Origin: Bdellovibrionales bacterium
GTDB taxonomy: Bacteria; Bdellovibrionota; Bdellovibrionia; Bdellovibrionales; UBA1609
NCBI GenBank assembly: GCA_965205645.1
Contig: OZ242172.1
Coordinates: forward strand, 120,863 to 184,862
Direction: 5' to 3'
DNA: 64,000 nt
In this document: positions 1 to 64,000 of the stretch, piece after piece
Numbering within the stretch: the first letter of the stretch is position 1
How the letters are laid out: each line of letters starts with the position of its first letter
Made by a program: the position numbers and the translations under genes
The notes under the pieces: model-generated
What the model was told of the DNA's origin: nothing
Seen by the model: the letters and a program-made list of their open reading frames with translations, nothing else
Database searches by the model: none

Positions 1-282
1 ATGTGCTTTGAATATGCTCTACATCCAAGCAAGGAGCAAAATTCACATCTATGCCAAGACCGCTTAATTCCTGATGCAACAAAAAACTTGTCTGTTGCAC
101 TTCTTTCAAAGAAGCCACCTTTGCTAAAAGCTTTGGTGCTGGCCAACAGGGTACATCTAAATGTTTTAATCTATCTACATCCCCTCCTTCCCGATCCATC
201 GCGATCAAAGGGGAAGGATTCAGGTGATGAATTTCCTGGCACAAATCATATAACTGCTGAAGAGAAACAATATTTCTTTTAA
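1..282 (+). pseudogene. possible truncated Hanks-type kinase N-lobe fragment (open to the left window edge, stops before any catalytic loop)
   Basis: 'VALLSKK', 'HLNVLIYLH' and 'DEFPGTNHITAEEKQYFF' line up loosely with 'VVIKVFK', 'HLVKVLAFEY' and 'EHIPGLN..QITAEEKQYI' of the kinase at 53897-55057. About 20 of 24 nt are shared around 'ataac.gc.gaaga.aaacaatat'. The stop at 283 precedes any HGD/DxG motif. Weak call. Confidence 0.25.
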
Positions 283-396
283 ATAAAATCAGGCCGGAAA
301 TTTCTTCCTTTTGTATAAATTTTTTTTCTTCTGCAGAAAGACTTTGTCCTTTGATTCCTATCCATAATAAAGATCCGGGTTTTAACAAAGATGTTT

Positions 397-1254
397 TCAA
401 TGAGCAGGTACCTTTTTTTGTACATGAGGATCAAAATAATCTCTTAAAGATTCTGCGCATAACTGAAAGCCAAGCACAGCCAGACATAAAGCCATTCCGG
501 GAAAAAGACTTAAGTGGGGTGCTTCCATAAGAACTCCCCGACCGGCACTAATCAACCGTCCCCAACTAGGAACTTCCGGCGGTAAACCTAAACCTAAGAA
601 ACTCAGCCCTGCTTCTCCAATCATCACTGCCGCTAAGGAAAAAGCAATATGTACCAACGTCAGCCCTAAAAGATTTGGCCAAATATGAAAGGCTAAAACG
701 CGTATAGAACTAGCTCCATAAGACCAAGCTCCCAGTACATAATCTTCTTTTTTTAGATATAAAATCTCTGCCCGTACCAAACGAGCAAAACTAGACCAGC
801 CAGATAAACACATCGCAAAAATTAAATGATATACACTAGTTCCTAGCATAGCCAGTATCGCCAAAGCTAATAAAAATCGAGGGAAAGCGGATACTAAATC
901 TACCAGACGCATTAACATTTGATCGACGACTCCTCCTTGCAAAGCAGATAGAGAACCGATCACAAGACCCACTAATAAATTAATAAGCACCACGGAAAAA
1001 GCAACGATTAAAGATACCCGTGCACCATAAATCACTTGAGTAAATACATCCATCCCATTTTCATCCAAACCAAAAGGATGCGCAAAGCTGGGAAACTGCA
1101 ATGCCTGGGAAAGATTCATTTTTAAAGAATCATAAGGCCAAATCCAAGGAGCAACAAATGCCGCCAGCGCTAATATACATAACAAAATAAGCCCTAGCTT
1201 CATCCGGCCATTAAATAGATTATTTCGTTTTGACATGCATCTTCCTTTATTCAA
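397..1254 (-). CDS. peptide/nickel ABC transporter permease (DppC/OppC family)
   Basis: Multi-TM 285-aa ORF with 'FVAPWIWPYD', 'HPFGLDENGMDVF' and the permease loop region 'SAFPRFLLALAILAMLG'. It lies directly downstream of the partner permease. Confidence 0.85.
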   Translation of the reverse strand: MNKGRCMSKRNNLFNGRMKLGLILLCILALAAFVAPWIWPYDSLKMNLSQALQFPSFAHPFGLDENGMDVFTQVIYGARVSLIVAFSVVLINLLVGLVIGSLSALQGGVVDQMLMRLVDLVSAFPRFLLALAILAMLGTSVYHLIFAMCLSGWSSFARLVRAEILYLKKEDYVLGAWSYGASSIRVLAFHIWPNLLGLTLVHIAFSLAAVMIGEAGLSFLGLGLPPEVPSWGRLISAGRGVLMEAPHLSLFPGMALCLAVLGFQLCAESLRDYFDPHVQKKVPAH

Positions 1255-1269
1255 CTGTCCATCGCACCA

Positions 1270-2202
1270 TCAGAGCGATCGAATCTGCGGATGTAAATAT
1301 AAATAAACTAAATCAGTAATTAAATTCACTAATATATACACAACTGCGATGAACATCACAGCTGCTTGCACTAAAGGGTAGTCTCTTCGTTGAATGGATT
1401 CCAAAAGTAAAAGTCCAATACCTGGCCAGTCAAAAATGCTTTCCACAATCACTGTGCCTGTTAACAAAGCGGAACTTTGCAAACCAATCACTGTGACAAT
1501 GGAAATCAGTGAATTTTTAAAAGCATGTTTTAAATAGACATCCATAGTGGAAAGCCCTTTAGAGTGTGCAGTGCGAATATAATTTTTGTTAATGACTTCC
1601 AATAAAGCAGCTCGACTGATCTTCAACAGTATAGCACCCAAAGGCAGTGCTAAACTCACCGCTGGCAATATTAAATGTTTCCAGCCGGAGAAGGTACGTA
1701 AGTCACCCATTTCACTGACTGGCAACCAAGATAATTTAATGGCAAAAAACCAAATAAGAAGGGGAGCAACAAAGAAAACGGGAAGAGACATCAACACCAA
1801 AGATAAAGTATTTAAAAAAGCTTCCAGTCGGCCTCTTTTTAACACACAAATAAATCCTGCTGTGACACCCCAGATAACAGCCATTAACAACGCAAAAAAA
1901 GCTAACAAAAAAGTAGCTGGCAATGCCTGTAACAGGTGATGAACGACTGGTTGCCTGGAATGCAGCGAGCGACCTAAATCCCCTTGCAACAAATGCCAAA
2001 AAAACTGGATATATTGCTGACCTAAACTGCGATCCAGACCTAATTCATGCTGCAAACTTAAGCGCTGAGCGGCAGAAGCCTGATCGCCCAGGATTAAATC
2101 CACTGGATCACCTGGAACTGCATGAATCAAAAAGAAACTAAAACTGCATACAGCCAAGAGAGCCACAGCGCTAAAAAGCAAGCGACGAAATAAAGCAGCC
2201 AT
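1270..2202 (-). CDS. peptide/nickel ABC transporter permease (DppB/OppB family)
   Basis: 'AVPGDPVDLILG', 'YIRTAHSKGLS' and 'PLVQAAVMFIAVVYILVNLITDLVY' match the family. The ORF track starts at 2316, but Met39 (ATG at 2202, 'MAALFRRLLF') gives the usual length and removes the overlap with the divergent gene at 2284. Confidence 0.85.
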   Translation of the reverse strand: MAALFRRLLFSAVALLAVCSFSFFLIHAVPGDPVDLILGDQASAAQRLSLQHELGLDRSLGQQYIQFFWHLLQGDLGRSLHSRQPVVHHLLQALPATFLLAFFALLMAVIWGVTAGFICVLKRGRLEAFLNTLSLVLMSLPVFFVAPLLIWFFAIKLSWLPVSEMGDLRTFSGWKHLILPAVSLALPLGAILLKISRAALLEVINKNYIRTAHSKGLSTMDVYLKHAFKNSLISIVTVIGLQSSALLTGTVIVESIFDWPGIGLLLLESIQRRDYPLVQAAVMFIAVVYILVNLITDLVYLYLHPQIRSL

Positions 2203-2283
2203 ATCCAGTGTAGTCTGCCAAACTTTATCAGTTAAAACAAAAACTAATTGTTTGAAACAAACATCTGCTTCTAAAATAGGGAT

Positions 2284-4344
2284 ATGCCAATCACAAGACT
2301 TTTTAAAAGAAAACAAATAAAAGGGCAGTTATCTATTTTTGCCGCTATTATCTTTCAAACTTTATTTGTTTTATTCGCTATGTCTTTAAATATCGCGCTC
2401 GTCGTACATGATAAAATCAATTTACAAAACTCAGTGGATCTAGCGGCCTACTATGGAGCGATGAAACAAGCCGAAGTATTAAACGCTATTGCTCATATTA
2501 ACTATCAAATTCGCCAATCTTGGAAATTAATGGTGTGGAGAAACCGAGTGCTTGGAACCATTGGATCTACTTCTACTAGAGGCTTAAGAACAATATTTCG
2601 CCCTACTGAACCGATTGATAGACAATTCCTACCACATACTTACGAAAGAGCAAGGGGACCTTATGTCACTTGCATAGGCTCTCCTGGATGGACATTATTG
2701 GAAAATGATAACAACATAGCATCATCATCTGGTGATGATAATTATTGTAACCAAATAGAAAATGACCTTCGGTATGTCACTGTCCCTAACTTTACAGGAG
2801 TACTAGGCGGGCTAAGCTCAATTCTACAGGGAATGACCAATAGTGTGATACAGGGAAATAAAAACATACGGCTTCATTGTCAGGCTTATGGTTATAACTC
2901 CTGGTTTTTAGCTTTTTTTTCTGTTGTGTATTTGCAGCGGGATCAAAGTGCCCGGAAAATTTTAATCTACAAGTTAGCTAAAGATCTCTTAAGCCAGGGG
3001 AAAGATTTAGACGGTAAAGAAATTGCAACTGGGGCAAAGAAAACTTTTTCAAAAAATCTCACCTACATTAACGAGCAATCTGCCACAGCAGACAGTCTTC
3101 AAACTTTTAACTCTCTTGCAAATATTCCACCTAATCAATGGCTGGAAGATTATGGCCTGCCAGCATTGCCGCTATACGCCCATATAGATGGTCAGGATAA
3201 GGACAGATGTGAAACATTCATAAGTATGATACACCAAGCTCCAGCGCACTGTAATAACAATTGGAATAATCCTAAATGCCAAAAAGCCAACCAGTTAAAG
3301 GATCAAATACTTTACCGAGATGACACTCCTGATTTGTGTTCTTCTGGGATATGCAAAATGTCTGCCGGCCTTCAAAAAAAGAAAGACTTTATTGTTTTTT
3401 TTGGCGCCTCAGCCACTTTGCAATATCAAAATCAAATTTTTCTGCCAGGAGGATCAATTAAATTAGAAGCTAGAGCTTACGCAAAACCTTTTGGTGGTCG
3501 AATTGGCCCGCCTAGAGGAATAGACAAACTTTTACCTAGCCGGCCTGGTGGAGGCAGTGGAACACAAATTAATGCAGAACAATTTGATGCCCATCATGCA
3601 CCAAACTATTCTCGCTACCCGGGAGATCCTTTTGGCCTGCGGTCTGAATACGTACACTATCTATGGGCGAATTATTTAAATTCACTAGGTTCGCAAAGAA
3701 ATATAAACAATTATCATTTCACACAAAAACAGGAAAACGATCCGGATATTTTAGCTAAAGATCACGATACCGGCAATATTACTAACATAACCGCTCGTTA
3801 CTGGGAACTTGCGGCGATTGCACCGGACTTATTTGATGTGAGTTATTTTACGATTTTGCCTTATTATATGGAGACATATTTTCCAAAAATTAAACGACTC
3901 TTTGGACAAACACCAGGCGGCGTGCGTGGTGACTTAGGCTATGACCCAAGCCAAGGAATTAACTTAGAATGGCAAATAAAAATTGCATGGAATCGGCTAC
4001 GTAATGCAGATACAGAACATAAAATAAAAATCTCTTCGGGAAATCCTTTTTATAACGTAGCTAAGTTAGATCAAATTTTAACCGGCTGGCAGGCGCCCAA
4101 ACAAAAATACGTAGAAAATAGAGAAGAATACAAAGCAACGAACCCTAATCGTTTTCCATTTAGCTGGTGTTATCCTGGCAACTCCGGTAACAATGGTTGG
4201 GCGAGTGGCAGCAGAAAAATTGCGGCAGGTTGTTTTTACGGAGGCCGCACCGGTTATTCTGTTAAAATGGTATCTGCTTGTAGTCTATCTCAAAATGATT
4301 TATCTCGCATCGATTGGTATGATGATTCAGAGTGTTCCATCTAG
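2284..4344 (+). CDS. large TadG-like protein (N-terminal Tad/TadG membrane-anchor motif, rest unrecognised)
   Basis: The N-terminus 'KGQLSIFAAIIFQTLFVLFAMSLNIALVVHDKINLQNSVDLAAYYGA' matches the Tad_N/TadG pattern (hydrophobic anchor followed by LQNxxDxAAxxGA). The remaining ~630 aa have no motif I recognise. Confidence 0.55.
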   Translation: MPITRLFKRKQIKGQLSIFAAIIFQTLFVLFAMSLNIALVVHDKINLQNSVDLAAYYGAMKQAEVLNAIAHINYQIRQSWKLMVWRNRVLGTIGSTSTRGLRTIFRPTEPIDRQFLPHTYERARGPYVTCIGSPGWTLLENDNNIASSSGDDNYCNQIENDLRYVTVPNFTGVLGGLSSILQGMTNSVIQGNKNIRLHCQAYGYNSWFLAFFSVVYLQRDQSARKILIYKLAKDLLSQGKDLDGKEIATGAKKTFSKNLTYINEQSATADSLQTFNSLANIPPNQWLEDYGLPALPLYAHIDGQDKDRCETFISMIHQAPAHCNNNWNNPKCQKANQLKDQILYRDDTPDLCSSGICKMSAGLQKKKDFIVFFGASATLQYQNQIFLPGGSIKLEARAYAKPFGGRIGPPRGIDKLLPSRPGGGSGTQINAEQFDAHHAPNYSRYPGDPFGLRSEYVHYLWANYLNSLGSQRNINNYHFTQKQENDPDILAKDHDTGNITNITARYWELAAIAPDLFDVSYFTILPYYMETYFPKIKRLFGQTPGGVRGDLGYDPSQGINLEWQIKIAWNRLRNADTEHKIKISSGNPFYNVAKLDQILTGWQAPKQKYVENREEYKATNPNRFPFSWCYPGNSGNNGWASGSRKIAAGCFYGGRTGYSVKMVSACSLSQNDLSRIDWYDDSECSI

Positions 4345-4367
4345 AATCGCTTTTCAAAATTCACTAA

Positions 4368-5162
4368 TTATTTTTCCAAGCTGGGGATAATAATAGGCGT
4401 TGGTTCATCATCATCGCTTAACCGCATACTTTCCAAAACGAGAAAAGGAATGAGTACAGAGTTACTATTATTTGCTGTTGCACCAAACGTTTGTAGCAAC
4501 GGAATAAAAATTGGCATCGGTTCAATATCATCGCTTGTAGCTTTTCGTAGATTATTTGTATAAGCCCTCAAATGAATATCGTCCTGATAACTATAGCTCT
4601 TATAAGTACTATTATCATGAAAGGAAAAATAAGACGAATAATGTATATTATTATAAGAAACATAAATCCCAGTGACATCATGGTTTTCTGGATAGCTCAC
4701 TTGTGCCAACATCTTCCCATCATGAGAATTGAACCGCAGGCCATCACAATGAAAAGAAAAATTCAAAAACACTACGACGGGTTTATCTATATTATCTCTT
4801 GTAGAAAAGCATCGTGTAAATATATTACTGGAAGCAATCTGCCACTCCGATTGCTGTGCACTATGAGTATACTTCATTGCAAACTCATTATTATCATCTT
4901 GAGTGACTAACCAACCTTCAGGAGTTCGCATAATAATTAATTGATAGGGCACATTGATCCACCGATTATTACGATGAGCCGTCATCACAACAATCGTATT
5001 TAAACGAGAATCATGCACTTGATCTAAAAGAGAGGATAAATGCGGACTTAAATCCAGGTAAGCACCATCTGATATCTGGCTATTATTAACAGCAGTCGCA
5101 CTGTTTATCGTAACAACAGCTAGTAGAAGTAAAGTATAAATAAATTTCTTAAAATCATTCAT
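4368..5162 (-). CDS. hypothetical secreted protein
   Basis: Signal-peptide-like N-terminus 'MNDFKKFIYTLLLLAVVTINSATA'. No recognisable domain. It follows the regulator gene on the same strand with a 21-nt gap. Confidence 0.5.
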   Translation of the reverse strand: MNDFKKFIYTLLLLAVVTINSATAVNNSQISDGAYLDLSPHLSSLLDQVHDSRLNTIVVMTAHRNNRWINVPYQLIIMRTPEGWLVTQDDNNEFAMKYTHSAQQSEWQIASSNIFTRCFSTRDNIDKPVVVFLNFSFHCDGLRFNSHDGKMLAQVSYPENHDVTGIYVSYNNIHYSSYFSFHDNSTYKSYSYQDDIHLRAYTNNLRKATSDDIEPMPIFIPLLQTFGATANNSNSVLIPFLVLESMRLSDDDEPTPIIIPSLEK

Positions 5163-5183
5163 TGTTTTAACTCACTTATTTGC

Positions 5184-6434
5184 TTATTTAAGCAAAATTT
5201 TCACCCCTTTATCAAAATAGTATCCTTCTTTTTTTCTAAAAATATATTTAGGATTACTATAATCTGGCTCCACCAATTCACGTAATCTTTTAACTGTCAC
5301 ATAAATCTTGTTATCATGAGTGCAAGGATCGTATTTTTGTTTCCACACTTTTTCCACTAATGCTTCTTTAGAGTATACTGTGCCTGGATTAGTCACAAAA
5401 AGCCGTAACATATCCAATAAAATAAACTGATTTTTAAAGTTCACATTCCCTTTTTGTTTTTCTACCAGCAATTTATTATCAAAATTCACTACGATATCGT
5501 AACTAACAATATTCTCTCTTAATTGCTCCAGAGCTTGATCAACGTTCCGGTACAGTTTTTTAAATATATCCTGATGAATGGATTTTTTAGCTAAATTAAG
5601 AAAAATAGAAGCTTGTTCGTAATCTTCTTTTTTCATATAGTTTATGCCCATGAAATAAAATAAATAAGGAGAAAGATGTTTTTTCTCCATACTTTTTTGA
5701 GAAAGCTCATAACAAACCCAGTAGAGTTTTTCTGCAGAATCACATTTCTTTTCTTTCCTTAAAATATTAGCTTTTAAAAGATAATAAGCCAGTTCTAGTT
5801 TTTGTAGATCTTCTTTAACTATCTTCAAAGTCTGTGACAAAGGAAATGTGGCCGTAGATGGTTCCCATCGCTTCAGTTTTAGTTCCGCTTCCAGAGTTTT
5901 ACATTGCTCCAATAGCTGTTCCATATTAGTTAATTCCTGTACAGCCACCGGCATCTGGTTGTCTTCATTGTATAGTAAACTAGTAAACCCATAAGAAATA
6001 AAACACATATTAATTTTAGCGTTTAATAACTGACACGTATTATTATTTTCTTCTGCTATTTTTTGCGCTTGAATGGATTGAGCTAAGCCTTGATTCAAAT
6101 GTTGCTGAGCAACTTCACATTGATTTTGTCTAAAATAGCACATTCCCAAAACATAATGAAAGATTGCTTGATCTCCGCCAGATTCTTTCCGCTTCCATAT
6201 TATATCCACCAAGTCCTTGCGGATTTGATCAATTTCATCAAAATTTTCCATTTCTATATGTATAGCAATCAAAGATACTTGTACTTGAATGTATCTTTTA
6301 TATTGAGCTTCTTTTAGAAAATAATCGCCAGCTGCTTTTAAAGTCTGAACAGATTCTTTTAAATGACCTGCAGCCAGCTGATGACTACCTAATGTAAATA
6401 AATGTTCCGCCTGATTCGTTTCTATCAAATTCAT
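5184..6434 (-). CDS. transcriptional regulator, N-terminal TPR-like helical repeats plus C-terminal OmpR/PhoB-type winged helix
   Basis: The C-terminus 'LLDMLRLFVTNPGTVYSKEALVEKVWKQKYDPCTHDNKIYVTVKRLRELVEPD...YIFRKKEGYYF' fits the Trans_reg_C pattern. The upstream ~300 aa are helical repeat-like. No receiver domain. Confidence 0.65.
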   Translation of the reverse strand: MNLIETNQAEHLFTLGSHQLAAGHLKESVQTLKAAGDYFLKEAQYKRYIQVQVSLIAIHIEMENFDEIDQIRKDLVDIIWKRKESGGDQAIFHYVLGMCYFRQNQCEVAQQHLNQGLAQSIQAQKIAEENNNTCQLLNAKINMCFISYGFTSLLYNEDNQMPVAVQELTNMEQLLEQCKTLEAELKLKRWEPSTATFPLSQTLKIVKEDLQKLELAYYLLKANILRKEKKCDSAEKLYWVCYELSQKSMEKKHLSPYLFYFMGINYMKKEDYEQASIFLNLAKKSIHQDIFKKLYRNVDQALEQLRENIVSYDIVVNFDNKLLVEKQKGNVNFKNQFILLDMLRLFVTNPGTVYSKEALVEKVWKQKYDPCTHDNKIYVTVKRLRELVEPDYSNPKYIFRKKEGYYFDKGVKILLK

Positions 6435-6550
6435 TAAACCCCTCCTGGGCTATCACCTCCAGATCTGGCTGATACGATGTGTAATTGGGCTTAATACTCC
6501 GTGTCAAGAGCTTTGTCTAATTTATTTTGGTAAATGATTAAAAACCAGAC

Positions 6551-8983
6551 TCAGTGTTTTTGCATGGAAGTCTGTCTGGTGTAATGAGCTTTCAATCCGG
6601 ATATCTTTTCAAAACGGCGTTTAAATAGATCCTGAGCGGATTTAATTTCCAGTGCACTCACTAAAATTTGGTCAACATGATGAACAGCAATAATATTTAA
6701 TTTGTTTAAAATTTCTACAGGTATACTTTTCTCTTTATCTTTCAAATCTTTTTCATTTTCTTTAGGAATAATAATGATTTTAATGCCCTCTCGGTGAGCA
6801 GCTAGAATTTTTTCTTTTAACCCGCCAATCGCTAATACACGTCCACGAAGTGTCACTTCTCCAGTCATTGCAATCGTTTTTTTAACAGGAAAACGTGTAA
6901 TAGCAGATACAAGACTAGTAGTGATAGCCACACCGGCAGAAGGCCCATCTTTTGGCACGGCTCCCTCCGGCACGTGGATATGAAAATCATGTTTTTCAAA
7001 AAAATCTATAGGTAATTCAAACAATGGTCCGCGAGATCGTACATAACTTAAAGCCGCTGAACAGGATTCTTTCATTACATCACCTAACTGTCCGGTAAAA
7101 ATAAATTTTCCTCTACCTGGAACAACTGCAGCTTCAATAAACATGAGATCCCCACCAGTTTCTGTCCAAGCTAGCCCACTTGTTAGCCCAATTTCACTTC
7201 GTTTCTCCACTTTTCCATATTTAAATTTCCTTACACCTAGATATTTTTTAATTTTCGCCGGAGAAATAACATAATTCATATACTGACTATCTTTTTTATT
7301 AGCAGACACAATTTCCCTTACCAGCTTTCTACAAACTTTCGCAATTTGCCGTTCTAATTCCCTAACACCAGCCTCTCTTGTATAAAAACGAATAATATTT
7401 CTTAGTATTTCTTTATTAAAAGTTAATTTATATTTACTGATACCGTGTTTTTTAATTTGCTTAGACACAAGGTATTTACTGGCAATATTTAATTTTTCAT
7501 TTTCTGTATATCCTTCAATAGGAATAAGCTCCATTCTATCTAATAGGGGGTAAGGGATATTATGAACAGAATTAGCAGTTGTAATAAATAAAACTTGAGA
7601 TAAATCATAATTAACTTCTAGATAATGATCTTGAAAAGTGTGATTTTGTTCTGGATCTAATACTTCTAAAAGTGCACTGGAAGGATCTCCACGAAAGTTC
7701 GTACTGATTTTATCTATTTCATCTAACAAAAAAAGCGGATTGCCATGCTTCATTTTACGTAAGCATTGAATAATTTTCCCTGGCATCGCACCCACATAAG
7801 TACGTCGATGGCCTCTAATTTCTGCTTCATCCTGCACACCTCCCATAGCCACACGAGTAAAAGGACGCCCTAAAGCGCGGGCAATTGAACGAGCTAGCGA
7901 AGTTTTTCCAACACCTGGAGGTCCAATGAAACACAAAATAGGGCTTTTTGGCCGATCCGTCATTGTTCGCACAGCTAAATATTCTAAAATTCTTTCCTTT
8001 ACTTGTATCAACCCCCAATGATCTTCATTTAAAATCTTTTCAGCAACGACTAGATCTTTTTTTTCTTTAATATAATCCTCCCACGGCAAAGCAATTACCC
8101 AGTCCACATAATTTCTTACGACGGCAGCTTCCGCACTCATGGGAGACATTATCTTTAGTTTTTTTATTTCCCGTTCAACTTTCTCCTTCGCTTCATTAGA
8201 CCATTTCATATTAGCTGCTTTTTTTACAAGATCCTGAATCTCTTTTTGAAAATCATCTTTTTCCCCAAGTTCTTTTTGTATTGCCTGTAATTGTTCATTT
8301 AAATAGTATTCTTTTTGAGAACGTTCCATTTGTTCTTTCACACTGGTTCTTAGTTTTTTTTCTACTTTTAGAATTTCTATTTCTCGCGTAATATGTTTGA
8401 GTACCATCTTAAGCCGTTTCCCAGGATCAAATGTTTCTAGTAGTTTTTGCTGATCCTCCATTTTTAAACTTAATTGAGAAGCAATGTTATCTGCTAACTC
8501 ACTGAAATTTTCTATTGTAGCAACACGAGCTAATACTTCCGGTGGCACTTGTTTATTTAATTTTACATAACTTTCAAAAGAAGAACACACCATACGAGTC
8601 AGTGCATTTGCTTCTGTTTCGTTTTTCATACCTTCTTCAATAAGCTCTGCTTCCACTTGAAAAAATTTGTCTGTTTGAACATATTTCCTAATATGCACCC
8701 TGCCTTTGCCTTCTATAAGCGCTTTCACGGTACCATCAGGTAATCTAAGGTGTTGAATAATTGTCCCCAGAGTTCCTACCAAATGAATATCTGCAGGAAG
8801 GGGATTCACGTTTCTAGCTTCTTTTTGAGCAACTAACACAATATCTGTCTTCTCATCCATCGCCTTTTGGAGCGAATGGATACTTTTTTCACGCCCCACA
8901 AAAAGCGGCATCATCATATGAGGAAAAATCACTAAATCTCTTAGAGAAAGTAAAGGTAGTGTAAGAATATTCGGATTTTTCAT
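6551..8983 (-). CDS. lon: ATP-dependent Lon protease
   Basis: Lon N-domain, Walker A 'GPPGVGKTS', Walker B 'LFLLDEIDK', and protease motifs 'PKDGPSAGV' and '[14 protein letters not shown]'. Confidence 0.97.
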
Positions 8984-9117
8984 TGATTTCCTATTTGCTT
9001 TTCAAGCTTTTCGTATACTCTAACTTTTTTAAATCATTTTTTTAAGATTTTTTTTATATTTCAGGATCTTTTTTTTACAGATGATATTGCAGTTTTTTAT
9101 CCATCATCAATGGAGTT

Positions 9118-10407
9118 TTAAGCAATTCCTGTAGAAGATATAGGTGTTTTATTACTCTTTATTTTCCGGCTATAAACAATATGTGGTTGTTTACGCTCTA
9201 AAATCACATCTTTCGTGATAACACATTTCTGGATAGAAGGATCGGATGGAGCATCATACATAATGGTTAACATAGCTTCTTCAATAACCCCTCTTAAGCC
9301 CCGCGCACCCGTTTTCTTTTGAATAGCTAGCTGCGCGATGGCCTCTAAAGCTGCTGGTTCAAATACAAGGTCCACTCCTACTTGTCGCATTAATTTTTTA
9401 TATTGTTTCACTAATGCATTTTTAGGCTTCTGCAAAATATCCACCAGCGCTCTCTTATCCAATGGATCCAATACAGCCACAACAGGTAGACGACCGATAA
9501 ATTCTGGGATTAAACCGTAACGAAATAAATCACTCGACTCTACTTTTTTCAATAAATTATGTTTGAGATGTATTTTTTCCTTATCTGTTTTGATATCTGC
9601 AGCTATTCCCATCGCTCGGTGAGATATGCGATTTTCTATAATATTTTCCAAGCCAACAAAAGCTCCTCCGACAATAAATAAAATATTGGAAGTATCTACT
9701 TGAATAAATTCCTGTTGTGGATGCTTTCTTCCTCCTTTAGGTGGCAAGTTAGCAACAGTGCCTTCTAGAATTTTTAGCAAAGCCTGTTGTACTCCTTCAC
9801 CACTAACATCCCTTGTAATAGAAGGATTTTCCGATTTACGAGTTATTTTATCTATTTCATCAATATAAATAACCCCTCTTTGGGCTTTCTCCACATCATA
9901 ATTAGCTGCCTGTAGTAAATTCAAAATCACATTTTCCACATCTTCTCCAACATAGCCAGCCTCTGTGAGAGCTGTTGCATCTGACATCGCAAAAGGCACT
10001 TTCAATATACGCGCAATCGTTTGAGCTAAAAGGGTTTTTCCAGAACCAGTCGGTCCAATCAGCAAGACATTGCTTTTAGTAATTTCTACATCTTCTTCAT
10101 CCTTAGAAGTCATACTAATAGAAGATGTATCCACTCGTTTATAGTGATTATACACAGCAACCGACAGGATTTTTTTAGCCAGTTCCTGGCCAATAATATA
10201 ATCATTCAGATGCGCATGAATCTCAGCAGGCGTGGGAATAGTAGGTAAAGGGGATTTACTTTGCGAATGACTCACTTCTTCCGCAATCAGTTGAACACAT
10301 AAATTAACACATTCATTACAAATACAAACCCCATCTCCAGAAATAAGATTTGCAACTTCTTTTTTATTTTTTTGACAAAAACTACAACTATACTTTTGTG
10401 TGCTCAT
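9118..10407 (-). CDS. clpX: ATP-dependent Clp protease ATP-binding subunit ClpX
   Basis: Zinc ribbon 'CSFCQK...CICNEC', Walker A 'GPTGSGKT', 'IYIDEIDK', 'GARGLR'. Confidence 0.97.
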
Positions 10408-10600
10408 ATATTCACTTTCTTTCGACTGGACACAATATAATCCACTAAGTAAAAAGTCAAAACCCTCTTTGCACTTATTGGATAATATCTTTTCATCCTT
10501 CCCATAGTTTTGTTCCTGTCTTTATATGTCTCTAACCTAAGCATGACAATATACCATTTTTAGTCCCTACGAATAAATATCGTAGCTTCTTTCCTCTCAT
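10404..10600 (-). pseudogene. clpP: internally deleted clpP relic whose stop still overlaps the clpX start codon
   Basis: Minus-strand translation gives 'EERSYDIYS*' (intact ClpP: 'GERSYDIYSRLL'). After a frame change it gives '[35 protein letters not shown]' (intact ClpP: '[34 protein letters not shown]'). The TGA at 10406-10404 overlaps the clpX ATG (ATATGA). The catalytic core (~130 codons) is missing. Confidence 0.75.
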
Positions 10601-10765
10601 TGGAATTTATTTGGATGCTAGTGAAAAGCTATTGCTCCTTCATGGCTCCTGCCAGACTTAAGTTCTGTTCATTATATCCGGCGTATGTCTTTATTAATGT
10701 ATATGTCGGGTATCTCTTACAGGCACTTAAGCGATTATAATAATATTGGAAACAATACTAGATGA
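10601..10765 (-). repeat. degenerate second copy of the clpP 5' UTR/promoter region (original about 12556-12720)
   Basis: Collinear anchors are shared with 12556-12720: AAGGAG RBS, 'agacttaagtt', 'atgtcttta', 'atatgtcgggt', 'cacttaag', 'ggaa.aaatacta.atgaaa'. Confidence 0.65.
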
Positions 10766-10769
10766 AATA

Positions 10770-11723
10770 TTAAAAAATGAACCTCACATGTTTATCCTGT
10801 TCCATAAAATCCTTCAATATTTTATGGATATCCTTTGTCATATCAGAATATTTATAATGTTCAAAACAGGAACTTTTTGACTGGAAATTTTTACATTGCA
10901 TGGTTTCTACTCTACGTTCACGTGCGTATTCCAAAATATATATCTTATCGGATATTAAATCAGCCATAGAACGACAACTGGATTTTAGTGTTTGATAGCT
11001 TACGTAATTCGCACTAGGAAAGAAGTCTGTTCGCTCATAAAATGTTAACTGGTCTACACAACTTTTAGCTGCTTTATTAATAGCGCTTAGAACAGTTGAT
11101 ATTTCCTGCTGCTGAGCAACGGAGGCGTCAATCATGCTATCCATAAACAAGTAAGTATATCTTACAAAGTAAAGCATAGGCAAATTGACAAATACAGAAA
11201 CACTTATGTCACTTTGAGGAATTTTTTCATCCATGATAGATGGATTTTTAAGAGTAAATTGAATGAGCTGAGCGGCATTTTCATAATACACAATAGCTTC
11301 ATTAAAATTAACAAAATATATAGATTCCTGAAGGGAATTATATAAGATATTTTGAGACGTATCTAAAGTTTTATTTGTCAAATAATACACTCCCATCCAA
11401 TAATTAGCTGGAATGTAACCTAAATGGGCGGCTTTTTTGATATACTGAATACCTTCCAAATCTATTTCTCTTCCAATAAAAAAATCAATTTCTTCATTAA
11501 GAGATCTAATAAATTCTTGTACCAAATTGGATTCTTCTTGCTCTTTTGCCTTCTGATCACATAGATAGCGAAGCCCTAAATAATAATACTGTTCAGCCGT
11601 CATATTTTCCGTTTCTCTTAAAGGAGCATTTGCAGCTCCTAAACAGTCTATATCAACATCTATCTTCGCATAGACAAACAAAGGGCTTACGATTCCTATC
11701 AGAAATATTAAAAATGATTTCAT
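10770..11723 (-). CDS. secreted Sel1-like repeat protein (paralog of 27464-28522)
   Basis: Likely start is Met25 (ATG at 11723), giving the signal peptide 'MKSFLIFLIGIVSPLFVYA'. Sel1-like 'IKKAAHLGYIPANYWMGVYYL' and 'FNEAIVYYENAAQL'. Collinear similarity to the 352-aa ORF at 27464-28522. Confidence 0.6.
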   Translation of the reverse strand: MKSFLIFLIGIVSPLFVYAKIDVDIDCLGAANAPLRETENMTAEQYYYLGLRYLCDQKAKEQEESNLVQEFIRSLNEEIDFFIGREIDLEGIQYIKKAAHLGYIPANYWMGVYYLTNKTLDTSQNILYNSLQESIYFVNFNEAIVYYENAAQLIQFTLKNPSIMDEKIPQSDISVSVFVNLPMLYFVRYTYLFMDSMIDASVAQQQEISTVLSAINKAAKSCVDQLTFYERTDFFPSANYVSYQTLKSSCRSMADLISDKIYILEYARERRVETMQCKNFQSKSSCFEHYKYSDMTKDIHKILKDFMEQDKHVRFIF

Positions 11724-11804
11724 ACAATGGATCCTTAACAATAAATTAAGGAAAATATTACTGTCTGCAAATTTATCCGTCAATGATAAGAACAAAATAA
11801 AACT

Positions 11805-11949
11805 ACACTAAGTAAAAATTACACAGCGATTCATTGATCATTTTGAAATAATCCTTATTGAATAAATAACTTTTTATTTTGTCACAAAACCGGAGAATAA
11901 AAAATGTGGATGAATTATGAGATATAATCCGATGATTTATGTTTTGTTT
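11805..11949 (-). pseudogene. clpX: probable decayed clpX 5' fragment downstream of the intact clpP
   Basis: Two collinear anchors match the real clpX 5' end. 'gttttgtgacaaaataaaaagtt' matches 'tttttgtcaaaaaaataaaaaagaagtt', and 'aatgaatcgctgtgtaattt' matches 'aatgaatgtgttaattt'. Spacing is 55 vs 64 nt. The relic contains stops. Confidence 0.4.
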
Positions 11950-12555
11950 TTACACATTGACTTTTTTCCGACTGGATACAATATGATCCACTAAGCGAAA
12001 ATTTAAAGCTTCCTTAGCGCTCATGTAACAATCCCGATCCATTGCTTCTGTAAGTTCTTTTTCTTTTTTACCCGTATGTTTCGCATAAATTTCCGCCATT
12101 TTTTTCTTTGTCAGTGACATCTCCCGAGCTTGTATTTCAATATCACTCACTTGTCCGGATAACCCCTCTCCTGCAACATGCGGCTGATGAATCATCACTC
12201 GTGCGTGAGGTAAGATATATCTTTTACCAGGTGCTCCGGAAGCTAGTAACAGAGAACCCATACTGGCAGCTAGTCCAATACAATAAGTTCTCACATCACA
12301 CTTAATAAACTGCATAATATCATATAGTGCGATTCCCGCTGTCACACTACCCCCTGGAGAATTAACATAAAGATGAATATCCTTTTCTGGATTATCCATT
12401 TCCAAAAAGAAAATTTGCGCGATGATGCTGTTAATCACCTCATTAGTCACTGCCGTGCCCAGCATAATGATACGATCTTTCAACAGCCGCGAATAAATAT
12501 CGTAACTTCTTTCCCCTTTCGGGGTTTGTTCAATCACAATAGGAACGAGGACCAA
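11950..12555 (-). CDS. clpP: ATP-dependent Clp protease proteolytic subunit ClpP
   Basis: 'VPIVIEQT..GERSYDIYSRLL', 'NSPGGSVTAG', Ser in 'AASMGS', His in 'MIHQP'. TTG start 6 nt after AAGGAG. Confidence 0.95.
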   Translation of the reverse strand: MVLVPIVIEQTPKGERSYDIYSRLLKDRIIMLGTAVTNEVINSIIAQIFFLEMDNPEKDIHLYVNSPGGSVTAGIALYDIMQFIKCDVRTYCIGLAASMGSLLLASGAPGKRYILPHARVMIHQPHVAGEGLSGQVSDIEIQAREMSLTKKKMAEIYAKHTGKKEKELTEAMDRDCYMSAKEALNFRLVDHIVSSRKKVNV

Positions 12556-12812
12556 AATAAACTCCTTATTTAACTGATTAGACTTAAGTTTTATTTACTA
12601 TATTATCTTGATGTCTTTAACACTATATGTCGGGTGTCTTGTGTATTCACTTAAGCCCTTATTTGGAATAAATACTAAATGAAAAACTTAGGATAAAGGT
12701 TTGTCCGCTCATTGAAAATATGTTACACATCATCCACTGATCAAAACAGTGAGTTTTAAGCGATTACTACATATAAAAACATAACTAATCACTTAACAAG
12801 GAGTACAGAATA

Positions 12813-14303
12813 GTGAAATTAACTATTTCCAGTTCGACAGATGGCCATCCAGCTTGCCAAATCGTCTTTGCATCTAAAAAAGGAGCAACAGACCTGAAGT
12901 CCGTTCCAGCACTCGCCCGCTTAGTCACACAACTAAATCAACAAAAAATATTCACTGGCCGATTAGAGGAAGCTTTATTTATTCCTTGTGGAGGATTAGG
13001 AAAAGCTAAACATTTACTCTTGATTGGCTTAGGCGATCCAGGAAAAGTTAATCCTGAAGTGATTCGCGCTGCCTGTAGCAAAGCGATTCGGAAGTTAGAA
13101 ATACATCAACAAGAATCAGCGAGCTTGGATTTTTCATTGCTTCTTCCTTTTATTAAGAACTCACAAAATCTAGCATCAACGATTAGTGAAGGATGTCTTT
13201 TAGCAGCTTATCACTTTACTAAGAAGCAGAAAAAAAACAAAAATACTGGAAGCGTCAAGCAGATCACTCTTCTTCGCACAAAAGATAATGTAGCTATTAA
13301 AAAAGGGCTGGCACAAGGATCCGCTGTCGCTGAAGGAGTTAATTTTGCACGTTGGCTGGCCGATCACCCGCCTAATCTAATGACTCCCACTATATTAGCA
13401 ACAGAAACACAAAAAAAATGTGAGAAAATAAACGGGTTAGAAATCACTGTATGGAATAAGGCGCGCATTACAAAAGAAAGAATGGGTGGAATCTTAGGCG
13501 TGTCAGCGGGTAGCAATCAAGAACCACGAGTAATGATTATGAAATATCAACCGACGGGTGCAAAAGGAAAACCAATTTGTTTTGTCGGTAAAGGACTCAC
13601 TTTTGATTCTGGCGGAATCAGTCTTAAGCCAGCGAAAAATATGGATGAGATGAAATTTGATATGTGTGGAGGAACGGCAGTGATCGGAGCGTTGCTGACT
13701 ATTGCACGTTTAAAACTCAATGTGCCGGTTTTAGGCTTAGTGGGAGCTTCAGAAAATATGCCGGGTGAAGGGGCAACAAAGCCGGGAGATATTTTAACCG
13801 CTCGCAATGGAACAACAATGGAAGTGTTAAACACAGACGCAGAAGGACGGTTGGTATTGGCAGACATTTTATCTTATGCTAGCGAACAAAAACCAGAATG
13901 GATTATAGATGCCGCCACTTTAACCGGGGCTATTGTAGCTGCCTTAAGTAATATTTATACCGGCTTATTTACTCGCCACCTAAGTCTTAGAGATCAAATT
14001 CAAAAAGCAGGTGAAAATGTAGGAGAAAAAATCTGGGCAATGCCGTTAGATGATTTTCATGTAAAGGACATTCAAAGTACAATAGGAGACGTCGCCAATA
14101 TATCATCTGTTTCCGGTGGAGGCAGCTCTACCGCTGCTGCATTTTTAGAGCATTTTGTGGACAAACATATCCCGTGGGCACATTTGGATATTGCCGGTAC
14201 CGCTTGGAATGTATCTAATCGTCTAGCTTACTGTCGGCCTAAGTCGGCATCCGGAGTCATGGTGAGAACTTTTGTTGAACTTGCCCGCACACATATCCGA
14301 TGA
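12813..14303 (+). CDS. pepA: leucyl aminopeptidase (M17)
   Basis: 'VGKGLTFDSGG', 'NTDAEGRLVLAD', 'DIAGTAW'. GTG start. Confidence 0.9.
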   Translation: MKLTISSSTDGHPACQIVFASKKGATDLKSVPALARLVTQLNQQKIFTGRLEEALFIPCGGLGKAKHLLLIGLGDPGKVNPEVIRAACSKAIRKLEIHQQESASLDFSLLLPFIKNSQNLASTISEGCLLAAYHFTKKQKKNKNTGSVKQITLLRTKDNVAIKKGLAQGSAVAEGVNFARWLADHPPNLMTPTILATETQKKCEKINGLEITVWNKARITKERMGGILGVSAGSNQEPRVMIMKYQPTGAKGKPICFVGKGLTFDSGGISLKPAKNMDEMKFDMCGGTAVIGALLTIARLKLNVPVLGLVGASENMPGEGATKPGDILTARNGTTMEVLNTDAEGRLVLADILSYASEQKPEWIIDAATLTGAIVAALSNIYTGLFTRHLSLRDQIQKAGENVGEKIWAMPLDDFHVKDIQSTIGDVANISSVSGGGSSTAAAFLEHFVDKHIPWAHLDIAGTAWNVSNRLAYCRPKSASGVMVRTFVELARTHIR

Positions 14304-14310
14304 TTCTAGC

Positions 14311-15024
14311 ATGACGTATAAAAAATTTTTCAAAGATAAACGGCTATGGATAAGCTTGTTGTCTCTATGCACATTTTTAGTGGGTTACCAGATTGCTGAA
14401 AAATCATGGGATAAAGAAATCTTTATTTACTTAAACCCTGCTAGCGCCACAACAGCATCTGTTAGAAATATAGCTAGCTTACAAAGTTCATCCATTAAAC
14501 TACCTTCTTCTTTAATATTAAAAGAAGGAGCTCTTAAGAAAGAAAGTCAGAAAGATTTTGTCCATGCCTCCTACGTGAAGCATCAAGGACCAATGATTCA
14601 TTTATATTTAAGTCGATTTATTACACCCACAAAAGACGGAGGATACACACCTCCCTGCCAACAGTATCAAACAATTGATATTATATTTACCGCGCACCGT
14701 GAATTTATTCACGGACATGAACCGAAAATGAATTTAAAAACACCGTGTATTGTTAATACAGAAAATCCCGCTCTCTTAGGACCCTTTGCTATTCCTAAAC
14801 ATCGTATTCTTACGTCCCCCATCCGGCGACAAGTGTTCCACTCTCCTTTAGTGCAACCACATGAGGGCAAAGCAACGTTATTATTTAGCCATCTAGGATT
14901 ATCCTGGCCCACTGAATGGATTCTCACACAGCTAAGATTTAGTAACAAAAATGATAAGAAGGACCTATCTATTTATTTTTCTTCCGACCGACCGGAAGAT
15001 TATCTCACACTCCATTTAAAATAG
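14311..15024 (+). CDS. hypothetical membrane-anchored protein
   Basis: Start taken at Met14 (ATG 14311), giving 'MTYKKFFKDKRLWISLLSLCTFLVGYQI' with one N-terminal TM. No recognisable domain. Confidence 0.45.
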   Translation: MTYKKFFKDKRLWISLLSLCTFLVGYQIAEKSWDKEIFIYLNPASATTASVRNIASLQSSSIKLPSSLILKEGALKKESQKDFVHASYVKHQGPMIHLYLSRFITPTKDGGYTPPCQQYQTIDIIFTAHREFIHGHEPKMNLKTPCIVNTENPALLGPFAIPKHRILTSPIRRQVFHSPLVQPHEGKATLLFSHLGLSWPTEWILTQLRFSNKNDKKDLSIYFSSDRPEDYLTLHLK

Positions 15025-15095
15025 CCCCCTCAAAGGGAGAGTGACTTCGCCGCGATTCCTTGCATGCATGTCACAACTTTGCAAATTACTTGAAT
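15025..15095. repeat. dispersed repeat unit U1 (intergenic copy)
   Basis: 'ccccctcaaagggagagtgacTTCGCCGCGATTCCTTGCATGCATGTCACAACTTTGCAAATTACTTGAA' shares its core with units at 25146, 44446 and 44503. It starts right after the stop codon at 15022-15024. Confidence 0.7.
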
Positions 15096-15115
15096 CTCTC
15101 TATTAAATTAAAAAA

Positions 15116-16348
15116 TCAAACGGAAGATAAATGTTGTGTTTCATAGGCTAAAGCTAAAACACCCAAATAAGCCACCCATCCATACACATTTTCCATAGGA
15201 TTACCTTCCACTTCAATCTCTAAATCAGAAACGCAAAGTGTGCGATACACTGCCCCCGGACTGTTTAAATTATCTTTCGTCCCTTTATCCTTATGCGTGC
15301 GCAAAAAACCACCCACAAGATCACCACCAATTAAATAAATCACCGGTTCTGACACTGAACCTTTTGTTTTTAAATGAGAACTAATCCCCTCTTGAATAAT
15401 TAATTCCGTCACTTGTGCTCCACCTTTAGCTGCTTTCATTTTCTTCTTAATTTTATAATTCCAATGATCAATATCTTCAGAAGAATGAATAGTTGTCATC
15501 CCCAAACCATAGGTACCAGAATTGTTTTTTAAAAACACAAAAGGTTTTTGCCCTAATTGCTGATACTCCGGTTGTAATTTTTTTAAAAAAATATCTACTT
15601 GCTCTTTTAAGCGTTTTAAACACAATGAATCATGGACATTGAACTCCGTAAACCTCTGTGTCTGAATGGTTAAAGCGCTGGAATGAATATGTATTAACTC
15701 AGCAAATTCAACAGCTAATTTATTATATGTATGAAAAAAAGTATGTTTTTTTCGATTCTGCCAACCGGTGACAGGAGGAGGAATAACCGGCACGGAAAAT
15801 TGTAGATCATAATTAGTTGAAAAATCATTATTACTAATCACCAGATCTGCACTATCCATTTTATTCTTTAAAAGAGATACCTTCAGCGTGCGACCAGATG
15901 CTGTAGCCAATATCCGATCCTTTAAAATAATCTCACCTGGGACACACACTTCTACCTTTGGTGCAGAGAATTGTTTAGTGGAATGCATTTTCCGCAGACC
16001 GTTTTGAATGAGTGTTTTTAACGTATACACATTATCCCAATAAAAAGGATTATGTGTGTGTTCTTCCGCCAATAAAATAACATTTGCCGCTGCCGGATAA
16101 TATGTTTTTAAATAACGATATATGAATTCCGGTGCAGCTTCCCGATCCACTTCACAAATATTATTGAATCCGGCTGGAAATAAATTAGCATCTACCGGTG
16201 TGATTTTACGTGCAGAATCCCGTAAATCAAAACTAGAATAAAAAGGGAATAATAAGCCACTCGTTTTTTGATGAAACCAATTAAGCGCAGAATCATAATA
16301 TTTCACAATATTATGATGAATAGTATCTTTTATCACTTGCTCTGGCAT
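15116..16348 (-). CDS. probable glutamate--cysteine ligase (small GshA type of the Acidithiobacillus ferrooxidans family)
   Basis: The N-terminal 'FDLRDSARKITPVDANLFPAGFNN' resembles what I recall of that GshA family. About 410 aa. The call rests on memory of the family pattern only. Confidence 0.5.
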   Translation of the reverse strand: MPEQVIKDTIHHNIVKYYDSALNWFHQKTSGLLFPFYSSFDLRDSARKITPVDANLFPAGFNNICEVDREAAPEFIYRYLKTYYPAAANVILLAEEHTHNPFYWDNVYTLKTLIQNGLRKMHSTKQFSAPKVEVCVPGEIILKDRILATASGRTLKVSLLKNKMDSADLVISNNDFSTNYDLQFSVPVIPPPVTGWQNRKKHTFFHTYNKLAVEFAELIHIHSSALTIQTQRFTEFNVHDSLCLKRLKEQVDIFLKKLQPEYQQLGQKPFVFLKNNSGTYGLGMTTIHSSEDIDHWNYKIKKKMKAAKGGAQVTELIIQEGISSHLKTKGSVSEPVIYLIGGDLVGGFLRTHKDKGTKDNLNSPGAVYRTLCVSDLEIEVEGNPMENVYGWVAYLGVLALAYETQHLSSV

Positions 16349-16350
16349 TG

Positions 16351-17298
16351 TCAGCTTTTTAGGTTATTTGTATTCATCATCTGATACGTTCTTTTATTAA
16401 GTGTTTTATAAATAATTCGCAGTTTCTTATTTTTCCCATGCTGAGCAATACGTTTTAAATGATTTAATAAACGATAAACCGATTCTGCATATAAAGACTT
16501 ATCTTTCTCTTTTTTTATCTGACCCCATATTTTACGATAGAGTTCACCAAGTTGTCTCTCCGCATGGATAGACCATTCACCGGATTCTAGTAACATAGAT
16601 TGAGTTAGATAAAATTGATAATGAATAGCTACTTTTAAAAAAGTTTTTAGCTGAATTTTATCCGGGTGAATATGGGATTCACCCATTAAATATAAATAAC
16701 GAGCAAAATTTTGCTCTATGACAGAATGAACCGGAGAGGTGCTTCTTATTTTTTCCATATTTTGGTGCACTTGCTTGTGAATATCTAGCCCCATTTGTTC
16801 TTCTCCTACGCGAATATACGCTAATGCTAAACGAGCAGGATATTCAATAAGACGTTTTTCTTCCGAAAGTAAATAAAGATGTGGATGAGCAGCTTTTAAA
16901 ACCTCTAAAGTCTTATCTGCATCTCCCAAACATTCGTAAATATAACTTAATAGCAAATAACTATGCGCTTTAACCCGAGCGTGCTCTTGTTGAATCAATT
17001 GATGATATAAGGTTTTTGCTTTATTACATTCTCCTAACTTTTTATGTAAGCCCGCTAAATTATATAAAGAGGCCCATTGTAATTCGTGCCCTTCATATCG
17101 TTTAGCTAACTTTTCAAAAACAGTTCTGGCATGATCATAACGTCCTTCTGTCATATCGGTGAAAGCTTTCTCAAATTGCGCTAGATCTTTAGAATTTACG
17201 TCACCATGATCGGAAGAATGGGGGCGGTTTTGCTGCATAAAAACGCAAGATGATAGCCCTAAAAATAAAACAACGATTCTTTTTTTCATCTTATTCAT
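16351..17298 (-). CDS. TPR-repeat lipoprotein
   Basis: Lipobox 'LFLGLSSC'. TPR-like repeats ('YDHARTVFEKLAKRY', 'WASLYNLAGLHKKLGECNKAKTLY'). Its 5' end overlaps the 3' end of lysS by 4 nt (17295-17298). Confidence 0.6.
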   Translation of the reverse strand: MNKMKKRIVVLFLGLSSCVFMQQNRPHSSDHGDVNSKDLAQFEKAFTDMTEGRYDHARTVFEKLAKRYEGHELQWASLYNLAGLHKKLGECNKAKTLYHQLIQQEHARVKAHSYLLLSYIYECLGDADKTLEVLKAAHPHLYLLSEEKRLIEYPARLALAYIRVGEEQMGLDIHKQVHQNMEKIRSTSPVHSVIEQNFARYLYLMGESHIHPDKIQLKTFLKVAIHYQFYLTQSMLLESGEWSIHAERQLGELYRKIWGQIKKEKDKSLYAESVYRLLNHLKRIAQHGKNKKLRIIYKTLNKRTYQMMNTNNLKS

Positions 17299-18812
17299 AT
17301 ATTTGTAGGAGTGAGCTTAAACGGAGGAAATAAAATAATATCTTTTAAAGAAACCTGATCGGTGAGAATGAGCACTAATCGCTCCACACCGAGACCCACC
17401 CCTCCTGTTGGAGGCATTCCCACATTCATTGCCTGGATAAATTCTTCATCCATTGGATGAGTGATTCCACCTTTGATTCTTTGTTCTTCCTGCTCTTTTA
17501 ATCTTTGCTTTTGTTCCACCGGATCATTCAACTCTGTATAAGCATTGCCTAACTCCAGACCGGCAATAAAAGGTTCAAAACGTTCCACCAATCCTTTGTG
17601 TTGCCGATGCTCTTTCGTTAGTGGAGACACATCCTTTGGGTAATCTGTAATAAATACCGGCTGCCATAAATGTTTTTCTACAGCTAATGCAAAAATTTCC
17701 ATAATCAAATTTCCCCTGGAACTATCTACATTTAAAACAGTCGACGCCTGCGTGGAATGATCTGCGTTTTTCATTAAAGATTGCACTTTGTTTAATAGTT
17801 CCTTCTGAGTTTTTTGCTGAACGGAGAAATTAGCATATTTTTGGATTCCCTCTTGCACACTCAGTCTTTCCCAAGGAGGAGTAAAATCCAAAGCACGTCC
17901 CTGATAAGAAATATTCAATTGACCTTTTATTTTTTTAACAACATGACAAACAAGCTCTTCAAATTGCTGCATTTGATATTGATAATCCGTGTAAGCTTCG
18001 TAATATTCCAGCATTGTAAATTCCGGACTATGTAGACGATCACTACCTTCATTTCTAAAATTTTTTCCTAACTCATACACTTTATCAAAACCACCTACGA
18101 TTAAACGTTTTAAGTATAGTTCTGGAGAAATTTTTAAATAAAGCGAACAGTCCAAAGCACGATGATGAGTGGAAAAAGGTTCTGCCATTGCTCCACCATA
18201 TAGTGGTTGCAATACAGGAGTTTCTACTTCCACAAAATTTCTATTGTTTAAAAAATAACGAATTTCTTCAATAATCTTAGAACGTATTAAAAAAATTTTT
18301 TTAGATTCCGGATTCATGATTAGCTGCAAATAGCGGCGCCGGTATTGCAATTGCTTATCTTCCAAGCCATGATATTTTTCTGGTAGTGGATCAACCGTCT
18401 TACATAAAATTTGAAAATGTGCACAGCGAACGGTTAACTCTCCTTTTTTCGTACGAAACATTCGCCCTTTAATACCAACGATATCCCCAATATCCACAAA
18501 CGAAAAAAACTGGCGAGAAACGTCATCTAATTCTCCCATTTTGATATAACATTGAAACAAACCTTCCGAATCTTGCACATTAAAAAAAGCCGCCTTTCCC
18601 ATGCTACGCATTCGCATCAAACGTCCGGCGGTAATAATTAATTGATCGGATGATTCTCCATCTGTTAAGTGCGAATATTGTTGCTGAATGTGCGAACTTA
18701 AATGTGTACGTTTAAACTGATGAGGATAAGGGTTTAATCCATTCGCCAGCAACTCTGAACGTTTTCTTTTTTTTTCTTCTGTTAAAACATTGTCTTTTAA
18801 ATGATCTGTCAT
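17295..18812 (-). CDS. lysS: lysine--tRNA ligase, class II
   Basis: OB-fold N-domain, 'GKNFRNEG', 'EPFIAGLELGNAYTELNDP', 'GGVGLGVERL'. Confidence 0.95.
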   Translation of the reverse strand: MTDHLKDNVLTEEKKRKRSELLANGLNPYPHQFKRTHLSSHIQQQYSHLTDGESSDQLIITAGRLMRMRSMGKAAFFNVQDSEGLFQCYIKMGELDDVSRQFFSFVDIGDIVGIKGRMFRTKKGELTVRCAHFQILCKTVDPLPEKYHGLEDKQLQYRRRYLQLIMNPESKKIFLIRSKIIEEIRYFLNNRNFVEVETPVLQPLYGGAMAEPFSTHHRALDCSLYLKISPELYLKRLIVGGFDKVYELGKNFRNEGSDRLHSPEFTMLEYYEAYTDYQYQMQQFEELVCHVVKKIKGQLNISYQGRALDFTPPWERLSVQEGIQKYANFSVQQKTQKELLNKVQSLMKNADHSTQASTVLNVDSSRGNLIMEIFALAVEKHLWQPVFITDYPKDVSPLTKEHRQHKGLVERFEPFIAGLELGNAYTELNDPVEQKQRLKEQEEQRIKGGITHPMDEEFIQAMNVGMPPTGGVGLGVERLVLILTDQVSLKDIILFPPFKLTPTNI

Positions 18813-19732
18813 TTTTGATTTTTATAAATATCCATTATTTCTTTTAACAAACAACAAGCATCTGAAAAAGAACGTTTAAAAGCATTACGTCCCACAATAC
18901 TGCCAAACGATCCTCCTTGAGACAGCTCCTTAATTTCTTGAATAAAAGCTGTTTTACCTTTAGCTGGACCTCCACTGAAGATCACAATTCTTTTTCCTTG
19001 AAAAGCAGATTGAATAACCAATCGCACCCGATCGGAAAGTTTTTTTATAGGAATATTCTCTTTTGTAAAAAGAGCTTTTACGTCTGAGTTTTCTATCCAG
19101 TCTGCAGGGGGCTTAACTTTGATAATATGTGCTCCCAATTGAGCGGCGATATGAGCTGCATAGGATACAATATCCACAGCCGTCTCTCCTTGCTTAGAAA
19201 CACCACGCCCACGAGGATATGCCCAAATGACAACAACCAAGCCATATTTTCTAGCCTGACTGGCAATTTTAGCTACCTGTTCATACATTTGATTCGCACA
19301 GTCACTGCCAGGATAAATAGTAAATCCAATGGCGCTACAACCTAGCGATAAAGCATCTTCCACACAAGAAGTTAAAGCGGGTAAAGGTGCCGCCTCATTT
19401 TTATAAAACTGAGAAGAATTATTTATTTTTAAAATCAATGGGATTTCACCAGCAAATTCCATGGCACCCGCTTGTAGAAAACCTAAAGGAGCGGCATAAG
19501 CGCTACAACCTGACTCACAAGCCAGCTTAAAATGATAAAGTGGATCGTATGCAGCCGGCCGGCCGGCAAAACTTATGAGTGGACCGTGTTCAAACCCTTG
19601 ATCCACCGGTAAAATCACTATCTTGCCTGTACCTTTCAAATAACCATGGCGTAAAATCCGCGCTAAATTACTAATAACGCCTGGAGTTTCCGCAGAATAA
19701 AAACGAAGTATTTTTTGTACTGAATTTGTCAT
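18809..19732 (-). CDS. fbaB: class I fructose-bisphosphate aldolase, FbaB/DhnA family
   Basis: 'IVILPVDQGFEHGP', 'VIWAYPRG', 'IIKVK', 'GRNAFK' parallel E. coli FbaB. An ADH-synthase-type activity of the same family cannot be excluded from sequence alone. Confidence 0.75.
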   Translation of the reverse strand: MTNSVQKILRFYSAETPGVISNLARILRHGYLKGTGKIVILPVDQGFEHGPLISFAGRPAAYDPLYHFKLACESGCSAYAAPLGFLQAGAMEFAGEIPLILKINNSSQFYKNEAAPLPALTSCVEDALSLGCSAIGFTIYPGSDCANQMYEQVAKIASQARKYGLVVVIWAYPRGRGVSKQGETAVDIVSYAAHIAAQLGAHIIKVKPPADWIENSDVKALFTKENIPIKKLSDRVRLVIQSAFQGKRIVIFSGGPAKGKTAFIQEIKELSQGGSFGSIVGRNAFKRSFSDACCLLKEIMDIYKNQK

Positions 19733-19824
19733 AAAGATAATTTAATAATTTATCTTCATTTCCTTATCAAATCAAATAAAAACCGTTTGAAAAAACACAC
19801 TTAAGAAGGTTATACTTAATCGCA

Positions 19825-20415
19825 ATGACAAAACCAGCGGTAGAAACAACTATTTTTGTGGAAAGCACTCCCAATCCACAATCTATGAAATTCACTGTTT
19901 CCCATTCCATTACCAATGAAAATTGGGAAACTAATGATATAAATTCCGCAGGTAGATCTCCTTTGGCACAAAAAATTCTAGGATTTCCTTGGGCGACTAA
20001 CGTGTTCATTGGGAATAATTTTATCACTGTCACTAAAGAAGATTGGGTAGACTGGGATGTTATTCAGAATCCTTTATGTCAATTAATCAAGGAGCACATT
20101 GAAAGTAATCAAACGGTACTACATCCAAAACCAGCCAAAGACCCACAAGCCAGCCCGGATAAAGAAGAAAACATGAGTGGCCCGGATGCGCATATCATCC
20201 GACAAATTAAACAAATTCTTCAAAAAGATATTCAACCGGCAGTAGCAATGGACGGAGGATTTATTTCTTTTGCCGGTTATGAAAATGGAGTGGTATTTTT
20301 AAAAATGCAAGGAGCTTGCTCCGGCTGCCCTAGTGCATCTCTTACTTTAAAGCAAGGTGTGGAAACACACTTAAAAAATCACATATCAGAAGTAGAGCAA
20401 GTCGTCGCTTTATAA
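19825..20415 (+). CDS. NifU/Nfu-type Fe-S cluster scaffold protein
   Basis: Nfu_N-like N-terminus ('ESTPNPQSMKF') and NifU C-domain 'MQGACSGCPSASLTLKQGVE'. Confidence 0.8.
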   Translation: MTKPAVETTIFVESTPNPQSMKFTVSHSITNENWETNDINSAGRSPLAQKILGFPWATNVFIGNNFITVTKEDWVDWDVIQNPLCQLIKEHIESNQTVLHPKPAKDPQASPDKEENMSGPDAHIIRQIKQILQKDIQPAVAMDGGFISFAGYENGVVFLKMQGACSGCPSASLTLKQGVETHLKNHISEVEQVVAL

Positions 20416-20449
20416 AACCACTGGATACTCATCTATCAGAGTTTAAGCA

Positions 20450-21409
20450 TTAGCTATGAGCTGCGTCCAAACGTTTTTGTTGAAACTGATGAATAAACAC
20501 CACGAGAGGTGTTGCGACATAAATAGAAGAGTAAGTACCTATTAACACCCCTACTCCTAATGTAAAAGCAAAATCTTTAATCACTCCGTCTGTAAAAAAC
20601 CACATCACTCCCACAGCTAACATGGTTGTCAGAGAAGTTAAAAGTGTACGAGATAATACATCATTAATGGAACGGTTACAGATAGCGCCAAACCCCATTT
20701 TTTTACCAAAAAAAGCTTGATTCTCCCGAATACGATCAAAAGTTACAATCGTATCATTCAGCGAATACCCTATAATGGCAAGTAGAGCAGCTAACGTCTG
20801 CACATTAACTACCAGATGAAATACAGTAAAAACCCACATGGTCCAAACTGCATCGTGAAACAAACAAATCACCGCCGGCGGAGCAAATTTGTAATCAAAG
20901 CGCAAACCAACGTAAATTAAAACCATAATTAAACTATAAAAAACAGCTAACAGCCCTTTTGTTCTTAACTCTGCCCCAATTTGAGGCCCTACAGAATCCA
21001 CACGTCGCACTTCTATTCCTTGATCCGCAAAATCTTTTTTTAAAGATTCCACCAAGAGTTCCACTTGATGAAAAGTTGTTCCAGTAGAATGCACCAGATC
21101 CCCATCATCCTTACCACCGGTTTGACCGGTTCTAATGAGAAATTCATTATCCTCACCATATGTTTGGACAGAAGGCTTTAAAAATCCTTTTTCAGAAATG
21201 TAGTTTCTAAATGTTTCTATCTCCGGCGGCTGCTGAAAACGCACTTGAATTTCATTCCCACCGACAAAATCAATGCCATAATTAAAACCTGCGATACTGA
21301 TCCATATCAACATCCCTATTGCCAATAAAAGAGAAATAGAAGTCACATAAGCAGAATAAGAAAGAAAATTAAACTCTCTTTTTTCTAGTGATTTTTCACG
21401 TTGTTTCAT
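20450..21409 (-). CDS. secF: protein translocase subunit SecF
   Basis: 'GIDFVGG', 'YSLNDTIVTFDRIRE', six TM segments, adjacent to secD. Confidence 0.93.
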   Translation of the reverse strand: MKQREKSLEKREFNFLSYSAYVTSISLLLAIGMLIWISIAGFNYGIDFVGGNEIQVRFQQPPEIETFRNYISEKGFLKPSVQTYGEDNEFLIRTGQTGGKDDGDLVHSTGTTFHQVELLVESLKKDFADQGIEVRRVDSVGPQIGAELRTKGLLAVFYSLIMVLIYVGLRFDYKFAPPAVICLFHDAVWTMWVFTVFHLVVNVQTLAALLAIIGYSLNDTIVTFDRIRENQAFFGKKMGFGAICNRSINDVLSRTLLTSLTTMLAVGVMWFFTDGVIKDFAFTLGVGVLIGTYSSIYVATPLVVFIHQFQQKRLDAAHS

Positions 21410-21421
21410 TTCAAAATCCTA

Positions 21422-23119
21422 CTATAAGCTTTTTATTTGAAAGGTTTTTACTAAAGTATTTAAAAAAGTGCGAGACACAAAAATAGCAGTAAATAAAGAA
21501 GTCACAATGCCGCAGAACAAAGTAACAGCAAAACCCCGAATAGGACCGGTTCCAAAGGACATTAAAATCACACACACAATTGCCGTAGTGATATTAGCGT
21601 CTAAGATAGCGGATAAGGCGTATCGGTAACCATCCCGCACAGCTAACAATATAGCGGATCCTTTTCTAAGTTCTTCTCTTAAACGTTCATAAATGATCAC
21701 ATTAGCGTCCACTGCCATTCCAATCGTGAGGATAATGCCAGCCACACCCGGCAAGGTTAAAGTAGCGCCCAAGGAAGTGAGCAATGCCAGCAAACATAAA
21801 ATATTCATACCCAGAGCCATATTCGCAACTAGCCCTAGCAAACGATAATAAAATAGCATAAAGATAATCACAACCAACCCGGCAATCCAACCTGCCAATT
21901 GTCCCTTTTGGATAGAATCCCGACCTAAAGTGGGACCCACCGTACGTTCTTCCATTTTCACTAATCTGGCTGGAAGGGATCCTGCTCGCAAAACAGTGGC
22001 AATCGTTTCTGCTTCCTGACTTAAATCCGAACCTCTCCCTAAACTAATACTACCTCTATCAGAGATACGACTTTTAATCACCGGCATGGATTTTAATTCT
22101 TTATCCAAAATAATAGCCATTGGCTTGCCAATATTTTTCCCAGTCAGTTCAGAAAATATCTTACGACCGGTTACATCAATATAAAACAACACTTGCGGAT
22201 TACCAAAATCATCTACGCCCACAAAAGCAGTTTGCAAAATATCTCCATCCGCGCCGCTGTCCGTACGTACCAATACCGGTATTTTTCCTGCTTTCAAACT
22301 TTTGCTAGCGGGTGCTTTTTGAAAAACTAACTGATGATTGGCTGGAATTTTATCCGGTAAATCTTCATTAATTTTTTTCACATACTCCGGATAAGTCCAC
22401 TCAGTATTTAAAGAATAGCCACCTTGTTTTTCCGCAAACTCCACCCATTCTATCAAATCGTTAGTAGATACTTTTTGATTCACCAAACGAAATTCCAACT
22501 TTGCCGTTCTTTGTATAATATCGCGCGCGCGGGCAGAATCCTGCACACCAGGTAACTGCACTAATACCCGATCGTCCCCTTGGGCAGTAATAATAGGTTC
22601 ACTAACACCAAACTCATCTATTCGACGACGAATCACTTCTACCACCTGAGCAACAATATTTTTACGCAAGCGAATAAGATCTAATTCATTATACCCAATA
22701 ACAAAGGTCTGACCGGAATGACTTAACAATCTAAATGGCTGACCTCCCAATAAAGAAGCCGTGTATTGTTTAAGCGCCGCACGAACTTTTAATTCATCCT
22801 CCATCTGTTTCAGGGATAAAACAATACGACCAGGAGGCGTTTTAGGCACTGTGATATCTGCTACTTCAATACCTTCTGTTTGCAACACATTTTTTAGCTC
22901 TGCCGTAAAACTTTTGGTTTTTTCATAAATCGCTTCATTAACTTTCACACCCATTACTAGATGTAGCCCGCCTTGAATATCCAAACCGTAAATAAGCCGG
23001 GTTTTTGAAAACCACCACTCATGTGGTTGAAACTTATAAAAATTCGGCGTAACCAGAACTGCTGCTATTAAAAAAACAGAACTAATAATCATCCAGCGTA
23101 CTTTATTATTATCAAACAT
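21422..23119 (-). CDS. secD: protein translocase subunit SecD
   Basis: 'GLDIQGG', 'GPTLG', 'AVDANVIIYERLREE'. Start preferred at ATG 23119 ('MFDNNKVRW'), 5 nt after AGGAG. The ORF track starts at 23161. Confidence 0.93.
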   Translation of the reverse strand: MFDNNKVRWMIISSVFLIAAVLVTPNFYKFQPHEWWFSKTRLIYGLDIQGGLHLVMGVKVNEAIYEKTKSFTAELKNVLQTEGIEVADITVPKTPPGRIVLSLKQMEDELKVRAALKQYTASLLGGQPFRLLSHSGQTFVIGYNELDLIRLRKNIVAQVVEVIRRRIDEFGVSEPIITAQGDDRVLVQLPGVQDSARARDIIQRTAKLEFRLVNQKVSTNDLIEWVEFAEKQGGYSLNTEWTYPEYVKKINEDLPDKIPANHQLVFQKAPASKSLKAGKIPVLVRTDSGADGDILQTAFVGVDDFGNPQVLFYIDVTGRKIFSELTGKNIGKPMAIILDKELKSMPVIKSRISDRGSISLGRGSDLSQEAETIATVLRAGSLPARLVKMEERTVGPTLGRDSIQKGQLAGWIAGLVVIIFMLFYYRLLGLVANMALGMNILCLLALLTSLGATLTLPGVAGIILTIGMAVDANVIIYERLREELRKGSAILLAVRDGYRYALSAILDANITTAIVCVILMSFGTGPIRGFAVTLFCGIVTSLFTAIFVSRTFLNTLVKTFQIKSL

Positions 23120-23224
23120 TGCTATCTCCTGAAAAACCATTTCACTACTAACATTATTCAATCAAGTAGTCTATGATTGTTTATTCACATAGGCCTGAAT
23201 TAGATCGGAGTTAAAAACAGTAAA

Positions 23225-24403
23225 GTGTTTTATTTTTTAGGAAAAGGCCCTTATTCAAAATCTCTTCTGCTAAGGGCTTTGGCCACACAAAGTTACTTTC
23301 CCACACTTCGCATTATGGGTGCTTCCAGCAGCGATGATGTACTGAACATGAAAATAGGATTAAAATGTATTCAACTAGGAGATAAGCGACCGGTTTCTTG
23401 CGGAAATGGAGCGGCGCCATTTCGTTTTTTAGCCCTCCGAGCCAGTCGTGAAAGTGGATGCTTTATTTTAAAATGCACAAAGCGCTTACTACACAGGCCC
23501 CAGGAAGAACTACAATCTTTATTGCAGCAGTTAGGCAGTACAGTAACATTTAAAGAAGATAGCTTAATGATAAAAACTCGTGGCTGGAGGATTAGTGGTG
23601 ATGCGTTAACAGTCAACGGTGAACGTTCCAGTCAATTCGCAAGCGCCCTGTTATTAAATAGCTGGAACTTTAATCAAGACATCTACATAAATATTGAAAG
23701 CAAAATGCGATCTTATTCATATTTTCAAATGACTCTAGATTTTTTACGTCAATTAGGCATGCACATTGAAGGAGAATCCGGAGAGTATTATATTCCCAAA
23801 AGACAAAAAATAAAGCAACTCATCTATCAGCCGGAGCAGGACATGAGCTGCTTATTTGCCATAGCGGCCTGTACAGTAAAAGGAGGACAAGCCACCTTTC
23901 AAAATTGGCCGACAACCAGTCTGCAACCGGATTTTATTTTTCCTACTGTTCTGGAAAAAATAGGATTCCAAGTGAAAAAACAGTCTTCTCTATTAAAAAT
24001 ACACGGCGGTAAAGCGTTACGTCCCATACATTTAAATTTAGACAATACGCCGGATTTATTTCCTGTTTTAGCCGCACTGTGCGCGCTCGCCAAAGGGAAA
24101 AGCCAATTAACCGGCGCAAAACATTTACAATATAAGGAATCCAATCGTATCACCGCGATGGCGGATCTGTTAAAAAGCGTCGGACGCAAAATCCATATCT
24201 TAGAAGATGGTTTAACCATATACGGTCAGCCTCTTACAGAAAGAGAAACACCAATGATCTTATTTGATCCAAAAGAAGATCATCGCTTGGCAATGGCTGC
24301 AGGAATTCTAAAGCAAGCGGGCGCTTCAATCAAAATTTTAAATCCGGAAGTGGTCAACAAAAGCTTTCCAAATTTCTGGCAAACCACAGGAATTAGCCCT
24401 TAA
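23225..24403 (+). CDS. aroA: 3-phosphoshikimate 1-carboxyvinyltransferase (EPSP synthase), short form
   Basis: 'SKSLLLRALA', 'RSSQFASALLL', 'DLFPVLAALCALA', 'YKESNRI', 'DHRLAMA'. GTG start. Confidence 0.88.
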   Translation: MFYFLGKGPYSKSLLLRALATQSYFPTLRIMGASSSDDVLNMKIGLKCIQLGDKRPVSCGNGAAPFRFLALRASRESGCFILKCTKRLLHRPQEELQSLLQQLGSTVTFKEDSLMIKTRGWRISGDALTVNGERSSQFASALLLNSWNFNQDIYINIESKMRSYSYFQMTLDFLRQLGMHIEGESGEYYIPKRQKIKQLIYQPEQDMSCLFAIAACTVKGGQATFQNWPTTSLQPDFIFPTVLEKIGFQVKKQSSLLKIHGGKALRPIHLNLDNTPDLFPVLAALCALAKGKSQLTGAKHLQYKESNRITAMADLLKSVGRKIHILEDGLTIYGQPLTERETPMILFDPKEDHRLAMAAGILKQAGASIKILNPEVVNKSFPNFWQTTGISP

Positions 24404-24405
24404 AC

Positions 24406-26343
24406 ATGATTTACTTAATCATTGGACACCGTGGTACAGGAAAAACATCTTGGCTTAAAAAAATAAAAAAACTGTTTAAAAGCAAAGTAATCCTCTTAGA
24501 TTTGGATAAAGAAATTATAAAACGTGATGCTTCCTGGAAAGCCAATATATGTTGGAATAAAAACGTTCCACCCATCAATAGATGGTTTTTAAAGAGCCAA
24601 ACACAATTTCGCCGCCTTGAGCGAAAAGTGCTAATGGATTTAATCCATCAATACCAATCACAAAAACAAGACACATTTATTGCTGTTGGTGCTGGAGCAA
24701 AAATTAACCCAAAAGGATGTTATGTGCTGCATTTGATTCGTGAAACCGATTCGGATGGCAGGGTATTTTTAGATCGTCCGCGGCTAAACCCGAAATTAAG
24801 CCCTTATGAAGAGTCCCTGTTTTTATATTCCAAACGCGAGAAATATTATCAGCAAGTGCGGGATGAAAGTTTTATTTTACCAGAGCAGGACATGACTTTC
24901 ACAGAATCGGAAAAAATTTTTTTTGGATTAAAAGAAGGGCAGCTAGGAGCTAGCATCACTTTAAATAAAAACACTTTACCTAAAGATCCTAATAAATGGC
25001 CGACATTTATTAATAAACGATTAAAGTGGGGACTACGGTTTTTTGAATTTCGGAATGATGAATGGAGCCTGGCATCCTTAAGAAAAGGCCCTGGGAAAAA
25101 TTTGTTAAACCTTATCCCAAAAAAAAAACAACTGTTTAGCTTCCGCCCCCAGAGGGGGTCACTGCGCCGCGATTCCGCCGCTCCGATGTCACAACTTTAC
25201 AAAACATGTTTACAAACCTCCCGCTCGCTAAAAAAATTATCGATTGCTACCTGGGATTGGATGATAGAAACAGGGCCACCGCCTGCTGTTCCCCCCATCT
25301 TATCCGCGCATCATAGAAATGGAAAAAATCTTCGCCAAATATGCAAAGAGTTTTTAAAATATAAAGCGGATCACTATAAACTAGCCATCCCTATAAAAAA
25401 TTTGAAAGAACTTTTAGAAGGTCATTTATGGTTTTTAAAAGATCCAAGCCGTCGATCTTTTCTACCCACGTCTTTAAAGCAAGCGACCGATGATTCTTTT
25501 TCCTGGCGATGGTATCGGCAAATTTTCGGCCCGAAAATGCACTTAAATTTTATCAGAGAATCAAGAGGGCAGGGATTAAAAGATCAAGCTTTTCTATGTG
25601 AAGTCTTTGAGAGAAGAAAACCAACCAGTCATTTAAAATTTGGAGCCGTACTTGGCCTACCCGTTTCGCATTCCGCAAGCCCGGGGTTTTATAGAAAGCT
25701 CTTTGCTAAACATAAGATGATTTTTACTAAAATACCTTTAACGGAAAAAGAATTTACAAAAGATCATTTACGTATTTTACAAAAAATGGGTTTGGTTTTT
25801 GCAGCAGTCACCTCGCCACTAAAGAAAAAAGCATGGATGATTTGTGATCAAATGGATACCAATGCACGTAGATTTCAATCAGTGAACACTTTAATTTTTA
25901 AAAACAAAAAATGGTTGGGCAGTAATACGGATTTATTTGGCGCAAAAACTTTGTTAAAAGCAGCAGGTCTCGGCAGAACGTTTCATCCGGAGCAAATAGT
26001 GGTATGGGGTGGAGGGGGAACAAGAGCTGTTTTAAAACATCTAATGCCTTTAGCTACTTTTTACTCTGCCAGATCCAAACAAAAAATATTTGGAAAAAAG
26101 CAAAGTATCCGACCAATAGTTATTATATGGGCAGTCGGACGAAGACGCATGTCTGATAATATGTTTCCTTTTATGAAATGGCGCCCACGGACAGTGATTG
26201 ACTTAAATTACACAGTGGATTCCCCGGGAAGGGAGTATGCCATGCAAACTGGCGCAAAATACATTTGCGGCACGCAAATGTTCCAAGCACAGGCGGAAAA
26301 GCAGGAAGAATTGCTATTAAAACATTATCCCCTAAAAAAATAA
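24406..26343 (+). CDS. trifunctional fusion: shikimate kinase / type I 3-dehydroquinate dehydratase / shikimate dehydrogenase
   Basis: N-terminus has P-loop 'GHRGTGKTS' and 'FRRLERKVL' (AroK-like). The middle has 'ILSAHH...ADHYKLAIP' (AroD type I-like). The C-terminus has 'GLPVSHSASPGF', 'AAVTSPLKK', 'SVNTL', 'GSNTDLFG', 'WGGGGTRA' (AroE). It starts 2 nt after the aroA stop. Confidence 0.8.
   Translation: MIYLIIGHRGTGKTSWLKKIKKLFKSKVILLDLDKEIIKRDASWKANICWNKNVPPINRWFLKSQTQFRRLERKVLMDLIHQYQSQKQDTFIAVGAGAKINPKGCYVLHLIRETDSDGRVFLDRPRLNPKLSPYEESLFLYSKREKYYQQVRDESFILPEQDMTFTESEKIFFGLKEGQLGASITLNKNTLPKDPNKWPTFINKRLKWGLRFFEFRNDEWSLASLRKGPGKNLLNLIPKKKQLFSFRPQRGSLRRDSAAPMSQLYKTCLQTSRSLKKLSIATWDWMIETGPPPAVPPILSAHHRNGKNLRQICKEFLKYKADHYKLAIPIKNLKELLEGHLWFLKDPSRRSFLPTSLKQATDDSFSWRWYRQIFGPKMHLNFIRESRGQGLKDQAFLCEVFERRKPTSHLKFGAVLGLPVSHSASPGFYRKLFAKHKMIFTKIPLTEKEFTKDHLRILQKMGLVFAAVTSPLKKKAWMICDQMDTNARRFQSVNTLIFKNKKWLGSNTDLFGAKTLLKAAGLGRTFHPEQIVVWGGGGTRAVLKHLMPLATFYSARSKQKIFGKKQSIRPIVIIWAVGRRRMSDNMFPFMKWRPRTVIDLNYTVDSPGREYAMQTGAKYICGTQMFQAQAEKQEELLLKHYPLKK
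25146..25216. repeat. dispersed repeat unit U2 (in-frame inside the aro fusion)
   Basis: 'cccccagagggggtcacTGCGCCGCGATTCCGCCGCTCCGATGTCACAACTTTACAAAACATGTTTAC'. Translated as 'PQRGSLRRDSAAPMSQLYKTCL'. Confidence 0.7.
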
Positions 26344-26378
26344 CTGAAAAGAATACCAAAATTGTCTATAAAACCTTT

Positions 26379-27377
26379 ATGGGAGCAAACACATTTGGCA
26401 CTTATTTTCAGGCCAGCACTTTTGGAGAAAGCCACGGACCGGCTCTCGGTGTTGTGATAGAAGGCTGCCCAGCCGGAGTGCCATTTTCATGGGAGCTGCT
26501 TCAGCAAAAATTAGAGCAAAGACGTCCCGGGCGCTTTGCATGGACATCTGCCCGACAAGAAAAAGATCAACCGGAGCTGTTAAGCGGAGTATTTGAAGGA
26601 CGTACGATAGGCACTCCTATTGCTTTAATCGTAAAAAATCAAGATGCTCGCCCAGAGGATTATGATCATATTAAAGATCATCCACGCATCGGTCATGCGG
26701 ATGATGTATGGAAAAAAAAATTTAATTGGGTGGATCCACGTGGGGGAGGGCGAGCTTCTGGGCGAGAAACTATTAGCCGTGTCATAGCCGGCGCAATCGC
26801 ACAAATGTTTTTAAAACAGATCTTACCTCCATTACGCATTATCGCTTTTCCTATTCAAATTGGCCCCTTTAAAAGAACAGACTTTCCTAAACCGGATGAA
26901 GTCAATGAACAAAAATGGTTTGGCGGGCAAAGCTTAGAAGTGGAAAAATTTTTAGTGGAGCAAAAACAAAAAGGACTGAGCCATGGTGGAGCGCTCAGAG
27001 TGGAGATCCTACATGCACCAACCGGCTTAGGACAACCAGTGTTTCACAAGTTAAAGTCTGATTTAGCGGCAGCCTTTATGAGTATTGGAGCTTGCTATGC
27101 AGTCACCTTAGGAGAAGAACAAGATATCTATTTAAAAGAAGGCAGTCAGTTACACACACAACAAAATGCCGATATATATGGAGGGATCCGTGGAGGGATT
27201 TCCACCGGAGAAAAAATTATTTTTCAGTTAAAATTTAAACCACCCGCGTCTGTGTTACATATTGCTAAAAAAGGCCGCCACGATCCGTGCATTGTGCCGC
27301 GAGCAGCAGCTGTGGCTGAAGCTATGGCATGGCTTGTGATAGCGGATCACGTCTTATGGACTCGCTTAGACAAATAA
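26379..27377 (+). CDS. aroC: chorismate synthase
   Basis: 'FGESHGPALGVVIEGCPAG', 'GGGRASGRET', 'GRHDPC'. Start at ATG 26379 ('MGANTFG'). The ORF track extension to 26265 overlaps the previous gene. Confidence 0.93.
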   Translation: MGANTFGTYFQASTFGESHGPALGVVIEGCPAGVPFSWELLQQKLEQRRPGRFAWTSARQEKDQPELLSGVFEGRTIGTPIALIVKNQDARPEDYDHIKDHPRIGHADDVWKKKFNWVDPRGGGRASGRETISRVIAGAIAQMFLKQILPPLRIIAFPIQIGPFKRTDFPKPDEVNEQKWFGGQSLEVEKFLVEQKQKGLSHGGALRVEILHAPTGLGQPVFHKLKSDLAAAFMSIGACYAVTLGEEQDIYLKEGSQLHTQQNADIYGGIRGGISTGEKIIFQLKFKPPASVLHIAKKGRHDPCIVPRAAAVAEAMAWLVIADHVLWTRLDK

Positions 27378-27463
27378 AAACTTTGCGGAAAAGTGTTATG
27401 AAATTCTATTATTTTATTTGCGTCTAATCCATTCCCTAATAAGAACAAGAAAAACATTAAGAG

Positions 27464-28522
27464 CTATTTTCTTCTAAATGAAAAATGATTCATATACGAA
27501 TAAGTGTCTTTTATACTACGAAACATATCTTTCGTATGAAATACAATTTGTTCCTGTATGTCACAATAGCGTTCCTTAGCTGCCTTATCTATTTGTTCAA
27601 TTTTCGCCGGTTGATCTTTTCCTATAGGCAAATTAATCCAAGAAGCAATGAAAAAAGCTGCTGTATCTACCCAAAAGTTAGCCGCAATGAATACGTCATC
27701 TATTTCATTTCTCACTTGTTGTATCAGAGAAGAAGAATCGACTAAACACACCACATTTACTGAAACATGCCCAGCTTGAACGATTTGCTGACGAAGTTTT
27801 TCCAAAGAATAAATATGTCTCGCATAATTAGCTGCTGTAAAACAATATTGCCGTATGGCCAGATGCTTAACCGAATCAGACAGAAGATCTATTTTATAAT
27901 AAAAAAGTAAATGCTTGAGACACTGATCAGCGGTTTTTCCCATATTATCTAAAGCCATTAACATTTGAGGATAATGAACAATATTCATATCATCATCCAT
28001 CATGAAAATATAATATTTTGTAAAATAAAGAGAAGAAAGATGTGCAAATATAAACATATTAGAATCATCATGCACTTCAGATGAACTGCGCTCTGGGTAT
28101 TGATCAATATATTTAGTAAAAACTTGAGTGGCTTGTTTATAATAAGAAACAGCTTGATCAAAGTGGGCGGGTGTAGTACTTATTTTTTTGGACGCATCTA
28201 AAGATTGATCCGCCATATAATATCTCCCCATAAAGCGATTAGCAGGCAGATAATTTAATCTAGTGGCATACACCATAAACTGCTTACCAGCTTTCGGCTT
28301 GTCCAAACAAAAAGCGGTGATCCCCAGTGCATAAAGATCTTTGGCACTTTTATTAGTAGTACCTTCTTTTAATCGTGGATTAATTTGTTCTTTATATATT
28401 TTGATTATATCTAAGCTGACATTATCCAAGTCACTACAATCCACTATACTACTTGGACCTGCAAAGAGCGTTTGGGACCAAACCACTAAACTAGCTATAA
28501 AAAATAAACGAACGGTTTTCAT
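27464..28522 (-). CDS. secreted Sel1-like repeat protein (paralog of 10770-11723)
   Basis: Signal peptide 'MKTVRLFFIASLVVWSQTLFA'. 'YATRLNYLPANRFMGRYYMADQSLDASKK' and 'FDQAVSYYKQATQVF' parallel 'AAHLGYIPANYWMGVYYLTNKTLDTSQN' and 'FNEAIVYYENAAQLI'. Confidence 0.6.
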   Translation of the reverse strand: MKTVRLFFIASLVVWSQTLFAGPSSIVDCSDLDNVSLDIIKIYKEQINPRLKEGTTNKSAKDLYALGITAFCLDKPKAGKQFMVYATRLNYLPANRFMGRYYMADQSLDASKKISTTPAHFDQAVSYYKQATQVFTKYIDQYPERSSSEVHDDSNMFIFAHLSSLYFTKYYIFMMDDDMNIVHYPQMLMALDNMGKTADQCLKHLLFYYKIDLLSDSVKHLAIRQYCFTAANYARHIYSLEKLRQQIVQAGHVSVNVVCLVDSSSLIQQVRNEIDDVFIAANFWVDTAAFFIASWINLPIGKDQPAKIEQIDKAAKERYCDIQEQIVFHTKDMFRSIKDTYSYMNHFSFRRK

Positions 28523-28881
28523 TATTTCCTACTTTCTACATCTTAATTGGTGACCTGTTACTGAATGGATTCACCTACAGAAAAACAAATTGATGAAAAA
28601 TGAATATACTATAATAATTCAATTTTGACGCTATAAAATATCGTAAGAATGTATTTTTTACATATCTACATTTATTTAGCAAAAACCAATCCTTATCACC
28701 ATGGGTTTTTATTATCTGTCAGATAAAAAATTTAATGTTCCAAAATAAAACATTCTCTTAAAGGAACATTAGTAAAAGTCCGATAAAAAGTACTGAAAAC
28801 TGATAAAAACAAAAAAAACCATTTTGCTAGAAAGAACTAAGAAATTTAAAAAATAACAAGCGGGATTTAAAAAGTAAGGAA

Positions 28882-30534
28882 ATGTTATTTAAGATGCAAA
28901 CCTATAAAAAATACAGCTCTCAGCTATCTGATAAAATTTTTAAACCAGCTTATTATATTTTATTTCTACTGAGTTTAATGTACTTTTATTCTGCTGCTGT
29001 TGCTGAAGAAAAAGCTACTAATAATGACCAAGCAAAACAACAAGCTCCAACGACTACATGCGACAGCATCATTCCCACACCAGAAGAAATCATAGAAGAA
29101 TGCTTTGATGAAAAAGCACCAGAAGTAGCAGAAGATGAAACAACTCAAAGCTGTGGTGGACTAGTCCAAAAAGCGGTTACCTGTTGCCAGACTCCTCTTC
29201 AGGGATGTATGGATAGCAGTCAAGTAGAAAGTGCGCTAGGCGCAGGACATGAAAGTCTTGGAATGCTTAATCAGCTCTTGCCAGCACTGAGCCCTGGCAT
29301 CGCAAACTATGCGGCAGAAAGCGGGATTGCAGATATTTGCCAAATGATAGCCGCTTTAACAGGAGCTGCCAGCTCTCTTTCCGCAGCTGCTAAGGCTAAT
29401 TGCTCTAGTGCTATGGGCGATTGCCAAACCGGCTGTGCAGATGAAATACTCTCTAAGTGCCAAAAAATAAAAGACATAAAATACAAGAAGTGGAAACCAA
29501 AAATATGTCAGGAAGTTTCTGATACTGCTTGTAAAACAGCACAATGTGGAACAGACACACTACCTTTAGACGTATGCATCGAAGAATTTAAAGCAGAAAT
29601 AACAAAAGAAATAACATATATACAACGCCGTAAAAAGCAGCAGTGTGAGTGTGGCAGCCAAGCGAGTCAACTAGCTCACATGGATCAAAACATTGCTCAG
29701 TCCGCCAGTAGTCTTCAATCTGCCAGTGACTGCTTAACCGGAATTTCAGACGGAAAATTTGCCCGCACACAAGCAGAATGCCTTATGAAAGGAAACGCGT
29801 TTCAGTGGAGAGGAGTAGGAAAGTTCGGCCAATGTATTAGCCTGGCTGCTGAATGCACAAAACATGGAGGCACTTGGGCACCTATTAGAAACACTTGTCA
29901 GACGAGCAGGCAAGCATGCTCTACCACCGGTGGAAAATGGGACCCACAGAAACAAGGATGTGACTACAGCAAATCTACAACTAATACAGAGACTAATACT
30001 AATACAGAAGATTGTCCGGAAGGCCAAGCCAGAAAAAACGGTGTGTGTGTGCCTTCCACTTCAGATGATGCAACAAACGACTCCTTTGGAGGCGGAGGAT
30101 CAGATAAAGATCGCGCCACCATTAGATCACCTTCTATTGCCCTACCTGGCACAGCATTGCCAGGAATGGCGACAGCATCAAATAGTCCAACAAACCCCTC
30201 AGCTCTTAAAGGAAGCGCCGGATCTGGATTTAGAATCCGTTCCTTGCGGCTCCCTAATTCTCCATCCAAAGAAGAAGAGGAAGAAGATAGCGACGACTAT
30301 TCATCTTCCGGTGGAGGTGGTGGATTTAGAGGATACTCCGGTGGTAGAGGAGGAGGGGGATCATACAATAGCAACTCCAAAAGAAAACTCGCTGGCCGTC
30401 TCAAAAATAAAAAAGGCAAAGCAATTATTAAAAGAACCTCTAACCTGGCCGGTCAAAACAAACACCATAGTATTTTTGAAAGAATTACCAAACGTTTTCA
30501 TCAACTCTGCGCCCATAAGATAAACTGTCATTAA
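28882..30534 (+). CDS. secreted Cys-rich protein with Gly-rich/'FRGY'/Lys-rich tail (P1)
   Basis: Signal/anchor 'YYILFLLSLMYFYSAAVA' and more than 30 Cys. Shared module 'QWRG...C.SL..EC...GGTWAPIRN.C' and tail 'SSGGGGGFRGYSGG...KNKKGK...SIFERITKRF' with the next gene. Confidence 0.6.
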   Translation: MLFKMQTYKKYSSQLSDKIFKPAYYILFLLSLMYFYSAAVAEEKATNNDQAKQQAPTTTCDSIIPTPEEIIEECFDEKAPEVAEDETTQSCGGLVQKAVTCCQTPLQGCMDSSQVESALGAGHESLGMLNQLLPALSPGIANYAAESGIADICQMIAALTGAASSLSAAAKANCSSAMGDCQTGCADEILSKCQKIKDIKYKKWKPKICQEVSDTACKTAQCGTDTLPLDVCIEEFKAEITKEITYIQRRKKQQCECGSQASQLAHMDQNIAQSASSLQSASDCLTGISDGKFARTQAECLMKGNAFQWRGVGKFGQCISLAAECTKHGGTWAPIRNTCQTSRQACSTTGGKWDPQKQGCDYSKSTTNTETNTNTEDCPEGQARKNGVCVPSTSDDATNDSFGGGGSDKDRATIRSPSIALPGTALPGMATASNSPTNPSALKGSAGSGFRIRSLRLPNSPSKEEEEEDSDDYSSSGGGGGFRGYSGGRGGGGSYNSNSKRKLAGRLKNKKGKAIIKRTSNLAGQNKHHSIFERITKRFHQLCAHKINCH

Positions 30535-30550
30535 AAAAGGAGTTAGTAAA

Positions 30551-31747
30551 ATGGTTAAAAAATTAAATAGCGACTCACTATTTGCAATTAAGCACTTTAT
30601 CATAACTTCTTTTATTATAATCTTTATTGTTGTTCCCTTTCAATCCAAAGGAGCAGATAGCGCATCTAAAATTGCAGACGATACTTCTGCAGGACAGAAA
30701 ATGATTTCAGGAGTAACTGGCATAGCTGCAGGTGCTGCTGGAATGAAAGCAGTGGCAGCATGCAGTGGAAAGCCTAACCCCTCTTGTAAATATTATGTTG
30801 CTTTAACTGCCGGTTTGACCGGAGCAACTTATTTACTAATGAGCGAATCTACAGCTAATAAAGATTTAGCTGCACAATACCAGGGCAACTGTATAATCAA
30901 AGGCCCTGCCTATCAGTGGAGAGGAAGTGAATCATACGGTGTATGTGTGAGCCTGTCGGAAGAATGTACACAGCTGGGAGGTACGTGGGCACCTATTAGA
31001 AATAGATGTCTACTGCCGGAGGAAGCGTGCACTAATATTGGCAGAACATGGAATCCACAGACACAAGAATGTAATCTAATAGATCCAGATTCATCAGATC
31101 CTAATTCTGATCCTAATAAAGACACTAATAAAGATAACTGTCCGGCCGGTAAAATTAGAATAGCTGGTCTGTGTAAAACTCCTACTCCAGCAGAATGCTT
31201 ACGGCACGGAAGAGAAATGTTAAACGGCAAATGCGTAGAAGGACACGGAGGCGGTGGAGGATCAGTTAAAAAACTGGAAGATTTTTTTAAGAAAAAAGGG
31301 ATTAAATGGAATCCTAAAAAGCAACAAATCACTTTGCCAAATGGTATGACTGGCTTTGCAAAAGATATGGACAAAGCATTAAAGCATTTATCTCCTCAGC
31401 AGCTTCAACCTTTTAAAGATGCTCTTTCATCCGCAGCAGCAAAACTATCCAAAAATAATAGTAACAGTTTAGATAGTGATGAATCTGCAACAGACTCTTC
31501 CGGTGGAGGAGGAGGTAACATCTCCAAAAGCTTTAAAGGTTATACGAGCGGCAGAAGCCGCGGGCAACGTGGATCCTCCGGATTAAATTACTCCAATATG
31601 CTGGCGCAAAAACAAAAAAATAAGAAGTTAAATAAAATGACGGTTAGAGCAGGGAATGATCAAGTGGGCATTAGTCAAAATAATATTTTTCAAATGATTC
31701 ATGCTAGATACCAAAGCAAAAGACAAAAAAAGGAATTTGTTAAATAA
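30551..31747 (+). CDS. secreted Cys-rich protein, paralog of P1 (P2)
   Basis: AAGGAG RBS 8 nt upstream. 'CIIKGPAYQWRGSESYGVCVSLSEECTQLGGTWAPIRNRC' matches P1 'CLMKGNAFQWRGVGKFGQCISLAAECTKHGGTWAPIRNTC'. Tail 'SSGGGGGNISKSFKGYTSG...KQKNKKLNK...NNIFQMIHARY'. Confidence 0.6.
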   Translation: MVKKLNSDSLFAIKHFIITSFIIIFIVVPFQSKGADSASKIADDTSAGQKMISGVTGIAAGAAGMKAVAACSGKPNPSCKYYVALTAGLTGATYLLMSESTANKDLAAQYQGNCIIKGPAYQWRGSESYGVCVSLSEECTQLGGTWAPIRNRCLLPEEACTNIGRTWNPQTQECNLIDPDSSDPNSDPNKDTNKDNCPAGKIRIAGLCKTPTPAECLRHGREMLNGKCVEGHGGGGGSVKKLEDFFKKKGIKWNPKKQQITLPNGMTGFAKDMDKALKHLSPQQLQPFKDALSSAAAKLSKNNSNSLDSDESATDSSGGGGGNISKSFKGYTSGRSRGQRGSSGLNYSNMLAQKQKNKKLNKMTVRAGNDQVGISQNNIFQMIHARYQSKRQKKEFVK

Positions 31748-31852
31748 ATATTAAAATATGTTTTTAATGATTTAAAAATACAATTTAACAGAATGTAAAC
31801 AATCACAGAAATACATTGTAATATTCTAAATCATTAGAAAGATACGACTGAG

Positions 31853-33499
31853 TTAAATCGTAATATTGGCAGCCACCGGAGAGATAATTTCCAAAAAGCC
31901 ATTAAACACATTCGTCACTTGAGCAAAAACCACCGGATCGGTTTTGCTGTTCATGCTGCTAACAGTACCTTTTTTATCATACGCGACCACTATCGTACCA
32001 ACACCCGGACGAATAATCCGACTGGGTTTGCCAAATTGCTTATGATATTTAACTAAAATTTTCTTCCGAGATTGATCGTACATTTCACTAATTCGACCAA
32101 CATGATCTCGTTTAACAATCACCCACCGACCTGTTTCTTTTTGTTGCACTTGAGTTAAATAGCATTTTGCCGAATGATAAGTAATTTTCGTATTGATCCG
32201 ACGTACCACTTTTTTTCCCTGAATATAATTCACTTGCACGACTTGCGGCTTCCGACATTTTTTATGATAACCCGTAATCGGAAAAAACATTTGACGATTT
32301 GGTTCCATCCGTGCAACCAACAAACCGGTTTTATCATCATAAGTGTATTTGGTAGTCACTCTATTACGTGTAACAGAAGTCGGAGAACCTGTTTTTGCGT
32401 CAAAAGTCATATCTTCTACCTGACCATTAACAGCTTGCCGTGCACGATATAAGTACTTACCTCCACCTTTTGGTTTATTGCGATTCCAAAATTCATAGCG
32501 GCTCATATTTGTCACTTGATTACCACAAATTTTCTTCACATCTGTCCAATAATGATCTTTGTTTCTTGGATTTGTGACATAAATATAAGACTCCCTACAA
32601 CCACGACGATCTTTAAAACCCGTTACCCAATCTTTATCTTCATTGTATACCAAAGATTCATAGGATTGATCCGAATAGCGAGTCTTTGTCATGTTGTGAT
32701 ACTCATCATATATATGCTGATACTGAGTTTTCTTTTTGCTACCGGCCGGCTTTCTAATCACCTGTTCCAAGTTATCCTTAACAATCATATAAGTAACCTT
32801 TTCACTCTGACCGGCAATACTAAACCCGGGAGTTTTTTTATGATTTTTCCGAAATTGCCAGCTAAGCCCTTTGTTCGTTAGCACCTTTTGAACAGTCGGT
32901 CCGCGACGAACTATTTTCATCCATCCACTCTTTGGATCAGACTCCATGACCAAATGACCTTGCTTACTAAACACTTGTTTTCTACCATCCAAGAAACTAC
33001 GTCTGTATTCACTCCCCGTAAATAACATCGTTTCACCAGAGCGACCAACCGCTTGGTATCTTTGCCCAGCACGTGCTTTCCCTCTTAAACCAAAAGCCCG
33101 CATTAACTCCGATTGCAAAGAAGAAGATTTTTCCAAATCCATCGCTAATTTATTAACATACTTTTTGGAAAGCCCTTTCTTCTTACGTACCCTGATCATA
33201 ATTTGTTGAATCATTTTCTGCCGATTAGGTCGGCCGTATGCAACCTCTAAGCCACCCCCACACTCTATTACTTTTAGAGAGTTATCCGGCAATACCTCCA
33301 CCCGAGTTTCCAGATTAGAACACCATCCGTAACCAAATAAACCTCGGTAAATAGAACGAGAATTATATGCACGTTCCAAAGTAAAACCGTCAGAAGAAAA
33401 ATCTACATATGTTTTAGTATAATTGCCGTTTTTAGTATCCACTAAAGCTAGTGCTGAAAAACTAACAAATAAACTATAAATAATTATTTGATTTTTCAT
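31853..33499 (-). CDS. secreted YD-repeat (Rhs-family-like) protein without toxin tip
   Basis: Signal peptide 'MKNQIIIYSLFVSFSALA'. 'DTKNGNYTKTYVDFSSDGFTLERAYNSRSIYRGLFGYGWCSNLE' fits the module preceding YD repeats in Rhs proteins. Degenerate YD repeats ('KYTYDDKTGLLVARMEPN', 'VVAYDKKGTV'). AAGGGAG RBS. It lies 27 nt after the tadB/C-like gene. Confidence 0.65.
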   Translation of the reverse strand: MKNQIIIYSLFVSFSALALVDTKNGNYTKTYVDFSSDGFTLERAYNSRSIYRGLFGYGWCSNLETRVEVLPDNSLKVIECGGGLEVAYGRPNRQKMIQQIMIRVRKKKGLSKKYVNKLAMDLEKSSSLQSELMRAFGLRGKARAGQRYQAVGRSGETMLFTGSEYRRSFLDGRKQVFSKQGHLVMESDPKSGWMKIVRRGPTVQKVLTNKGLSWQFRKNHKKTPGFSIAGQSEKVTYMIVKDNLEQVIRKPAGSKKKTQYQHIYDEYHNMTKTRYSDQSYESLVYNEDKDWVTGFKDRRGCRESYIYVTNPRNKDHYWTDVKKICGNQVTNMSRYEFWNRNKPKGGGKYLYRARQAVNGQVEDMTFDAKTGSPTSVTRNRVTTKYTYDDKTGLLVARMEPNRQMFFPITGYHKKCRKPQVVQVNYIQGKKVVRRINTKITYHSAKCYLTQVQQKETGRWVIVKRDHVGRISEMYDQSRKKILVKYHKQFGKPSRIIRPGVGTIVVAYDKKGTVSSMNSKTDPVVFAQVTNVFNGFLEIISPVAANITI

Positions 33500-33526
33500 C
33501 TATACTCCCTTAAAAGTGATCCATTT

Positions 33527-34423
33527 TTAGACCCGTATTGTAACAATTTTTTTCATCATAAAACTACCTAAAAAAATCAAAAACAAAATTAAAGCTAAGG
33601 AAGCCCAGCCCAAAGGCTTGGTCAACATTAAAACAGCTGTTTTTTTATTGAAAAAAAACATCATGACCAAAATAACCGCTGGCATGATAGAAATAATCAT
33701 CGCTTGCATACTACCTTGAGCAGTTAATGCTTTAATTTTACTTTCTACTTTTTGTCGATCCCGCAAAGTGATCACAATGACTTCTAAAGTTTCTGCTAAA
33801 TTTCCACCGGTTTCTTTTAAAATGTTAATTGCGGTTACCAGCATTGTTAGATCCGGCCGACGAATACGAGTTTCCATTTGAGTTAAAGCTTCTTCCACGC
33901 TCATACCTAGTTGAATTTTATTTAGCACTAATTGAAACTCCTGTGATAAAGGCCCAGACATCCCTTTCACCACTCTCCCCATGGATTGCGTAATACTCAG
34001 CCCTACTTTGACCCCATTAACCATCATTGTTAGACCTTCCACCATATCTGTTACTACTTGATCGCTTCTACGTTCCCAAATCGTCCGCATCACCCGTTGC
34101 ACGCCAACCCAAGATAACAAAAACCCTATGCAAGCTAAGACCAGCCCCAACGGCAAATTTGGCCAAGCGAGTAAAAAAAATAAAAATGCCATACCTAAAC
34201 CTAAAATCCAAAGTTGCACTACTACTTTATCTGGTTGAGTCTTTAGCATCATTCTACTAACAATATCCAATACCTCTTTTTGAGAATTTAAAGTTTTTGC
34301 TTTAAAAAACTGAATCAAAGAAGGAAAACGTAAATAACAAACAATAAAAATAAAAATACCAGTAACAATAGATAAAACTAAAGGCTGCAATAAAATACTT
34401 TTAATAATATTCATGATAGACAA
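33527..34423 (-). CDS. Tad pilus platform protein (T2SS-F domain, TadB/TadC-like)
   Basis: 'GLSITQSMGRVVKGMSGPLSQEF', 'LTMLVTAINILKETGGNLAETLEVIVITLRDRQKVESKIKALTAQG', three TM regions. Confidence 0.8.
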   Translation of the reverse strand: MSIMNIIKSILLQPLVLSIVTGIFIFIVCYLRFPSLIQFFKAKTLNSQKEVLDIVSRMMLKTQPDKVVVQLWILGLGMAFLFFLLAWPNLPLGLVLACIGFLLSWVGVQRVMRTIWERRSDQVVTDMVEGLTMMVNGVKVGLSITQSMGRVVKGMSGPLSQEFQLVLNKIQLGMSVEEALTQMETRIRRPDLTMLVTAINILKETGGNLAETLEVIVITLRDRQKVESKIKALTAQGSMQAMIISIMPAVILVMMFFFNKKTAVLMLTKPLGWASLALILFLIFLGSFMMKKIVTIRV

Positions 34424-34429
34424 ACTCCC

Positions 34430-36706
34430 CTAAGATATCTTTTTAGTCGGTGATGGAGGTGAAAGAGGTTTTTTTGGTCGTGTACCCAAACCTGCCGGCA
34501 TGGAACGCAAGCGAGCAGACGGGGATTGAGCACCTTGACTGAGAAGTGAAGTTTTTTTTGCTGCACTTGCCGGTGGCGCACTAGTTGTAAATAAAGAACG
34601 TGGAATTTTAATTCCCTTTTGTTCAAATTTTTCAATAAACGAAGGGATCATTCCCATTGCTTGAAATTGTCCGATAATTTTTCTGTTTTTATCAAAACCT
34701 TCTTCTTTAAATCTAAAAATTTCCTGTAAAGTAATTGTATCTACTTGTAAACCTACCACCTCTGTTACACTTTTGATTTTACGACTACCATCATTTAAGC
34801 GACCAATCTGAATAATTAAATGGACAGCTCCTGCAATCTGTTCCCGAATCGCTTTAATAGGTAGATCCATTCCGGCCATTAAGCATAAAGTTTCCAAACG
34901 AGAAACCGCCTCCCGCGGAGTGTTTGCATGCACAGTTGTCATCGATCCTTCGTGCCCTGTATTCATCGCAGATAACATATCCAAAGCCGCTCCGTCCCGA
35001 CATTCTCCAACGACAATTCGATCCGGCCGCATTCTAAGGGAGTTACGAATTAAATCCCGAATCGTCACTTCCCCTTTCCCTTCAATATTGACCGGACGTG
35101 TTTCTAACCGAACCACATGTTCTTGATTCAGTTGTAATTCAGCCGCGTCTTCTACTGTAATAATACGTTCATTCACCGGAATAAATCCACTCAGTACATT
35201 AAGTAATGTCGTTTTACCGGAACCCGTTCCTCCGGAGATCACAACATTCAATCCTTGCTCGACACAAATTTTTAAAAAATCCGCCATCGCAGGCGTCATA
35301 GAACCAAAACGATTCACTAAATCTTCTATCTTCACTCTATCTTGTGGAAACTTCCGAATGGTCACAACCGGACCATCAATAGAAAGAGGCTCAATGACCG
35401 CATTCACCCTAGAGCCATCCTGTAACCTGGCATCTACATACGGACTTTTTTCATCAATCCGCCGACCCAGCGGAGTGACAATTCGTTCAATCACATTTCG
35501 TAGTTGACGATTAGAAGTAAAAGTAACTGAACTTAAATTCAGCCGACCAGACTTTTCACAAAAAATTTGATCGCAACCATTCACCATAATCTCCGTAACA
35601 GACGGATCGGATAATAGTTCTTCCAAAGGACCTAAACCTAAAGCTTCATCCAATACCTGCTTAATGACTTGAATGCGCTCTTGACGAGAAAGACCTTGCC
35701 CTCTTTTATCCACTAAACGTGACACCACTATTTGCGTTTTACCCTTTAATTCTTTTCTAGAATCTTCATCCTTAGCCTGTGTAATATCTTTTTTTAAATC
35801 CATTTCCTTAATAAGCTCTGTATGAATTTGCATTTTTAGAAGCGTTAAAGGATTTAAAGCTCTGGTTTTTTTTTGCACACCTCCGCCCGCTGTTTGACTA
35901 GCTGTCGATACAGTAATCGCCGGTTTCTTTTTAGGACGAACAAGAGATTTATTTCTTTGTAAGACACCGCCAGCTAGTCTTCGCACCATATTATGATAGT
36001 TTTGTGCTAGTAAACTGTCCGGACGAAATAGTACAAACGGTTGAGAGGTTTGCAAAGCTTGATGGCAGATGGCATCATCCTTCGGTAACACCGCAATCAC
36101 TGGAAGACGTAAACTACTGGCAATAGCCTGCGAGGAAAGTCCCCCTGTCGCTGCATGATTGATCACCAACTGAAAAAGCTGAGAAGGCAAAGTAGCTGCA
36201 CTTAATTCATTTAAAATTCTTTTCGTTTGATTAACGACCAATATTTCAGGAGTTAGTGCCACTAAAATTACACTTGCCATATCCAACACGGAAAATTGTA
36301 AAGAATTGAGACTACAGCCCGCGTCTACTACGATATATGTAAAAAGCTGTGAAAGACCAAATAATTGTTTACTAAATATTATTGGATCACCAGCTAAGCT
36401 TTGCTCTGGACCTGTGACAGCTCCTATGTAAGCGAGTCCACTTTTATGAAATGCAACTAACTGACGTACATTTTGTTCCGTAATCACTCCCGAAAATCGC
36501 GTAAGATCCAACACTGTTTTCACAGGTCTTTGCCCAAGAATAACACTTTGATCACCACAGCTTTTCTCATCCAAATCTACTAAAGCAACGGAAGCCCGCA
36601 TTTCTTTTTGAATAGCTAAAGCTAAGTTAGCCGCCAAGACGCTTTTACCCACCCCTCCTTTGCCGCCAACGACAGCTATCACATGACATTTAGGATTTAA
36701 AAGCAC
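34430..36706 (-). CDS. tadA: fusion of a TadZ/CpaE-like ParA/MinD ATPase with the TadA/CpaF secretion ATPase, plus a Ser/Pro/Lys-rich tail
   Basis: aa 1-250 carry 'VIAVVGGKGGVGKS' (deviant Walker A). aa ~330-700 are CpaF-like: 'PLEELLSDPSVTEIMVNG', Walker A 'GGTGSGKTT', 'ERIITVEDAAELQL', 'HEGSMTTVHAN'. The last ~55 aa are 'APPASAAKKTSLLSQGAQSPSARLRS...SPPSPTKKIS'. Confidence 0.85.
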   Translation of the reverse strand: MLLNPKCHVIAVVGGKGGVGKSVLAANLALAIQKEMRASVALVDLDEKSCGDQSVILGQRPVKTVLDLTRFSGVITEQNVRQLVAFHKSGLAYIGAVTGPEQSLAGDPIIFSKQLFGLSQLFTYIVVDAGCSLNSLQFSVLDMASVILVALTPEILVVNQTKRILNELSAATLPSQLFQLVINHAATGGLSSQAIASSLRLPVIAVLPKDDAICHQALQTSQPFVLFRPDSLLAQNYHNMVRRLAGGVLQRNKSLVRPKKKPAITVSTASQTAGGGVQKKTRALNPLTLLKMQIHTELIKEMDLKKDITQAKDEDSRKELKGKTQIVVSRLVDKRGQGLSRQERIQVIKQVLDEALGLGPLEELLSDPSVTEIMVNGCDQIFCEKSGRLNLSSVTFTSNRQLRNVIERIVTPLGRRIDEKSPYVDARLQDGSRVNAVIEPLSIDGPVVTIRKFPQDRVKIEDLVNRFGSMTPAMADFLKICVEQGLNVVISGGTGSGKTTLLNVLSGFIPVNERIITVEDAAELQLNQEHVVRLETRPVNIEGKGEVTIRDLIRNSLRMRPDRIVVGECRDGAALDMLSAMNTGHEGSMTTVHANTPREAVSRLETLCLMAGMDLPIKAIREQIAGAVHLIIQIGRLNDGSRKIKSVTEVVGLQVDTITLQEIFRFKEEGFDKNRKIIGQFQAMGMIPSFIEKFEQKGIKIPRSLFTTSAPPASAAKKTSLLSQGAQSPSARLRSMPAGLGTRPKKPLSPPSPTKKIS

Positions 36707-36712
36707 TATGTA

Positions 36713-38227
36713 TCACCGCCTAGAGAGTTTAAACTTTCTTTTAATCTGCTCTACACCGCTAGACGCAGAGTCTTTAATATTCGGAGTCACAAAAACCACA
36801 AACTGGCTTTGTGATCGATTAAATTTTTTAGAAGATAAAAAAGACACTAATGGATTAGCTCCTTGCTGTGCGGGCTCACGATTATAATCCGAGAAAAACT
36901 TATTACTAACAATGCCACCAATTACAGCGCTTAAACCGGATTGCACATGAACTGTTGTCTGTACGCGCCGACTAGTTGTAATCGGTGCTTGTCCCGTTGT
37001 ACCCACTACATTGACAACTTCAAAACCAATCCTCATTTGTACGCTACTTCTACGCGGTCCAATAATATTCGGTTTAATTTTGATATTTAACCCTACTGTT
37101 GTTTGCTCAATTTTTTGTCCACCATTCGGACCTGCTGTCGCTAAAAATGGAATACTTTTTTGAGATCCAATATCAGCGGATACACCATCTTCCGTCACCA
37201 CATTTGCAGAATGCAAAATACGAGCAAAACCAAAAGCTTTCGCCCAATTTAATTTAGGCAAAAAATTATTAATTGTGCCGGAAATAATTCCAGCCACCGT
37301 GCCAAGACCACCCGATCCCGAATGAAAAGTAAATTTCGTGCCATCATTAATCTGAGGCATCCATTGAAAACGAAAATTATCCGAATAATCTTTATTGAGT
37401 TCCACATAATGCACAACCAGCTGAATAAGTTTTTGTCTTCCATCTGGTTTTGGTTCTCGTACTTGAATATGATTAATCACTGCCGGACGATTTCTCTCCC
37501 TAACCGGCCCGCCAGAACCAGTCGCTGCATGAGAAATTTCATCTGGTACATATAATTCAGCAATTGCTTGTGCTTTTTTTTTCTCGCCATCATCGCTAAC
37601 AAAACCTTCTAAAATAAAAGTAGTATTAATTACTCGTACAGTAACATTGCGATTATTAATTTCCTTTTCAATGAATTTCGCCATTTTACTTTGCGCGAGC
37701 GGGCTAAGTGTGACAAAAGAATTCGCAGTACCTCCATAAGCTACAATCACATCATGAATGCGCTTCATATCTCGCGGCACTAAAATTTCACCGTCCACTG
37801 TCACTCGGTTATTAACGATTTTAATCGTAATACCATCCACTTCTTTTAAAAGACCTTGGATTTCATTAGCAATATCCCGCAAGTTAGTCTTGCGCACAGT
37901 CAGCAACAATTTTTTAACAATCCGAGACTGCGAATCTTTAATATTTAAAGTGCCTACCCCTGTGCGCCTGGGAATGAAGCGAATAACTCCTGTTAGCGCA
38001 TTATGATTCAAACTGGTAAACTTACGATAAGTTCCTTCAAACTTTAATTTTTTACCTTTTAAAGATTTGGATAGAAAATGATCATACTGAACACCTTTGT
38101 AAAGATACAAAGATTCCGGTGTCACCTTCTTAGCTGCAAAAGCGCCCAAACATACAAAGCATAAAATAATAACAGACTGTACAGCATAGAGTGAATAACG
38201 AGTGAGCAGCACCCATCCAACTTTCAT
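36713..38227 (-). CDS. Tad secretin (RcpA/CpaC)
   Basis: Secretin C-domain ('GLNIKIKPNIIG', 'SGLSAVIGGIVSN', 'PLVSFLSSKKF...QFVVFVTPNI'). Start preferred at ATG 38227 after GGAGAAGGA. The ORF track begins at TTG 38242. Confidence 0.85.
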   Translation of the reverse strand: MKVGWVLLTRYSLYAVQSVIILCFVCLGAFAAKKVTPESLYLYKGVQYDHFLSKSLKGKKLKFEGTYRKFTSLNHNALTGVIRFIPRRTGVGTLNIKDSQSRIVKKLLLTVRKTNLRDIANEIQGLLKEVDGITIKIVNNRVTVDGEILVPRDMKRIHDVIVAYGGTANSFVTLSPLAQSKMAKFIEKEINNRNVTVRVINTTFILEGFVSDDGEKKKAQAIAELYVPDEISHAATGSGGPVRERNRPAVINHIQVREPKPDGRQKLIQLVVHYVELNKDYSDNFRFQWMPQINDGTKFTFHSGSGGLGTVAGIISGTINNFLPKLNWAKAFGFARILHSANVVTEDGVSADIGSQKSIPFLATAGPNGGQKIEQTTVGLNIKIKPNIIGPRRSSVQMRIGFEVVNVVGTTGQAPITTSRRVQTTVHVQSGLSAVIGGIVSNKFFSDYNREPAQQGANPLVSFLSSKKFNRSQSQFVVFVTPNIKDSASSGVEQIKRKFKLSRR

Positions 38228-38260
38228 ATTTCCTTCTCCCAAATAAACTAACTATTTTTA

Positions 38261-39091
38261 CTACCTATTTCTTCTTCTAATCGTCGGCAGACCACCTTTT
38301 GTGCGCGCAGGTCTCCTAGCTGTATTGTTTAACACCTGCTCAATGCCGGAAGTTAATACATTAGTTTCATGTTCATGATCACTAGGATGTCTTAAAGATA
38401 AGAACAAAGAACCTGGCGAAGTGGACAGCACATACACTAAATTTTGAATTGCTTTTTTATCTGCTTCAATTGTAATAGAATTAAAATTAGTCGCTGAACG
38501 TAAATTACGAATAAAATTATCTCCGCTAATTTCTTCCAATACACGCGGCAATTCACTAACCACTTTTATTCCTGTCGCTAAAATAACCACATCTTGCATA
38601 ATAGTTCGGACAACGCGTTTTTGGTTGGTCCCTTCCCGAATATCTAAAGCGGCAATGACGTCTATTCTATCTCCAGGTTTTAACAACTTGGCGACTCCTC
38701 GCATTTCATCAATCGGTATCGTTAATGCGCGCCGACCGGGAGCCACTTGCAATGAAAGCCCAGTAGTAGGTCCGGGTTTTGTGATTTTAGTTTGCAAAAT
38801 TTGTTCGCCGGTAGAAATAGGAGCTAGAGCAACAAGCCCCACTGCTTCTTCTACAGAAGACAGAGCAGCAGGCTGCACAAAACTGCTTGGAAATTCTTTT
38901 AACTGTACCATTGTATCATTGATAGTTTCCATCTCCCCAATATCTCTAACCGCTACCAAGACAGAAGTCTGGGCACCAAACCGACGAGAGATTTGCGCAC
39001 TTTTCTCTTGTGTATAACTGTAGATCAGCATCACCGCAAAAATAGCTGCGCCAATACTCATCCATAAAGTAAGCGTTTCGTTTTTATTCAT
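38261..39091 (-). CDS. cpaB: Flp pilus assembly protein CpaB/RcpC
   Basis: N-terminal TM, SAF-like 'VLVAVRDIGEMETIN', and 'RALTIPIDEMRGVAKLLKPGDRIDVIA' typical of CpaB. Confidence 0.8.
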   Translation of the reverse strand: MNKNETLTLWMSIGAAIFAVMLIYSYTQEKSAQISRRFGAQTSVLVAVRDIGEMETINDTMVQLKEFPSSFVQPAALSSVEEAVGLVALAPISTGEQILQTKITKPGPTTGLSLQVAPGRRALTIPIDEMRGVAKLLKPGDRIDVIAALDIREGTNQKRVVRTIMQDVVILATGIKVVSELPRVLEEISGDNFIRNLRSATNFNSITIEADKKAIQNLVYVLSTSPGSLFLSLRHPSDHEHETNVLTSGIEQVLNNTARRPARTKGGLPTIRRRNR

Positions 39092-39158
39092 TAATGTTTT
39101 TGTCGGTAAATAAGCTCGAAAAGATAAATAAATTTAATCGCGTTAAAACAAGGAATGG

Positions 39159-39707
39159 CTATTCACAATCTGCATTCAGACAAATACCATAACCCACCAT
39201 AATCCAAGCGGGTGAAACTAATTCACGGGTATTTTTTGACTTAATCAAACCGTGAATGCCAGTATGATCCGAATCTCGCAAACAACCTGATTGACCTTTG
39301 CAATCCGCCGCCGGATTTTTAAAATCTACAAAACGTAAAGTGGCTCGAGCCTTTTCATCTTGAGCGTCTTCTGACGTAATAAAAGCAAACCGGTTACGTT
39401 GATCTCTATAAAACATATCAGCTACCCCTACAAACGATAGGATACTATAGCCACCGGCTGATCCCAAATTCCCAAAATCTCTTAAGTAAGAAAGATCTGT
39501 TCTATTATTAAAATAAAAAAAACTATTATGTCGGGCGGCAATGGAATTTAAAATTGCTGTATGTGCTAACCCCCAAGAACCAAGAGCTGCGCCCATTAAA
39601 ACAAACATCACTAATATAATAGGTAGTATCTCTATCATTGCCATTCCCTTTACACTAGAAAGCGAATTTCTTCGCAGGGATGTTTTGGATATATGATCTA
39701 TAAACAT
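39159..39707 (-). CDS. TadE/TadF-like pseudopilin
   Basis: Prepilin-type motif 'SSVKG|MAMIEILPIILVMFVLMG' (G-x4-E). Start probably ATG 39707 ('MFIDHISK'), giving a 21-aa leader. The ORF track starts at 39746. Confidence 0.55.
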   Translation of the reverse strand: MFIDHISKTSLRRNSLSSVKGMAMIEILPIILVMFVLMGAALGSWGLAHTAILNSIAARHNSFFYFNNRTDLSYLRDFGNLGSAGGYSILSFVGVADMFYRDQRNRFAFITSEDAQDEKARATLRFVDFKNPAADCKGQSGCLRDSDHTGIHGLIKSKNTRELVSPAWIMVGYGICLNADCE

Positions 39708-39729
39708 CTGATTTATTTTTACCACTATC

Positions 39730-40356
39730 TTAACATCCATTATCAAAATAGCCAGAAGGAGCCCTGTCTAGATTTCCGGCAGGATTGATTTGCATATACC
39801 TTTTATGATTCTCATGAATCCATTTTAGTCTTACAGTATTAAATGATTCACACTCCATCACAGAAGGTTCCCTACCTAAATAGGAACCAATATTAGAGGT
39901 GAATATTTCATCTTTGCTACTGCCTTCCGTCGTACTACCCCAGAGTGGAATATTGATATCCAGCAGTTCAGCTTTAAACACAGTCCAAACCCCCATAAAC
40001 AAATACGGGCTACCTTGACCACCTTGGTTAAAATCTCGATTCAAACCTATTTCCGGAGACTCCTGGATAGTAAACATTCCATTTGAATTACAATGACGAA
40101 AAAAAGAGCAAAGGGAAGAGTGCCTAGTTAACTTATTATATTTATTCGTTGCTGCAGCGATTTGTTGATCTTCATCTAGATGACCCAGCATAAACTGCCG
40201 ACTGGAAGTATAAGTGATATATTGAACTACTTCCGCCACGGACAAAGTGAGTGTCAGCGCTGCAAAGATAGCTACAAATCCCATTAATAGCACCCAGCCA
40301 AATAAGAACTGCACGGCCAGACTACCTTTTTGAGATAACAAATATTTCCTAATCAT
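39730..40356 (-). CDS. TadE/TadF-like pseudopilin
   Basis: 'LSQKG|SLAVQFLFGWVLLMGFVAIFAAL' is leader-plus-hydrophobic-helix pseudopilin-like, with Gln instead of Glu at +5. It sits within the tad operon. Confidence 0.5.
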   Translation of the reverse strand: MIRKYLLSQKGSLAVQFLFGWVLLMGFVAIFAALTLTLSVAEVVQYITYTSSRQFMLGHLDEDQQIAAATNKYNKLTRHSSLCSFFRHCNSNGMFTIQESPEIGLNRDFNQGGQGSPYLFMGVWTVFKAELLDINIPLWGSTTEGSSKDEIFTSNIGSYLGREPSVMECESFNTVRLKWIHENHKRYMQINPAGNLDRAPSGYFDNGC

Positions 40357-40598
40357 TATGGCCCCGGCTGAACAGTATACATACGACTAAACTGATTGGG
40401 ATGTTTGCTCCGCACTTGATTTCTTTTTCCCCAAACACCGGATTCCATCATACCGCCAATTTGCTCCCAAGGAGTTAAAATAAAAGCAGAAAACAAACGA
40501 TGTTTATCCATAAAATTGGAACGAACGGTGTAACCAATAAATAACAAAATAGCCAGGATTAACACCATCTCCACCGTAATTTGTCCTTTTTTACCCAT
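40356..40598 (-). CDS. small prepilin-like protein
   Basis: 'MGKKG|QITVEMVLILAILLFIGY' has a short leader, G-x4-E and a hydrophobic helix. 80 aa. Confidence 0.5.
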   Translation of the reverse strand: MGKKGQITVEMVLILAILLFIGYTVRSNFMDKHRLFSAFILTPWEQIGGMMESGVWGKRNQVRSKHPNQFSRMYTVQPGP

Positions 40599-40671
40599 GT
40601 GTGTACCCCATTTTTCTTAATTCTTAAGTGGCTGTTTATCATTCACTGGCGAGTGTTCAGTTAGCTACTTT

Positions 40672-41217
40672 TTAAGTATACATAGTGGCTGTCAACCACC
40701 CTATCAACAAGCTGACAGAAAAAGGAAAAGCAGTTAACTTATCGGAAATAGGCCGTTTAAACTGAACCAGTAGCCAAAGATTGAGTAACACCATCCGAAT
40801 TTTTTTATCTAAACAAGATTTCACCAACCCTAAAACACCTCCCCAAACAACAGCAAAAACGAGAGAAAAAAATAAAAGACGCGGCGAACTCACAAAACCT
40901 AAAACAACATATAATTTCATATCCCCACCCCCAATGACTTTCATTAAGACTAAAGGCGCAGTTAACCCCAAGGCTAAAACACTTTTGCCAAGCACAGGAA
41001 GCACACCTTCCATTAATAGCTGAGATAAAAAAGCAAAAACTAAAAGCTGATTTTTCTGCCGAATCTCTTCAAGATTCCAGTTTATTTGAAAACAAAAAAC
41101 AAAAATTAAGGCTAAAGCCGCTAAAATTAAAATCAGCCGATTATGAATTTTTCTAGATCGTAAATCATCCAATACTCCCACCAGTAAAATACAAGCAGGG
41201 AAAATAACATCCATCAT
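40672..41217 (-). CDS. prepilin peptidase, A24 family (CpaA/TadV)
   Basis: Two Asp motifs, 'VLDDLRSRKIHN' and 'GGGDMKL'. Polytopic membrane protein. Confidence 0.8.
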   Translation of the reverse strand: MMDVIFPACILLVGVLDDLRSRKIHNRLILILAALALIFVFCFQINWNLEEIRQKNQLLVFAFLSQLLMEGVLPVLGKSVLALGLTAPLVLMKVIGGGDMKLYVVLGFVSSPRLLFFSLVFAVVWGGVLGLVKSCLDKKIRMVLLNLWLLVQFKRPISDKLTAFPFSVSLLIGWLTATMYT

Positions 41218-41317
41218 AGATAATATTTAACGATAAAATAAAAAACCTGACAATCTTTAAAGTGTAAACTTTTATGGAAGATAGCTCATAAACATAGACA
41301 ATATGAAATTTTTGAAA

Positions 41318-41542
41318 TTAAAAGAATAAACTTCTATCCGGAGGCGAGTATAGCGGTTTTTTCCACTGTACTTTGGAGCTTTCCCAAAAACCTCCTCCAC
41401 AAGCGACATGTTTTTCTATACGTGCTGACAAATAAGGAAGAGATTTTTGAAATGTCTGTGTAAGTCCCCATTTGGGATGTACAAATACACCCATCACCAA
41501 AAACACATAAAAAGACAAAAGTAGCACTAATTCAGCTGTCAT
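41318..41542 (-). CDS. hypothetical small membrane protein in the tad operon
   Basis: 74-aa ORF starting 10 nt after the flp stop. 'MTAELVLLLSFYVFLVMGVFV' is a single TM. No leader is possible because there is a TAG two codons upstream. Confidence 0.35.
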   Translation of the reverse strand: MTAELVLLLSFYVFLVMGVFVHPKWGLTQTFQKSLPYLSARIEKHVACGGGFWESSKVQWKKPLYSPPDRSLFF

Positions 41543-41552
41543 ACTAAACTAA

Positions 41553-41735
41553 TTACTTGAAACCTTGAATCTGACCAGCAATATCACCGAATTTGTCTGT
41601 TAATATTTTAGTTATTTGGCCTTTAAATAGAATGCCCACAGCAACAATGCCCACCAGAATCAATACATATTCGGCAGTACCTTGTCCGGATTCATCTTGC
41701 CATAGTTTTAAGGCTAGTAATTTAAGCTGTTTCAT
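41553..41735 (-). CDS. flp: Flp-family type IVb pilin
   Basis: 60 aa, 'ESG|QGTAEYVLILVGIVAVGILF' (Flp G-x4-EY motif). AAGGAGG RBS. Confidence 0.85.
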   Translation of the reverse strand: MKQLKLLALKLWQDESGQGTAEYVLILVGIVAVGILFKGQITKILTDKFGDIAGQIQGFK

Positions 41736-41837
41736 TTACCCCTCCTTAAGTACTTCGTTCGGCTAGCAGAAGAAAAAACTTTATTTTTCTCGTTTTGAAA
41801 CAAAATAATCTAACCTGGGTAACCGATAAAGTGCTTA

Positions 41838-42878
41838 ATGAATATTTTAAAAAAAATATCCTGCGACTTTGGTAGGTGTATTCCGATCAGCGACACGGAT
41901 AATATTGTTCAGCAAACAAAATGTAGCAAATGTGTCCCCCCTCTTCATCAGAATCATAGGAGCGACAACCATTCTATCGCAGGACAGGCGATTGTAGAGT
42001 ATGTACTTATTTTAACCGTATTAGTTTTTGTCGGAGGAGGACTTTTATTTACCTTCAATAAAGGAGTACAAGCTTGGGGAAAAGCTTTACTAGGAACAGA
42101 TGGATATTTTGCCTGCTTGTTACAAACCGGTTTATTACCTATGCAAAATAGGCCAGGAGCAGAATGCGGAAGTCCGGCAGATTCCGCGAAAGCTTTTAAA
42201 GATATGGACTTAACGCTCCCTTCTTCTGGAGGTGGTGGTGGTAGTAACCCTAGCTCGCCATCAGGTAGCACAAATAACTCTAGTTCTAATAAATTATCAA
42301 ATAACAAATCTGATTCATCTTCCTCAACAAATGAAAATGAAAATGGAAATACCTATCCAACTAGTAACCGGAGAACGGCATCCAAACCTACTAGATCTGC
42401 CGGCAAAAATAGCAGTACCTATCAACCCTCTGGACAGCTAATAACTAACAATAAACTAAACAACTTAGATGATATGGCATCTAATACTACATACACTAAA
42501 CGCAATCGTAGAAAAAAAAACAGAAGATTAACAGTTAAAAAAAATAAGCCAGGGTTTAAAGGTTATGAATCGGAAAATAAAAACAAACGATACACACAAG
42601 TCTATTCCGGTGGCTTCTTAACAGAAAAAGAAGAACAAGAACAAAGATCGCGCGCAATCGCTGTCGCTAGCTTAGGAAAAAAAAACAACCTAACCAGCCA
42701 CAAGAAAAAACCTATGCGACTGGTAAAAAAACTAAAAACTAAAACACAAAAAGATCTAGAAATTGGAGATTGGTCTTTTGGTAATATATTCCGATTTGTC
42801 TTAATTATTGGTATTCTGTGCATTATTGCTTTCTTGATCGCTAACCAAACTAACTCTGTTAGAAAAGCTCTCAAATAG
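41838..42878 (+). CDS. Flp-motif protein with long Cys-containing leader, Ser/Asn/Lys-rich low-complexity body and C-terminal TM (P3)
   Basis: 'SIAG|QAIVEYVLILTVLVFVGGG' at aa 46-70. Also 'SSGGGGGS', 'KPGFKGY', a poly-K/R region, and 'GNIFRFVLIIGILCIIAFLIA' at the C-terminus. Divergent from flp. Confidence 0.5.
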   Translation: MNILKKISCDFGRCIPISDTDNIVQQTKCSKCVPPLHQNHRSDNHSIAGQAIVEYVLILTVLVFVGGGLLFTFNKGVQAWGKALLGTDGYFACLLQTGLLPMQNRPGAECGSPADSAKAFKDMDLTLPSSGGGGGSNPSSPSGSTNNSSSNKLSNNKSDSSSSTNENENGNTYPTSNRRTASKPTRSAGKNSSTYQPSGQLITNNKLNNLDDMASNTTYTKRNRRKKNRRLTVKKNKPGFKGYESENKNKRYTQVYSGGFLTEKEEQEQRSRAIAVASLGKKNNLTSHKKKPMRLVKKLKTKTQKDLEIGDWSFGNIFRFVLIIGILCIIAFLIANQTNSVRKALK

Positions 42879-42932
42879 AGTAACTTTTTAACAATCAACG
42901 TATTAGCTATTTATGAAACAAAAATAAGTTTA

Positions 42933-43556
42933 TTAAAACTGAGGATTTATTTCTAAGTAGGTAAATATTTCACAATTATAATTGGCTCTTACATAGAATT
43001 TCTTTGTATTTTTTTGATATTGATCGCAGCCTAAGTAGTTTTTCGTACTAAAATGAACGACTTTACTATACATAAAAACAGGAACTTCAAAAAAACTAGT
43101 AGTTCCAGTATCAGAATCAAAGCACTGCATTGTAGAAAATATAAATGGTATGCAAGAACCAGATTTATATAACAAATTTGTAATATCCACTAGATCGCCT
43201 AACTCGTTAAAATACTTATGATTTCCATAGCTAAGAAGTGGTATTATATATTTTTTACCCTGATCCATGGTCATGCTTACCGGCGAATGATAAGAGATAC
43301 TATCTGGAGAAAATATTTCCGAGTCAGTAGTATAACCATACTGAATAGCATCACAAGCTAAACTACCCCCTTGAGATTTCTTATATTGATTGACTTGTAA
43401 TATATGAGAATCCCTTGTTTTAGAGTTGATACAGATAAGAGCTGATCTCCTAAATGGTAAGGGAGCGTTAGTTGTTAATTCTTCATATTGACTGTAAGCG
43501 AAAATGGGCACTAATATAAAACCGAAGGTGTAAAAAAATAAAATCCAGTTTTTCAT
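42933..43556 (-). CDS. hypothetical secreted protein
   Basis: Start taken at ATG 43556, giving 'MKNWILFFYTFGFILVPIFAYS'. No recognisable domain. Confidence 0.45.
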   Translation of the reverse strand: MKNWILFFYTFGFILVPIFAYSQYEELTTNAPLPFRRSALICINSKTRDSHILQVNQYKKSQGGSLACDAIQYGYTTDSEIFSPDSISYHSPVSMTMDQGKKYIIPLLSYGNHKYFNELGDLVDITNLLYKSGSCIPFIFSTMQCFDSDTGTTSFFEVPVFMYSKVVHFSTKNYLGCDQYQKNTKKFYVRANYNCEIFTYLEINPQF

Positions 43557-43715
43557 AGTTTTTTCAAAATAAAATTTCTGATAATTATTGTCAATAATAC
43601 ACTGCATAATTTTTCGGAACCGATTCAAGTTTCGAAAGAACAAAGTTTTTTGATACTTTCAAATTACCAAGTGTTATTTGACAGAGTTTTTAAATAAGCG
43701 ATATAAAAAACTCCA

Positions 43716-45368
43716 GTGAAGATAGCTCTAGCCCAAATTAATCCTTCTATGGGGAATATTTCCCTAAACCAAAAAAAAATTTTAAACTGGTGTTTAAAAG
43801 CCAAAAAACAACAAGCAGACTTAATTATTTTTCCTGAGATGGCTACCAGCGGTTATTCACCACTAGATATATTAAAACAAAAATGCTTTTTACAGAAAAC
43901 ACAAGCAGCCGTGCAAGCGATTTGCCAACGTCTGCCAAGCGGACTAAGTGTTATTTTAGGTAGCCCAGCAGGTCATACGCCACCAGCAACAAATAGTGCA
44001 TTTGTTCTACAAAAAAACAAATGTAAAACATACTCCAAACAAATCCTCGCAGACTACGACGTCTTTGACGAAAAAAGATATTTTAAAAAAGGCTTATTAA
44101 AAGATAATTTTTTCTATTTACAAAAAATAAAAACACAGCTGCTGATCTGTGAGGAAATGTGGCAATTAGAAAATCATCACATCCAGCTAGATAAACCTCA
44201 GCTCATCATTAGCATTCACGCTTCCCCTTTTGAAATATATAAACATAGAAAAAGAGAAATGATAGCTAGCCGGCTAGCTCAAACATACCAATGCCCATTG
44301 ATTTATGTGAATTTAATCGGAGGACAAGAAGAACTTATCTTTGACGGTGGAAGTTTTATCCTTAACCCCCAAGGAGAAAAACTATATCAAGCGCCATTTT
44401 TTAAAGAACATTTAACAATAATATCCATCACCCCACCAAAGAAGGTACCTTCGCCGCGATTCCCTGCACCTATGTCACAATCTTACACATCAAGTTTACC
44501 AAGTGACCCCCTCTGGGGGCGCCGCGATTCCTTGCACCCATGTCACGACTCTGTAAATTATGTTCACTTAATATCTGCTCTAGTATTTGGAATCAAAGAA
44601 TTTGTACGTAAAAATAATTTCAAAAAAATACATTTAGGGCTTAGTGGTGGACTAGATTCTGCTGTACTTAGTCACCTGGCCTGCCAGGCATTAGGTGCTA
44701 AAAATGTAAGCCTCATTTTTTTACCAGGGCCTTTTACTTCTTCACTTTCTTTTAAAGCGGTTCAAGATTTATCCAAAAAACTTAACTGCCAACTATACAC
44801 TTATAGTATCACTCCTACTTATCAACGAATTTTAAAAAATTGGCCAAAAGGCTTTGGGAAATCACGTGCCAGGAGTAAAGAAAATCTACAAGCTAGAATC
44901 CGATGTCTTTATCTAATGGCATGGTCCAACCAATATCCACAAAGCCTGCTGCTTGGATCATCTAACAAAAGTGAGTTGTCATTAGGTTATGCCACCTTAT
45001 ATGGCGACCTAAGCTGCGGACTTCTACCTATTGGAGATCTATTTAAAACAGAAGTTTTACAGTTAGCAAAGCATCTTAAACGTCCTGCTATTCCTCATGC
45101 TATTCAACATCGCCCCCCCAGTGCAGAATTAAGAGCAAATCAAACAGATGCACAAGATATTCCTCCTTATCAAGTATTAGATCCAATCCTTAAAAAACTA
45201 ATAGAGCTTCAAAAAGATCCTCAAAATAAATTAGAAAAAAATATTTTCAAACAAATATTACTTAGCGAATTTAAAAGACGGCAAGCTGCACCAATACTAA
45301 AAGTTAAAGAACGTAGTTTTGATAGAGGCTGGAGATATCCTCTTTCTGTTCAACCAAAGTTTTTTTAA
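43716..45368 (+). CDS. nadE: glutamine-dependent NAD+ synthetase
   Basis: CN-hydrolase half ('DLIIFPEMATSGY', 'LLICEEMW') and NAD synthase half ('GLSGGLDSAV', 'SNKSELSLGYATLYGD'). GTG start. Confidence 0.9.
   Translation: MKIALAQINPSMGNISLNQKKILNWCLKAKKQQADLIIFPEMATSGYSPLDILKQKCFLQKTQAAVQAICQRLPSGLSVILGSPAGHTPPATNSAFVLQKNKCKTYSKQILADYDVFDEKRYFKKGLLKDNFFYLQKIKTQLLICEEMWQLENHHIQLDKPQLIISIHASPFEIYKHRKREMIASRLAQTYQCPLIYVNLIGGQEELIFDGGSFILNPQGEKLYQAPFFKEHLTIISITPPKKVPSPRFPAPMSQSYTSSLPSDPLWGRRDSLHPCHDSVNYVHLISALVFGIKEFVRKNNFKKIHLGLSGGLDSAVLSHLACQALGAKNVSLIFLPGPFTSSLSFKAVQDLSKKLNCQLYTYSITPTYQRILKNWPKGFGKSRARSKENLQARIRCLYLMAWSNQYPQSLLLGSSNKSELSLGYATLYGDLSCGLLPIGDLFKTEVLQLAKHLKRPAIPHAIQHRPPSAELRANQTDAQDIPPYQVLDPILKKLIELQKDPQNKLEKNIFKQILLSEFKRRQAAPILKVKERSFDRGWRYPLSVQPKFF
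44446..44567. repeat. two tandem units (U3a, U3b) of the dispersed repeat, in-frame in nadE
   Basis: U3a is 'taccTTCGCCGCGATTCCCTGCACCTATGTCACAATCTTACACATCAAGTTTAC'. U3b is 'gtgaccccctctgggggcGCCGCGATTCCTTGCACCCATGTCACGACTCTGTAAATTATGTTCAC'. Confidence 0.7.
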
Positions 45369-45970
45369 TCAAATAAAGAAAATTGATGTGCTCTAAGTGG
45401 AGGAAACTTTAATTCTTTTTTTCCAGACAATTTTAATAAAGTGGGAATATCCACTGTGTATCCCCTGTCACGGATTTTCCGCAAAATAGCGCAAAACAAT
45501 TTTCCGCAAGCCCATGCATCTTGTTCTGCACGATGAAAATTTTTAGAAGAAATTTTTAAATGCTCCGCCAAAGTGGATAATTTATAGTTGCTCAGCCCAG
45601 GCAATACGACTTTAGAAAGAGCATAGGTATCTAACATCGGACCGGAAGGTGCTGAACACTGATGTTTTTCCATAGCTGTAGCTAAAAATTGAAAATCAAA
45701 AATAGCATTATGTGCCACTAACCAATCCGAACTGCAAAAATCACAAAAAGGTTTTAACACTTCTTCTATCTTCGGTTCGGTTTTAAGCATTTCATTTGTA
45801 ATACCATTGATCCGAGAAGCTTCCTCCGGCATTTGCACACCTGGGTTAACTAAGGAGCTAAATTGATCCTGGACTGTCTCATCAGAAAAACGGACAGCAG
45901 CTAGCTCTACGATATGATCCATATAAGATAAGGTACCGGTTGTTTCCACATCTACTGCTACGAAATTCAT
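45365..45970 (-). CDS. DEDDh 3'-5' exonuclease (DNA polymerase III epsilon-like)
   Basis: 'VAVDVETTG', 'HNAIFDFQFL', 'FHRAEQDA'. Confidence 0.8.
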   Translation of the reverse strand: MNFVAVDVETTGTLSYMDHIVELAAVRFSDETVQDQFSSLVNPGVQMPEEASRINGITNEMLKTEPKIEEVLKPFCDFCSSDWLVAHNAIFDFQFLATAMEKHQCSAPSGPMLDTYALSKVVLPGLSNYKLSTLAEHLKISSKNFHRAEQDAWACGKLFCAILRKIRDRGYTVDIPTLLKLSGKKELKFPPLRAHQFSLFD

Positions 45971-46815
45971 CTGTTCTCCGTTGCTTTAGTTTTAAAAAGT
46001 CTAGCTGTTTGTTCACCCTCACCTAAACGACCTAAATCCTCTCCATTTTGAAAAATTTGAACTAAATTAGATTTATCTGTTTGAATTAATAAAGAATTTT
46101 TTGCCTTCAACACTTCAAAATGATCTTTCTTCAAATAAATATTCTGAGTCTCCCCTCCATCGGACTGATAAAACACCTGAACTACCCCTAACGCTTTTAC
46201 TACGATTTCTAAACCATTAGTTGACAGCGTAGGTACAACAACAGGTTTTTTCTCTACTAAACGAGGAGCCGGCTCAACACTACTTGGAACCTCTGGTGAA
46301 ACAGATAATTGTTTTCCTTCTTCTTTTGAAGACGGATGAACAGTCGTTGGCATAACGGATTTAGTATTTGTATTTTTTATAAAAGATTTTGGTGTATCAC
46401 AAGAACGAATCATATTGAAAAACACCAACACTCCACCGAGCACAAGCAAAATAATACTAGCGACTATTACTGGCATTAAATGTAACTCTGTTTCAACCAT
46501 ATTTTCCAAGTCAGATACACCACTAGCTGGTTTAACCGCTGGCACTTCCTGCTGAGGAAGCAACATTTGAACTTCCTTTAATAAACTTTGCTCTTTTAAA
46601 CCAACAATACGTGCATAGCTTAAAATAAATCCACGTAAATACACATATACTGGCAAGTTTTCCATCTGCCCTTCTTCAATGGCCTTTAAAACAGTCGAGC
46701 TAATACAAGTTTTTTGAGATATCTCTTTTAAAGATAGATTTAAAGCTTTTCGTTTATCTTTTAAAGCCTGTCCAATATGTAATAACTGCTGCTGAATCTT
46801 TATTTTTGGTTCCAT
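45967..46815 (-). CDS. rodZ: cytoskeleton protein RodZ-like (HTH, single TM)
   Basis: 'LSLKEISQKTCISSTVLKAIEEG', 'YLRGFILSYARIVGL', central TM 'MPVIVASIILLVLGGVLVFF'. ndk-TPR-rodZ synteny. Confidence 0.75.
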   Translation of the reverse strand: MEPKIKIQQQLLHIGQALKDKRKALNLSLKEISQKTCISSTVLKAIEEGQMENLPVYVYLRGFILSYARIVGLKEQSLLKEVQMLLPQQEVPAVKPASGVSDLENMVETELHLMPVIVASIILLVLGGVLVFFNMIRSCDTPKSFIKNTNTKSVMPTTVHPSSKEEGKQLSVSPEVPSSVEPAPRLVEKKPVVVPTLSTNGLEIVVKALGVVQVFYQSDGGETQNIYLKKDHFEVLKAKNSLLIQTDKSNLVQIFQNGEDLGRLGEGEQTARLFKTKATENR

Positions 46816-47579
46816 TTTCTCATCCAGTTCAAAGCTTGCGATCGATAATCACTTTCTAAATCTTTAGATAAAAAAATCTGTAGATCTTGTTTGGCTTTCT
46901 TCAATTGTCCCGTTTTATAATGGATCAAAGCAGAAAAATAATATGATTCAAAAGTAGGAGGAGTACAAGTAGGAGGAGCATTTTGACACCAGGTTTTAGC
47001 TGACTTAAAAATTGACATAGCAGCTGTAAAACGATTTAAAAAATATAAACTCTTTCCATGATATAAAGCAATCGCACAATTTTGTGGTTGGATTTTACGA
47101 GATACACTAAAATATCTTTGTGCCGGATGAAATTGCTTTTTTTTATAATAAGCAAAACCTAGATGCGCATGAATATTCTCCGGATTCGCGTATGTTAGAT
47201 CTTCCTTAGCTATTTTTAAATGTCGAATAGCTGATGAAATATTATTAGTTTCTATTAAACTGCGCGCTAGATCTATTCGTGCTGGCGTAAAATTCGGTTT
47301 TAATTTAAGTGCTTTCTGTAAAAACTTTGTCGCTTTATCATATTTTTTAAACTGAAAATACACAAGACCTAAACTGTGATACAAATCAGGATCCAAGGGA
47401 TTAAATTTGACCGCTTGATTTAACTCCTTTAGTGCTTCTGCAAACTGACATTTGTGTATCAAAGAAATTGCCAAATTATGATACGTTCGACTTTTAGCAG
47501 TTTTTTGATTGGATACGCACGACAAAGCTAAGCATAAACAAATAAAACCAGCTATTTTACTAAAGATGGCACGGTTCAT
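46800..47579 (-). CDS. TPR lipoprotein (PilW/PilF-like by position)
   Basis: Lipobox 'CLALSC' and TPR repeats. It occupies the slot between ndk and rodZ that holds pilF/pilW in gammaproteobacterial ndk-rlmN-pilF-rodZ clusters. Confidence 0.5.
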   Translation of the reverse strand: MNRAIFSKIAGFICLCLALSCVSNQKTAKSRTYHNLAISLIHKCQFAEALKELNQAVKFNPLDPDLYHSLGLVYFQFKKYDKATKFLQKALKLKPNFTPARIDLARSLIETNNISSAIRHLKIAKEDLTYANPENIHAHLGFAYYKKKQFHPAQRYFSVSRKIQPQNCAIALYHGKSLYFLNRFTAAMSIFKSAKTWCQNAPPTCTPPTFESYYFSALIHYKTGQLKKAKQDLQIFLSKDLESDYRSQALNWMRKWNQK

Positions 47580-47995
47580 TCTATGGATAAATCCTTAAAA
47601 AAAATAGTTAGTTCTCTGGATGCACTTTCCAAAGAATCACTAGCATGTACACAGTTTCGCTCTATACTTTCTCCATACAAAGCACGAATAGTCCCTTCTG
47701 TCGCTTTTGCAGGATCAGTGTGTCCAATAATTCTCCTCACATGAGCCACCGCTCCTGGACCGGATAAGGCCATAACAAATACTGGCCCAGATATAATATA
47801 CTTAACCAGCGATGAAAAAAAATCCTTATCCTGATGCTCTTTATAAAACGTATGACATAATTCGGTTGATACTTTTATTAATCGTGCGCGTAGTAGTTCC
47901 AAACCCTCTTTTTCTAACTGATTCAAAATAGCTCCAATCAGCCGCCGACACGTAGCATCTGGTTTAATCATGCAAAAAGTAATTTCTTGTTTCAT
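47576..47995 (-). CDS. ndk: nucleoside diphosphate kinase
   Basis: 'TFCMIKPD', 'GTIRALYG', active-site 'NCVHASDS'. Confidence 0.95.
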   Translation of the reverse strand: MKQEITFCMIKPDATCRRLIGAILNQLEKEGLELLRARLIKVSTELCHTFYKEHQDKDFFSSLVKYIISGPVFVMALSGPGAVAHVRRIIGHTDPAKATEGTIRALYGESIERNCVHASDSLESASRELTIFFKDLSIE

Positions 47996-48004
47996 TATCT
48001 TATT

Positions 48005-48880
48005 TCATAAATTTTTAAATTGTTTTTTACAAGTACTGCCGATATCTGCCGGTGAATGAACGATTACCACCCCAGCGGACTGTAAAGCTTGTCGTTTACT
48101 TTCAGCAGTGCCACGTCCGCCACTAATAATTGCACCCGCATGCCCCATTCTTTTACCCTCCGGAGCACTCATTCCAGCAATAAATGCAACGACCGGTTTT
48201 TTAAACTCTTTTTTTATATATTCTGCTGCCTGTTCTTCCGCTGACCCTCCAATTTCTCCAATCATTACCACTCCTTCTGTTTGTGAATCCTGATTAAACA
48301 ACTCCAAAGCATCCACGAAGCTTGTTCCAGGTAGAGGATCACCTCCAATACCTACACAAGTGCTTTGTCCTAAACCTAACTGACTCAGCTGCCAAACTGC
48401 TTCATAAGTCAAAGTTCCTGAACGGGATATCACTCCCACCTTTCCTGGTTTATGAATGTACCAAGGCATAATACCAATTTTACACTGACCAGGTGTAATC
48501 ACTCCAGGACAATTAGGTCCAATCAACCGGGTCTTTTTTCCTTTAATAAATTGTTTTACTTTTAACATATCTTGCAAAGGGATGCCCTCTGTAATACATA
48601 CCACCAAGTCTAACTCAGCACTAACAGATTCTAAAATGGCATTCATTGCAAAACGAGGTGGAACATAAATAACAGATGCGTTCGCTCCCGTTTTCCGTAC
48701 CGCCTCCTTTACTGTATCAAACACTGGAAGATCTAAGTGAACAGAACCTCCTTTACCAGGAGTGACTCCTCCTACCAAGAGCGTATCAGTTTTTAATGTT
48801 TCTTTAGAATGAAAAGTTCCCTGCCGGCCAGTAAAGCCCTGACAAATCAATTTAGTGTTTTTATCGACTAAAATACTCAT
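48005..48880 (-). CDS. sucD: succinate--CoA ligase subunit alpha
   Basis: '[12 protein letters not shown]', 'SRSGTLTYE', '[11 protein letters not shown]'. Confidence 0.96.
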
Positions 48881-50055
48881 ACAGCAGATCCGGTAAGAGA
48901 AATAATTTTTTTAGCAGCAGAAGACAAATCATTCGCAAAATGTATATCCAGTCCAGATTGATTGAGCACTTCACGCGCTTGCTTTGCACGAGTTCCCTCC
49001 AGACGAACTACTACAGGTAGGGTAATATGTAATTTACGAATAGCCCGCACTAAACCTTCCGCAATTAAATCACATTGAACAATGCCACCAAAAATATTAA
49101 CTAAAATACCTTTTACTGCTGAGTCTTCTTTTAAAATCCGAAAAGCCGCATCTACTTTCTCTGCGTTAACTCCACCTCCCACATCTAAAAAATTAGCTGG
49201 TTCGGCGCCTTCTAGTTGCACAATATCCATGGTAGCCATAGCGAGACCGGCACCGTTAACTAAACAACCGATATGTCCACCGAGCTGTACAAAGCTTAAA
49301 TCATACTTTAAAGCTTTTTGTTCTGCCGGAGGTAACTCACGAACATCTTGTAACGATTTTATCTCTTCTTGTCGAAATAAAGCATTGTCATCTATGCTTA
49401 CTTTTGCATCTAAGGGAATTAAAATAGATTGATCGCCACTGGCCACTAAAGCTAAAGGGTTAATTTCAATTAAAGTAGTCTCTTTTTGTATCATTAAAGC
49501 AAACAATCGATGAATCATATCTTTTAAATTGGAAAAGTGCTCACTTGGAAGATTAAAAAACTTTAATAAATCCCATACTTGAAAATCCAAATAACCAAAT
49601 AGAAAAGAAAGTTTAGCTTGAAATATTTTATGAGGAGAACTAGCCGCTGTTTGCTCAATAGTGACACCACCTTCTCGGCTAGCAACCAGGCTTAAGGTTC
49701 CTTGTTCCCTGTTAAACAATAAAGCCAAGTAAAACTCCTTTTGTATTTGGCATCCTTGCTCTACTAACACTTGATGAACTATTTTGCCATTAGGCCCTGT
49801 TTGATGAGTGATTAATTTACTACCGATTATTTGTGTAGCTACTGTTTTTACTTCTGATAGCGTACGCGCTTTTTTAATACCACCAGCTTTTCCACGCCCT
49901 CCTGCATGCACTTGCGCTTTAACAACCCAAAAATCTCCACCTAAATTACGTGCGATTTGTTCTGCTTCAGCTCCACTAGCAGCTAATGCTCCTTTTAATG
50001 TTTGAATGCCAAAAGAACGAAATAAAGCTTTCGCTTGATACTCATGAATATCCAA
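48877..50055 (-). CDS. sucC: succinate--CoA ligase subunit beta
   Basis: 'IHEYQAK', '[15 protein letters not shown]', 'NIFGGIV'. TTG start. Confidence 0.96.
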
Positions 50056-50074
50056 ATTATTTTATTCTCACTTT

Positions 50075-51007
50075 CTAAATATTTGGTAGTTGTTCCACCT
50101 GGGAACGTACTACATGGGCAGAATTTTGAAATTGTTTTTTTTCATCTTCTGTTAAAGAAAGCTCCATCACTTTCTCTACACCATCTCTACCAATCCGGCA
50201 CAAAACCCCCATAAATAAATCCTTTATGCCATATTGCCCATCTAAATAAGTACTAACTGGTAAAATACGTTTACGATCTTTAAGAATAGCTTCTACCATT
50301 TCCACCACACTTAAAGCAGGAGCATAATAAGCAGAACCGGTTTTTAAAAGTGATACAATTTGTGCACCACCTTTTCTTGCTTTTTCCACTAAAGCCTGTA
50401 CTCGTTCAGCAGGTAAAAGATCGAGCAGTGGAATACCTCCTACGCAACATAGCCGCGGCACTGGCACCATCGTATCTCCATGTCCACCTAATACAAAAGC
50501 TTGTACATCCTGCACACTAACATTCAATTCCTGAGCAATAAAAGTTCGAAAACGAGCACTATCCAATACTCCTGCCATACCCATAATGCACTGCGTATTA
50601 TTGTTTAATACCTTCCAAGCATAATAAGTCATTACATCTACAGGATTAGTTACCACAATAATAAAAGCCTTGGGCGCATATTTTTTAATCTGCTCACAAG
50701 CATTCAATATCACTTTCGCATTGACCTGCTGTAAATCATCTCGACTCATTCCTGGCTGACGCGCTATGCCAGCTGTAATAATCACTACATTTGATGCTTG
50801 AATATCCTGGTATTGAGAAGTGCCATAAATATAAGAATCTGCACTGACTAATGGCGAAGACTGCATAAGATCTAAAGCCCGTCCTTTAACCAAAGATTCT
50901 TTTAGATCTAATAAAACGATATCGCCCAAATCACGACTGAGAAGCCAATGTGCGCAAGTAGATCCAACAAACCCTCCGCCAATAATGGCTATCTTAGAAC
51001 GATTCAT
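50075..51007 (-). CDS. mdh: malate dehydrogenase (LDH-like family)
   Basis: 'IAIIGGGFVGS', 'GIARQPGMSRDDL' (Arg at the substrate-specificity position), 'GGHGDTMVP'. Confidence 0.93.
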   Translation of the reverse strand: MNRSKIAIIGGGFVGSTCAHWLLSRDLGDIVLLDLKESLVKGRALDLMQSSPLVSADSYIYGTSQYQDIQASNVVIITAGIARQPGMSRDDLQQVNAKVILNACEQIKKYAPKAFIIVVTNPVDVMTYYAWKVLNNNTQCIMGMAGVLDSARFRTFIAQELNVSVQDVQAFVLGGHGDTMVPVPRLCCVGGIPLLDLLPAERVQALVEKARKGGAQIVSLLKTGSAYYAPALSVVEMVEAILKDRKRILPVSTYLDGQYGIKDLFMGVLCRIGRDGVEKVMELSLTEDEKKQFQNSAHVVRSQVEQLPNI

Positions 51008-51019
51008 AATAATTCACAT

Positions 51020-51062
51020 TAAAAAAGAAGTCTCCCGAAGAAGTAAAAACTTCGGGAGACTT
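51020..51062 (-). terminator. rho-independent terminator-like hairpin after the K/R-rich gene
   Basis: Perfect 13-bp stem 'aagtctcccgaag'/'cttcgggagactt' (51028-51040 / 51050-51062) with a 9-nt loop. On the minus strand it is followed by CTTTTTT. Confidence 0.6.
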
Positions 51063-51086
51063 ACAATATATTCAGAATATATCTAC

Positions 51087-51305
51087 TTATCTTTTTTTTC
51101 TACGAGCTTTTTTCTTACGAGCAACTTTTTTCTTACGAGTCACTTTTTTCTTACGAGCAACTTTTTTCTTACGAGTAGTTTTTTTCTTACGAGCAACTTT
51201 TTTCCTTCTTGTTACTTTCTTTTTTCTCTTAGTTACTTTTTTCCTTCTTGTTACTTTCTTTTTTCTTCTTATCACTTTTTTTCTTCTCTTTTTTTTAGCA
51301 GGCAT
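51087..51305 (-). CDS. extremely basic K/R-rich hexapeptide-repeat protein (H1-like nucleoid protein candidate)
   Basis: Start preferred at ATG 51305 after GGGAGGA. The product is 'MPAKKKRRKKVIRRKKKVTRRKKVTKRKKKVTRRKKVARKKKTTRKKKVARKKKVTRKKKVARKKKARRKKR'. The DNA shows an 18-nt periodic repeat 'cttacgagcaactttttt'. A terminator follows. Confidence 0.65.
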   Translation of the reverse strand: MPAKKKRRKKVIRRKKKVTRRKKVTKRKKKVTRRKKVARKKKTTRKKKVARKKKVTRKKKVARKKKARRKKR

Positions 51306-51433
51306 TGCATTCCTCCCTATGTTGAAACATGATGAAAATATTTTCATCGGTTGCTTTTCGCTTTAGTTTTACTTCAAGCTTGCCAACAGTCAATAAAAAA
51401 TATGGTTTCTTTTTTGCATAAGAGTTTTTTATT

Positions 51434-52195
51434 ATGTTGAGTTTAATTATTTTGTTTTTTCATACACTGCTCAACCTCCAATTATTATGGAACATCAGTA
51501 GAGATCGTCGACTAGCTGGTGTGATATCCCCAATGGTCTGGAAAATACTCATCATTTTTAGCATAACGAGTATTCTGTTTATCACTCAGATAACTGTTCA
51601 GTTCTTATTTTTTAAAATTTTATTGCTATATATCCCATCTTTTTTCATTATCTGTCTGCGATATGTGCTTATTTCTGTTTGGCAAAAGCAATTATTGGTC
51701 CAGTTTGAAATCTTCCTCAATCATTTAATTGCGCAAATTAAAATTGGTTGCAGTTTTCGCACTAGTTTTAAAATAGCGTTAACCTGTATTACTTCCTTAT
51801 CTATTGATACACGATTCCGGAATCATTTAACTGGAATATTAGAATCCATTTTATTTTCTAAAAAAATTCACACGGAGCTTTTGTTTTCTCCCTTGCAGCA
51901 AATGATTCAAGAACTGCAAACAGCTGATCGATCTGTGCAATGTCTAGAGCATTTGGAGAACCTGCGTCATTATATCCGGTTAAGAACTTATTTTCGAAGA
52001 AAAGTCCATACAGCTTTATTTCAAGTGCGCATCCAAGCGTTTGTACTCACTGTCTTATACGTTGGACTGTTAGCTTTTGTACTTCATCAATATGGCTTGA
52101 AATACCTGAACGTCCTATTTGTTTCTTTATGTTGTTTTGCTTTTGGATTAATTATTTTATTTCAAATAGGAAAAAAATTTAAATGGACTATTTAG
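51434..52195 (+). CDS. polytopic membrane protein, divergent T2SS-F (TadB-like) candidate
   Basis: 'QFEIFLNHLIAQIKIGCSFRTSFKIAL' and 'LENLRHYIRLRTYFRRKVHTALFQVRIQAFVLTVL' fit the T2SS-F domain pattern loosely. Confidence 0.35.
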   Translation: MLSLIILFFHTLLNLQLLWNISRDRRLAGVISPMVWKILIIFSITSILFITQITVQFLFFKILLLYIPSFFIICLRYVLISVWQKQLLVQFEIFLNHLIAQIKIGCSFRTSFKIALTCITSLSIDTRFRNHLTGILESILFSKKIHTELLFSPLQQMIQELQTADRSVQCLEHLENLRHYIRLRTYFRRKVHTALFQVRIQAFVLTVLYVGLLAFVLHQYGLKYLNVLFVSLCCFAFGLIILFQIGKKFKWTI

Positions 52196-52611
52196 CGCCT
52201 CCTTTGAAAGCTTTACTCACTGTACAGTTAAAAATTAAAAGTGGTTTATCCGTCCGATCTGCTATTCAATCGTACGTACGAGATCATTTAGATTGTCCTT
52301 TTGCTAAGCAAGTGGAACTTTGGTTATTTTGTCATCAAACCGGACACCATTTTGATGACAGTAAATTATCCAAAAAAATCTACCGAAAATCCTTACTAGA
52401 TATTTTTGACAGAGGATTAAAGGGAGAACCTATTTTACAGATTCTACAGGAATTTGAAGAAGAATTAAAAGAAATCAGTTTACAGAATTTAGATCAACAA
52501 ATTCAAAAACTACCTTTTTTAACTTTGATTCCTTTATTTTTATTTCAAGTACCAGCATTTTTATTGCTATTGCTAGCTCCATTGCTACTGGATCTCGGTT
52601 CCCATTTATAA
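52183..52611 (+). CDS. small membrane protein, divergent T2SS-F (TadC-like) candidate
   Basis: 'VQLKIKSGLSVRSAIQSYV', 'IFDRGLKGEPILQILQEFEEELKEI' and a C-terminal TM 'LPFLTLIPLFLFQVPAFLLLLLAPL'. It overlaps the previous ORF by 13 nt. Confidence 0.35.
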   Translation: MDYLAPPLKALLTVQLKIKSGLSVRSAIQSYVRDHLDCPFAKQVELWLFCHQTGHHFDDSKLSKKIYRKSLLDIFDRGLKGEPILQILQEFEEELKEISLQNLDQQIQKLPFLTLIPLFLFQVPAFLLLLLAPLLLDLGSHL

Positions 52612-52697
52612 TGATAAACAATCAATCTAAATGACCACAATACCACGCTTACCAAAACTATAGAATTGCATTATTTGCAATAGCATTTTATTCACTG

Positions 52698-53018
52698 CTA
52701 CAATTCTACAATTTGTGGATAATAAAATTTCTTTAGCAATATTGGATGGACAAATAAAATCTTACTATTTAGTATTAATAAAATATAATTATCGTTAGAA
52801 ATGCCCTGGTAATTTGGCTCATAATTCCCTTTTGATTTTAGTTTGGTTACATTTTCTTTATCCAAAATATTTTTATGTACACTACTAATAAAAGAATAAA
52901 CTGCTCTTAATTGTGTATCAAATATCTGGTACTCTGTTGTTTCTTTTGATTCTTTTTCTAAAGCCGCCTTTAGAACCCCTGGTTTAAAATTCCCGTTTTC
53001 ATCTAGCAATGTATTCAT
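52698..53018 (-). CDS. hypothetical protein (probably longer: frame open 56 codons upstream, see findings)
   Basis: 106-aa ORF. No domain recognised. Confidence 0.35.
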   Translation of the reverse strand: MNTLLDENGNFKPGVLKAALEKESKETTEYQIFDTQLRAVYSFISSVHKNILDKENVTKLKSKGNYEPNYQGISNDNYILLILNSKILFVHPILLKKFYYPQIVEL

Positions 53019-53342
53019 TGTTTTCTGAAGCTTTTTTATTTGCTCAAATGCATGTACATCAATATGTGGCTTAAAAGCTCCAGAGCATTTATTAGATTTA
53101 CCAAATGAATTTGGTAAGCCCCCATCACCTGCTGTCGCAGTGTGTATGTAACCAAAGACTAAAAAATAACAGAAAAATACAATAATTCACACAGCATTTG
53201 TATCAGTATGTAAAAATTTTATCTATATACTATCTTTTTATTAAAAGACTGATTTTGTCCTGAATTAAGACATTTAAATTTATAAACTGATCCAAAAATT
53301 CAACAAGGAAGTGGTAAGTTTTTTGCTAAGTATTTTAACCAA

Positions 53343-53771
53343 ATGTTATTATATTTATTCTTACTAAGTAGTATGGTGTGGGAAGTAACAAGCGCTAGTG
53401 AAACATGGATGCAAGCGAAAAACATAACTGAACTCAAACAATTCATTCAACAAACAAACCGGCAAAAACAATTAAAAACCACCTGCCTGTTCCAACTAAA
53501 AACAAATAAGATTCCTACCGGCTGCTATGAATGGTTATCCTTTCATAATAACCACCACAAAACACATGCCTTGTCTTACCTAGATGAAAAATGCCAAGAA
53601 TTATCCGCTAAATTAAAACAATTGCCAAAAATCAGCCAAATAATGACTAACCAACATTTAAGCCCTTATTGCCGCAAACAACTCAAAAACAAAAAACTCA
53701 TTTTAGAATACCAGCTTAGAGACAAACCATCTGAACAATTACTCAAATGGTATTTTCCAAAACATTTTTAA
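53343..53771 (+). CDS. hypothetical secreted protein
   Basis: 'MLLYLFLLSSMVWEVTSA' is signal-like, with four Cys. It lies upstream of the kinase on the same strand. Confidence 0.4.
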   Translation: MLLYLFLLSSMVWEVTSASETWMQAKNITELKQFIQQTNRQKQLKTTCLFQLKTNKIPTGCYEWLSFHNNHHKTHALSYLDEKCQELSAKLKQLPKISQIMTNQHLSPYCRKQLKNKKLILEYQLRDKPSEQLLKWYFPKHF

Positions 53772-53896
53772 CGATCGATGAAATTTTTTAGATTATTTAA
53801 ACTTATTATGCGGAGCATAATAAAATATTCAAGCGAAAAACCGGCTAATTTTTTATCTTACTTGACTTTTTTATCATTTATTTTATTAGCTGTGTC

Positions 53897-55057
53897 ATGT
53901 CTGTTCGGCTTTATTCGCAGCCGCATACCTATGAAATTCAAGAAATCCTTGGAGAAAGTCTATTTAGTATAGTGTATTTGGCCGTTCGGTTTGACCACAA
54001 ACTTCAAGTTAAACAATCCGTTGTTATCAAAGTATTTAAACAAAGAAAAAGTCCACTCGCTAAATTGCAACTACAGTCTTTGCTTTATGCACGTCAATGT
54101 TCACATTTAGTCAAAGTGCTTGCTTTTGAGTACTTTCAAAACTGGCCAGCTTTAGTGTTAGAACATATTCCAGGATTAAACCTAAAACAGCTTTTACAAA
54201 AAACACAGATAACAGCGGAAGAAAAACAATATATTTGCTCGGAAATTCTTTTAGGACTAAAAGAACTGGAACAAGCTAGGCTCTGCCATGGAGACCTTAG
54301 TTTAGACAATATCTTAATCGATACGCGAGGATCAATTTTATTAACTGATTACGGACTCGCAAATTACGCAGATAAGGATGTATACAGCACCCAACCATTT
54401 AATGCGCCTGAACTTAGTCAAACAGTAAAACCTAATTTTCAATCAGACCTCTTTTCCCTGGGAGTTTTAGAAAAAATTCTTATGAATAAGATTGATAAAA
54501 ACAGTTTAACTGCTATGCGAAACGAACATTTTATCTGTCCGGAAGATCCTCTCTTAGACGTTAATCCACAAAACAGAAAATATAAATCTTTTAACTATTC
54601 TTCAGATACAAAAATTCTCTTAAGCAAAAAAGTGCGGCGAGTTCTAGCCTTAGGTAGTTTAAACCAAACAGTACGCAGTCTACCGTTTTTTCTTCAAAAA
54701 AAACTGTCTTTTATTTTACCAACCAAATGGCTACTTTGCTCTCTTATTTTGATACTACTGATATCATCAGAAATCCCTTTGTTTTCTAATAAATGGCAAA
54801 ACAACACTAATATAAATGATATAAAAACATCTGCATCTGCCAAATTATTTGTCCGCACACGCAAGTGGGTGCATATTCAAATTGCTGGTCATAAAGGCTA
54901 TGCACCAATAACTATTATTCAAAAACCTGGGGTATATAAAATGAAATGGAAAACTCAAACAGCTAGTGGAGAGAAACACATCATTCTCCACCCAGGACAA
55001 AGTATGATTTTAACGGATCAAGATTTTACCAAGTTTCACGGTGCTTTTTACAAATGA
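53897..55057 (+). CDS. Hanks-type Ser/Thr protein kinase with TM and PEGA-like extracytoplasmic domain
   Basis: 'VVIKVFK', 'CHGDLSLDNILI', 'TDYGLA', 'FNAPE'. TM 'LLCSLILILLISS'. C-terminal 'VHIQIAGHKGYAPITIIQKPGVYKMKW'. Confidence 0.85.
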   Translation: MSVRLYSQPHTYEIQEILGESLFSIVYLAVRFDHKLQVKQSVVIKVFKQRKSPLAKLQLQSLLYARQCSHLVKVLAFEYFQNWPALVLEHIPGLNLKQLLQKTQITAEEKQYICSEILLGLKELEQARLCHGDLSLDNILIDTRGSILLTDYGLANYADKDVYSTQPFNAPELSQTVKPNFQSDLFSLGVLEKILMNKIDKNSLTAMRNEHFICPEDPLLDVNPQNRKYKSFNYSSDTKILLSKKVRRVLALGSLNQTVRSLPFFLQKKLSFILPTKWLLCSLILILLISSEIPLFSNKWQNNTNINDIKTSASAKLFVRTRKWVHIQIAGHKGYAPITIIQKPGVYKMKWKTQTASGEKHIILHPGQSMILTDQDFTKFHGAFYK

Positions 55058-55851
55058 TATCCAAAACAACATCTACCCTATTAGGGGTGTTACAAGGATT
55101 TAGTGAATTTTTACCGATATCTAGCTCTGGCCACCTGGCGCTTGTTCGTTGGTGGTTACAATTACCGGCAATAGATTTATTTTTTATATCCGTACTTCAT
55201 TTAGGCACCTTAGCTGCTATTATCAGCGTCTATCAAAAAGAGTTAAAAGGAATTTTATGGCCTAGAGGATTAAATAATGTATTTTATCGACGCATAGGAC
55301 TTGTGATTGCAGCTTTACTACCAACCATCTCCGGCATTTTTATTAAACCTCTTATCGAGCAAAGCTTAAATCAGCCACTCTGGATTGGATGCGCATTTAC
55401 ATTAACTGGACTTTATTTATTTTTCACCAAAAAGAAATCTGCTACCCTTACACTCCATAACAAGGATCATTGGCAGCAACATATTAGTTACCCTAAAGCT
55501 ATTTTAATTGGCGCTGCCCAAGTTTTAGCACTGTTTCCTGGAATCAGCCGCTCTGGATGGACAATTGCAACAGCTTTATTTTTAAACGTCCCTCCAAGAG
55601 ACGCTGTATTTTTTAGCTTTCTACTGGCTATTCCCACAATAATAGGAGCAGCAATATGGGAAAGCAGTAGTCAAACACTACCTTCATTACCAGAGATTAG
55701 CTTGCTTTTTATTGCTTTCATCAGCTCTTATTTAACTGGATATATAGCTTTAAAATGGCTGATTCGCTCTTTACAAACTCATAAGTTTTACTGTTTTGCT
55801 TTTTATCTGTGCCCCTTGGGCTTGTTTGTTATTTTAAATGAATTATTATAA
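55054..55851 (+). CDS. uppP: undecaprenyl-diphosphate phosphatase
   Basis: 'GFSEFLPISSSGHL', 'PGISRSG', eight TM-like segments. Confidence 0.92.
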   Translation: MISKTTSTLLGVLQGFSEFLPISSSGHLALVRWWLQLPAIDLFFISVLHLGTLAAIISVYQKELKGILWPRGLNNVFYRRIGLVIAALLPTISGIFIKPLIEQSLNQPLWIGCAFTLTGLYLFFTKKKSATLTLHNKDHWQQHISYPKAILIGAAQVLALFPGISRSGWTIATALFLNVPPRDAVFFSFLLAIPTIIGAAIWESSSQTLPSLPEISLLFIAFISSYLTGYIALKWLIRSLQTHKFYCFAFYLCPLGLFVILNELL

Positions 55852-55857
55852 ATAAGT

Positions 55858-57060
55858 ATGAAACAGAAAAAATCCACTACCCGGCATTCCAAAAAATCAC
55901 AAATAAAAAAACCGGTTCATATATCAGAAAATACAAAAGGCTTTGCCACCCGAGCTATTCATACAGGACAAGCACCGGATCCACATACCGGAGCAGTGAT
56001 GACTCCTATTGTACTTTCTTCCACTTATGCACAAAGCGCGCCTGGCCAACATAAAGGTTATGAATATTCTCGTGTATCTAATCCCACGCGAAAAGCTTTT
56101 GAACAATGTCTAGCCTCTTTAGAAGAAGGAACATTTTGTTATGCTTGTGCCTCTGGAGTGGCAGCAGAAAATTTAGTGTTTGAGTTTTTACAACCGGGCG
56201 ATCACTTAGTTGCAGAAAAAGATTTATATGGCGGCACTCTTAGAATTCTCACAAAAATCTTAACTCGCCGAAAAATACACATTCACTTATTAGATTTATC
56301 CAATAAACAAAATCTGCGAGAAATTCCTAAGGGAACTAAAATGATTTGGCTGGAAAGCCCTACCAATCCTGAGATGAAGTTAATAGATATCCAACTGATT
56401 AGCACTTTTGCAAAAAAGAATAAGATATTACTTGCTGTAGATAACACTTTTATGAGCCCATTTTTTCAAAAACCCCTAACATTAGGAGCTGATATTGTCG
56501 TACATTCAGCTACTAAATATCTAAGCGGTCATTCGGACATCGTTGCAGGAGCTGTCATTACATCTCAGCCACTACTGGCAGAGCAATTAGCATTTTGGAG
56601 TAAATCTTTAGGTCCTATTTTATCACCTTTTGATTCCTATTTACTATTAAGAAGTCTTAAAACTTTAAGTGTGCGAATGCAACAACATGAAAAAAATGCG
56701 CATGAATTAGCCCATTTTTTAGAAAAACATCCAGCAGTTCAAAAGGTTTTATATCCAGGTTTAAAGTCACACCCACAATATACTTTAGCGCGAAAACAAA
56801 TGAGTGGCAGTGGTGGAATGATCACAATTTATCTAAAAGGAAACAAAAAAAGCGTATTTACATGTCTAAAAAATTTTCAGATTTGCACACTTGCAGAAAG
56901 TTTAGGGGGAGTGGAATCATTAGTAGAACATCCTGCTACCATGACTCATCTCTCCTCTCCATATCCTCCAAGCAACTCTATGATCCGTATCAGCTGCGGC
57001 CTGGAAGATATTAACGACCTTAAACGTGATTTTACCCATGCCTTAGCTCATCTCACCTAA
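55858..57060 (+). CDS. Cys/Met-metabolism PLP enzyme (cystathionine gamma-lyase/gamma-synthase/beta-lyase family)
   Basis: 'YSRVSNPT', 'VDNTFMSP', PLP lysine in 'HSATKYLSGHSD', 'LAESLGGVESL'. Confidence 0.88.
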   Translation: MKQKKSTTRHSKKSQIKKPVHISENTKGFATRAIHTGQAPDPHTGAVMTPIVLSSTYAQSAPGQHKGYEYSRVSNPTRKAFEQCLASLEEGTFCYACASGVAAENLVFEFLQPGDHLVAEKDLYGGTLRILTKILTRRKIHIHLLDLSNKQNLREIPKGTKMIWLESPTNPEMKLIDIQLISTFAKKNKILLAVDNTFMSPFFQKPLTLGADIVVHSATKYLSGHSDIVAGAVITSQPLLAEQLAFWSKSLGPILSPFDSYLLLRSLKTLSVRMQQHEKNAHELAHFLEKHPAVQKVLYPGLKSHPQYTLARKQMSGSGGMITIYLKGNKKSVFTCLKNFQICTLAESLGGVESLVEHPATMTHLSSPYPPSNSMIRISCGLEDINDLKRDFTHALAHLT

Positions 57061-57214
57061 TATTAAAGAATGATGTTTAACAAAGATTTTTATATAAAAA
57101 ACCTACTGATACTTAAATAAAACAACGCTGTTTTGCAAAATATGACAACTTCACTCTTCTAAAAAACCAGAAACAAGTTTATGGTAACAATCTTTAACTG
57201 TTTAACCACTAAAA

Positions 57215-57287
57215 GGCTCGGTAGCTCAGTTGGTAGAGCAGGAGACTGAAAATCTCTGTGTCGGCGGTTCAATTCCGTCCCGAGCCA
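57215..57287 (+). tRNA. tRNA-Phe (anticodon GAA)
   Basis: Cloverleaf folded by hand. Acceptor GGCTCGG/CCGAGCC, D arm GCTC-AGTTGGTA-GAGC, anticodon arm GGAGA-CTGAAAA-TCTCT, variable loop GTGTC, T arm GGCGG-TTCAATT-CCGTC, discriminator A. CCA is not encoded. Confidence 0.95.
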
Positions 57288-57519
57288 TTTTTTTTATCCT
57301 GAAAATATAATTTATATACCCATCACAAACTGTCATTTATTCATTCAAATAAAATATATAAATAACCAGCTAATCACTTTACAAATAGATGATAACTTTT
57401 GAGGATTATTTCTTTTTTTTCTTTTAAACAAAAAATATTTTTACGCGATAGCCAATTCCATTAGCAGATACTGGACTAATAGCTAGCAAATAAAATGCTC
57501 ATATAAAAACTGTTTAAAG

Positions 57520-57566
57520 TTTAGACAATCACTGTACGATACATATTAAACGATTAATTGTCTAAA
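57520..57566. promoter_or_regulatory. 10-bp perfect inverted repeat upstream of the sigma-54 activator gene (operator candidate)
   Basis: 'TTTAGACAAT' (57520-57529) and 'ATTGTCTAAA' (57557-57566) are separated by 27 nt. The right arm ends 15 nt before the ATG at 57582. Confidence 0.3.
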
Positions 57567-57581
57567 TAAAGGCTAACACTG

Positions 57582-59177
57582 ATGTTTAATTGGGAAGATC
57601 TTAAAAACCTCCTTGTTGTCAAACAAGTACGCCAGATTATTTATAAATGGTGGAACATTGATATTTTGATTTTAGATACACAGATTATTGAAAATAATTC
57701 CTTCGCATTAGTACAGGATTTAGATTTTAAAAACCCTCTAATAAAAGATTTATTTCAAAATAAACTTTTCTGTGAATCTTTTTTTAAACAGTTACAATTT
57801 TATCAAAACAAACCAGTGAGTAATGCTTTTTCTCTTTTAGAAAAATGGCCGGAAACAGGATTACATATCTTATTAATTCCTATTGAAATCTATCAGCAAC
57901 GTACCGGTTTTGTCATCGCGACTGGATTTTTAACGGATCCCAAACCAACGGCTACTGATCAATCTGATTCCCCACAATTGATCGCTGCAAAAGAGAAATG
58001 GTTAGCGCACGGTTTTACTAATGAGTGGTATGAAACACATAAACAAAACATTCCATTTATTCATGGAACAGACAAACAATATTTTATTGATCTAACTGAA
58101 TTGATCACAAAAGAAATTTTATCCGTACAACAGGAAATAACAGAAAAAAGCCAAATAAAAAATATTCAAAAAACCAATAATACTTTATGGTACAGTAATA
58201 TTATCGGTAATTCCAAAATTATGCGCCAACTATATAATCTATTGGAACAAATTAAGCATTCCAACAACACTATTCTCGTCCAAGGAGAGAATGGCACAGG
58301 TAAAGAATTAATTGCTAAATCAATACACGACAATTCTGTGCGAAAAAATCAACCATTCATTGTGCAAAACTGCTCAGCACTAAATGATAATTTATTAGAA
58401 TCAGAATTATTTGGTCATGTAAAGGGAGCTTTTACAGGAGCTTATAAAGATAAACCTGGATTATTTGAAATAGCACACAAAGGAACTTTCTTCCTGGATG
58501 AAGTGGGAGATACTTCACCAGCAATGCAGGTAAAATTACTTAGAGTGATTCAAGACGGTAGCTTTTTTGCCGTTGGAGGAGTTGAACCTAAAAAAGTGGA
58601 TGTGCGTATTATCGCTGCCACTAACAGAAATCTAAAGCAAATGATAGAGCAAGGAAAATTCAGAGAAGATTTATATTATCGTTTAAATGTTATCAATATC
58701 CAGGTACCAGCCCTTAGAGAGAGAAAAGAGGATATCTCTTTACTGGCAGAATTTTTTATCAATCAACTCAGTTCCCAAACAAAAATATTTACAAAAAAAG
58801 CAATGGATAAATTAATTCAATATCCATGGCCTGGTAATGTTCGAGAGTTACAAAATGAAGCAGAAAGATTAGCTATTTTTTCTAGTAAAAATACTTATAT
58901 AAAAGAAGAATTTCTATCCGAAAAAATTAGAAATAAAGACGAAAATAAACAACTGGTAGAATCATTAAATTATCCAAGTGGAAAAATTATGAAAAAAGCA
59001 ATTGCTAATCTAGAAAGTCGTCTGATTGCTCGTTACTTAAGAGAAGAAGGATGGAATAAAACTCGCGTAGCGAAAAAGTTAGGTATCTCACGAGCCGCTT
59101 TAGTCTCTAAGGTAAAAGATTATAAATTGGAACGCCGGTTAATCAAAAAAGCGCCCTTAGTACAAAAAAAAGCTTAA
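57582..59177 (+). CDS. sigma-54-dependent transcriptional activator (bEBP) with unrecognised N-terminal sensor domain
   Basis: AAA+ 'GENGTGKE', 'GAFTGA' loop, 'FFLDEVGD', 'RIIAATN', and Fis-type HTH 'NKTRVAKKLGISRAALVSKVK'. The N-terminal 200 aa are not a receiver domain. Confidence 0.88.
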   Translation: MFNWEDLKNLLVVKQVRQIIYKWWNIDILILDTQIIENNSFALVQDLDFKNPLIKDLFQNKLFCESFFKQLQFYQNKPVSNAFSLLEKWPETGLHILLIPIEIYQQRTGFVIATGFLTDPKPTATDQSDSPQLIAAKEKWLAHGFTNEWYETHKQNIPFIHGTDKQYFIDLTELITKEILSVQQEITEKSQIKNIQKTNNTLWYSNIIGNSKIMRQLYNLLEQIKHSNNTILVQGENGTGKELIAKSIHDNSVRKNQPFIVQNCSALNDNLLESELFGHVKGAFTGAYKDKPGLFEIAHKGTFFLDEVGDTSPAMQVKLLRVIQDGSFFAVGGVEPKKVDVRIIAATNRNLKQMIEQGKFREDLYYRLNVINIQVPALRERKEDISLLAEFFINQLSSQTKIFTKKAMDKLIQYPWPGNVRELQNEAERLAIFSSKNTYIKEEFLSEKIRNKDENKQLVESLNYPSGKIMKKAIANLESRLIARYLREEGWNKTRVAKKLGISRAALVSKVKDYKLERRLIKKAPLVQKKA

Positions 59178-59181
59178 CGAC

Positions 59182-59481
59182 TTAATTAGTGCTTTTTTCG
59201 TCTGGTGATTTCGATTCATCTGGCATGTCACTAGCTGGCAGTTCATCTATTGGTTCAGGAGATAAACGAAATTTTTTACTAAAATGAAGCTTTTTCACTG
59301 AACGAGCAAAAGAAGAATTTTTCAGCACAGATTCTAAATGCTGCTCTAAAGACTGCTCTCCTACTACCACTTGCAATGCAATAACAACAACTACTGCTGC
59401 TGCTAGCTTTAATAAAAACCCTATAAAACTAAAGAAGAACCGTACAATCATTAGGTGAAAAAACACGCGGAGTATCATCAA
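59182..59481 (-). CDS. hypothetical membrane-anchored protein
   Basis: 99-aa ORF filling the gap downstream of groEL. Hydrophobic N-terminal half, acidic/Ser-Pro tail. No homology recognised. Confidence 0.3.
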   Translation of the reverse strand: MMILRVFFHLMIVRFFFSFIGFLLKLAAAVVVVIALQVVVGEQSLEQHLESVLKNSSFARSVKKLHFSKKFRLSPEPIDELPASDMPDESKSPDEKSTN

Positions 59482-59531
59482 TACATTCTAATAGATTTCT
59501 AGCCGTAGTGTAAAAGCAAAAAACTTTCACA

Positions 59532-61190
59532 TTACATCATAGGCATCCCGCCGCCAGCTCCCATACCAGGAGGTACACCACCTGCCGGTGAGTCATCCTT
59601 TTTAGGTGCATCCGCAATCATAGTTTCTGTTGTAAGCATTAAAGATGCAACCGAAGCAGCATATTCTAATGCTGAACGAACCACTTTCTTAGGGTCAATA
59701 ACACCAGACTTTTGTAAGTCCTCATACTTTCCTGTTAAAGCATTAAACCCAAAGGATTGTGATGATGATGTGTTTTGATGTGCTTCTAACACCTTATACA
59801 GTACAATAGCTCCATCTAAACCAGCATTAGCAGCAATCTGCCGAATAGGTGTTTCACAAGCTTTTTTAACAATGTTTACACCAAAACGTTCTTCATCGCT
59901 GACCTTTAAGGAGTCAAGCATAGTAGAAGCTTTTAACAAAGCGACTCCTCCACCAGGAACAATTCCTTCTTCTACAGCTGCTCGAGTAGAATTTAGAGCA
60001 TCTTCCACCCTTGCTTTTTTCTCTTTCATTTCTACTTCTGATGGTGCACCAACATGAATAACCGCAACCCCACCAGTTAGCCTAGCTAGTCTTTCCTGTA
60101 ATTTTTCCTTATCATAATCACTTGTACTTTCTTCCACTTGTGATTTAATTTGCGCTACCCGATCAGCAATATCCGCTTTTTTTCCTGCCCCATCGATAAT
60201 GATTGTATTATCTTTATCAATGACTATTCTTTTAGCTCTACCTAAATTCTGAACTGTCACGTTGTCTAATTTTTCTCCTGCCTCTTCACTCACCACACGA
60301 GTGCCCGTTAGAACAGCAATATCCTCTAACATAGCTTTTCTGCGATCTCCAAATCCAGGAGCTTTGACAGCCGCTACTTGCAAGGTACCTCTTAACTTAT
60401 TAACCACTAAAGTAGCTAAAGCTTCTCCTTCTACGTCTTCCGCAATAATTAAAAGAGGTTTATTGGCCTGTGCCACTCCTTCTAAAGCTTTTAATACATT
60501 TTTCATAGAACTAATTTTTTTGTCATAAACGAGTAAAAAACAGTCTTCTAAAATCACTTCCATTCTTTCTGCATTAGTCACAAAATAAGGAGATAGGTAT
60601 CCTCGATCAAATTGCATACCTTCGACAACATCTAACTCCGTTAGAGAGGTTTTACTTTCTTCCACAGTAATAACACCTTCTTGACCCACTTTTTCCATTG
60701 CCTGTGCAATAATATCTCCAATCTCTGAATCATTATTAGCGGAAATAGTACCCACTTGAGCAATCTCTGTCCTACCTTTTACAGGACTAGATAACTCAGT
60801 TAGTTTACTTGTAACCGCCGCGACTGCTTTATCAATACCTTTTTTAATTTGTGTGGGATTATGGTGGGCTGTAATATATTTTAACCCTTCACGATAAATG
60901 GATTCAGCTAAAATAGTAGCACTAGTCGTACCATCACCAGCTTCTTCATTAGTTTTATTGGCTACTTCTTTAACCATCTGAGCACCCATGTTTTCAAATT
61001 TATTTTTCAGTTCAATTTCTTTAGCAACTGTTACACCATCTTTAGTAATCACTGGTGCACCAAAGGATTTTTCAATAGCTACATTGCGACCTTTAGGACC
61101 TAAAGTAATTTTCACAGCATCTGCCAGTACACTCACTCCACGAGCAATAGCATCTCTTGCACCATCACCAAAACGAAGTTCTTTGCTCAT
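59532..61190 (-). CDS. groEL: chaperonin GroEL
   Basis: '[12 protein letters not shown]', '[12 protein letters not shown]', C-terminal '[11 protein letters not shown]'. Confidence 0.98.
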
Positions 61191-61222
61191 AATAATTCCT
61201 CCCTATTTAAAAACTACAAATT

Positions 61223-61510
61223 TTAATTTAATACTCCATAAACATCTTCTTCTCTCATCATCAGCAACTCTTCCCCTTTAACTTTAAATTCCGTACCGGA
61301 ATATTTGCCAAATAAAATCTTATCTCCAGGCTTTACTTCCAGCGGCAACCGTTTACCATCATCTGTTATACGACCCTGACCGGTATATAATACCTTTCCC
61401 ATCTGAGGTTTTTCCTTAGCTGTGTCCGGAATAATAATTCCGCCAGTTGTTTTTTCCTCTTCTGGAAGACGCTGTACAATAATACGATCATTAAGCGGAC
61501 GAATATCCAT
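61223..61510 (-). CDS. groES: co-chaperonin GroES
   Basis: '[12 protein letters not shown]', '[13 protein letters not shown]', 95 aa, immediately upstream of groEL. Confidence 0.97.
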
Positions 61511-61560
61511 AACTATTTGCTCCTTGTTCTTTCATTAGATAAATAACTCAGATTGTCATC

Positions 61561-61589
61561 AAATATGAAAACAAAAGGTAGCTTGTCAA
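61561..61589 (-). promoter_or_regulatory. candidate sigma-70-type promoter of groESL
   Basis: On the minus strand, TTGACA (61589-61584), a 16-nt spacer, then CATATT. It lies ~50 nt upstream of the groES RBS AAGGAG. No CIRCE element seen. Confidence 0.3.
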
Positions 61590-61644
61590 GTAAAAACCTT
61601 TATAGAAGTAATGAATCGCAAAAATTACTAATTATTTTAACATT

Positions 61645-64000
61645 TTATTTAAAAAATGCTGTTTTTAAATAAAGACTTGTCTTTCCTTGTCCAGCTGTCA
61701 TCAATTCTGGCAATGATCCTTGTGCAACAATGCGCCCTCCTTCTGGCCCTGCTCCTGGGCCCATATCAATTAAATAATCTGAGCGAGTCAGAGCTTCCAA
61801 GTTGTGCTCGATCAATAAAACGCTGTTCCCTTTTTCCACCAAGTTATGTAGTAACTTCATCAGAAGCTGAACTTCGCGAAAATGCAGTCCCACTGTAGGC
61901 TCATCCAGGATGTACAAACAAGGTGAATCATCGGCATGTATTAATTCACGCACAAGCTTTAGACGCTGTGATTCCCCACCAGATAACGTAGAAAGGCTTT
62001 GTCCCAATACAAGATAGTCCATCCCTACTTTCTTTAAAAAAGCAAGCGGCCTCCAAATAGCCGGATAAGAAACAAAAAAATCCAAAGCTTGTTGAACGTT
62101 CATATTTAAAATCTGATAAATATTTTTACCTTTCCACTGAGCTTTTAACACTTTCGGCTGAAACCTTTTACCCTGACATTCTTCACACAAAATACGAACA
62201 GGATCCATAAACACCATTTCCACCTCTTGATATCCTAATCCACGACAAACAGAGCAACGTCCTCCATCTACATTCAAACTAAAATCCCTAGGAGAAAGAG
62301 GACAAGATCGAGCAATCAGTTGCCGAATAGAATCATAAATTTTTAAATAAGTAACTGGCAAACTTCGTCTCGTTTTTTCTATGGGAGAAGTATTCACTAA
62401 AACTATACGACGAAGATAAGATGCCCCTTTTAGTGTAGAATATATACCACCAGGTAACATTTTTTTATTAATTGCACGTGCCAGCGCCGGATACAGAGTG
62501 TATGTCACTAAAGTGGATTTGCCAGAACCACTTGGTCCAGTCATACAAACTAAACGATTTAAAGGTAATCGCAAATGTACATTTTTTAAATTATATGTCT
62601 GACATCCCTCAATTTCTAAAAAATATTTATATTCTTTAATTGCAACGGGCCGACGTGTTTTTGCTAAATGAATTGCATTAGAAAGTTTACTATTGGATAG
62701 CGGATTTTTTGTTAGGTAAGAACTAGTTAAACTTTTACTTTTTAAAAATTGCTCCTTTGATCCTGAAAAAACTACCTTTCCACCATTTTCACCAGACCCT
62801 GGTCCTAATTCTACAATAAAATCTGCAGATTTAATCATATCTGGATCATGTTCTACTACTACCAAGGTATTACCTAGTGTTTTTAATTTTTGCAGAACAG
62901 CACTTAAACAAGCAGTATCACTTGGATGTAACCCCACCGTGGGTTCATCTAATACATACAGAGTTTGAGAGAGACCAAGCCCTAATTGATGCGCCAAACT
63001 TAAACGTTGAAGTTCACCTGAAGAAAGAGTTCGCGCTGCACGATTTAAATTTAAATAGCCAAGTCCAATTGTATTTAATGTTTCTAAAAGAAAACGAATT
63101 TTACGAATAACTTCTGGTATTTTTTTTCGCTCCAAAACAGAAAATTTTATTTTCTGAAAAAAATTAAATAAAGATTGAATGTCCCTATCCAACATCTCTG
63201 GCAAAGTAAATCCTTTAAATGTAATGTAAGAAACTTCCTTTCTAAATCTCTTACCTTGACATTCTTCACATATCTTAGGGGTTTTATATCTGGATAAAAA
63301 TACCCGTACCGGGAGTTTATATTTTTTAGTCTCCAAATAATTAAAATAACCTTGAACACCTATAAATCTTGTATCTCCTTCCCAAATTTTCTTTTTTTGT
63401 TTTTTAGACAATGTTTCCCAAGGAGAATGCCAATCTATTTTTTGTAATCGGCAAAATTGTCTTAAACTTCTAAGTTCTGCAGTAGCAGAAGGCATTGTAA
63501 AAGGTTCTATCGCTCCTGCTGCCAATGATTTCCAAGGAGAACGTACAATCTTATTTTCATCCAATACAAAATGATTACCAAAACCCCTACATTCCGCACA
63601 AGCGCCTAAAGATTCATTAAAATTAAAAAAAGAACTTTGTATCGTAAAAGGAAATTGGTAGGCACACACAGGGCAACAAGATTGCCGACAACTGATATAT
63701 AAATTTTCACCCGTAGTGCTTACAATCCTTAAAAGTGCGCGGGAAGGATGGTATGTTTCTACTGCTCGTTGAGCCGTTTTTAAAGAATCTGCTAATTGCA
63801 CATGATTCTCAAACGCCAACTGATCGACAACTAAATATACTTGTCCTTTAGGCCATGTTTTAATTTGGTTAATTTCTTGCAGATGATATCTAATACTAGC
63901 CGCCGGTTTTTCTGAATGATAAATATAACGAAAACCATCTTTCAATAGCTGCATTTTTTTAGCCATGACACGTTGGTTTTTTTGTCGACTGGAATAACGA
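61645..64000 (-). CDS. uvrA: excinuclease ABC subunit A (5' end beyond the window)
   Basis: Zinc modules 'CPVC...CAEC' and 'CEECQGKRF', ABC signature 'LSSGELQRLSLA', second Walker A 'GPSGSGKST', 'LSGGESQRLKL', 'LYILDEPTVGLH'. The frame stays open upstream of Met 63966 to base 64000, and the first Walker A segment is absent. Confidence 0.9.
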   Translation of the reverse strand, partial: RYSSRQKNQRVMAKKMQLLKDGFRYIYHSEKPAASIRYHLQEINQIKTWPKGQVYLVVDQLAFENHVQLADSLKTAQRAVETYHPSRALLRIVSTTGENLYISCRQSCCPVCAYQFPFTIQSSFFNFNESLGACAECRGFGNHFVLDENKIVRSPWKSLAAGAIEPFTMPSATAELRSLRQFCRLQKIDWHSPWETLSKKQKKKIWEGDTRFIGVQGYFNYLETKKYKLPVRVFLSRYKTPKICEECQGKRFRKEVSYITFKGFTLPEMLDRDIQSLFNFFQKIKFSVLERKKIPEVIRKIRFLLETLNTIGLGYLNLNRAARTLSSGELQRLSLAHQLGLGLSQTLYVLDEPTVGLHPSDTACLSAVLQKLKTLGNTLVVVEHDPDMIKSADFIVELGPGSGENGGKVVFSGSKEQFLKSKSLTSSYLTKNPLSNSKLSNAIHLAKTRRPVAIKEYKYFLEIEGCQTYNLKNVHLRLPLNRLVCMTGPSGSGKSTLVTYTLYPALARAINKKMLPGGIYSTLKGASYLRRIVLVNTSPIEKTRRSLPVTYLKIYDSIRQLIARSCPLSPRDFSLNVDGGRCSVCRGLGYQEVEMVFMDPVRILCEECQGKRFQPKVLKAQWKGKNIYQILNMNVQQALDFFVSYPAIWRPLAFLKKVGMDYLVLGQSLSTLSGGESQRLKLVRELIHADDSPCLYILDEPTVGLHFREVQLLMKLLHNLVEKGNSVLLIEHNLEALTRSDYLIDMGPGAGPEGGRIVAQGSLPELMTAGQGKTSLYLKTAFFK

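Follow-up and report, generated by a model that had tools for sequence, protein, structure and literature searches.

A clpP pseudogene lies in front of clpX and was probably taken over as its promoter and leader region

In the stretch of Bdellovibrionales DNA analysed here (64,000 nucleotides, referred to as the window), clpX is preceded by an internally deleted clpP pseudogene that carries a copy of the clpP upstream region. The conservation pattern of this relic makes it probable that the dead gene now provides clpX with its promoter and leader. Selection has kept the bipartite motif and leader of the relic, most likely to drive clpX once the clpP-clpX operon had been split. clpX is uncoupled from clpP, physically and translationally, but probably still co-regulated with it through the copied cis-element. 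The locus is an ordinary and unsurprising case of operon repair, well documented here, which leaves general knowledge of Clp proteases or gene regulation unchanged. It illustrates, with an internal neutral control, the survival of an essential two-gene protease operon that was split by a foreign gene, one duplicate apparently being reduced to the regulatory pieces required by the downstream gene.

The intact clpP (11950..12555, minus strand) encodes a 201-aa protein that matches the conserved domain PF00574 over its full length (CLP_protease; E-value: 2.3e-74). This protein has the Ser (ASMG), His (HQP) and Asp (DRD) motifs and so can be classified as a functional ClpP; its dN/dS is 0.04-0.09. 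The gene is the upstream one of the two duplicates and keeps the ancestral junction with the divergent pepA (12813..14303, plus strand). clpX (9118..10407, minus strand; 429 aa) has the Pfam domains zf-C4_ClpX, AAA_2 and ClpB_D2-small and is followed by lon (6551..8983). A preliminary description of the locus had placed an intact clpP 1.5 kb upstream of clpX beyond an inserted gene, and this layout is correct: an ORFan gene of 317 aa (10770..11723, minus strand) lies between the intact clpP and the relic. As the intact clpP is 1.5 kb upstream, the window lacks the operon arrangement in which a functional clpP abuts clpX with an ATGA overlap.

The inserted gene encodes a protein with a signal-peptide-like N-terminus and conserved cysteines that is predicted to be all-alpha. 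Only three homologues were found among 5.8 billion proteins, all of them from relic-bearing genomes. The frame is open over 317-320 codons, with a dN/dS of 0.26-0.43. Searches of Pfam and PHROGs assigned it to no family (the Pfam search gave a sub-threshold TPR_27 match only), and its AlphaFold model (pLDDT 48.9, all-alpha) is too poor for a fold search. A paralogous relationship to a nearby 315-aa ORF (16351..17298) was rejected (E-value: 0.23).

The clpP relic (10404..10767, minus strand) begins with a copy of the clpP upstream region and some 5' codons, continues through a degenerate middle into the last ~40 codons and ends with a TGA. An equivalent structure is present in three related genomes (L081, L082 and L089). 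Blastn comparison of the reverse complements of window positions 10380-10830 and 11900-12830 gives two significant, colinear HSPs. The first (relic 10767..10511 vs. 12684..12429; 61% identity, E-value: 8e-15) runs from the upstream region through the RBS into the first ~40 clpP codons. The second (relic 10522..10396 vs. 12069..11942; 67% identity, E-value: 6e-14) covers the last ~40 codons, the frame of which ends at 10404. These alignments bear out the preliminary description, which had recognized a degenerate copy of the clpP upstream region and RBS, the first conserved codons ('EERSYDIYS', then a stop) and, at the 3' end, the last codons of the gene. 'EERSYDIYS' is encoded at 10596..10567 and ends in TAG (10569..10567). 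An independent repeat search matches the relic to clpP in blocks of 83 nt (73%), 39 nt (77%), 28 nt (93%) and 24 nt (83%), and tblastn aligns ClpP residues 15-26 with 10593..10558 (83% identity) and residues 161-201 with 10529..10407 (51% identity, E-value: 6e-6).

The clpP residues left in the relic are ~5-26 and ~161-201. The 5' coding remnant (codons ~5-26; 10567..10631, minus strand) contains the 28-nt block that is 93% identical to the intact gene, and the degenerate middle (10471..10566, minus strand), which is conserved at the neutral level, spans the joint of the internal deletion. Between RBS and stop, the relic has 234 nt vs. 619 nt in the intact clpP, a net loss of ~385 nt (codons ~43-162). 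The catalytic core is lost, as had been noticed: the deletion removes Ser98 and His123, and another residue replaces the Asp of the DRD motif. The TTG start codon was removed by a 9-nt deletion, and a frameshift precedes the 3' part. The terminal TGA (10406..10404) overlaps the clpX ATG (10407..10405), also in agreement with the earlier reading. The relic lacks both the full-length CLP_protease domain (PF00574) and the Ser-His-Asp triad of a functional ClpP, and its 46-aa remnant ORF has no match in Pfam. It is a duplication pseudogene: it is significantly and colinearly homologous to a functional paralogue of its own genome, its frame is disabled and it is under no protein-level purifying selection. 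The last of these follows from the neutral middle, the nearly all non-synonymous differences in the 3' block and the broken frame in L089.

Related genomes, which the preliminary description had named as worth comparing, clarify the origin of this arrangement. In four outgroup genomes (L085-L088), an intact clpP overlaps the start of clpX and pepA lies divergently upstream. The overlap is ATGA in L085, L087 and L088 and 1 nt in L086, and its occurrence in all four outgroups indicates that this layout is ancestral. The relic is found with an identical deletion in four genomes, namely the window genome, L081 (ClpX 99% identical), L082 (92%) and L089 (92%). An assembly artefact is ruled out as its source by the presence of this deletion in four independent assemblies. 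These four sequences represent effectively two deep lineages. The ClpX relatives as a whole are graded from 99 to 75% identity. The clade is small and consists of uncultured bacteria; its nearest named relatives are MAGs of the Bdellovibrionales, and the contigs of related genomes have lengths of 1.4-1.8 Mb. A scan of the JGI metagenomes with a relic-specific 21-mer gave no exact match, and a 20-mer gave two chance matches with no flanking similarity.

The ORFan accompanies the relic in three of the four genomes (the window genome, L081 and L082) and is missing from L084-L088 and from L089, which has the relic without it. Parsimony suggests that L089 has lost the ORFan and kept the relic; no ORFan remnants were detected in the L089 spacer. 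In L084, which has no insert between the two genes, clpX likewise no longer overlaps clpP. The 83-nt spacer there contains a terminator-like hairpin followed by TTGACT-N17-TACTAT, and its similarity to the relic is marginal (7-81 of 500 shuffles score equally well). The 3' end of the intact clpP has changed from AAGAAAG to AAAAAAG in the window genome, L081 and L082, which is expected where this end no longer serves clpX; the relics retain AAGAAAG or AAGAAAA.

The similarity between relic and clpP could in principle be due to ongoing gene conversion between the copies, without selection on the relic. The two direct repeats, 1.5-1.9 kb apart, would be a suitable substrate and the two copies have the same promoter boxes, but the probability of this explanation is very low. 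In the tree, the relics form one clade with 100% bootstrap support and branch in the same order as the species, and the intact copies form a second clade (100%). Relic-specific derived states are also common to the genomes (e.g. CCGGAT, GTCTGGCA, CCATGAAGGAG and GGTTTTGACT). The two clades indicate one old duplication and no gene conversion, which is accordingly rejected. The relic had been described as the ancestral partner of clpX. This is right by position, since the relic keeps the ancestral 3' junction; it does not hold for the gene itself, as both copies derive from one duplication and neither is the 'original gene'.

Upstream of the intact clpP, ~99 nt ahead of its start, is a bipartite motif, CTTAAGT-N14-CCCGACAT (12627..12655, minus strand). 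The relic carries a copy, CTTAAGTG-N13-ACCCGACATATA (10703..10731, minus strand), which is an exact match to the pattern. The motif is specific to its place ahead of clpP: it occurs in 9/9 clade genomes, at -75 to -143 from the gene, and also in two of eight more distant Bdellovibrionota loci that lie outside the set used to derive the pattern (loci from a ClpX scan of genome contigs; relatives of at most 67% identity). Background matches are rare: there are eight in 428 kb, four of them relic copies, and the window has only two exact-pattern sites, with ACCCGACAT occurring only twice in the 64 kb. The four relics share both boxes without a change and differ in the spacer, and the -10-like box stays 288-294 nt from the clpX ATG in 4/4 relic genomes despite indels. 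The clpP upstream motif is a candidate operator or a candidate promoter of the alternative-sigma-factor type, and the relic copy is a candidate distal promoter of clpX.

The sigma32 (RpoH) promoter consensus is CTTGAA-N13-15-CCCCATnT. CTTAAGT-N14-CCCGACAT agrees with it in geometry and, for each box, in part of the sequence. In the window, the motif is absent upstream of groES-groEL (61511..59532), which carries TTGACA-N16/17-CATATT, and upstream of lon. Since groES and lon are without the motif, its assignment to heat-shock sigma32 is unsupported, and it may be an operator.

Conservation along the relic is uneven. The neutral yardstick was the four-fold sites of clpP, clpX and lon, an imperfect neutral standard, which are 62-70% identical between genomes (518-533 sites). 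For three genome pairs, the middle (10471..10566) is 62%, 55% and 68% identical vs. neutral values of 62%, 62% and 70%, and the 5' coding remnant (10567..10631) is 72%, 57% and 69% identical, not significantly above neutral. Two segments stand out. The leader, from just after the -10-like box to an orphan Shine-Dalgarno AAGGAG (10632..10699, minus strand), is conserved more than any other part of the relic, at 84-93% vs. neutral 62-70% (P=1e-4 to 4e-6). The 3' remnant, corresponding to the last ~20 clpP codons (10408..10470, minus strand), is 81-86% identical vs. neutral 62-70% (P=5e-4 to 3e-3). It contains an invariant 25-mer, GGTTTTGACTTTTTACTTAGTGGAT (10464..10440), and the clpX Shine-Dalgarno region GAAAGAAAG (10423..10415). 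Fisher tests of the conserved parts against the middle give P=4e-4, 4e-4 and 7e-3. The boxes and leader, conserved well above neutral in four genomes, support a relic promoter that may drive clpX.

The strong conservation of the leader, which exceeds that of the intact clpP leader (76-82%), raises the question of whether 10699..10632 acts mainly as RNA, in the form of a structured 5' UTR or small RNA, transcribed from the relic promoter, that affects clpX mRNA stability or translation, so that it would be retained for more than its promoter copy. This is unlikely. Relic-specific, derived GCCGGA and TCTGGC are complementary and invariant (5 bp in L082), and the Shine-Dalgarno AAGGAG is conserved without a start codon, as an RNA role might predict. 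However, RNAalifold gives no consensus structure, folding z-scores are unremarkable, the minimum-energy folds differ among the genomes and no terminator follows the leader. A search of 10300-12900 gave no Rfam match even at E<=1, and the Rfam 15 covariance models, applied to the whole window at the gathering threshold, identified one tRNA elsewhere and nothing else.

Substitutions in the 3' remnant are almost all amino acid-changing, which indicates that the constraint acts on nucleotides. The same observation makes it highly unlikely that the remnant is translated as an upstream ORF of ~30-46 codons ending at the ATGA, for ribosome coupling into clpX or as a ClpP C-terminal peptide. A frame of 43-51 codons with in-frame ATGs is indeed open to the ATGA in the window genome, L081 and L082, but over most of its length it is open by descent. 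Of the differences that separate the window genome from L082 over the last 19 codons, almost all are non-synonymous and none is purely synonymous. A deletion of 4 nt puts the L089 remnant out of frame, such that it no longer stops at the ATGA, and the genomes share no conserved start codon or Shine-Dalgarno. The frameshift in L089 and the pattern of substitutions are the grounds for rejecting a conserved upstream ORF with translational coupling.

Within the 3' remnant is a sigma70-like site, TTGACT-N17-TATTGT (10432..10460, minus strand), which ends 24 nt before the clpX ATG. The sigma70 consensus is TTGACA-N16-18-TATAAT, to which the site matches at 9/12 positions with a 17-nt spacer. In this AT-rich locus, sigma70-like matches are as frequent as in shuffled sequence (16 sites found by the consensus scan vs. 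12.8 expected by chance). The site also occurs in L089; the -10-like hexamer of L082 is weaker (TACTGT) and below the scan threshold. The TTGACT hexamer is derived and relic-specific, the intact copies and outgroups having GCTTTAAA, GCGCTGGA and similar sequences. The invariant 25-mer covers the -35 hexamer and the spacer in the four relics, a conservation above neutral. This site, which goes beyond the preliminary description, is a candidate proximal promoter of clpX.

Weighed against a relic that serves clpX is one that is inert and decaying, with clpX expressed by read-through from the clpP and/or ORFan promoters and the apparent conservation due to alignment bias or local mutation-rate variation. 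No intrinsic terminator was predicted between clpP and clpX in the window genome, L082 or L089, so that read-through from upstream promoters is possible and could suffice; promoter consensus matches occur at chance frequency, and only four relic sequences are available. The pattern of conservation nevertheless makes this explanation improbable, although it is the strongest of the alternatives. The 96 nt of the middle, likewise aligned without gaps, diverge at the four-fold rate, whereas the flanks are 20-30 points higher in three pairs. The perfect 25-mer and the 20 invariant box positions each have P<1e-4 at 62% neutral identity. Moreover, L089 has apparently deleted the ORFan yet kept the relic.

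The preferred reading, in which selection preserved the relic for clpX, implies the following sequence of events. The ancestor had pepA divergently upstream of clpP, and its clpP overlapped clpX by ATGA. A segment of ~0.8-0.9 kb (the clpP upstream region and clpP) then ended up on both sides of a newly inserted segment of ~1.2 kb carrying the secreted ORFan gene. This could have occurred by tandem duplication followed by insertion or by single-crossover integration of a clpP-bearing circle. The upstream copy stayed functional, while the downstream copy became a pseudogene by losing its start, ~385 nt of its core and its reading frame. The insertion would have severed clpX from its promoter and from translational coupling to clpP, and selection would for this reason have retained those parts of the dead copy that clpX needs. 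These parts would be the bipartite promoter/operator motif (10731..10703) with the ~65-nt leader (10699..10632), and the last ~60 nt (10470..10408), which would supply clpX with its ribosome-binding region and with a sigma70-like promoter that has recently become better. The stretch between them would drift neutrally. clpX would be transcribed separately from a copy of the clpP control element, such that the partners stay co-regulated. The analysis establishes the homology and deletion of the relic, the ancestral layout, the single origin and the unequal constraint; we infer the promoter activity, the sigma factor involved and the manner in which the duplication arose.

A further, tentative possibility is that the dead clpP copy forms a two-promoter module for clpX, combining co-regulation with clpP in trans through the duplicated, ancient cis-element, a basal promoter of the sigma70 type and RNA-level control by the leader. 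The sigma70-type promoter would have arisen in former coding sequence once this was freed of coding constraint, and the relic-specific leader would add a level of RNA control without counterpart in the intact clpP leader. If true, the module would be a natural case of promoter duplication rescuing operon-like co-regulation after disruption.

Literature searches found no described case of a clpP relic in front of clpX. The bipartite motif is a candidate clpP promoter/operator for a poorly studied, small-genome, Bdellovibrionota-like lineage. For annotation, the 362-nt gap before clpX should not be treated as a plain spacer, nor the 46-codon ORF as a gene.

The locus resembles several known arrangements. 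In the canonical proteobacterial clpP-clpX(-lon) operon (E. coli type), a sigma32 promoter lies upstream of clpP. The gene order clpP-clpX-lon, the overlapping or abutting clpP-clpX junction in L085-L088 and the sigma32-type geometry of the bipartite upstream motif are similar to this operon. Unlike in the E. coli type, the functional clpP of the window is 1.5 kb from clpX, and the motif matches the sigma32 consensus in part and is missing ahead of groES and lon. A comparable pattern is that of bacterial pseudogene remnants which, after duplication and degeneration, are still used for their non-coding parts. One duplicate has lost its coding function, the promoter and the translation-initiation region of the next gene are under purifying selection, and the rest is neutral. 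Such remnants represent a pattern of evolution in general, not a family with a definition. In Caulobacter crescentus, the order is clpP-cicA-clpX, and the separation lets sigma32 induce clpP but not clpX (PMC8119881). There, too, an unrelated gene lies between the pair, which in Caulobacter is ~1.1 kb apart, and the Caulobacter clpX has its own transcription, as is proposed for the window. Neither a relic of clpP nor a second clpP promoter is known ahead of the Caulobacter clpX, and the separation serves different regulation, whereas the position of the window clpX behind a copy of the clpP upstream element suggests that co-regulation is retained. The inserted gene of the window, by comparison, is a same-strand, lineage-specific ORFan.

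Intact clpP and clpX are separated in the window by an inserted gene and a decayed second copy of clpP (the relic). The pepA gene (12813..14303, plus strand) is divergent from intact clpP (11950..12555, minus strand), which encodes 201 aa and has the Pfam domain CLP_protease (E-value: 2e-74). A 226-nt spacer, an ORFan of 317 aa (10770..11723, minus strand), a non-coding stretch of 362 nt (10408..10769), clpX (9118..10407, minus strand) and lon (6551..8983, minus strand) follow. A conserved protein of ~416 aa adjoins lon downstream in every clade genome (window 5184-6434 and equivalents). It has faint TPR matches and a C-terminal Trans_reg_C domain (OmpR/PhoB-type DNA-binding) without a receiver domain, an unusual regulator architecture that is syntenic with the protease genes.

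The preliminary description took the stretch before clpX to be an internally deleted clpP pseudogene with a second clpP upstream region, and pairwise nucleotide alignment bears this out. Compared by blastn with the clpP region of the same window, the stretch gives two significant, colinear HSPs: 10767..10511 matches 12684..12429 (E-value: 8e-15; ~130 nt of upstream region, the RBS and the first ~40 codons), and 10522..10396 matches 12069..11942 (E-value: 6e-14; the last ~40 codons). The same blocks are recovered by a repeat search of the window, and ClpP residues 15-26 and 161-201 by tblastn. The TTG start of the relic (10404..10767, minus strand) is gone via a 9-nt deletion, EERSYDIYS followed by TAG is read at 10596..10567, and ~385 nt are missing, including the codons of the catalytic Ser and His. 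The early stop and lost catalytic core are as originally described, as is the overlap of the terminal TGA with the clpX ATG, read directly in the window. Judged from these lesions, the relic is a pseudogene at the protein level.

The best ClpX match among species-representative genomes is 67% identical (a Bdellovibrionales MAG). A graded series of ClpX relatives on long contigs was taken from a large protein collection and their loci were compared. This comparison, also proposed in the preliminary description, shows an overlapping intact clpP-clpX pair with pepA divergent from clpP in four outgroups (L085-L088; ClpX 84-76% identical), which indicates that this is the ancestral layout. The relic is common to four genomes. 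Loci L081 (ClpX 99%) and L082 (92%, sponge metagenome) have the order clpP, ORFan, relic, clpX as in the window. Locus L089 (ClpX 92% identical to the window, 96.5% to L082) has clpP, an AT-rich spacer of ~190 nt, the relic and clpX, without the ORFan. All four relics carry the same internal deletion. In an NJ tree of alignable relic and intact segments (271 columns), the four relics form one clade and the four intact copies another, each with 100% bootstrap support; there was thus one duplication before the genomes diverged and no gene conversion between relic and intact clpP since then. The relic topology, ((window,L081),(L082,L089)), mirrors the ClpX identities. Most parsimoniously, the ORFan was lost secondarily in L089 with the relic retained; nothing resembling the ORFan or its flanks was detected in the intervening ~190 nt (L089:6607-6800), and the endpoints of the presumed deletion were not found there.

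On its 5' side, the L082 relic is homologous to the clpP upstream region over ~90 nt more than the window relic, so the original duplication took in more of the pepA-clpP spacer. Two routes to this arrangement may be proposed. The promoter region and clpP would have been duplicated in tandem, with an ORFan segment landing between the copies. Alternatively, circular DNA with the ORFan and a clpP copy would have integrated by a single crossover, which would give exactly a repeat-insert-repeat structure.

Divergence between the window and L081, its closest relative, is uneven: pepA-clpP-ORFan (window 11300-14000) is 89-97% identical (dS 0.12-0.14), versus ~99% (dS 0.014-0.04) for clpX, lon and downstream genes (4400-10400). 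This points to inter-strain recombination, the breakpoint lying close to the ORFan or relic; the L081 contig has 3x coverage and some differences may be sequencing errors. In the same contig, pepA (leucyl aminopeptidase; L081:2123-3590) is called as two ORFs of 265 and 203 aa (one 496-aa gene in the window and L082), a frameshift or an assembly error.

Among 5.8 billion proteins, the ORFan has only three homologues, each encoded in a relic-bearing genome, and it belongs to no Pfam or PHROG family. It has a signal-peptide-like N-terminus and conserved cysteines and is predicted to be all-alpha (a poor model, pLDDT 49). A nearby 315-aa ORF, considered as a possible relative, shows no resemblance. 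With a dN/dS of 0.26-0.43 and a frame that stays open at 38% amino-acid divergence, the ORFan can be classified as a real, fast-evolving gene.

The neutral yardstick is taken from four-fold degenerate sites in three genes, clpP, clpX and lon (518-533 sites per pair). Identity at these sites is 62.5% for window-L082, 61.8% for window-L089 and 70.0% for L082-L089, and the Nei-Gojobori dS for window-L082 is 0.63-0.83. For the same pairs in order, the relic middle (10566..10471) is 62, 55 and 68% identical, which is neutral, and the 5' coding remnant (10631..10567; 72, 57 and 69%) does not differ significantly from neutral. Conservation is higher in the leader (10699..10632; 84, 88 and 92%; P=1e-4 to 4e-6) and in the last 63 nt (10470..10408; 83, 81 and 86%; P=5e-4 to 3e-3), and these parts also differ from the middle in Fisher tests (P=4e-4, 4e-4 and 7e-3). 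Conservation of the relic leader equals or exceeds that of the intact clpP leader (85-93% vs 76-82%), and the distance from a -10-like box to the clpX ATG is held at 288-294 nt in the relics despite several indels. Such uneven conservation indicates that parts of this protein-level pseudogene are under purifying selection at the nucleotide level. The main rival explanation, that the relic is inert and clpX is transcribed by read-through, is unlikely; in the window, L082 and L089 alike, the interval from clpP to clpX has no predicted terminator, so read-through is possible.

The downstream clpP copy has probably been stripped to what clpX needs, which would be a clpP-type promoter/operator, a leader, and a proximal promoter with a ribosome-binding region. 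The earlier proposal that clpX is uncoupled from clpP holds physically and translationally. However, since the element kept in the relic duplicates the one of clpP itself, continued co-regulation is the more likely consequence. It is a familiar evolutionary pattern for a decayed duplicate to keep regulatory parts. Literature searches turned up no clpP relic described as serving clpX. The locus is a further case of a known type of event, well documented since the relic carries its own neutral control. In Caulobacter, clpP and clpX are ~1.1 kb apart, with cicA, an unrelated gene, between them, and only clpP is sigma32-induced (PMC8119881); separate clpX transcription is thus already well known.

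Upstream of the relic leader, none of the four relics differs in the boxes CTTAAGTG and ACCCGACATATA, whereas the 13-nt spacer between them varies. The corresponding bipartite pattern (TT-A-(A/G)-N-N, 12-15 nt, (C/G)CCG(A/T)-N-A) is found 75-143 nt upstream of clpP in 9/9 clade genomes. Of eight more distant Bdellovibrionota loci that had no part in its definition, two (L004 and L012) also have it. Only eight other matches occur in 428 kb, four of them relic copies, and within the 64-kb window both the exact motif and the 9-mer ACCCGACAT are confined to the two clpP-type sites. In geometry the motif is like a promoter read by an alternative sigma factor, e.g. sigma32; it could also be an operator. 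As it is absent before lon and upstream of groES-groEL (61511..59532), which has an ordinary TTGACA-N16/17-CATATT instead, no sigma factor is assigned. No CIRCE-like inverted repeat is seen upstream of groES-groEL (window 61511-61620, minus strand), so how groESL is controlled under heat shock is not apparent, and its control is unlike that of clpP. A nearby UvrA-like ORF (773 aa; window 61645-63966, minus strand) aligns with UvrA models only beyond approximately their position 181, with scores below the equivalog cut-offs. Either the protein is a shortened or variant UvrA, or its start, close to the edge of the window, may be mis-set.

The pepA-clpP intergenic region of the window (12690-12745), L081, L082 and L084-L087 has a further conserved block, TA(A/G)CATATTTT...(A/G)GACAAA, upstream of the bipartite motif; this block is kept in the longer L082 relic (L082:5600-5640). 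It may be part of the divergent pepA promoter or a further clpP promoter. The relic leader has no consensus RNA structure, Rfam match or unusual folding energy. Its relic-specific blocks GCCGGA and TCTGGC are complementary; both are invariant and so offer no substitutions to show pairing.

In the relic 3' block, the 25-mer GGTTTTGACTTTTTACTTAGTGGAT (10464..10440) is invariant. With the TATTGT that comes next, it forms TTGACT-N17-TATTGT (10460..10432), which ends 24 nt before the clpX ATG and is found in L089 too. TTGACT is derived and relic-specific (intact copies and outgroups encode GCTTTAAA, GCGCTGGA and similar there), and the -10-like part stems from conserved D-H-I-V codons. As the consensus match is at chance level in this AT-rich DNA and L082 has a weaker TACTGT, the evidence for this site is its conservation, not its score. 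Differences between the window and L082 in the last relic codons are almost all non-synonymous. A conserved upstream ORF in the 3' remnant was considered and is opposed by a 4-nt deletion in L089 that breaks the frame-to-ATGA relation.

Apart from the relic-bearing genomes, only L084 (ClpX 85%), which has no insert, has lost the overlap of clpP and clpX. Its 83-nt clpP-clpX spacer (L084:5906-5969) has a terminator-like hairpin at the clpP stop (11-bp stem, T-rich tail) followed by TTGACT-N17-TACTAT ~31 nt before clpX. The exact 10-mer TTTTGACTTT is common to this spacer and the relics' invariant 25-mer, with only marginal similarity overall; the spacer may have arisen from a relic by heavy trimming, or be a clpX promoter that evolved convergently. 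At the 3' end of intact clpP (window 11950-11975), AGA/CGA AAG AAA has changed synonymously to CGG AAA AAA in the window, L081 and L082, the three genomes examined in which intact clpP no longer precedes clpX. The change removes AAGAAAG (now AAAAAAG), the purine-rich clpX ribosome-binding region of outgroups and relics.

Follow-up and report, generated by a model that had tools for sequence, protein, structure and literature searches.

A shikimate-pathway gene of the kind described here raises the question of how a repeated piece of DNA can lie in-frame within a catalytic domain, and what has become of the enzyme that carries it. An initial annotation had placed a repeat unit at positions 25146-25216, between the peptides KKQLFSFR (ending at residue 247) and KKLSIATWDW of a fusion protein, and had proposed that a segment tolerated there must either occupy a surface loop or belong to a degraded or bypassed domain. 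We find the repeat at exactly this place in a 645-aa ORF, and the evidence on its nature, its site and its relatives is given below.

A GC-rich repeat in intergenic and coding DNA

The repeat, here called unit A, has four same-strand copies in the window (the whole 64-kb stretch of DNA that was analysed), starting at 15025, 25146, 44430 and 44506. One copy is intergenic and three are coding, and the unit is about 70-99 nt long (Table 1). The aro copy at 25146 had been estimated to share about three quarters of its core positions with the intergenic unit at 15025; indeed, 48 of 56 ungapped columns are identical, or 48 of 61 (79%) when gaps are counted. The local alignment score of this pair is 47, approximately 15 standard deviations above that of 2,962 random 71-nt windows from the same sequence (mean 12.4, sd 2.2, maximum 24), and the similarity is thus well above background. 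Leave-one-out nhmmer searches of the window with single-copy queries recovered the aro copy at E = 1.9e-4, 1.9e-6 and 7.2e-4, and the 11-mer GCCGCGATTCC occurs four times against an expectation of 0.46. With a GC content of 0.74, the aro copy is also the GC-richest 50-nt stretch in the window (window mean 0.37, sd 0.086).

Unit A consists of a 5' C5-N3-G5 hairpin, a core of the form CGCCGCGATTCC...ATGTCAC, an AT-rich stretch and a GC-rich tail. The tail became apparent on comparing copies in relatives; unit A thus exceeds 70 nt, and the window copy extends to about 25146-25228. In the host gene the inserted block measures 84 nt or 28 codons (P248-L275, 25147-25230), and it abuts the Arg247 codon on one side and the native Lys-Lys codons on the other. 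In relatives, unit A is often joined to module B, a palindrome of about 150 nt, which in the relatives L001 and L002 takes the place of the internal direct repeat of the aro copy. Module B is absent from the window as a full palindrome, with remnants beside the intergenic copy.

The intergenic copy begins right after the TAG stop codon of ORF 14272-15024 and is flanked by convergent genes, this ORF and gshA (15116-16348, minus strand); in the element-free relative L003 the counterparts of these two genes overlap. Copy 1 in NadE falls in the stretch that separates the Pfam domains CN_hydrolase (aa 2-239) and NAD_synthase (aa 286-523), while copy 2 is missing in the closest relative. Each of the three coding copies uses its own combination of frames (RRDS..MSQ, SPRF..MSQ and RRDS..CHD), which indicates that it is the DNA that is conserved, and not the peptide.

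Table 1. Positions of the host gene, the copies of unit A and the parts of the aro copy in the window.
Feature	Position	Strand	Basis or remark
Host gene: 645-aa fusion of shikimate kinase, type I dehydroquinase-like TIM barrel and shikimate dehydrogenase	24406..26343	+	
Unit A copy in host gene, P248 to about S274/L275, reading PQRGSLRRDSAAPMSQLYKTCLQTSRS(L)	25146..25228	+	nhmmer, alignments
5' mini-hairpin CCCCC-AGA-GGGGG	25146..25158	+	fold; C-run/G-run hairpin in most copies
Most conserved core: CGCCGCGATTCC, 9 nt, then ATGTCACAAC	25165..25195	+	invariant columns across copies; pattern counts
Internal 13-nt direct repeat ACAACTTTACAAA / ACATGTTTACAAA	25191..25216	+	
GC-rich 3' tail remnant CTCCCGCTCGC	25218..25228	+	alignment to tails of L001 aro copy 1 and of the L104 and L105 NadE copies
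Intergenic copy: unit A (15025-15095) and module B remnants	15025..15135	+	
Unit A copy 1 in NadE (ORF 43716-45368), reading ..PSPRFPAPMSQSYTSSL..	44430..44499	+	
Unit A copy 2 in NadE, 5'-truncated, reading ..GRRDSLHPCHDSVNYV..	44506..44568	+	

The host enzyme and the insertion site

The neighbours of the host gene, aroA (23225-24403) and aroC (26265-27377), are both intact. The family profile of the fusion protein matches PDB shikimate kinases, shikimate dehydrogenases and Arabidopsis DHQ-SDH. Foldseek returned the AROM SK-DHQase-SDH structures 7tbv and 6hqv as well as the DHQ-SDH structures 2gpt, 2o7s and 6bmb, the latter three at TM 0.65-0.67 normalised to the target (0.67 for 2gpt), and the AF2 model of the 645-aa protein has a pLDDT of 91.7. 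At the gathering score there was no match to Pfam DHquinase_I (PF01487), only to Shikimate_dh_N and, weakly, to AAA_14. In its TIM-barrel fold and AROM-like domain order, the host domain nevertheless matches type I 3-dehydroquinase (AroD), and it keeps equivalents of the AroD Schiff-base lysine, catalytic histidine and substrate-binding arginines. These equivalences (R247 to R82, H302 to H143 and K325 to K170 of E. coli AroD) come from a mid-domain profile whose hmmsearch alignment to AroD, at 7 bits, is weak alone. The same applies to the 22-column hhalign match to E. coli AroD (E 0.049), but the two methods, neither of them strong alone, agree that the insert follows immediately after AroD Arg82.

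Residues E214, H302, K325 and R371 are invariant in 108/108 family sequences, the R247 column is Arg in 94/108 and the Q394 column Gln in 106/108; at E214, R247, H302, K325, R371 and Q394 alike, the window protein has the family consensus. Between the window and L001, the regions flanking the insert show a dS of 0.127 and a dN of 0.024-0.042, giving a dN/dS of 0.19-0.33. Because the catalytic residues are conserved and the flanks are under purifying selection, the dehydroquinase domain of the window protein appears not to be degraded. This part of the original dilemma therefore finds no support, and nothing requires a bypass or splicing.

The insertion site, between Arg247 (the equivalent of E. 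coli AroD Arg82) and Lys276, lies in the beta3-to-beta4 connector. It is here that the host family differs from AroD, the canonical helix alpha3 being replaced by a coil of approximately 15 residues, with no conserved residue in the stretch aligned with E. coli AroD Glu86. The AF2 model of the window protein places coil 246-258 and helix 259-278 between strands E242-245 and E282-286. Coil and helix (246-278) are predicted at a pLDDT of 59-83, and for the connector the values are 59-74, between strands that are modelled confidently. In the model of the insert-free orthologue P0004, a coil of 15 residues (block-mean pLDDT 68) joins strands E244-248 and E264-267. The connector comprises 13-17 residues in 80 of the 108 homologues, carries unrelated inserts of 29-52 aa in other lineages, and measures 14, 35 (window protein), 89 and 119 residues in close relatives. 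The models and the variability of the connector support the loop reading of the site, one of the alternatives that the initial annotation had named. A position on the remote surface fared less well: the insert starts right after the residue aligned with the substrate-binding Arg of E. coli AroD, so its first residues would lie at the catalytic face.

Distribution and turnover among relatives

Comparison of orthologous fusions with and without the insert showed it to be absent from 105 of the 108 homologues, among them P0004 (56% identical) and every more distant homologue. P0002 and P0003 carry it at that same site, where they have 119 and 89 residues and the window protein has 35. The aro site is empty in the orthologue L003. 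Together with the differing frames, this distribution bears out the earlier view that the element exists at the nucleotide level and is not a conserved part of the enzyme.

The copies examined stem from the 64-kb window and from about 120 kb of relatives, and unit A was found at orthologous and additional sites in independent assemblies. In one relative the aro and nadE flanks are about 94-98% nucleotide-identical to those of the window, yet copy number differs: its aro gene carries module B and one further tandem unit, and its NadE lacks one of the units. In three genomes no stop interrupts the frame, whether the insert measures 84 nt as here, has a tandem period of 99 nt as in L001, or includes module B, which is read through. 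Both the aro and the NadE ORFs are open with homologous sequence on both sides of the insert. The peptide at the insert is strongly different in L002 (PQMRLFRRDSAAYVLQ...). The palindrome core of module B also occurs in a relative with only 44% identity in its Aro protein.

Where source names were available, the homologues of the host genes came from Bdellovibrionales or Oligoflexia, and one relative from a sponge metagenome; the host lineage is thus sponge-metagenome-associated and Bdellovibrionota/Oligoflexia-like. Exact-pattern scans for the core covered 185,579 species-representative genomes as well as JGI metagenomes and viral contigs, and found no true copy of unit A. Genomes and metagenomes yielded only single partial chance matches on unrelated contigs, most of them high in GC, as confirmed by nhmmer, and the viral scan gave zero, which implies that the source genome and its relatives are not in the collections scanned. 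When concatenated frame translations of unit A were compared with an index of 5.8 billion proteins, one candidate shared words and none scored.

Folding and marks of mobility

The copies of unit A have unexceptional folding energies (z-scores of -0.8 to +1.2), and a role as structured RNA or terminator was rejected on these grounds; the one match resembling a terminator falls on the other strand of the intergenic copy. The composite A+B form found in relatives, in contrast, is strongly palindromic (z = -6.5). Rfam searches at permissive thresholds gave no family match, only sub-threshold noise such as miRNA-precursor-like matches to the palindrome. All copies seen run in the sense direction of their host gene or of the gene upstream. 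We rejected this bias as evidence for action at the RNA level, there being two informative coding loci and both intergenic copies lying between convergent genes.

No transposase partner or related IS element is known for unit A. In the aro and NadE copies and their flanks there are no terminal inverted repeats, nor was a clear target-site duplication found: the flanks of the aro copy show only weak A-run similarity (TCCCAAAAAAAA / TCGCTAAAAAAA), and the comparison of filled and empty NadE sites is blurred by tail sequence. Consequently, it is solely the multi-locus distribution and the copy-number differences that point to mobility of the element.

Passenger or part of the enzyme

The most likely explanation for these observations, to which we assign a probability of roughly 80%, is that the segment is a tolerated and translated selfish interspersed repeat, GC-rich and restricted to this lineage, which rides as a passenger in a working enzyme. 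The element would have entered the fusion gene in the common ancestor of the window genome and two close relatives, landing exactly between the arginine equivalent to AroD Arg82 and the following lysine. It would be transcribed and translated with the host gene, adding about 28 residues to the beta3-to-beta4 connector, and the enzyme would have retained its activity despite the insert. Such tolerance would be explained by a connector that was already variable and poorly ordered, in a family without helix alpha3. As a passenger, the insert would drift at or above the neutral rate and gain or lose whole modules, with only the open frame under constraint. The insert indeed diverges faster than flanking synonymous sites: 17-18 of 72 nt differ between the window and L001, a divergence of 24% that is about twice the flank dS.

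It is also conceivable, though unlikely, that the peptide has been exapted and is now a functional part of the protein, for example as a substitute for helix alpha3 or as a regulatory or interaction segment. The predicted helix 259-278, where the insert-free orthologue has coil only, would fit such a role, as would retention of the insert in-frame in three genomes. Moreover, pS (0.42-0.52) exceeds pN (0.16-0.18) within the insert, and the first ten insert codons are protein-identical between the window and L001 despite four changes, all of them synonymous, which hints at some peptide-level constraint. These counts are small, however (72 nt), and NadE translates this DNA in other frames. The helix is modelled with low confidence, and the strongly different peptide of L002, connector lengths of 35, 89 and 119 residues in close relatives and a nucleotide divergence of about twice the flank dS also speak against exaptation.

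Removal of the insert from the mRNA, or ribosomal bypass of the kind known from T4 gene 60 and the mitochondrial 'byp' elements, is highly improbable. Nothing speaks for it directly, although there are the GC-rich 5' hairpin and the all-sense orientation (at two informative coding loci); the element matched no intron or ribozyme family, and every coding copy and combination of copies in three genomes is open without stops, a constraint that would be unnecessary if the segment were skipped. We give as little credence to a dehydroquinase domain decaying into a pseudo-domain in which an insertion is harmless. The missing Pfam match, the missing helix alpha3 and the lack of a conserved residue in the Glu86 region could be taken for decay, but they are common to all 108 family members and not just to the insert-bearing ones, whereas the catalytic columns are invariant or nearly so, with the consensus residue in the window protein at each, and the flank dN/dS is low (0.19-0.33). 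In addition, the fold is confidently modelled and matches solved DHQase-SDH and AROM structures, and intact aroA and aroC genes stand alongside. Lastly, chance resemblance, or a low-complexity GC-rich coding sequence that belongs to no repeat family, is refuted by an alignment score far above that of random windows, by cross-matches at E values of 1e-4 to 1e-6, and by recurrence of the unit at orthologous and additional sites in independent assemblies.

The findings bear on more than this gene. With 14, 35, 89 and 119 residues in close relatives, the site is a natural experiment that tests the limits to which the connector of a TIM barrel will stretch, and inserts of this kind inflate or distort gene models and domain annotation in the metagenome-assembled genomes of this clade. 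On balance, we lean towards a previously undescribed repeat family that is active now or was so very recently, that invades and turns over within essential genes of a reduced-genome, sponge-metagenome-associated Bdellovibrionota-like lineage, and that would form a second system of translated selfish DNA after the Rickettsia palindromic elements (RPEs). What favours an active family is the difference in copy number between genomes whose flanking genes are about 95-98% identical, together with its modularity, unit A being combined with a palindrome whose core is shared at an Aro identity of only 44%.

Comparison with known repeat systems

REP and BIME sequences, imperfect palindromes of approximately 35 nt that are extragenic and associated with a RAYT transposase, do not match unit A, which is no simple palindrome and has three of its four copies within genes. 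The mitochondrial DNA of yeast contains mobile GC clusters, some of which are inserted in-frame in VAR1. Like unit A, these are short GC-rich repeats, conspicuous as islands in an otherwise AT-rich genome and tolerated in-frame by a coding sequence; they differ in belonging to an organelle and not a bacterium, in having no sequence relationship to unit A, and in proposed mobility mechanisms that are unrelated to anything shown here. Miniature transposable elements (MITEs) have been described inside bacterial genes, namely intragenic ERIC, Coxiella QMITE1, and Anabaena MITEb and MITEe (PMC10969869). These too are small non-autonomous repeats that sometimes form in-frame fusions with host ORFs, but unit A, in contrast to classical MITEs, has neither terminal inverted repeats nor a convincing target-site duplication.

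The best-known example of short repeats that invade housekeeping genes in-frame comes from Rickettsia, and the phenomenon is often regarded as peculiar to this genus. RPEs (Ogata et al., 2000, 2002) insert in-frame in protein-coding genes and leave the ORF undisrupted; they measure about 100-150 bp, are present in many coding and non-coding copies, and are palindromes that form stable hairpins (PMC10969869, PMC1166351). The peptide encoded by each RPE is reported to be conserved (PMC10969869). Our comparison covers the described features of the RPE families. The likeness is considerable: both systems are short interspersed repeats of small AT-rich genomes that occur both between genes and, in-frame, within housekeeping genes unrelated to one another, and in both the fold and function of the host protein are expected to be preserved. 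Unit A is likewise a short multi-copy repeat of coding and non-coding DNA that leaves the ORF undisrupted, and the composite element of the relatives even carries a long palindrome in-frame through the host ORF. Unit A itself, however, is GC-rich and not palindromic, with fold z-scores near 0; its coding copies use different frames, so that, unlike the RPEs, it encodes no conserved peptide; and its host belongs to a Bdellovibrionota/Oligoflexia-like lineage and not to Rickettsia. The same behaviour in an unrelated element of a different phylum suggests that such invasions recur in small AT-rich genomes. If true, this would be a second natural system, independent of RPEs, in which selfish DNA is routinely translated into new protein segments. 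The best reading of the comparison is accordingly that unit A would work as RPEs do while standing, in palindromy, peptide and host, outside the RPE families.

Copies of the repeat and their statistical support

The repeat was located at 25146-25216, in-frame within an ORF of 645 aa, and is the GC-richest 50-nt segment of the window (G+C fraction 0.74; mean 0.37, sd 0.086; G+C of the window, 37%). With a profile built from the copies, we found exactly four copies of this repeat, unit A, in the window, all on the same strand (see table). The profile is circular, being made from the very copies that it recovers, and two independent checks were therefore run. As lone queries, the other copies each recovered the 25146 copy (E = 1.9e-4, 1.9e-6 and 7.2e-4). 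In a direct alignment of the 15025 and 25146 copies, 48 of 56 ungapped columns were identical (79% with gaps counted), so the estimate of about three quarters in the initial annotation is correct, and the local score of 47 is far above the background of 2,962 random windows (12.4 +/- 2.2, maximum 24). A GC-rich 3' tail, ..GTC..GGCGACTCGCC..GCCGC, is common to copies at two independent loci, and on this basis unit A was extended to ~99 nt. The window also holds an 18-nt tandem repeat of ~10 units at 51074-51285 (TTTTTTCTTACGAGCAAC), whose minus strand would encode a Lys/Arg-rich peptide repeat.

Coordinates of unit A, module B and related palindromic repeats
Feature	Sequence	Position	Strand	Basis
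Unit A, intergenic	window	15025-15095	+	profile
Unit A in aro fusion gene	window	25146-25214	+	profile
Unit A copy 1 in NadE	window	44430-44499	+	profile
Unit A copy 2 in NadE	window	44506-44568	+	profile
Module B with unit A	L001	10900-11075		
Module B with unit A	L001	5875-6002		
Module B with unit A	L002	10822-11000		
Module B with unit A	L002	5853-5975		
Palindromic repeats sharing module B core	L108	9736-9797; 13732-13798; 15301-15807; 20120-20651		

What is conserved in unit A is the nucleotides and not the peptides. When the copies are lined up on the core CGCCGCGATTCC...ATGTCAC, the aro copy is translated as RRDS...MSQ, NadE copy 1 as SPRF...MSQ and NadE copy 2 as RRDS...CHD. The different readings of these three coding copies bear out the earlier proposal of a nucleotide-level element, as opposed to a conserved enzyme segment. 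Nor is the segment part of conserved AroD sequence, since the insert is absent from the homologous fusion protein P0004 (56% identical) and from every more distant homologue in a set of 108. In the NadE ORF (43716-45368), the tandem units at 44430-44568 lie 68 nt apart in different frames and fill the linker from the CN_hydrolase to the NAD_synthase domain.

The insertion site and the host protein

The host ORF (24406-26343) has aroA on one side and aroC on the other. Pfam detects only a shikimate dehydrogenase N-domain in the fusion protein; a profile of the 108 homologues matches, in the PDB, shikimate kinases at the N-terminus, shikimate dehydrogenases at the C-terminus and Arabidopsis DHQ-SDH from the middle onward. 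Structural matches to the AF2 model (pLDDT 91.7, pTM 0.92) are fungal AROM (7tbv, 6hqv), over its SK+DHQase+SDH part, and Arabidopsis DHQ-SDH 2gpt (TM 0.67, normalised to target). Against E. coli AroD (sequence from NC_000913), the middle-domain profile pairs LFSFR247 with LLFTFR82, SAH302 with SNH143 and YK325LA with PK170IA, and hhalign gives the identical Arg pairing (R247 = R82); both alignment scores are weak alone, yet they agree with the fold match.

In the orthologue at L003 the empty site reads ...TTT CGT / AAA AAA AAA..., while the filled site in the window reads ...TTC CGC, then 84 nt, then AAA AAA..., so that 28 codons (P248-L275) separate the Arg from the native Lys run. In the AF2 model of insert-free P0004, beta3 (E244-248) and beta4 (E264-267) are joined by a 15-residue coil (block pLDDT 68), and in the window protein the corresponding strands (E242-245 and E282-286) flank a coil (246-258) and a helix (259-278) with block pLDDT of 59, 74 and 83. 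The connector is intrinsically permissive: it has 13-17 residues in 80 of the 108 homologues, and in several other lineages it has taken up unrelated inserts 29-52 residues long. The variable connector and the AF2 comparison thus support the surface-loop placement offered as one alternative in the initial annotation. As a caveat, the insert starts directly after the substrate-binding Arg, which puts its first residues at the barrel's catalytic face.

The other alternative, a degraded domain, found no support. The window protein keeps the consensus residue at all six positions considered: E214, H302, K325 and R371, invariant in 108/108 homologues, R247 (Arg in 94/108) and Q394 (Gln in 106/108). 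In the aro gene flanks, the window and its closest relative are separated by a dN of 0.024-0.042 and a dS of 0.127. The dehydroquinase domain has diverged without being degraded. Nothing requires removal of the insert at the RNA level or bypass by the ribosome: read-through in translation is the likely outcome, because the frame stays open through all units, tandem pairs and composites in three genomes.

The whole SK-DHQase-SDH fusion family is missed by Pfam DHquinase_I and is without barrel helix alpha3, the E. coli AroD helix having no counterpart at this connector in the alignment. The 108 aligned fusion homologues (A4) range from ~577 to 804 aa, and inserts of 15-84 aa that are specific to single lineages are concentrated in a small number of connectors, after ~residues 62, 101, 177, 250-278, 293, 405, 548 and 563 of the window protein. 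One homologue, P0092, bears the NCBI name 'shikimate synthase'. The insert of another, P0035 (L108 10540-10648), is an intragenic 60-nt tandem DNA repeat opening with a CCCAAAGGG hairpin. In its shikimate kinase domain, the window protein has a second low-confidence segment (24526-24585, residues ~41-60, pLDDT 52-67); the segment's sequence, SWKANICWNKNVPPINRWFLKS, is common to nearest relatives only, and no repeat was detected in it.

Turnover among relatives and association with module B

The insert is present at the same site in two close relatives, L001 (ENA sample ERZ25067264) and L002 (sponge metagenome SRR1576521), and is larger in both: a tandem pair of units repeating at 99 nt together with the ~150-nt palindrome, module B, in L001 (119 residues), and one unit plus module B in L002 (89 residues). 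The aro site thereby differs by 84 residues between the window and a close relative, at a nucleotide identity to L001/L104 of ~98% for gshA and, excluding gaps, ~96% for nadE and ~94% for aro. NadE has two units in the window, one plus the GC-rich tail in the closest relative (L104), one in L105, and none in L107 and more distant homologues. The unit shared with L001 shows differences at 17-18 of its 72 nt (24%), roughly double the dS of the flanks. Given these differences in length and copy number and this divergence, no other part of aro or nadE is as labile as the element. This fits a tolerated passenger in decay under AT pressure or in the course of being overwritten by other copies. A contrary sign is that the four changes from L001 in the first ten insert codons are all synonymous (4/4), although the numbers are small. 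In L001, the fusion gene and aroC are separated by ~1.4 kb (12190-13660) containing two small ORFs on the minus strand, unlike in the window, where the two genes overlap.

Unit A was seen in the window and two near relatives only, and is absent from L003, L107 and L108. Exact scans for the core pattern gave only partial chance matches in 185,579 representative genomes and JGI metagenomes and no match in viral contigs, and an Rfam search of the element returned no family.

Module B folds into a long hairpin (z = -6.5) and is predicted to be translated through in the aro genes of L001 and L002. It is absent from the window as an intact palindrome. It accompanies unit A at two intergenic loci as well, as remnants beside the gshA-side copies (in the window, within 15025-15135) and as an intact copy on the secF side in L002, and the full element is therefore probably a composite of unit A and module B. 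Most parsimoniously, the window aro copy, which has a 13-nt direct repeat at the module B junction position, is a derivative that has lost module B. The intergenic copy begins immediately behind the TAG codon that ends ORF 14272-15024, and the remnants at its far end are the antisense source of the last five codons and stop of gshA. That gene is convergent with the ORF and ends in ...ETQHLSSV-stop in the window versus ...ETQSILNEG-stop in element-free L003, where it overlaps its convergent neighbour by 20 nt. The hairpin of the 15025 unit, together with a T-run, scores on the minus strand as a terminator-like site for gshA.

A 72-nt module B core is 75-83% identical to six sites (blastn E 1e-9 to 5e-14) in L108 (GCA_965243065.1), which is only distantly related (44% identity of its Aro protein to that of the window). 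This 22-kb locus is rich in palindromic repeats, among them tandem units of 249 nt and 266 nt with a fold z of -9.5 as well as interspersed copies, without an Rfam family match, and in IS transposases (DDE_Tnp_1, IS110, Transposase_31). It thus seems that the wider clade has long carried small palindromic repeats.

Comparison with known systems

The finding is real and its initial interpretation holds. Because of the multi-locus distribution and recent copy-number changes, we infer selfish spread, which may have proceeded through transposition or through recombination among the copies. Unlike a classical MITE, unit A has no terminal inverted repeats; in the comparison for a target-site duplication, A-runs of weak similarity were seen to flank the aro copy. 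Rickettsia palindromic elements are short repeats found in-frame inside unrelated housekeeping genes (PMC10969869, PMC1166351), and unit A is likewise short, in-frame and in unrelated housekeeping genes. On three tested features it nevertheless falls outside that group: it is not palindromic, its copies have no common reading frame, and its host is not Rickettsia, the homologues with source names being Bdellovibrionales or Oligoflexia. Unit A is thus a new, clade-restricted case of in-frame repeat invasion resembling that by Rickettsia palindromic elements, in a new phylum and with an unusually well-defined insertion site that adjoins an active-site residue.

Follow-up and report, generated by a model that had tools for sequence, protein, structure and literature searches.

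The gene for a 346-amino-acid (aa) protein lies back to back with flp, the gene of the major Flp pilin, and its product combines a prepilin-type signal with a second membrane helix at the opposite end. Is this protein a pilin, a partner of pilins, or an envelope protein that merely borrows a pilin signal? We addressed this question in a stretch of 64,000 nucleotides of Bdellovibrionales DNA (referred to as the window, i.e., the whole stretch analyzed). Our preferred answer, to which we give a probability of roughly 0.4 on the basis of sequence comparison and structure prediction, is that the protein is a minor pilin that would be processed by the prepilin peptidase, stay tethered to the inner membrane, and act in the Tad machine.

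RESULTS

An Flp-type prepilin signal and a second membrane helix in one protein

The window contains a complete tad locus on the minus strand, which is headed by flp and continues with an Flp2-like gene, a TadV-type A24 peptidase gene, three minor-pilin-like genes, and the genes for RcpC, RcpA, TadZ-TadA, and TadB (Table 1). Divergently from flp, across an intergenic gap of 102 bp, runs the gene of interest, a real open reading frame (ORF) of 346 codons with an ATG start. Rfam and tRNA scans of the region gave no match.

The first-pass annotation of this DNA had read the product as an Flp-type (class III) prepilin signal and a C-terminal transmembrane (TM) helix with a low-complexity body in between, and this architecture proved to be genuine. 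The processing motif, SIAG|QAIVEYVLILTVLVFVGGG, occupies residues 46 to 68 (rather than 46 to 70), the low-complexity elements SSGGGGGS and KPGFKGY correspond to residues 129 to 136 and 237 to 243, and a hydrophobic helix with a Kyte-Doolittle value of 2.98 is found at about residues 315 to 335. The Flp/type IVb signature, G/XXXXEY with some 20 hydrophobic residues behind it, is present in the form of G49|QAIVEY followed by VLILTVLVFVGGGLLF, and the mature protein would comprise 297 aa. Within the window, the pattern G-x4-E-[YFM] plus a hydrophobic stretch occurs in three ORFs only, namely, those of the 346-aa protein, Flp, and the 80-aa minor pilin. Since the G-x4-E motif is invariant in the family described below, it is not a chance match.

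Table 1. Coordinates of the features discussed, as positions in the 64,000-nucleotide window
Feature	Position	Strand	Evidence or remark
Gene for the 346-aa family member	41838..42878	+	ATG start; stop codon included; ORF list, homologues
-10 box of sigma-28 (FliA) type, ACCGATAA	41822..41829	+	Ends 8 nt before ATG
Leader peptide, residues 1-49, ending at invariant G49	41838..41984	+	Cleavage predicted after G49
Pilin-type alpha1N helix/TM1, residues 50-73 (QAIVEYVLILTVLVFVGGGLLFTF), with invariant E54 (+5) and Y55	41985..42056	+	hhalign, family HMM, AF2
Family-specific small helical head, residues 74-127, with GYFACLLQTGLLP and invariant Cys93 and Cys110	42057..42218	+	Disulfide and periplasmic location predicted
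Disordered linker, residues 128-311, S/N/G-rich and then K/R-rich (net +20)	42219..42770	+	AF2 pLDDT < 50
Conserved C-terminal anchor TM2, residues 312-335 (WSFGNIFRFVLIIGILCIIAFLIA)	42771..42842	+	In 155/156 members; pLDDT 81-88
Short conserved tail, residues 336-346 (NQTNSVRKALK)	42843..42875	+	Cytoplasmic by prediction; Q337 nearly invariant
Sigma-28 promoter of flp, TAAAGTTT-N12-GCCGAACG	41756..41783	-	Kept upstream of flp in L001-L003, L005, and L006
flp, major Flp pilin, 60 aa, cleavage context G|QGTAEYVLIL	41553..41735	-	PF16982, E 1.7e-10
Trimmed Flp2-like gene, 74 aa, begins MTAELVLLL, without leader or Gly	41318..41542	-	Kept in most loci
TadV-type prepilin peptidase (A24), presumed processing enzyme	40672..41217	-	PF01478, E 9.1e-10
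Three minor-pilin-like genes, 80, 208, and 195 aa; the 80-aa one with G|QITVEM	39159..40598	-	
Remaining tad machine: RcpC, RcpA secretin, TadZ-TadA fusion, TadB	33527..39091	-	Pfam matches

Structure prediction agreed with a division into two ordered ends and a disordered middle. In an AF2 model built from an alignment of 74 sequences, helices span residues 50 to 85, 90 to 97, 113 to 124, and 314 to 345 with pLDDT values of 80 to 91 (80 to 84 in the first helix, 80 to 91 in the head), and residues 129 to 256 are unstructured. This is a single-chain model that carries no multimer information; it is good at both ends only, with a low overall confidence (pLDDT 60, pTM 0.29), and a model from 10 sequences was poor (pLDDT 47). 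A Foldseek search of the better model against the PDB returned nothing at E < 3. A sequence search of the PDB yielded low-complexity matches only (such as CCDC6 and SRP68).

A large family with two conserved ends and a variable linker

A word-based search found about 9 to 10 homologues with 33 to 82% identity, and an exhaustive profile search retrieved 759 clusters at 50% identity with E values of at most 1e-3, 581 of which had E values of at most 1e-10. The members whose loci or names could be recovered are all "hypothetical" proteins from MAGs labeled "Bdellovibrionales" or "Bdellovibrio sp."; one close relative comes from a sponge metagenome. Searches for a cultured or named homologue (e.g., bd3297/flp3 of B. 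bacteriovorus) by word-based methods, run with the family alignment and with a member of 51% GC content, arrived at MAG proteins only. The earlier statement that the architecture is undescribed therefore stands in the sense that there is no Pfam or NCBIfam model for it, that its bearers are named "hypothetical," and that no literature match was found, but what had looked like a single odd gene belongs to a family of hundreds of clusters.

The two ends occur together. Among 156 members fetched, 146 combine the G-x4-E motif with a C-terminal TM helix, and with the motif relaxed to [GA]-x4-[ED] plus a hydrophobic stretch, the combination is found in 152 of 160. In 74 diverse members, G49 (position -1), E54 (+5), C93, and C110 are invariant, and Q50, Y55, L57, Y90, L94, L100, P101, I323, and Q337 are nearly so; the corresponding near-invariant motifs are CLLxTGxLP and, at the C terminus, the anchor SFG-TM-Q..Q..KS. 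An alignment of 154 sequences resolves these into a first module, GQA.VEYIL.L ... Y.ACLLETGELPG ... C, and a second one, SFG..R..LI..II....GGQ..Q..KS, both of which are conserved, joined by a poorly conserved middle. The linker measures 191 to 339 aa across the family, consists of S/G/N/T/P/Q to 48%, and varies in length, charge, and sequence, with some weakly conserved short motifs in it; exactly two cysteines were counted in the linker regions of 149 of 152 members. In one homologue (locus L005), the linker is built of Pro/Thr/Ser repeats of an extracytoplasmic type.

In the window protein, the 96 residues preceding TM2 have a net charge of +20, so that the positive-inside rule would favor a cytoplasmic linker, but the linker charge is not conserved and ranges from -20 to +33 across the family. 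In 129 of 154 members, K/R residues are more numerous in the leader than in the segment behind TM1, and the family's net charge is -1.1 in the 15 residues before TM2 and +0.8 in the tail. This distribution fits a topology with the N terminus inside, the loop outside, and the C terminus inside.

The same C terminus might be read differently, as a cleavable sorting signal made up of the helix and the basic tail, whose removal would free a large Flp-type minor pilin, with a basic and sticky tail, to serve as a pilus adhesin for prey envelopes. Although the SFG motif, the hydrophobic helix, and the short basic tail resemble C-terminal sorting domains, and although Ser/Gly/Thr-rich linkers are common ahead of such signals, the C-terminal domain was found only together with the Flp-like N terminus (146/156), whereas real tags are common to many unrelated proteins. 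Unlike PEP-CTERM, GlyGly-CTERM, MYXO-CTERM, and similar signals, it has no curated counterpart: NCBIfam, including its CTERM models, gave no match to the 346-aa protein at E ≤ 1. Furthermore, the tail is long (11 aa) and conserved in sequence (Q..Q..KS), there is no sortase-like gene in the locus, and the basic character by which the region could bind anionic prey surfaces is not conserved. We consider this explanation quite improbable.

The N terminus is homologous to Flp and to a minor pilin

The N terminus of the 346-aa protein aligned with the neighboring Flp at an hhalign probability of 97.7% (E 2e-12) and with the 80-aa minor pilin at 96.7% (E 3.9e-10, 59 columns), and the three proteins share the cleavage context G|Q. 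When the family HMM was run with filters off against the 501 ORFs of the window, it matched the protein itself, Flp (3.3e-8), and the 80-aa minor pilin (2.2e-7) and nothing else. The similarity ends with the helix: the part after it, taken alone, showed none to Flp or the 80-aa minor pilin (hhalign E 0.28) and is family specific. Pfam, including PF04964, PF16982, and PF07811, gave no match to the 346-aa protein at E ≤ 1; among the 74 members, Class_IIIsignal or Flp1_like was detected in some, with Flp1_like at E ≤ 0.01 in 5. Other Pfam matches among these members, such as RIFIN, Vac7, and ATG27, were low-complexity noise.

The four-cysteine leader and the tail similarity to P1/P2

Two further elements of the first-pass annotation were a zinc-ribbon-like leader with four cysteines and an echo of the protein's tail in P1 and P2, two proteins encoded at 28882-31747. 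Together with the prepilin motif, they would make the protein an oversized Flp pilin with a functional zinc-ribbon-like leader and a tail akin to P1/P2, by which those two would be connected to the pilus. The length of 49 aa and the cysteines at positions 9/14 (C-x4-C) and 29/32 (C-x2-C) are as described, and the short motifs listed for the tail do occur. However, the cysteine pattern is not conserved: in the orthologue of 82% identity (P0002), a tyrosine replaces one of the four, an orthologue of 67% identity has a leader that differs in reading frame and sequence, and no other homologue in the alignment keeps the pattern. Family leaders have a median length of 17 aa and are otherwise free of cysteine. 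Judged from these alignments, a long leader with cysteines is peculiar to the nearest relatives and not a family feature.

The tail similarity did not outlive statistical alignment and is compositional only. BLASTP between the tail of the 346-aa protein and those of P1 and P2 gave E values above 2.6, Smith-Waterman scores were at shuffle level (z = 1.2 and 0.8; of 500 shuffles, 64 and 97 scored at least as high), and the family HMM matched neither P1 nor P2 even at E ≤ 10 with filters off. The P1 and P2 tails show kinship with each other alone (z = 9.4). The sole possible link, a weak one, is a sigma-28-like promoter that precedes P1 and would make coregulation possible. With the cysteines lost in the closest orthologues and the tail kinship absent, the full first-pass reading seems hardly credible to us.

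A sigma-28-type box immediately upstream of the start codon

No Shine-Dalgarno sequence was found upstream of the ATG at 41838, and no sigma-70-like site upstream on the plus strand; a sigma-70 promoter/terminator scan gave nothing useful. Compared with the attack-phase consensus TTAAG/TAAA-N15-16-(G)CCGATA(A) of Bdellovibrio-like organisms, what precedes the gene is a candidate sigma-28-type promoter with a weak -35 element and an exact -10 box. The box NCCGATAA is located 6 to 10 nt upstream of an in-frame start in 13 of 39 loci and 25 to 53 nt upstream in 5 further loci, flp-less ones included, and it is conserved in locus L039. Chance would account for about 0.01 such placements, given 7 matches in 128 kb (both strands of the window). 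The flp gene of the window and those of its relatives have a promoter of the same kind, TAAAGTTT-N11/12-NCCGAT(A/T)A. In B. bacteriovorus, most attack-phase genes are driven by FliA promoters whose -10 element is CCGATA, and 92 of 140 promoters contained TTAAG-N16-CCGATA (PMC3627812). FliA also controls the TAD operon of Bdellovibrio (PMC5430801).

Because the -10 box sits 6 to 10 nt before the start, we infer that the gene would be transcribed as a leaderless or near-leaderless sigma-28 attack-phase mRNA. The position of the box also speaks for the ATG at 41838 as the true start and, with it, for the long leader. Between the upstream stop codon and G49, this is the single in-frame ATG, GTG, or TTG, so no such codon lies nearer the motif, as had been noted before. 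We weighed an AGGAG sequence followed by an ATC codon near the Flp motif as an internal start and rejected it because of its 13-nt spacing, the rarity of ATC as a start, and the conserved layout of sigma-28 box and ATG.

Genomic context links the gene to flp and to nadE

In 20 of 33 informative loci, flp is divergent and at most 2.3 kb upstream; 13 loci have no tad genes within the available flank (about 1.2 to 6 kb). A nadE gene follows downstream in 24 of 28 loci, a linkage at least as tight as that to flp. It keeps this place, together with a TPR gene, in loci whose tad cluster is found elsewhere (e.g., loci L009 and L013). In locus L007, the gene of interest is placed between atpB and atpE, and in locus L011, it comes after nuo. 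The opposite case is locus L008, where the gene remains with tad/flp though the other flank is not syntenic. The TPR neighbors were considered as TadD-like pilotins and gave generic TPR matches only, below the cutoffs. The nadE linkage and the loci without tad genes mean that adjacency to flp may be inherited synteny; as evidence it is moderate only, supportive and not decisive, and the functional tie to Tad is drawn mainly from the pilin motif and the promoter.

These contexts bear on the view that the prepilin-type signal might be a mere device for membrane targeting or anchoring, like that of archaeal sugar-binding proteins, in which case the family would consist of disordered, often basic periplasmic envelope proteins with no role in the pilus. 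In favor of this view, the gene keeps company with nadE, a TPR gene, atp, or nuo where the tad cluster is at another place, the part after TM1 is unrelated to Flp or the 80-aa minor pilin, and the sigma-28 box marks the broad Bdellovibrio attack-phase regulon and not pilus genes alone (PMC3627812). Yet the invariant Glu+5, the Tyr+6, and the Flp-like helix exceed what an anchor needs, the family profile picks out just the two pilins in the window, and flp is the neighbor in 20 of 33 loci, one of which has a nonsyntenic other flank. On balance, we regard the anchor-only explanation as rather unlikely.

DISCUSSION

A proposed minor pilin tethered to the inner membrane

How might a protein with these parts work in the Tad machine? 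In the tethered-pilin model that we prefer, a sigma-28 (attack-phase) promoter would give rise to a leaderless mRNA, and its product would insert into the inner membrane like a prepilin, with the basic leader in the cytoplasm and the alpha1N helix spanning the membrane. The Tad prepilin peptidase would then cleave after Gly49. The mature protein would begin with the pilin helix and its Glu at +5, followed by a small periplasmic head closed by a Cys93-Cys110 disulfide, for which the two invariant cysteines are well suited, and by a disordered periplasmic linker of 190 to 340 residues; the conserved C-terminal helix would lead back into the inner membrane and leave about 11 residues in the cytoplasm. 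Finally, alongside Flp and the minor pilins, the pilin module would dock into the Tad filament or at its assembly site, with the C-terminal helix remaining in the membrane, and the protein would thereby prime, anchor, or limit the pilus. With 235 residues, the linker would have a contour length of some 80 nm and could reach the secretin.

In type IV pilins, Glu+5 is needed for assembly and not for cleavage. A module that makes pilin-style contacts with pilins and moves off its anchor is favored because Glu+5 is invariant, because the helix hardly differs from that of the cognate Flp, and because the linker has at least about 190 residues. Some points speak against a tethered pilin. Pulling a subunit that bears a tether into a filament may be impossible, and the net charge of +20 before TM2 would fit a periplasmic linker poorly, though this charge is not conserved. 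To our knowledge, there is no precedent for a pilin that retains a membrane anchor.

The observations might also describe a pilin mimic that never enters the filament and works as an inner-membrane regulator or scaffold. Its Flp-like helix would bind the platform (TadB/C), the peptidase, or the pool of unassembled Flp, and the C-terminal helix and linker would hold the protein in place or touch RcpC or the secretin, so that the timing or place of the pilus is tuned, for example, by reporting pilin levels or tension. The sequence evidence for such a protein is identical to that for a tethered pilin, and a permanent second anchor suits a resident of the membrane better than a filament subunit. 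The weakly conserved motifs of the linker could be docking sites, a divergent position beside flp is typical of regulators, and pilins in the membrane are known to signal elsewhere, as in PilA-PilS of Pseudomonas and PilA-PleC of Caulobacter. With only about 11 residues in the cytoplasm, however, a mimic would have no obvious output domain, its invariant Glu+5 and Flp-identical EYVLIL suggest a contact of the filament type, and a minimum linker of at least 191 aa is not needed within one membrane. We hold the mimic to be possible but somewhat unlikely; among the alternatives, it ranks first, followed by the anchor-only protein, the sorting signal, and the full first-pass reading.

Returning to the tethered pilin, a further version of it is a pilin on a leash, in which the Flp-like module would be built into the start or base of the predatory Tad pilus, the C-terminal helix would be kept in the inner membrane, and the linker of about 80 nm would act as a ruler, an anchor, or a tension sensor. 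We put this version forward as a doubtful proposal, and we know of no type IV filament with a subunit covalently tethered in this way.

Comparison with known prepilin-type proteins

Among the closest known relatives of the 346-aa protein are the Flp major pilins (PF04964 Flp_Fap, PF16982 Flp1_like), with which it shares a basic leader ending in Gly, a mature N terminus of the form Q-x-x-x-E-Y, a hydrophobic helix nearly identical to that of the cognate Flp (EYVLIL), a place beside TadV and the tad machine, and a putative sigma-28 promoter. In contrast to them, it is below the Pfam threshold, measures 297 aa instead of about 43 aa when mature, and continues through a family-specific Cys-Cys head and a long disordered linker to a second TM helix at the C terminus. 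An Flp/type IVb pilin in the usual sense, with about 40 to 90 mature residues and a single helix able to leave the membrane, it is not.

TadE/TadF are low-abundance accessory pilins that are thought to prime assembly. These pseudopilins (PF07811) and the 80-aa minor pilin have the class III signal G|Q-x3-E in common with the 346-aa protein, but TadE/TadF possess a folded periplasmic domain and no C-terminal anchor, whereas the body of the 346-aa protein is predicted to be disordered. The large minor pilins TadG, CpaL, and KilN likewise join a pilin module to a large C-terminal extension, are associated with Tad, and have been proposed to lend the pilus additional properties (PMC12075869; bioRxiv 10.1101/2025.02.12.637803). 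Their extensions are folded (vWA or beta rich), unlike the disordered extension described here, which ends in a membrane helix, and TadG-type proteins are released into the tip; neither the 346-aa protein nor the 74 members gave a Pfam match to the PF13400 pilin N terminus or to a vWA or other tip domain of the TadG/CpaL type, and no structural neighbor was found.

Predators have other atypical Flp-related genes, some of them outside the tad locus, such as Bd0118/Flp2 and flp3/flp4 (PMC5430801). The trimmed Flp2-like gene of the window's tad locus matches the description of Bd0118/Flp2 in that study; by the same descriptions, Bd0118/Flp2 and flp3/flp4 are small pilins and in this respect differ from the 346-aa protein. 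Archaeal nonpilins with a class III signal, such as the sugar-binding proteins of Sulfolobus, also carry a prepilin-type signal on a large cell-associated protein, but they have folded substrate-binding domains and no Flp motif with Glu+5. In the literature searched, we came across neither a pilin with a membrane anchor at its C terminus nor the combination of an Flp-like pilin, a long linker, and a second anchor.

Implications for the Tad pilus of predators

Myxococcus requires Tad pili for contact killing. In Bdellovibrio, they are essential for prey attachment and invasion (PMC5430801; bioRxiv 10.64898/2026.07.08.737194). Predators of this kind need the Tad pilus for their attack on prey, and the family described here probably serves it. 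If the pilin is indeed held on a leash, the linker would set the limit to which the pilus extends or would report pulling on the prey. Conserved, probably regulated in an attack-phase-like manner, and equipped with a second anchor besides a true motif for Flp processing and assembly, the family is a concrete candidate for starting the Tad pilus, anchoring it, limiting its length, or coupling it to signaling, and it widens the range of bacterial proteins that carry a prepilin-type signal.

Candidate regulatory sites in and around the tad locus

The only full match to TAAA-N14-17-CCGATAA in the window, where 0.34 would be expected by chance, is TAAAGGAA-N12-TCCGATAA, which precedes P1, the first of two Cys-rich proteins, by about 95 nt. 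Given this match, P1 and P2 may be coregulated with flp, the major pilin gene, via sigma-28. P1 and P2 are paralogous, with a Cys-rich domain in common (BLASTP E value of 6e-28) and basic tails that are homologous to each other (z of 9.4). Neither has homology to the Flp-like, putatively membrane-tethered protein encoded divergently from flp (here, the target), and neither matched Pfam or NCBIfam.

Two further sites are candidates for regulation. The block TTTTCTCGTTTTGAAACAAAATAAT is almost unchanged among the window and two related loci (L039 and L040), the adjacent leader-coding DNA having diverged, and may represent a shared regulatory site. The CCGATAA box within the peptidase gene may likewise act as an internal sigma-28 promoter, although across the whole window the 7-mer occurs about as often as expected by chance.

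Features of the window and of related loci carrying a family gene (a relative of the target)
Feature	Location	Coordinates	Strand	Remark
Putative sigma-28-like promoter	Window	28759-28786	+	5' of P1
P1 and P2	Window	28882-31747	+	
DUF6531 (RHS-associated) protein, 548 aa	Window	31853-33499	-	Far end of tad locus
TadZ (ParA/MinD-like)-TadA (T2SSE) fusion, 758 aa	Window	34430-36706	-	
CCGATAA box	Window	40739-40745	-	Within peptidase gene, ~140 nt upstream of minor-pilin genes
74-aa ORF	Window	41318-41542	-	Directly after flp; begins 'MTAELVLLLSF...'
Conserved block	Window	41784-41810	+	Between divergent promoters of flp and target
236-aa ORF	Window	42933-43643	-	Between target and nadE
TPR protein, lipoprotein-type signal	Window	46800-47579	-	In conserved nadE-rnt-HTH_25-TPR block right of target
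Family gene	L004	9947-10936		
Family gene	L005	9104-10339		
Family gene	L007	9132-11362		Lies in this stretch, between atpB and atpE

Conserved and variable neighbors

The 74-aa ORF encodes a pilin helix without leader and without Gly, which fits the "trimmed Flp" form of Flp2/Bd0118 and is kept in most related loci. Whereas this form has been reported only from Bdellovibrio, which lacks TadV (PMC5430801), the window holds the trimmed ORF and a TadV gene together. Also kept in related loci is the atypical TadZ-TadA fusion, lately reported in B. bacteriovorus as well (bioRxiv 10.64898/2026.07.08.737194), and a distant locus (L008) has a DUF6531 protein in the equivalent position. On the other side of the target, the TPR protein resembles the secretin pilotins Tgl/PilW, with scores under the curated cutoffs. 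The 236-aa ORF had no family match, and since related loci carry no gene between the family gene and nadE, it looks like a lineage-specific insertion.

Family genes in related loci

In the metagenome-assembled genome of L007, the family gene is inserted among ATP synthase genes and retains GCCGATAA 8 nt 5' of an in-frame ATG. The linkers of two other homologues are repetitive, with a five-fold "SSSGASPTP" tandem repeat in L005 and over 30 consecutive Ser residues in L004. These repeats show that the linker of the family evolves rapidly and in a repeat-driven manner.

Follow-up and report, generated by a model that had tools for sequence, protein, structure and literature searches.

Two head-to-tail units of a dispersed repeat lie in frame in the inter-domain linker of nadE in a Bdellovibrionales bacterium

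The nadE array and the other copies in the window

The window (the whole stretch of DNA analysed, 64,000 nt) contains an open reading frame for a glutamine-dependent NAD+ synthetase (Table 1), in which Pfam places a CN_hydrolase domain at residues 2-239 (PF00795, 2.7e-20) and a NAD_synthase domain at residues 286-523 (PF02540, 6.8e-58). The nearest solved homologue, PDB 5kha, aligns with this NadE in two blocks (residues 2-242 and 282-543), and the linker between the domains has 39 residues in the window protein versus 14 in 5kha. The 137 nt at 44431-44567 of this linker consist of two head-to-tail, in-frame copies of a repeat unit, here called S, and the frame remains open across both (...PPKKVPSPRFPAPMSQSYTSSLPSDPLWGRRDSLHPCHDSVNYVHLISAL...). 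An initial annotation of this DNA had reported the in-frame insertion, the positions of the two units and the GC hairpin of unit b, all of which are borne out, and both cores and both ATGTCAC motifs are found. Its spacer of 10-13 nt is not: the distance from GCCGCGATTCC to ATGTCAC is 8-9 nt. It was also right that the two units are read in different frames, but this holds over their whole shared length and not just part of it, because the core starts are 68 nt apart (2 mod 3).

Table 1. Location of nadE and of S-unit copies in the window
Feature	Position	Strand	Remarks
nadE (glutamine-dependent NAD+ synthetase), 550 aa	43716..45368	+	ORF; host gene of S units a and b
Unit a leader hairpin CCCCACCAAAGAAGG, decayed (44431-44445), and spacer TACCTT	44431..44451	+	intact form in L001
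S unit a, core and tail	44452..44505	+	core CGCCGCGATTCC 44452-44463; ATGTCAC 44472-44478; tail up to 44505; translation (S)PRFPAPMSQSYTSSLPS
Unit b GC hairpin CCCCC-TCT-GGGGG	44507..44519	+	-8.3 kcal/mol
S unit b, core and tail	44520..44567	+	core 44520-44531; ATGTCAC 44540-44546; tail up to 44567; translation RRDSLHPCHDSVNYVH, +2 register relative to unit a
Single S unit in 645-aa shikimate-pathway (aro) fusion ORF 24406-26343	25141..25234	+	hairpin 25146-25158; core 25165-25176; in frame; supported by profile match and orthologues
S unit (15025-15092) and both ends of a deleted P module (15093-15135)	15025..15135	+	boundaries good to about 3 nt

The two nadE units differ in the state of their hairpins. 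The leader of unit a folds with an energy of only -1.9 kcal/mol in the window, the same position in the relative L001 being occupied by the intact CCCCCTCAAAGGGGG-AGTGATTT. The hairpin of unit b directly abuts its core, as hairpins internal to arrays generally do. AlphaFold2 models residues 243-277 as coil with a pLDDT below 50, flanked by two confidently folded domains, and the insert is thus predicted to be disordered. Transcription and translation of the gene probably add it to the protein as some 25-45 harmless residues. The sequence SPRFPAPMSQSYTSSLPSDPLWGR is the kind of peptide that read-through of nadE would yield.

The 11-mer GCCGCGATTCC occurs four times in the window, always on the + strand (15049, 25166, 44453 and 44521), against 0.46 expected, and four copies were reached in 0 of 100 shuffles of the window. 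Across the window, an nhmmer profile built from the units recovers these four copies alone (E = 1e-16 to 1e-22). Further copies had been annotated near 15025 and 25146, and both are present; the first extends beyond its annotated end to about 15135, where it includes the remnant of a second module. A 1-nt indel in the aro-fusion unit causes it to be read first in the frame of unit b and then in that of unit a (RRDSAAPMSQLYKTC). The 15025 copy lies between convergent genes, beginning right after the stop codon of ORF 14272-15024, and its reverse strand supplies GshA (15116-16348, minus strand) with its C-terminal HLSSV and its stop codon. The corresponding empty site, in the relative L032, reads CATTTAAGATAG/ATT/GCGTTTCATAGG, and GshA there terminates in SILNEG.

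Structure of the S unit and the P module

Each S unit comprises a short GC-rich hairpin, a core of the form CGCCGCGATTCC-N8/9-ATGTCAC and an AT-rich, weakly self-complementary tail (TTTGCAAATTATGTTTACCAAATGT), repeated with a period of about 68-72 nt. The 12-mer core is GC-rich and sharply conserved, the genome as a whole being 37% GC, and 29 of 37 S units carry a stable GC hairpin directly 5' of it. The S unit itself is not palindromic: the window copies fold no better than shuffled sequences (z from -0.8 to +0.9), the only structure being the GC hairpin of 13-15 nt. The unit begins with the GC hairpin and finishes with the AT-rich tail, neither of which is an inverted copy of the other, and neither a GTGAC/GTCAC stem nor terminal inverted repeats within S are conserved across copies.

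In close relatives, head-to-tail S arrays end in a long-hairpin module, P, forming a composite S(n)-P with the layout leader hairpin-S-(hairpin-S)n-P (n = 0-2), in which S units measure 68-105 nt and P modules 125-135 nt. The P hairpin has a folding energy of -55 to -67 kcal/mol; its arms are complementary, its outer sequences vary between copies, and the conserved part is central. Changes on both sides are seen in 22 of 51 pairs, with 95.8% of cells paired, a level of covariation matched by 0 of 500 shuffles and lost in slid controls. The central helix of 9 bp includes three conserved G.U pairs, which would be mismatches on the other strand, and since this helix is invariant, it provides no covariation evidence of its own. 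Direct repeats (TTTGYAAAT), possibly part of the S tail, flank the module, and on contig L034 the apical loop of a P module contains an S unit. The window has no P module, apart from the ends of the deleted one at the gshA site. Inspection of P by eye revealed no hammerhead-type core (CUGANGA...GAAA).

The compensatory changes and conserved G.U pairs of P, along with the conserved S core and the hairpins that punctuate the units, would also fit elements that act as RNA or single-stranded DNA and are not conserved through selfish spread alone. An mRNA-stability or translation-pausing hairpin, a small RNA, a guide or recognition structure serving some mobile system not yet recognized, or a repeated protein-binding site would be examples. 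Such a function is doubtful: copies are found in unrelated housekeeping genes, some along the direction of transcription and some against it, several are decayed or deleted without loss of the gene, and the window does without P altogether. Moreover, hairpins used for mobility would yield an equal covariation signal, and neither module matches an Rfam family.

Variation between relatives and reading frames

Among 19 NadE orthologues, unit a occurs only in the closest relatives and unit b only in the window, in line with the lineage-specific insert that the initial annotation had proposed. L001 has an orthologue of unit a with 96% identity, and L002 a decayed form of it. At the position of unit b, L001 and L002 contain only a hairpin (CGGCGAcTCGCCG) followed by CGCCGC, which could be the stump of a second unit; a choice between gain of unit b in the window lineage and its loss in L001 and L002 would rest on parsimony. 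Unit b is 78% identical to unit a and 85% identical to copies at other loci, and the low identity to its neighbour indicates that it is not a recent local duplicate. Regularly spaced head-to-tail units, varying in number between near-identical genomes, could in principle be a VNTR or minisatellite that grew inside the linker through slippage or tandem duplication and never moved. But unit a is far closer to its L001 orthologue than to unit b, unit b is closer to copies elsewhere, and S units are present at unrelated loci and genes in both orientations, so that slippage may tune array length but cannot account for dispersal. As judged from these identities, local expansion of the linker is largely refuted and very unlikely.

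The sister contig (L001 and L030) is 95-98% identical in nucleotide sequence to the window, and the two differ by whole units: nadE has two S units in the window versus one in the sister, the aro fusion has one versus two plus P, and a P+S composite occupies the nifU-secF spacer of the sister but not that of the window. At the aro site, the orthologous loci range from empty (L032) to S+P (L031) and S+S+P (L030). The gshA site is filled alike in L030, where the core is identical, and in L031, which has a longer copy with part of P kept. Judging from the empty sites in more distant relatives, the nadE, aro and gshA units are insertions. The four window units occupy three sites, all shared with relatives, indicating that most insertions here are old. 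Tandem repeats are prone to assembly errors, and a misassembly might duplicate a repeat; the likelihood of such an artefact is negligible in this case, as assemblies made independently from three further samples also show unit a and the other two sites, the ORF is intact, and units a and b differ at 22% of positions and are therefore not a collapsed or duplicated read.

The window and the loci of relatives together hold at least 37 S units and about 12 P modules, and the repeat is, as initially annotated, dispersed; it is also polymorphic between genomes that are 95-98% identical. Called genes contain 28 of the 37 S units, largely on contigs from the sample of the sister genome, a fraction that is biased upward because L033 and L034 were found through in-frame peptides; both are low-coverage (2-5x) long-read contigs tentatively assigned to the sister genome. 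Host genes include nadE, the aro fusion, TPI, a Mur ligase, GGT, a PALP enzyme and two hypothetical ORFs, and one GGT gene in the sister contigs carries eight S units and a P module. Nine units are in sense orientation, in all three phases, and 21 are antisense, mostly in one open frame.

Stop codons are missing from the S unit in every sense frame and one antisense frame, and some copies are intergenic. Within genes, the host frame stays open across the copies, and array lengths preserve it downstream; the two intergenic P copies, by contrast, are interrupted by stops in every one of the six frames. Because several frames and both orientations are used, the constraint on S looks like one of having no stop codon rather than of encoding a functional peptide, which accords with the suggestion made from the nadE units alone. 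A selected linker or interaction peptide common to several proteins would account for the recurrence of peptides such as RRDS..., PRFPAPMSQ and KHNLQSRDMGA and for the helix-prone peptides encoded by P. This idea has scant plausibility, given the four frames and orientations in use, the intergenic copies, DNA that is more conserved than the peptides across frames, the disorder predicted by AlphaFold, and insert-free orthologues that are otherwise conserved enzymes.

Open frames also bear on whether the inserts are translated at all. Translational bypass is known for the GC-rich 'byp' inserts of yeast mitochondria and for T4 gene 60, and GC-rich hairpins in essential genes of an AT-rich genome would resemble, by analogy, such a setting; alternatively, the insert might be removed from the mRNA like an intron. 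Either route is highly improbable here: open frames within genes against stops in intergenic P are the pattern of read-through, the units fall short of the size of group I or II introns, searches against ribozyme and intron families gave no match, and the lengths of the arrays maintain the frame downstream.

Affinities and mode of spread

The repeat had not been recognized as any named family in the initial annotation, and the searches agree, with no match in Rfam, PLSDB, GTDB representatives or JGI metagenomes. In the window, neither S nor P reached the Rfam gathering score (only tRNAs passed the threshold); in L033 and L034, nothing in Rfam overlapped S or P at E <= 1. A blastn search of PLSDB plasmids with the composite element gave no match, and a 22-mer from P had 0 matches in the JGI metagenomes. 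Scanning the GTDB representative genomes for CGCCGCGATTCC-N7-10-ATGTCAC produced 23 singletons in unrelated high-GC taxa, and scanning the JGI metagenomes for a W-variant of the pattern produced 77; these are chance matches, since they score at most 19.7 bits with nhmmer against 50-85 bits for true copies and have a median GC of 62%. A protein search with concatenated six-frame translations of the element returned 7 proteins at E <= 1 among 5.8 billion sequences, which is not a census because single units of 20-25 aa are too short to reach significance. The literature yielded general papers on Rickettsia palindromic elements (RPEs) and MITEs and no description of the S/P family. A lysine-rich gene with an 18-nt repeat at 51.1 kb of the window might hint at a chlamydial origin, but this is rejected because the named sequences most similar to NadE and Aro come from MAGs of Bdellovibrionales, Oligoflexia or Pseudobdellovibrionaceae. 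The lineage is probably host-associated, one relative having come from a sponge metagenome.

The reading that we favor, at a probability of about 0.75, is that the nadE segment consists of two arrayed units of a non-autonomous repeat family, restricted to this lineage and selfish in its behavior, and that this family resembles the RPEs without being one of them. S/P is best read as a new family of this kind, and its nearest counterparts share some features and lack others. The MIRU minisatellites of mycobacteria are tandem units of 50-100 nt located between operon genes, vary in number among strains and keep frames open. S is likewise tandem, variable in unit number and permissive of open frames, but MIRUs are not inserted inside enzyme domains and have neither hairpin punctuation nor an associated long palindrome. 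BOX elements (boxA-(boxB)n-boxC) are likewise modular, with a variable number of internal tandem units (about 45-70 nt) flanked by distinct end modules. In Streptococcus pneumoniae, BOX elements form hairpins and insert into one another (PMC10969869), a nesting also found in L034. They are unrelated to S in sequence, however, and are essentially intergenic elements of Firmicutes, whereas some three-quarters of the catalogued S units are in genes.

MITEs occasionally produce in-frame fusions when intragenic (PMC10969869, PMC2229807, PMC3184786). Like S, both they (Correia, ERIC, Nezha) and REP, BIME and REPIN sequences are small non-coding repeats that form hairpins, and the GC hairpins of S resemble REP-like stem-loops. 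In contrast to MITEs, S lacks conserved terminal inverted repeats; no clear duplication of the target site was seen, and neither a cognate IS nor a RAYT was found in the sequence examined. REP-type elements are extragenic GC-rich palindromes of 20-40 nt, usually in genomes that also encode a RAYT transposase, whereas the S hairpins are parts of larger units inside genes.

The closest resemblance is to RPEs (RPE-1 to RPE-10) and the protein-coding palindromic repeats of Wolbachia, which occur both in intergenic regions and in frame within unrelated housekeeping genes (PMC1779305, PMC10969869). The likeness, which the initial annotation had pointed out, is one of make-up and behavior: S/P is short, non-autonomous, multi-copy and lineage-specific, resides in a small AT-rich genome, and is found in intergenic and coding regions without destroying genes. 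S and P are both interspersed multi-copy repeats, in keeping with the 100-150 bp of RPEs, but only P, a long hairpin of RPE size, shares their palindromic fold. The family differs from RPEs in its host, which is Bdellovibrionales/Oligoflexia-like and not Rickettsia or Rickettsiales, and in its hairpin-punctuated tandem arrays of non-palindromic units with a modular S(n)-P organization.

Under the selfish-repeat reading, elements would land, or only persist, where extra sequence is tolerated, such as inter-domain linkers, loops, gene ends and spacers, and the glutaminase-synthetase linker that holds the nadE array would be one such naturally variable site. With S stop-free in four frames, the landing frame would hardly matter, and the array could therefore persist in a gene. 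Arrays would then gain and lose whole units, and P may be lost by deletion between the short direct repeats that flank it (TTTGYAAAT...). We infer that spread occurs by transposition or by gene-conversion-like copying that depends on the hairpins. Pfam annotation of about 190 kb of loci from the relatives, and of the window ORFs scanned, showed no transposase family, and no Y1/RAYT family was seen in the annotated loci; comparison of the empty and filled gshA sites gave no convincing target-site duplication, the empty-site relative being only about 60% identical at the amino acid level. Because S is associated with neither a transposase, terminal inverted repeats nor a clear target-site duplication, its mobility is argued from distribution and polymorphism only. 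More tentatively, S(n)-P might be an undescribed hairpin-guided mobile element with a single-stranded, strand-specific intermediate (RNA or ssDNA) that adds units one by one beside hairpins, a possible but unlikely scheme in which copying would use the GC hairpins of S and the conserved asymmetric center of P with its three invariant G.U pairs. If true, this would offer a mechanism for tandem arrays inside essential genes that is distinct from RPEs and from MITEs with terminal inverted repeats and target-site duplications.

Rickettsia and Wolbachia provide the best-known cases of in-frame selfish colonization of essential genes; S/P presents RPE-like behavior in an unrelated lineage with a small, AT-rich genome (1.56 Mb), and colonization is heavier in the sister contigs than in the window. 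The modular anatomy, the covarying long hairpin and the whole-unit differences between genomes that are 2-5% divergent make the family tractable, and it could serve as a natural system for studying element movement, protein tolerance and the seeding of new linkers and C-termini, one element already supplying the C-terminus and stop codon of GshA. Inserts of this kind make proteins longer and, in symbiont MAGs, can lead annotation and orthologue assignment astray.

A two-unit array in the nadE linker

The repeat unit S, which combines a GC hairpin, a conserved core, a short spacer, ATGTCAC, and an AT-rich tail, occurs twice in the inter-domain linker of nadE, with the location and sequence reported in the initial annotation. 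The core starts of these two units, a and b, lie 68 nt apart, so that the units are translated in different frames (PRFPAPMSQ in one and RRDSLHPCH in the other) along their whole length and not, as first described, over only part of it. The spacer between core and ATGTCAC is likewise present, but at 8 nt in the nadE units as opposed to the 10 to 13 nt claimed. Together, units a and b are a canonical two-unit array. A profile built from the units recovers four copies in the window (15023-15105, 25141-25234, 44429-44507, and 44504-44580; E = 1e-16 to 1e-22), among them both of the further copies earlier placed near 15025 and 25146, and no others. For the 11-mer GCCGCGATTCC, the 64-kb window shows four occurrences, versus 0.46 expected, and all four are on the plus strand.

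Coordinates of repeat-associated features in the window
Feature	Position	Strand	Remarks
nadE ORF	43716-45368	+	Glutamine-dependent NAD+ synthetase; open through units a and b
nadE two-unit segment	44431-44567	+	Head-to-tail S units, a then b
Unit a head	44431-44445	+	Decayed version of the unit b hairpin
Core CGCCGCGATTCC, unit a	44452-44463	+	Followed by 8-nt spacer, ATGTCAC, AT-rich tail
Unit b head hairpin	44507-44519	+	CCCCC-TCT-GGGGG
Core CGCCGCGATTCC, unit b	44520-44531	+	Followed by 8-nt spacer, ATGTCAC, AT-rich tail
aro (shikimate-pathway) fusion ORF with S copy	24406-26343		One unit, without P
gshA-side element	15025-15135		Between convergent genes; both ends of deleted P kept
gshA (glutamate-cysteine ligase) 3' end	15116-15135	-	Last five codons and stop (HLSSV*) from the reverse strand of the repeat, replacing SILNEG*

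Within NadE, the CN_hydrolase domain covers residues 2-239 and the NAD_synthase domain residues 286-523; AlphaFold2 models both confidently and, at residues 243-277, a coil whose pLDDT stays under 50. Alignment with 5kha, the closest homologue of known structure, falls into two blocks (2-242 and 282-543), and the 5kha linker has 14 residues versus 39 in the window. Linker length varies among 19 orthologues, and the unit is limited to the closest relatives, confirming that the insert is lineage specific. In the sister genome (L001; 96% amino acid identity), unit a has an intact leader hairpin, and all that comes after it is a second hairpin, CCGGCGAcTCGCCGG, and CGCCGC; the copy from sponge metagenome SRR1576521 (L002; 83%) has a decayed unit a plus the CCGGCGAcTCGCCGG hairpin. 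Compared at the DNA level, the linkers of L004 (80%) and L005 (62%) contain no recognizable unit. The best-supported interpretation is that the repeat lengthens an already variable linker by a stretch predicted to be disordered.

Filled sites, empty sites, and turnover

At the aro site, the distant orthologue L032 is empty, reading LFSFRKKKASGIKDISLHHWDW, and the relative L031 combines a single unit with a module of 135 nt. Only one unit is present in the window, versus two units plus P, the long-hairpin module that closes S arrays, in the sister genome (L030). Direct TTTGYAAAT repeats flank P, and the window copy appears to result from deletion between these repeats. The empty gshA-side site of L032 reads CATTTAAGATAG-ATT-GCGTTTCATAGG, with GshA ending in SILNEG*, and the convergent genes that overlap there are separated by the insertion in the window. 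The element directly follows the stop codon of the upstream gene in L030, L031, and the window, and its reverse strand gives GshA a new C-terminus, HLSSV*. Judged by these sequence comparisons, S units are insertions.

The L001 and L030 loci belong to one contig that is 95 to 98% identical in nucleotide sequence to positions 14.7 to 54.9 kb of the window, which has two nadE units versus one in the sister genome. Unit a shares 96% identity with the orthologous unit of L001 and 78% with unit b, which finds its best matches (85%) at other loci and therefore did not arise by recent duplication of a. Because the shorter nadE state, which parallel loss could possibly also have produced, is common to L001 and the outgroup L002, parsimony favors gain or replacement of unit b in the window lineage. 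At aro, the orthologous units of window and L030 have diverged far more than their flanks, suggesting replacement or gene conversion.

Between the aro fusion and chorismate synthase, L030 has about 1.4 kb (12172-13640) without a counterpart in the window (26325-26359), containing two small minus-strand ORFs (147 and 151 amino acids) with no Pfam match. In the window, nifU and secF are separated by 56 nt (20417-20473), a spacer resembling the empty one of L032; the spacer is about 320 nt in the 98%-identical sister (L030 5744-6068) and a sponge-metagenome relative (L031 5700-6045), where it holds a P hairpin and then a decayed, reverse-oriented S unit.

Modular structure and reading frames

Arrays begin with a leader hairpin (C5-8 N2-5 G5-8 plus an 8-nt spacer), continue with core and tail, an internal hairpin (e.g., CCGCCGACTCGGCGG), and further cores and tails, and end with P. 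A stable GC hairpin lies directly 5' of the core in 29 of 37 units. The P module is 125 to 135 nt long, with folding energies of -55 to -67 kcal/mol. In an alignment of eight copies, both sides have changed in 22 of 51 pairs and 95.8% of cells are paired, values not attained in any of 500 column shuffles; sliding the 3' partners reduced pairing to 34 to 53%. The outer 28-bp stem varies in sequence among copies and keeps its complementarity, and the conserved, asymmetric center includes a 9-bp helix in which three G.U pairs are invariant; these pairs would be lost on the other strand.

A protein search with six-frame peptides of the element located P and S peptides in triose-phosphate isomerase, a Mur ligase, and a pilin-like protein. 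The contigs of these hits, L033 and L034, which come from the sample that yielded L001/L030, add at least 33 S units and about 8 P modules; on L034 by itself, 27 S units fall within 18.6 kb. The L034 gamma-glutamyltranspeptidase gene (13793-16147; 784 amino acids) is inflated by eight S units and one P, all read through. Called genes contain 28 of the 37 catalogued S units, a fraction biased upward because L033 and L034, low-coverage contigs assigned to the sister genome from the shared sample only, were found via in-frame peptides.

Nine S units are in sense orientation, in all three phases, and 21 are antisense, essentially in the sole stop-free antisense frame, which argues against a peptide function for the insert. 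Likewise, stops interrupt all six frames of the two intergenic P copies, whereas in-gene copies leave the host frame open, arguing against the insert being bypassed or spliced out. Such usage is what one would expect of repeats that ribosomes read through, with selection removing only stop-introducing copies, in agreement with the earlier proposal that the constraint would be the absence of a stop codon. In L034, the apical loop of one P hairpin contains a nested S unit (ca. 480-700), and two other S units form an inverted pair overlapping tail to tail (15996-16106).

Distribution and affinities

S was found only in the window genome, sample ERZ25067264, and SRR1576521. In GTDB representative genomes and JGI metagenomes, pattern scans gave singletons at chance level only, and scanning the JGI metagenomes for a P 22-mer gave no hits. 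As the initial annotation held, the sequence matches no named family: Rfam contains none matching S or P, and the composite element has no match among PLSDB plasmids. P occurs on a 43% GC contig from ERZ21862620 (L112) that has no S units in 13 kb, and is therefore more widely distributed than S. On that contig, a pilin-like ORF (10578-10907) has an N_methyl motif, a long FTALPLYR tandem repeat, and two oppositely oriented P modules.

S and P are best interpreted as non-autonomous selfish repeats of a new family restricted to this lineage, mutually tolerant with coding sequence. The suggested likeness to Rickettsia palindromic elements extends to the behavior of a repeat family in genes (PMC1779305, PMC10969869), but membership fails on features that were tested, the S unit not being palindromic and the host lineage being different. 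The build resembles the modular A-(B)n-C arrangement of pneumococcal BOX elements, which, however, are intergenic. Of the features of classical MITEs, neither terminal inverted repeats nor a clear target-site duplication nor a parent IS was found in the loci examined, and no transposase families appear in the gene lists of the fetched loci or the scanned window ORFs. The hairpin punctuation, unit-wise array changes, S nested in a P loop, and strand-specific P features suggest that spread might occur by a hairpin-dependent, possibly single-strand mechanism. The window instance is modest, with four units at old sites and one of them lineage specific; the family is of real interest for understanding how selfish DNA colonizes essential genes outside Rickettsiales.

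Other repeats also occur in the window. A 115-nt direct repeat (29785-29899 and 30896-31010; 70% identical, 1111 nt apart) lies inside adjacent ORFs (28882-30534 and 30551-31747) that are probably tandem paralogues. Two short direct repeats with the same spacing (10570-10597/12490-12517, 93%; 10700-10738/12624-12662, 77%) lie upstream of clpX (9118-10407, minus) and at the 5' end of clpP (11950-12555, minus) and may represent a shared promoter or operator region. A small minus-strand ORF (51087-51347; 86 amino acids, or fewer from an internal Met), encoded by about ten 18-nt tandem repeats, consists almost entirely of Lys/Arg repeats (KKKVARKKKVTRKKK...) and resembles a histone-H1/Hc-like nucleoid protein; the matching position of the sister contig has a 60-amino-acid gene call.
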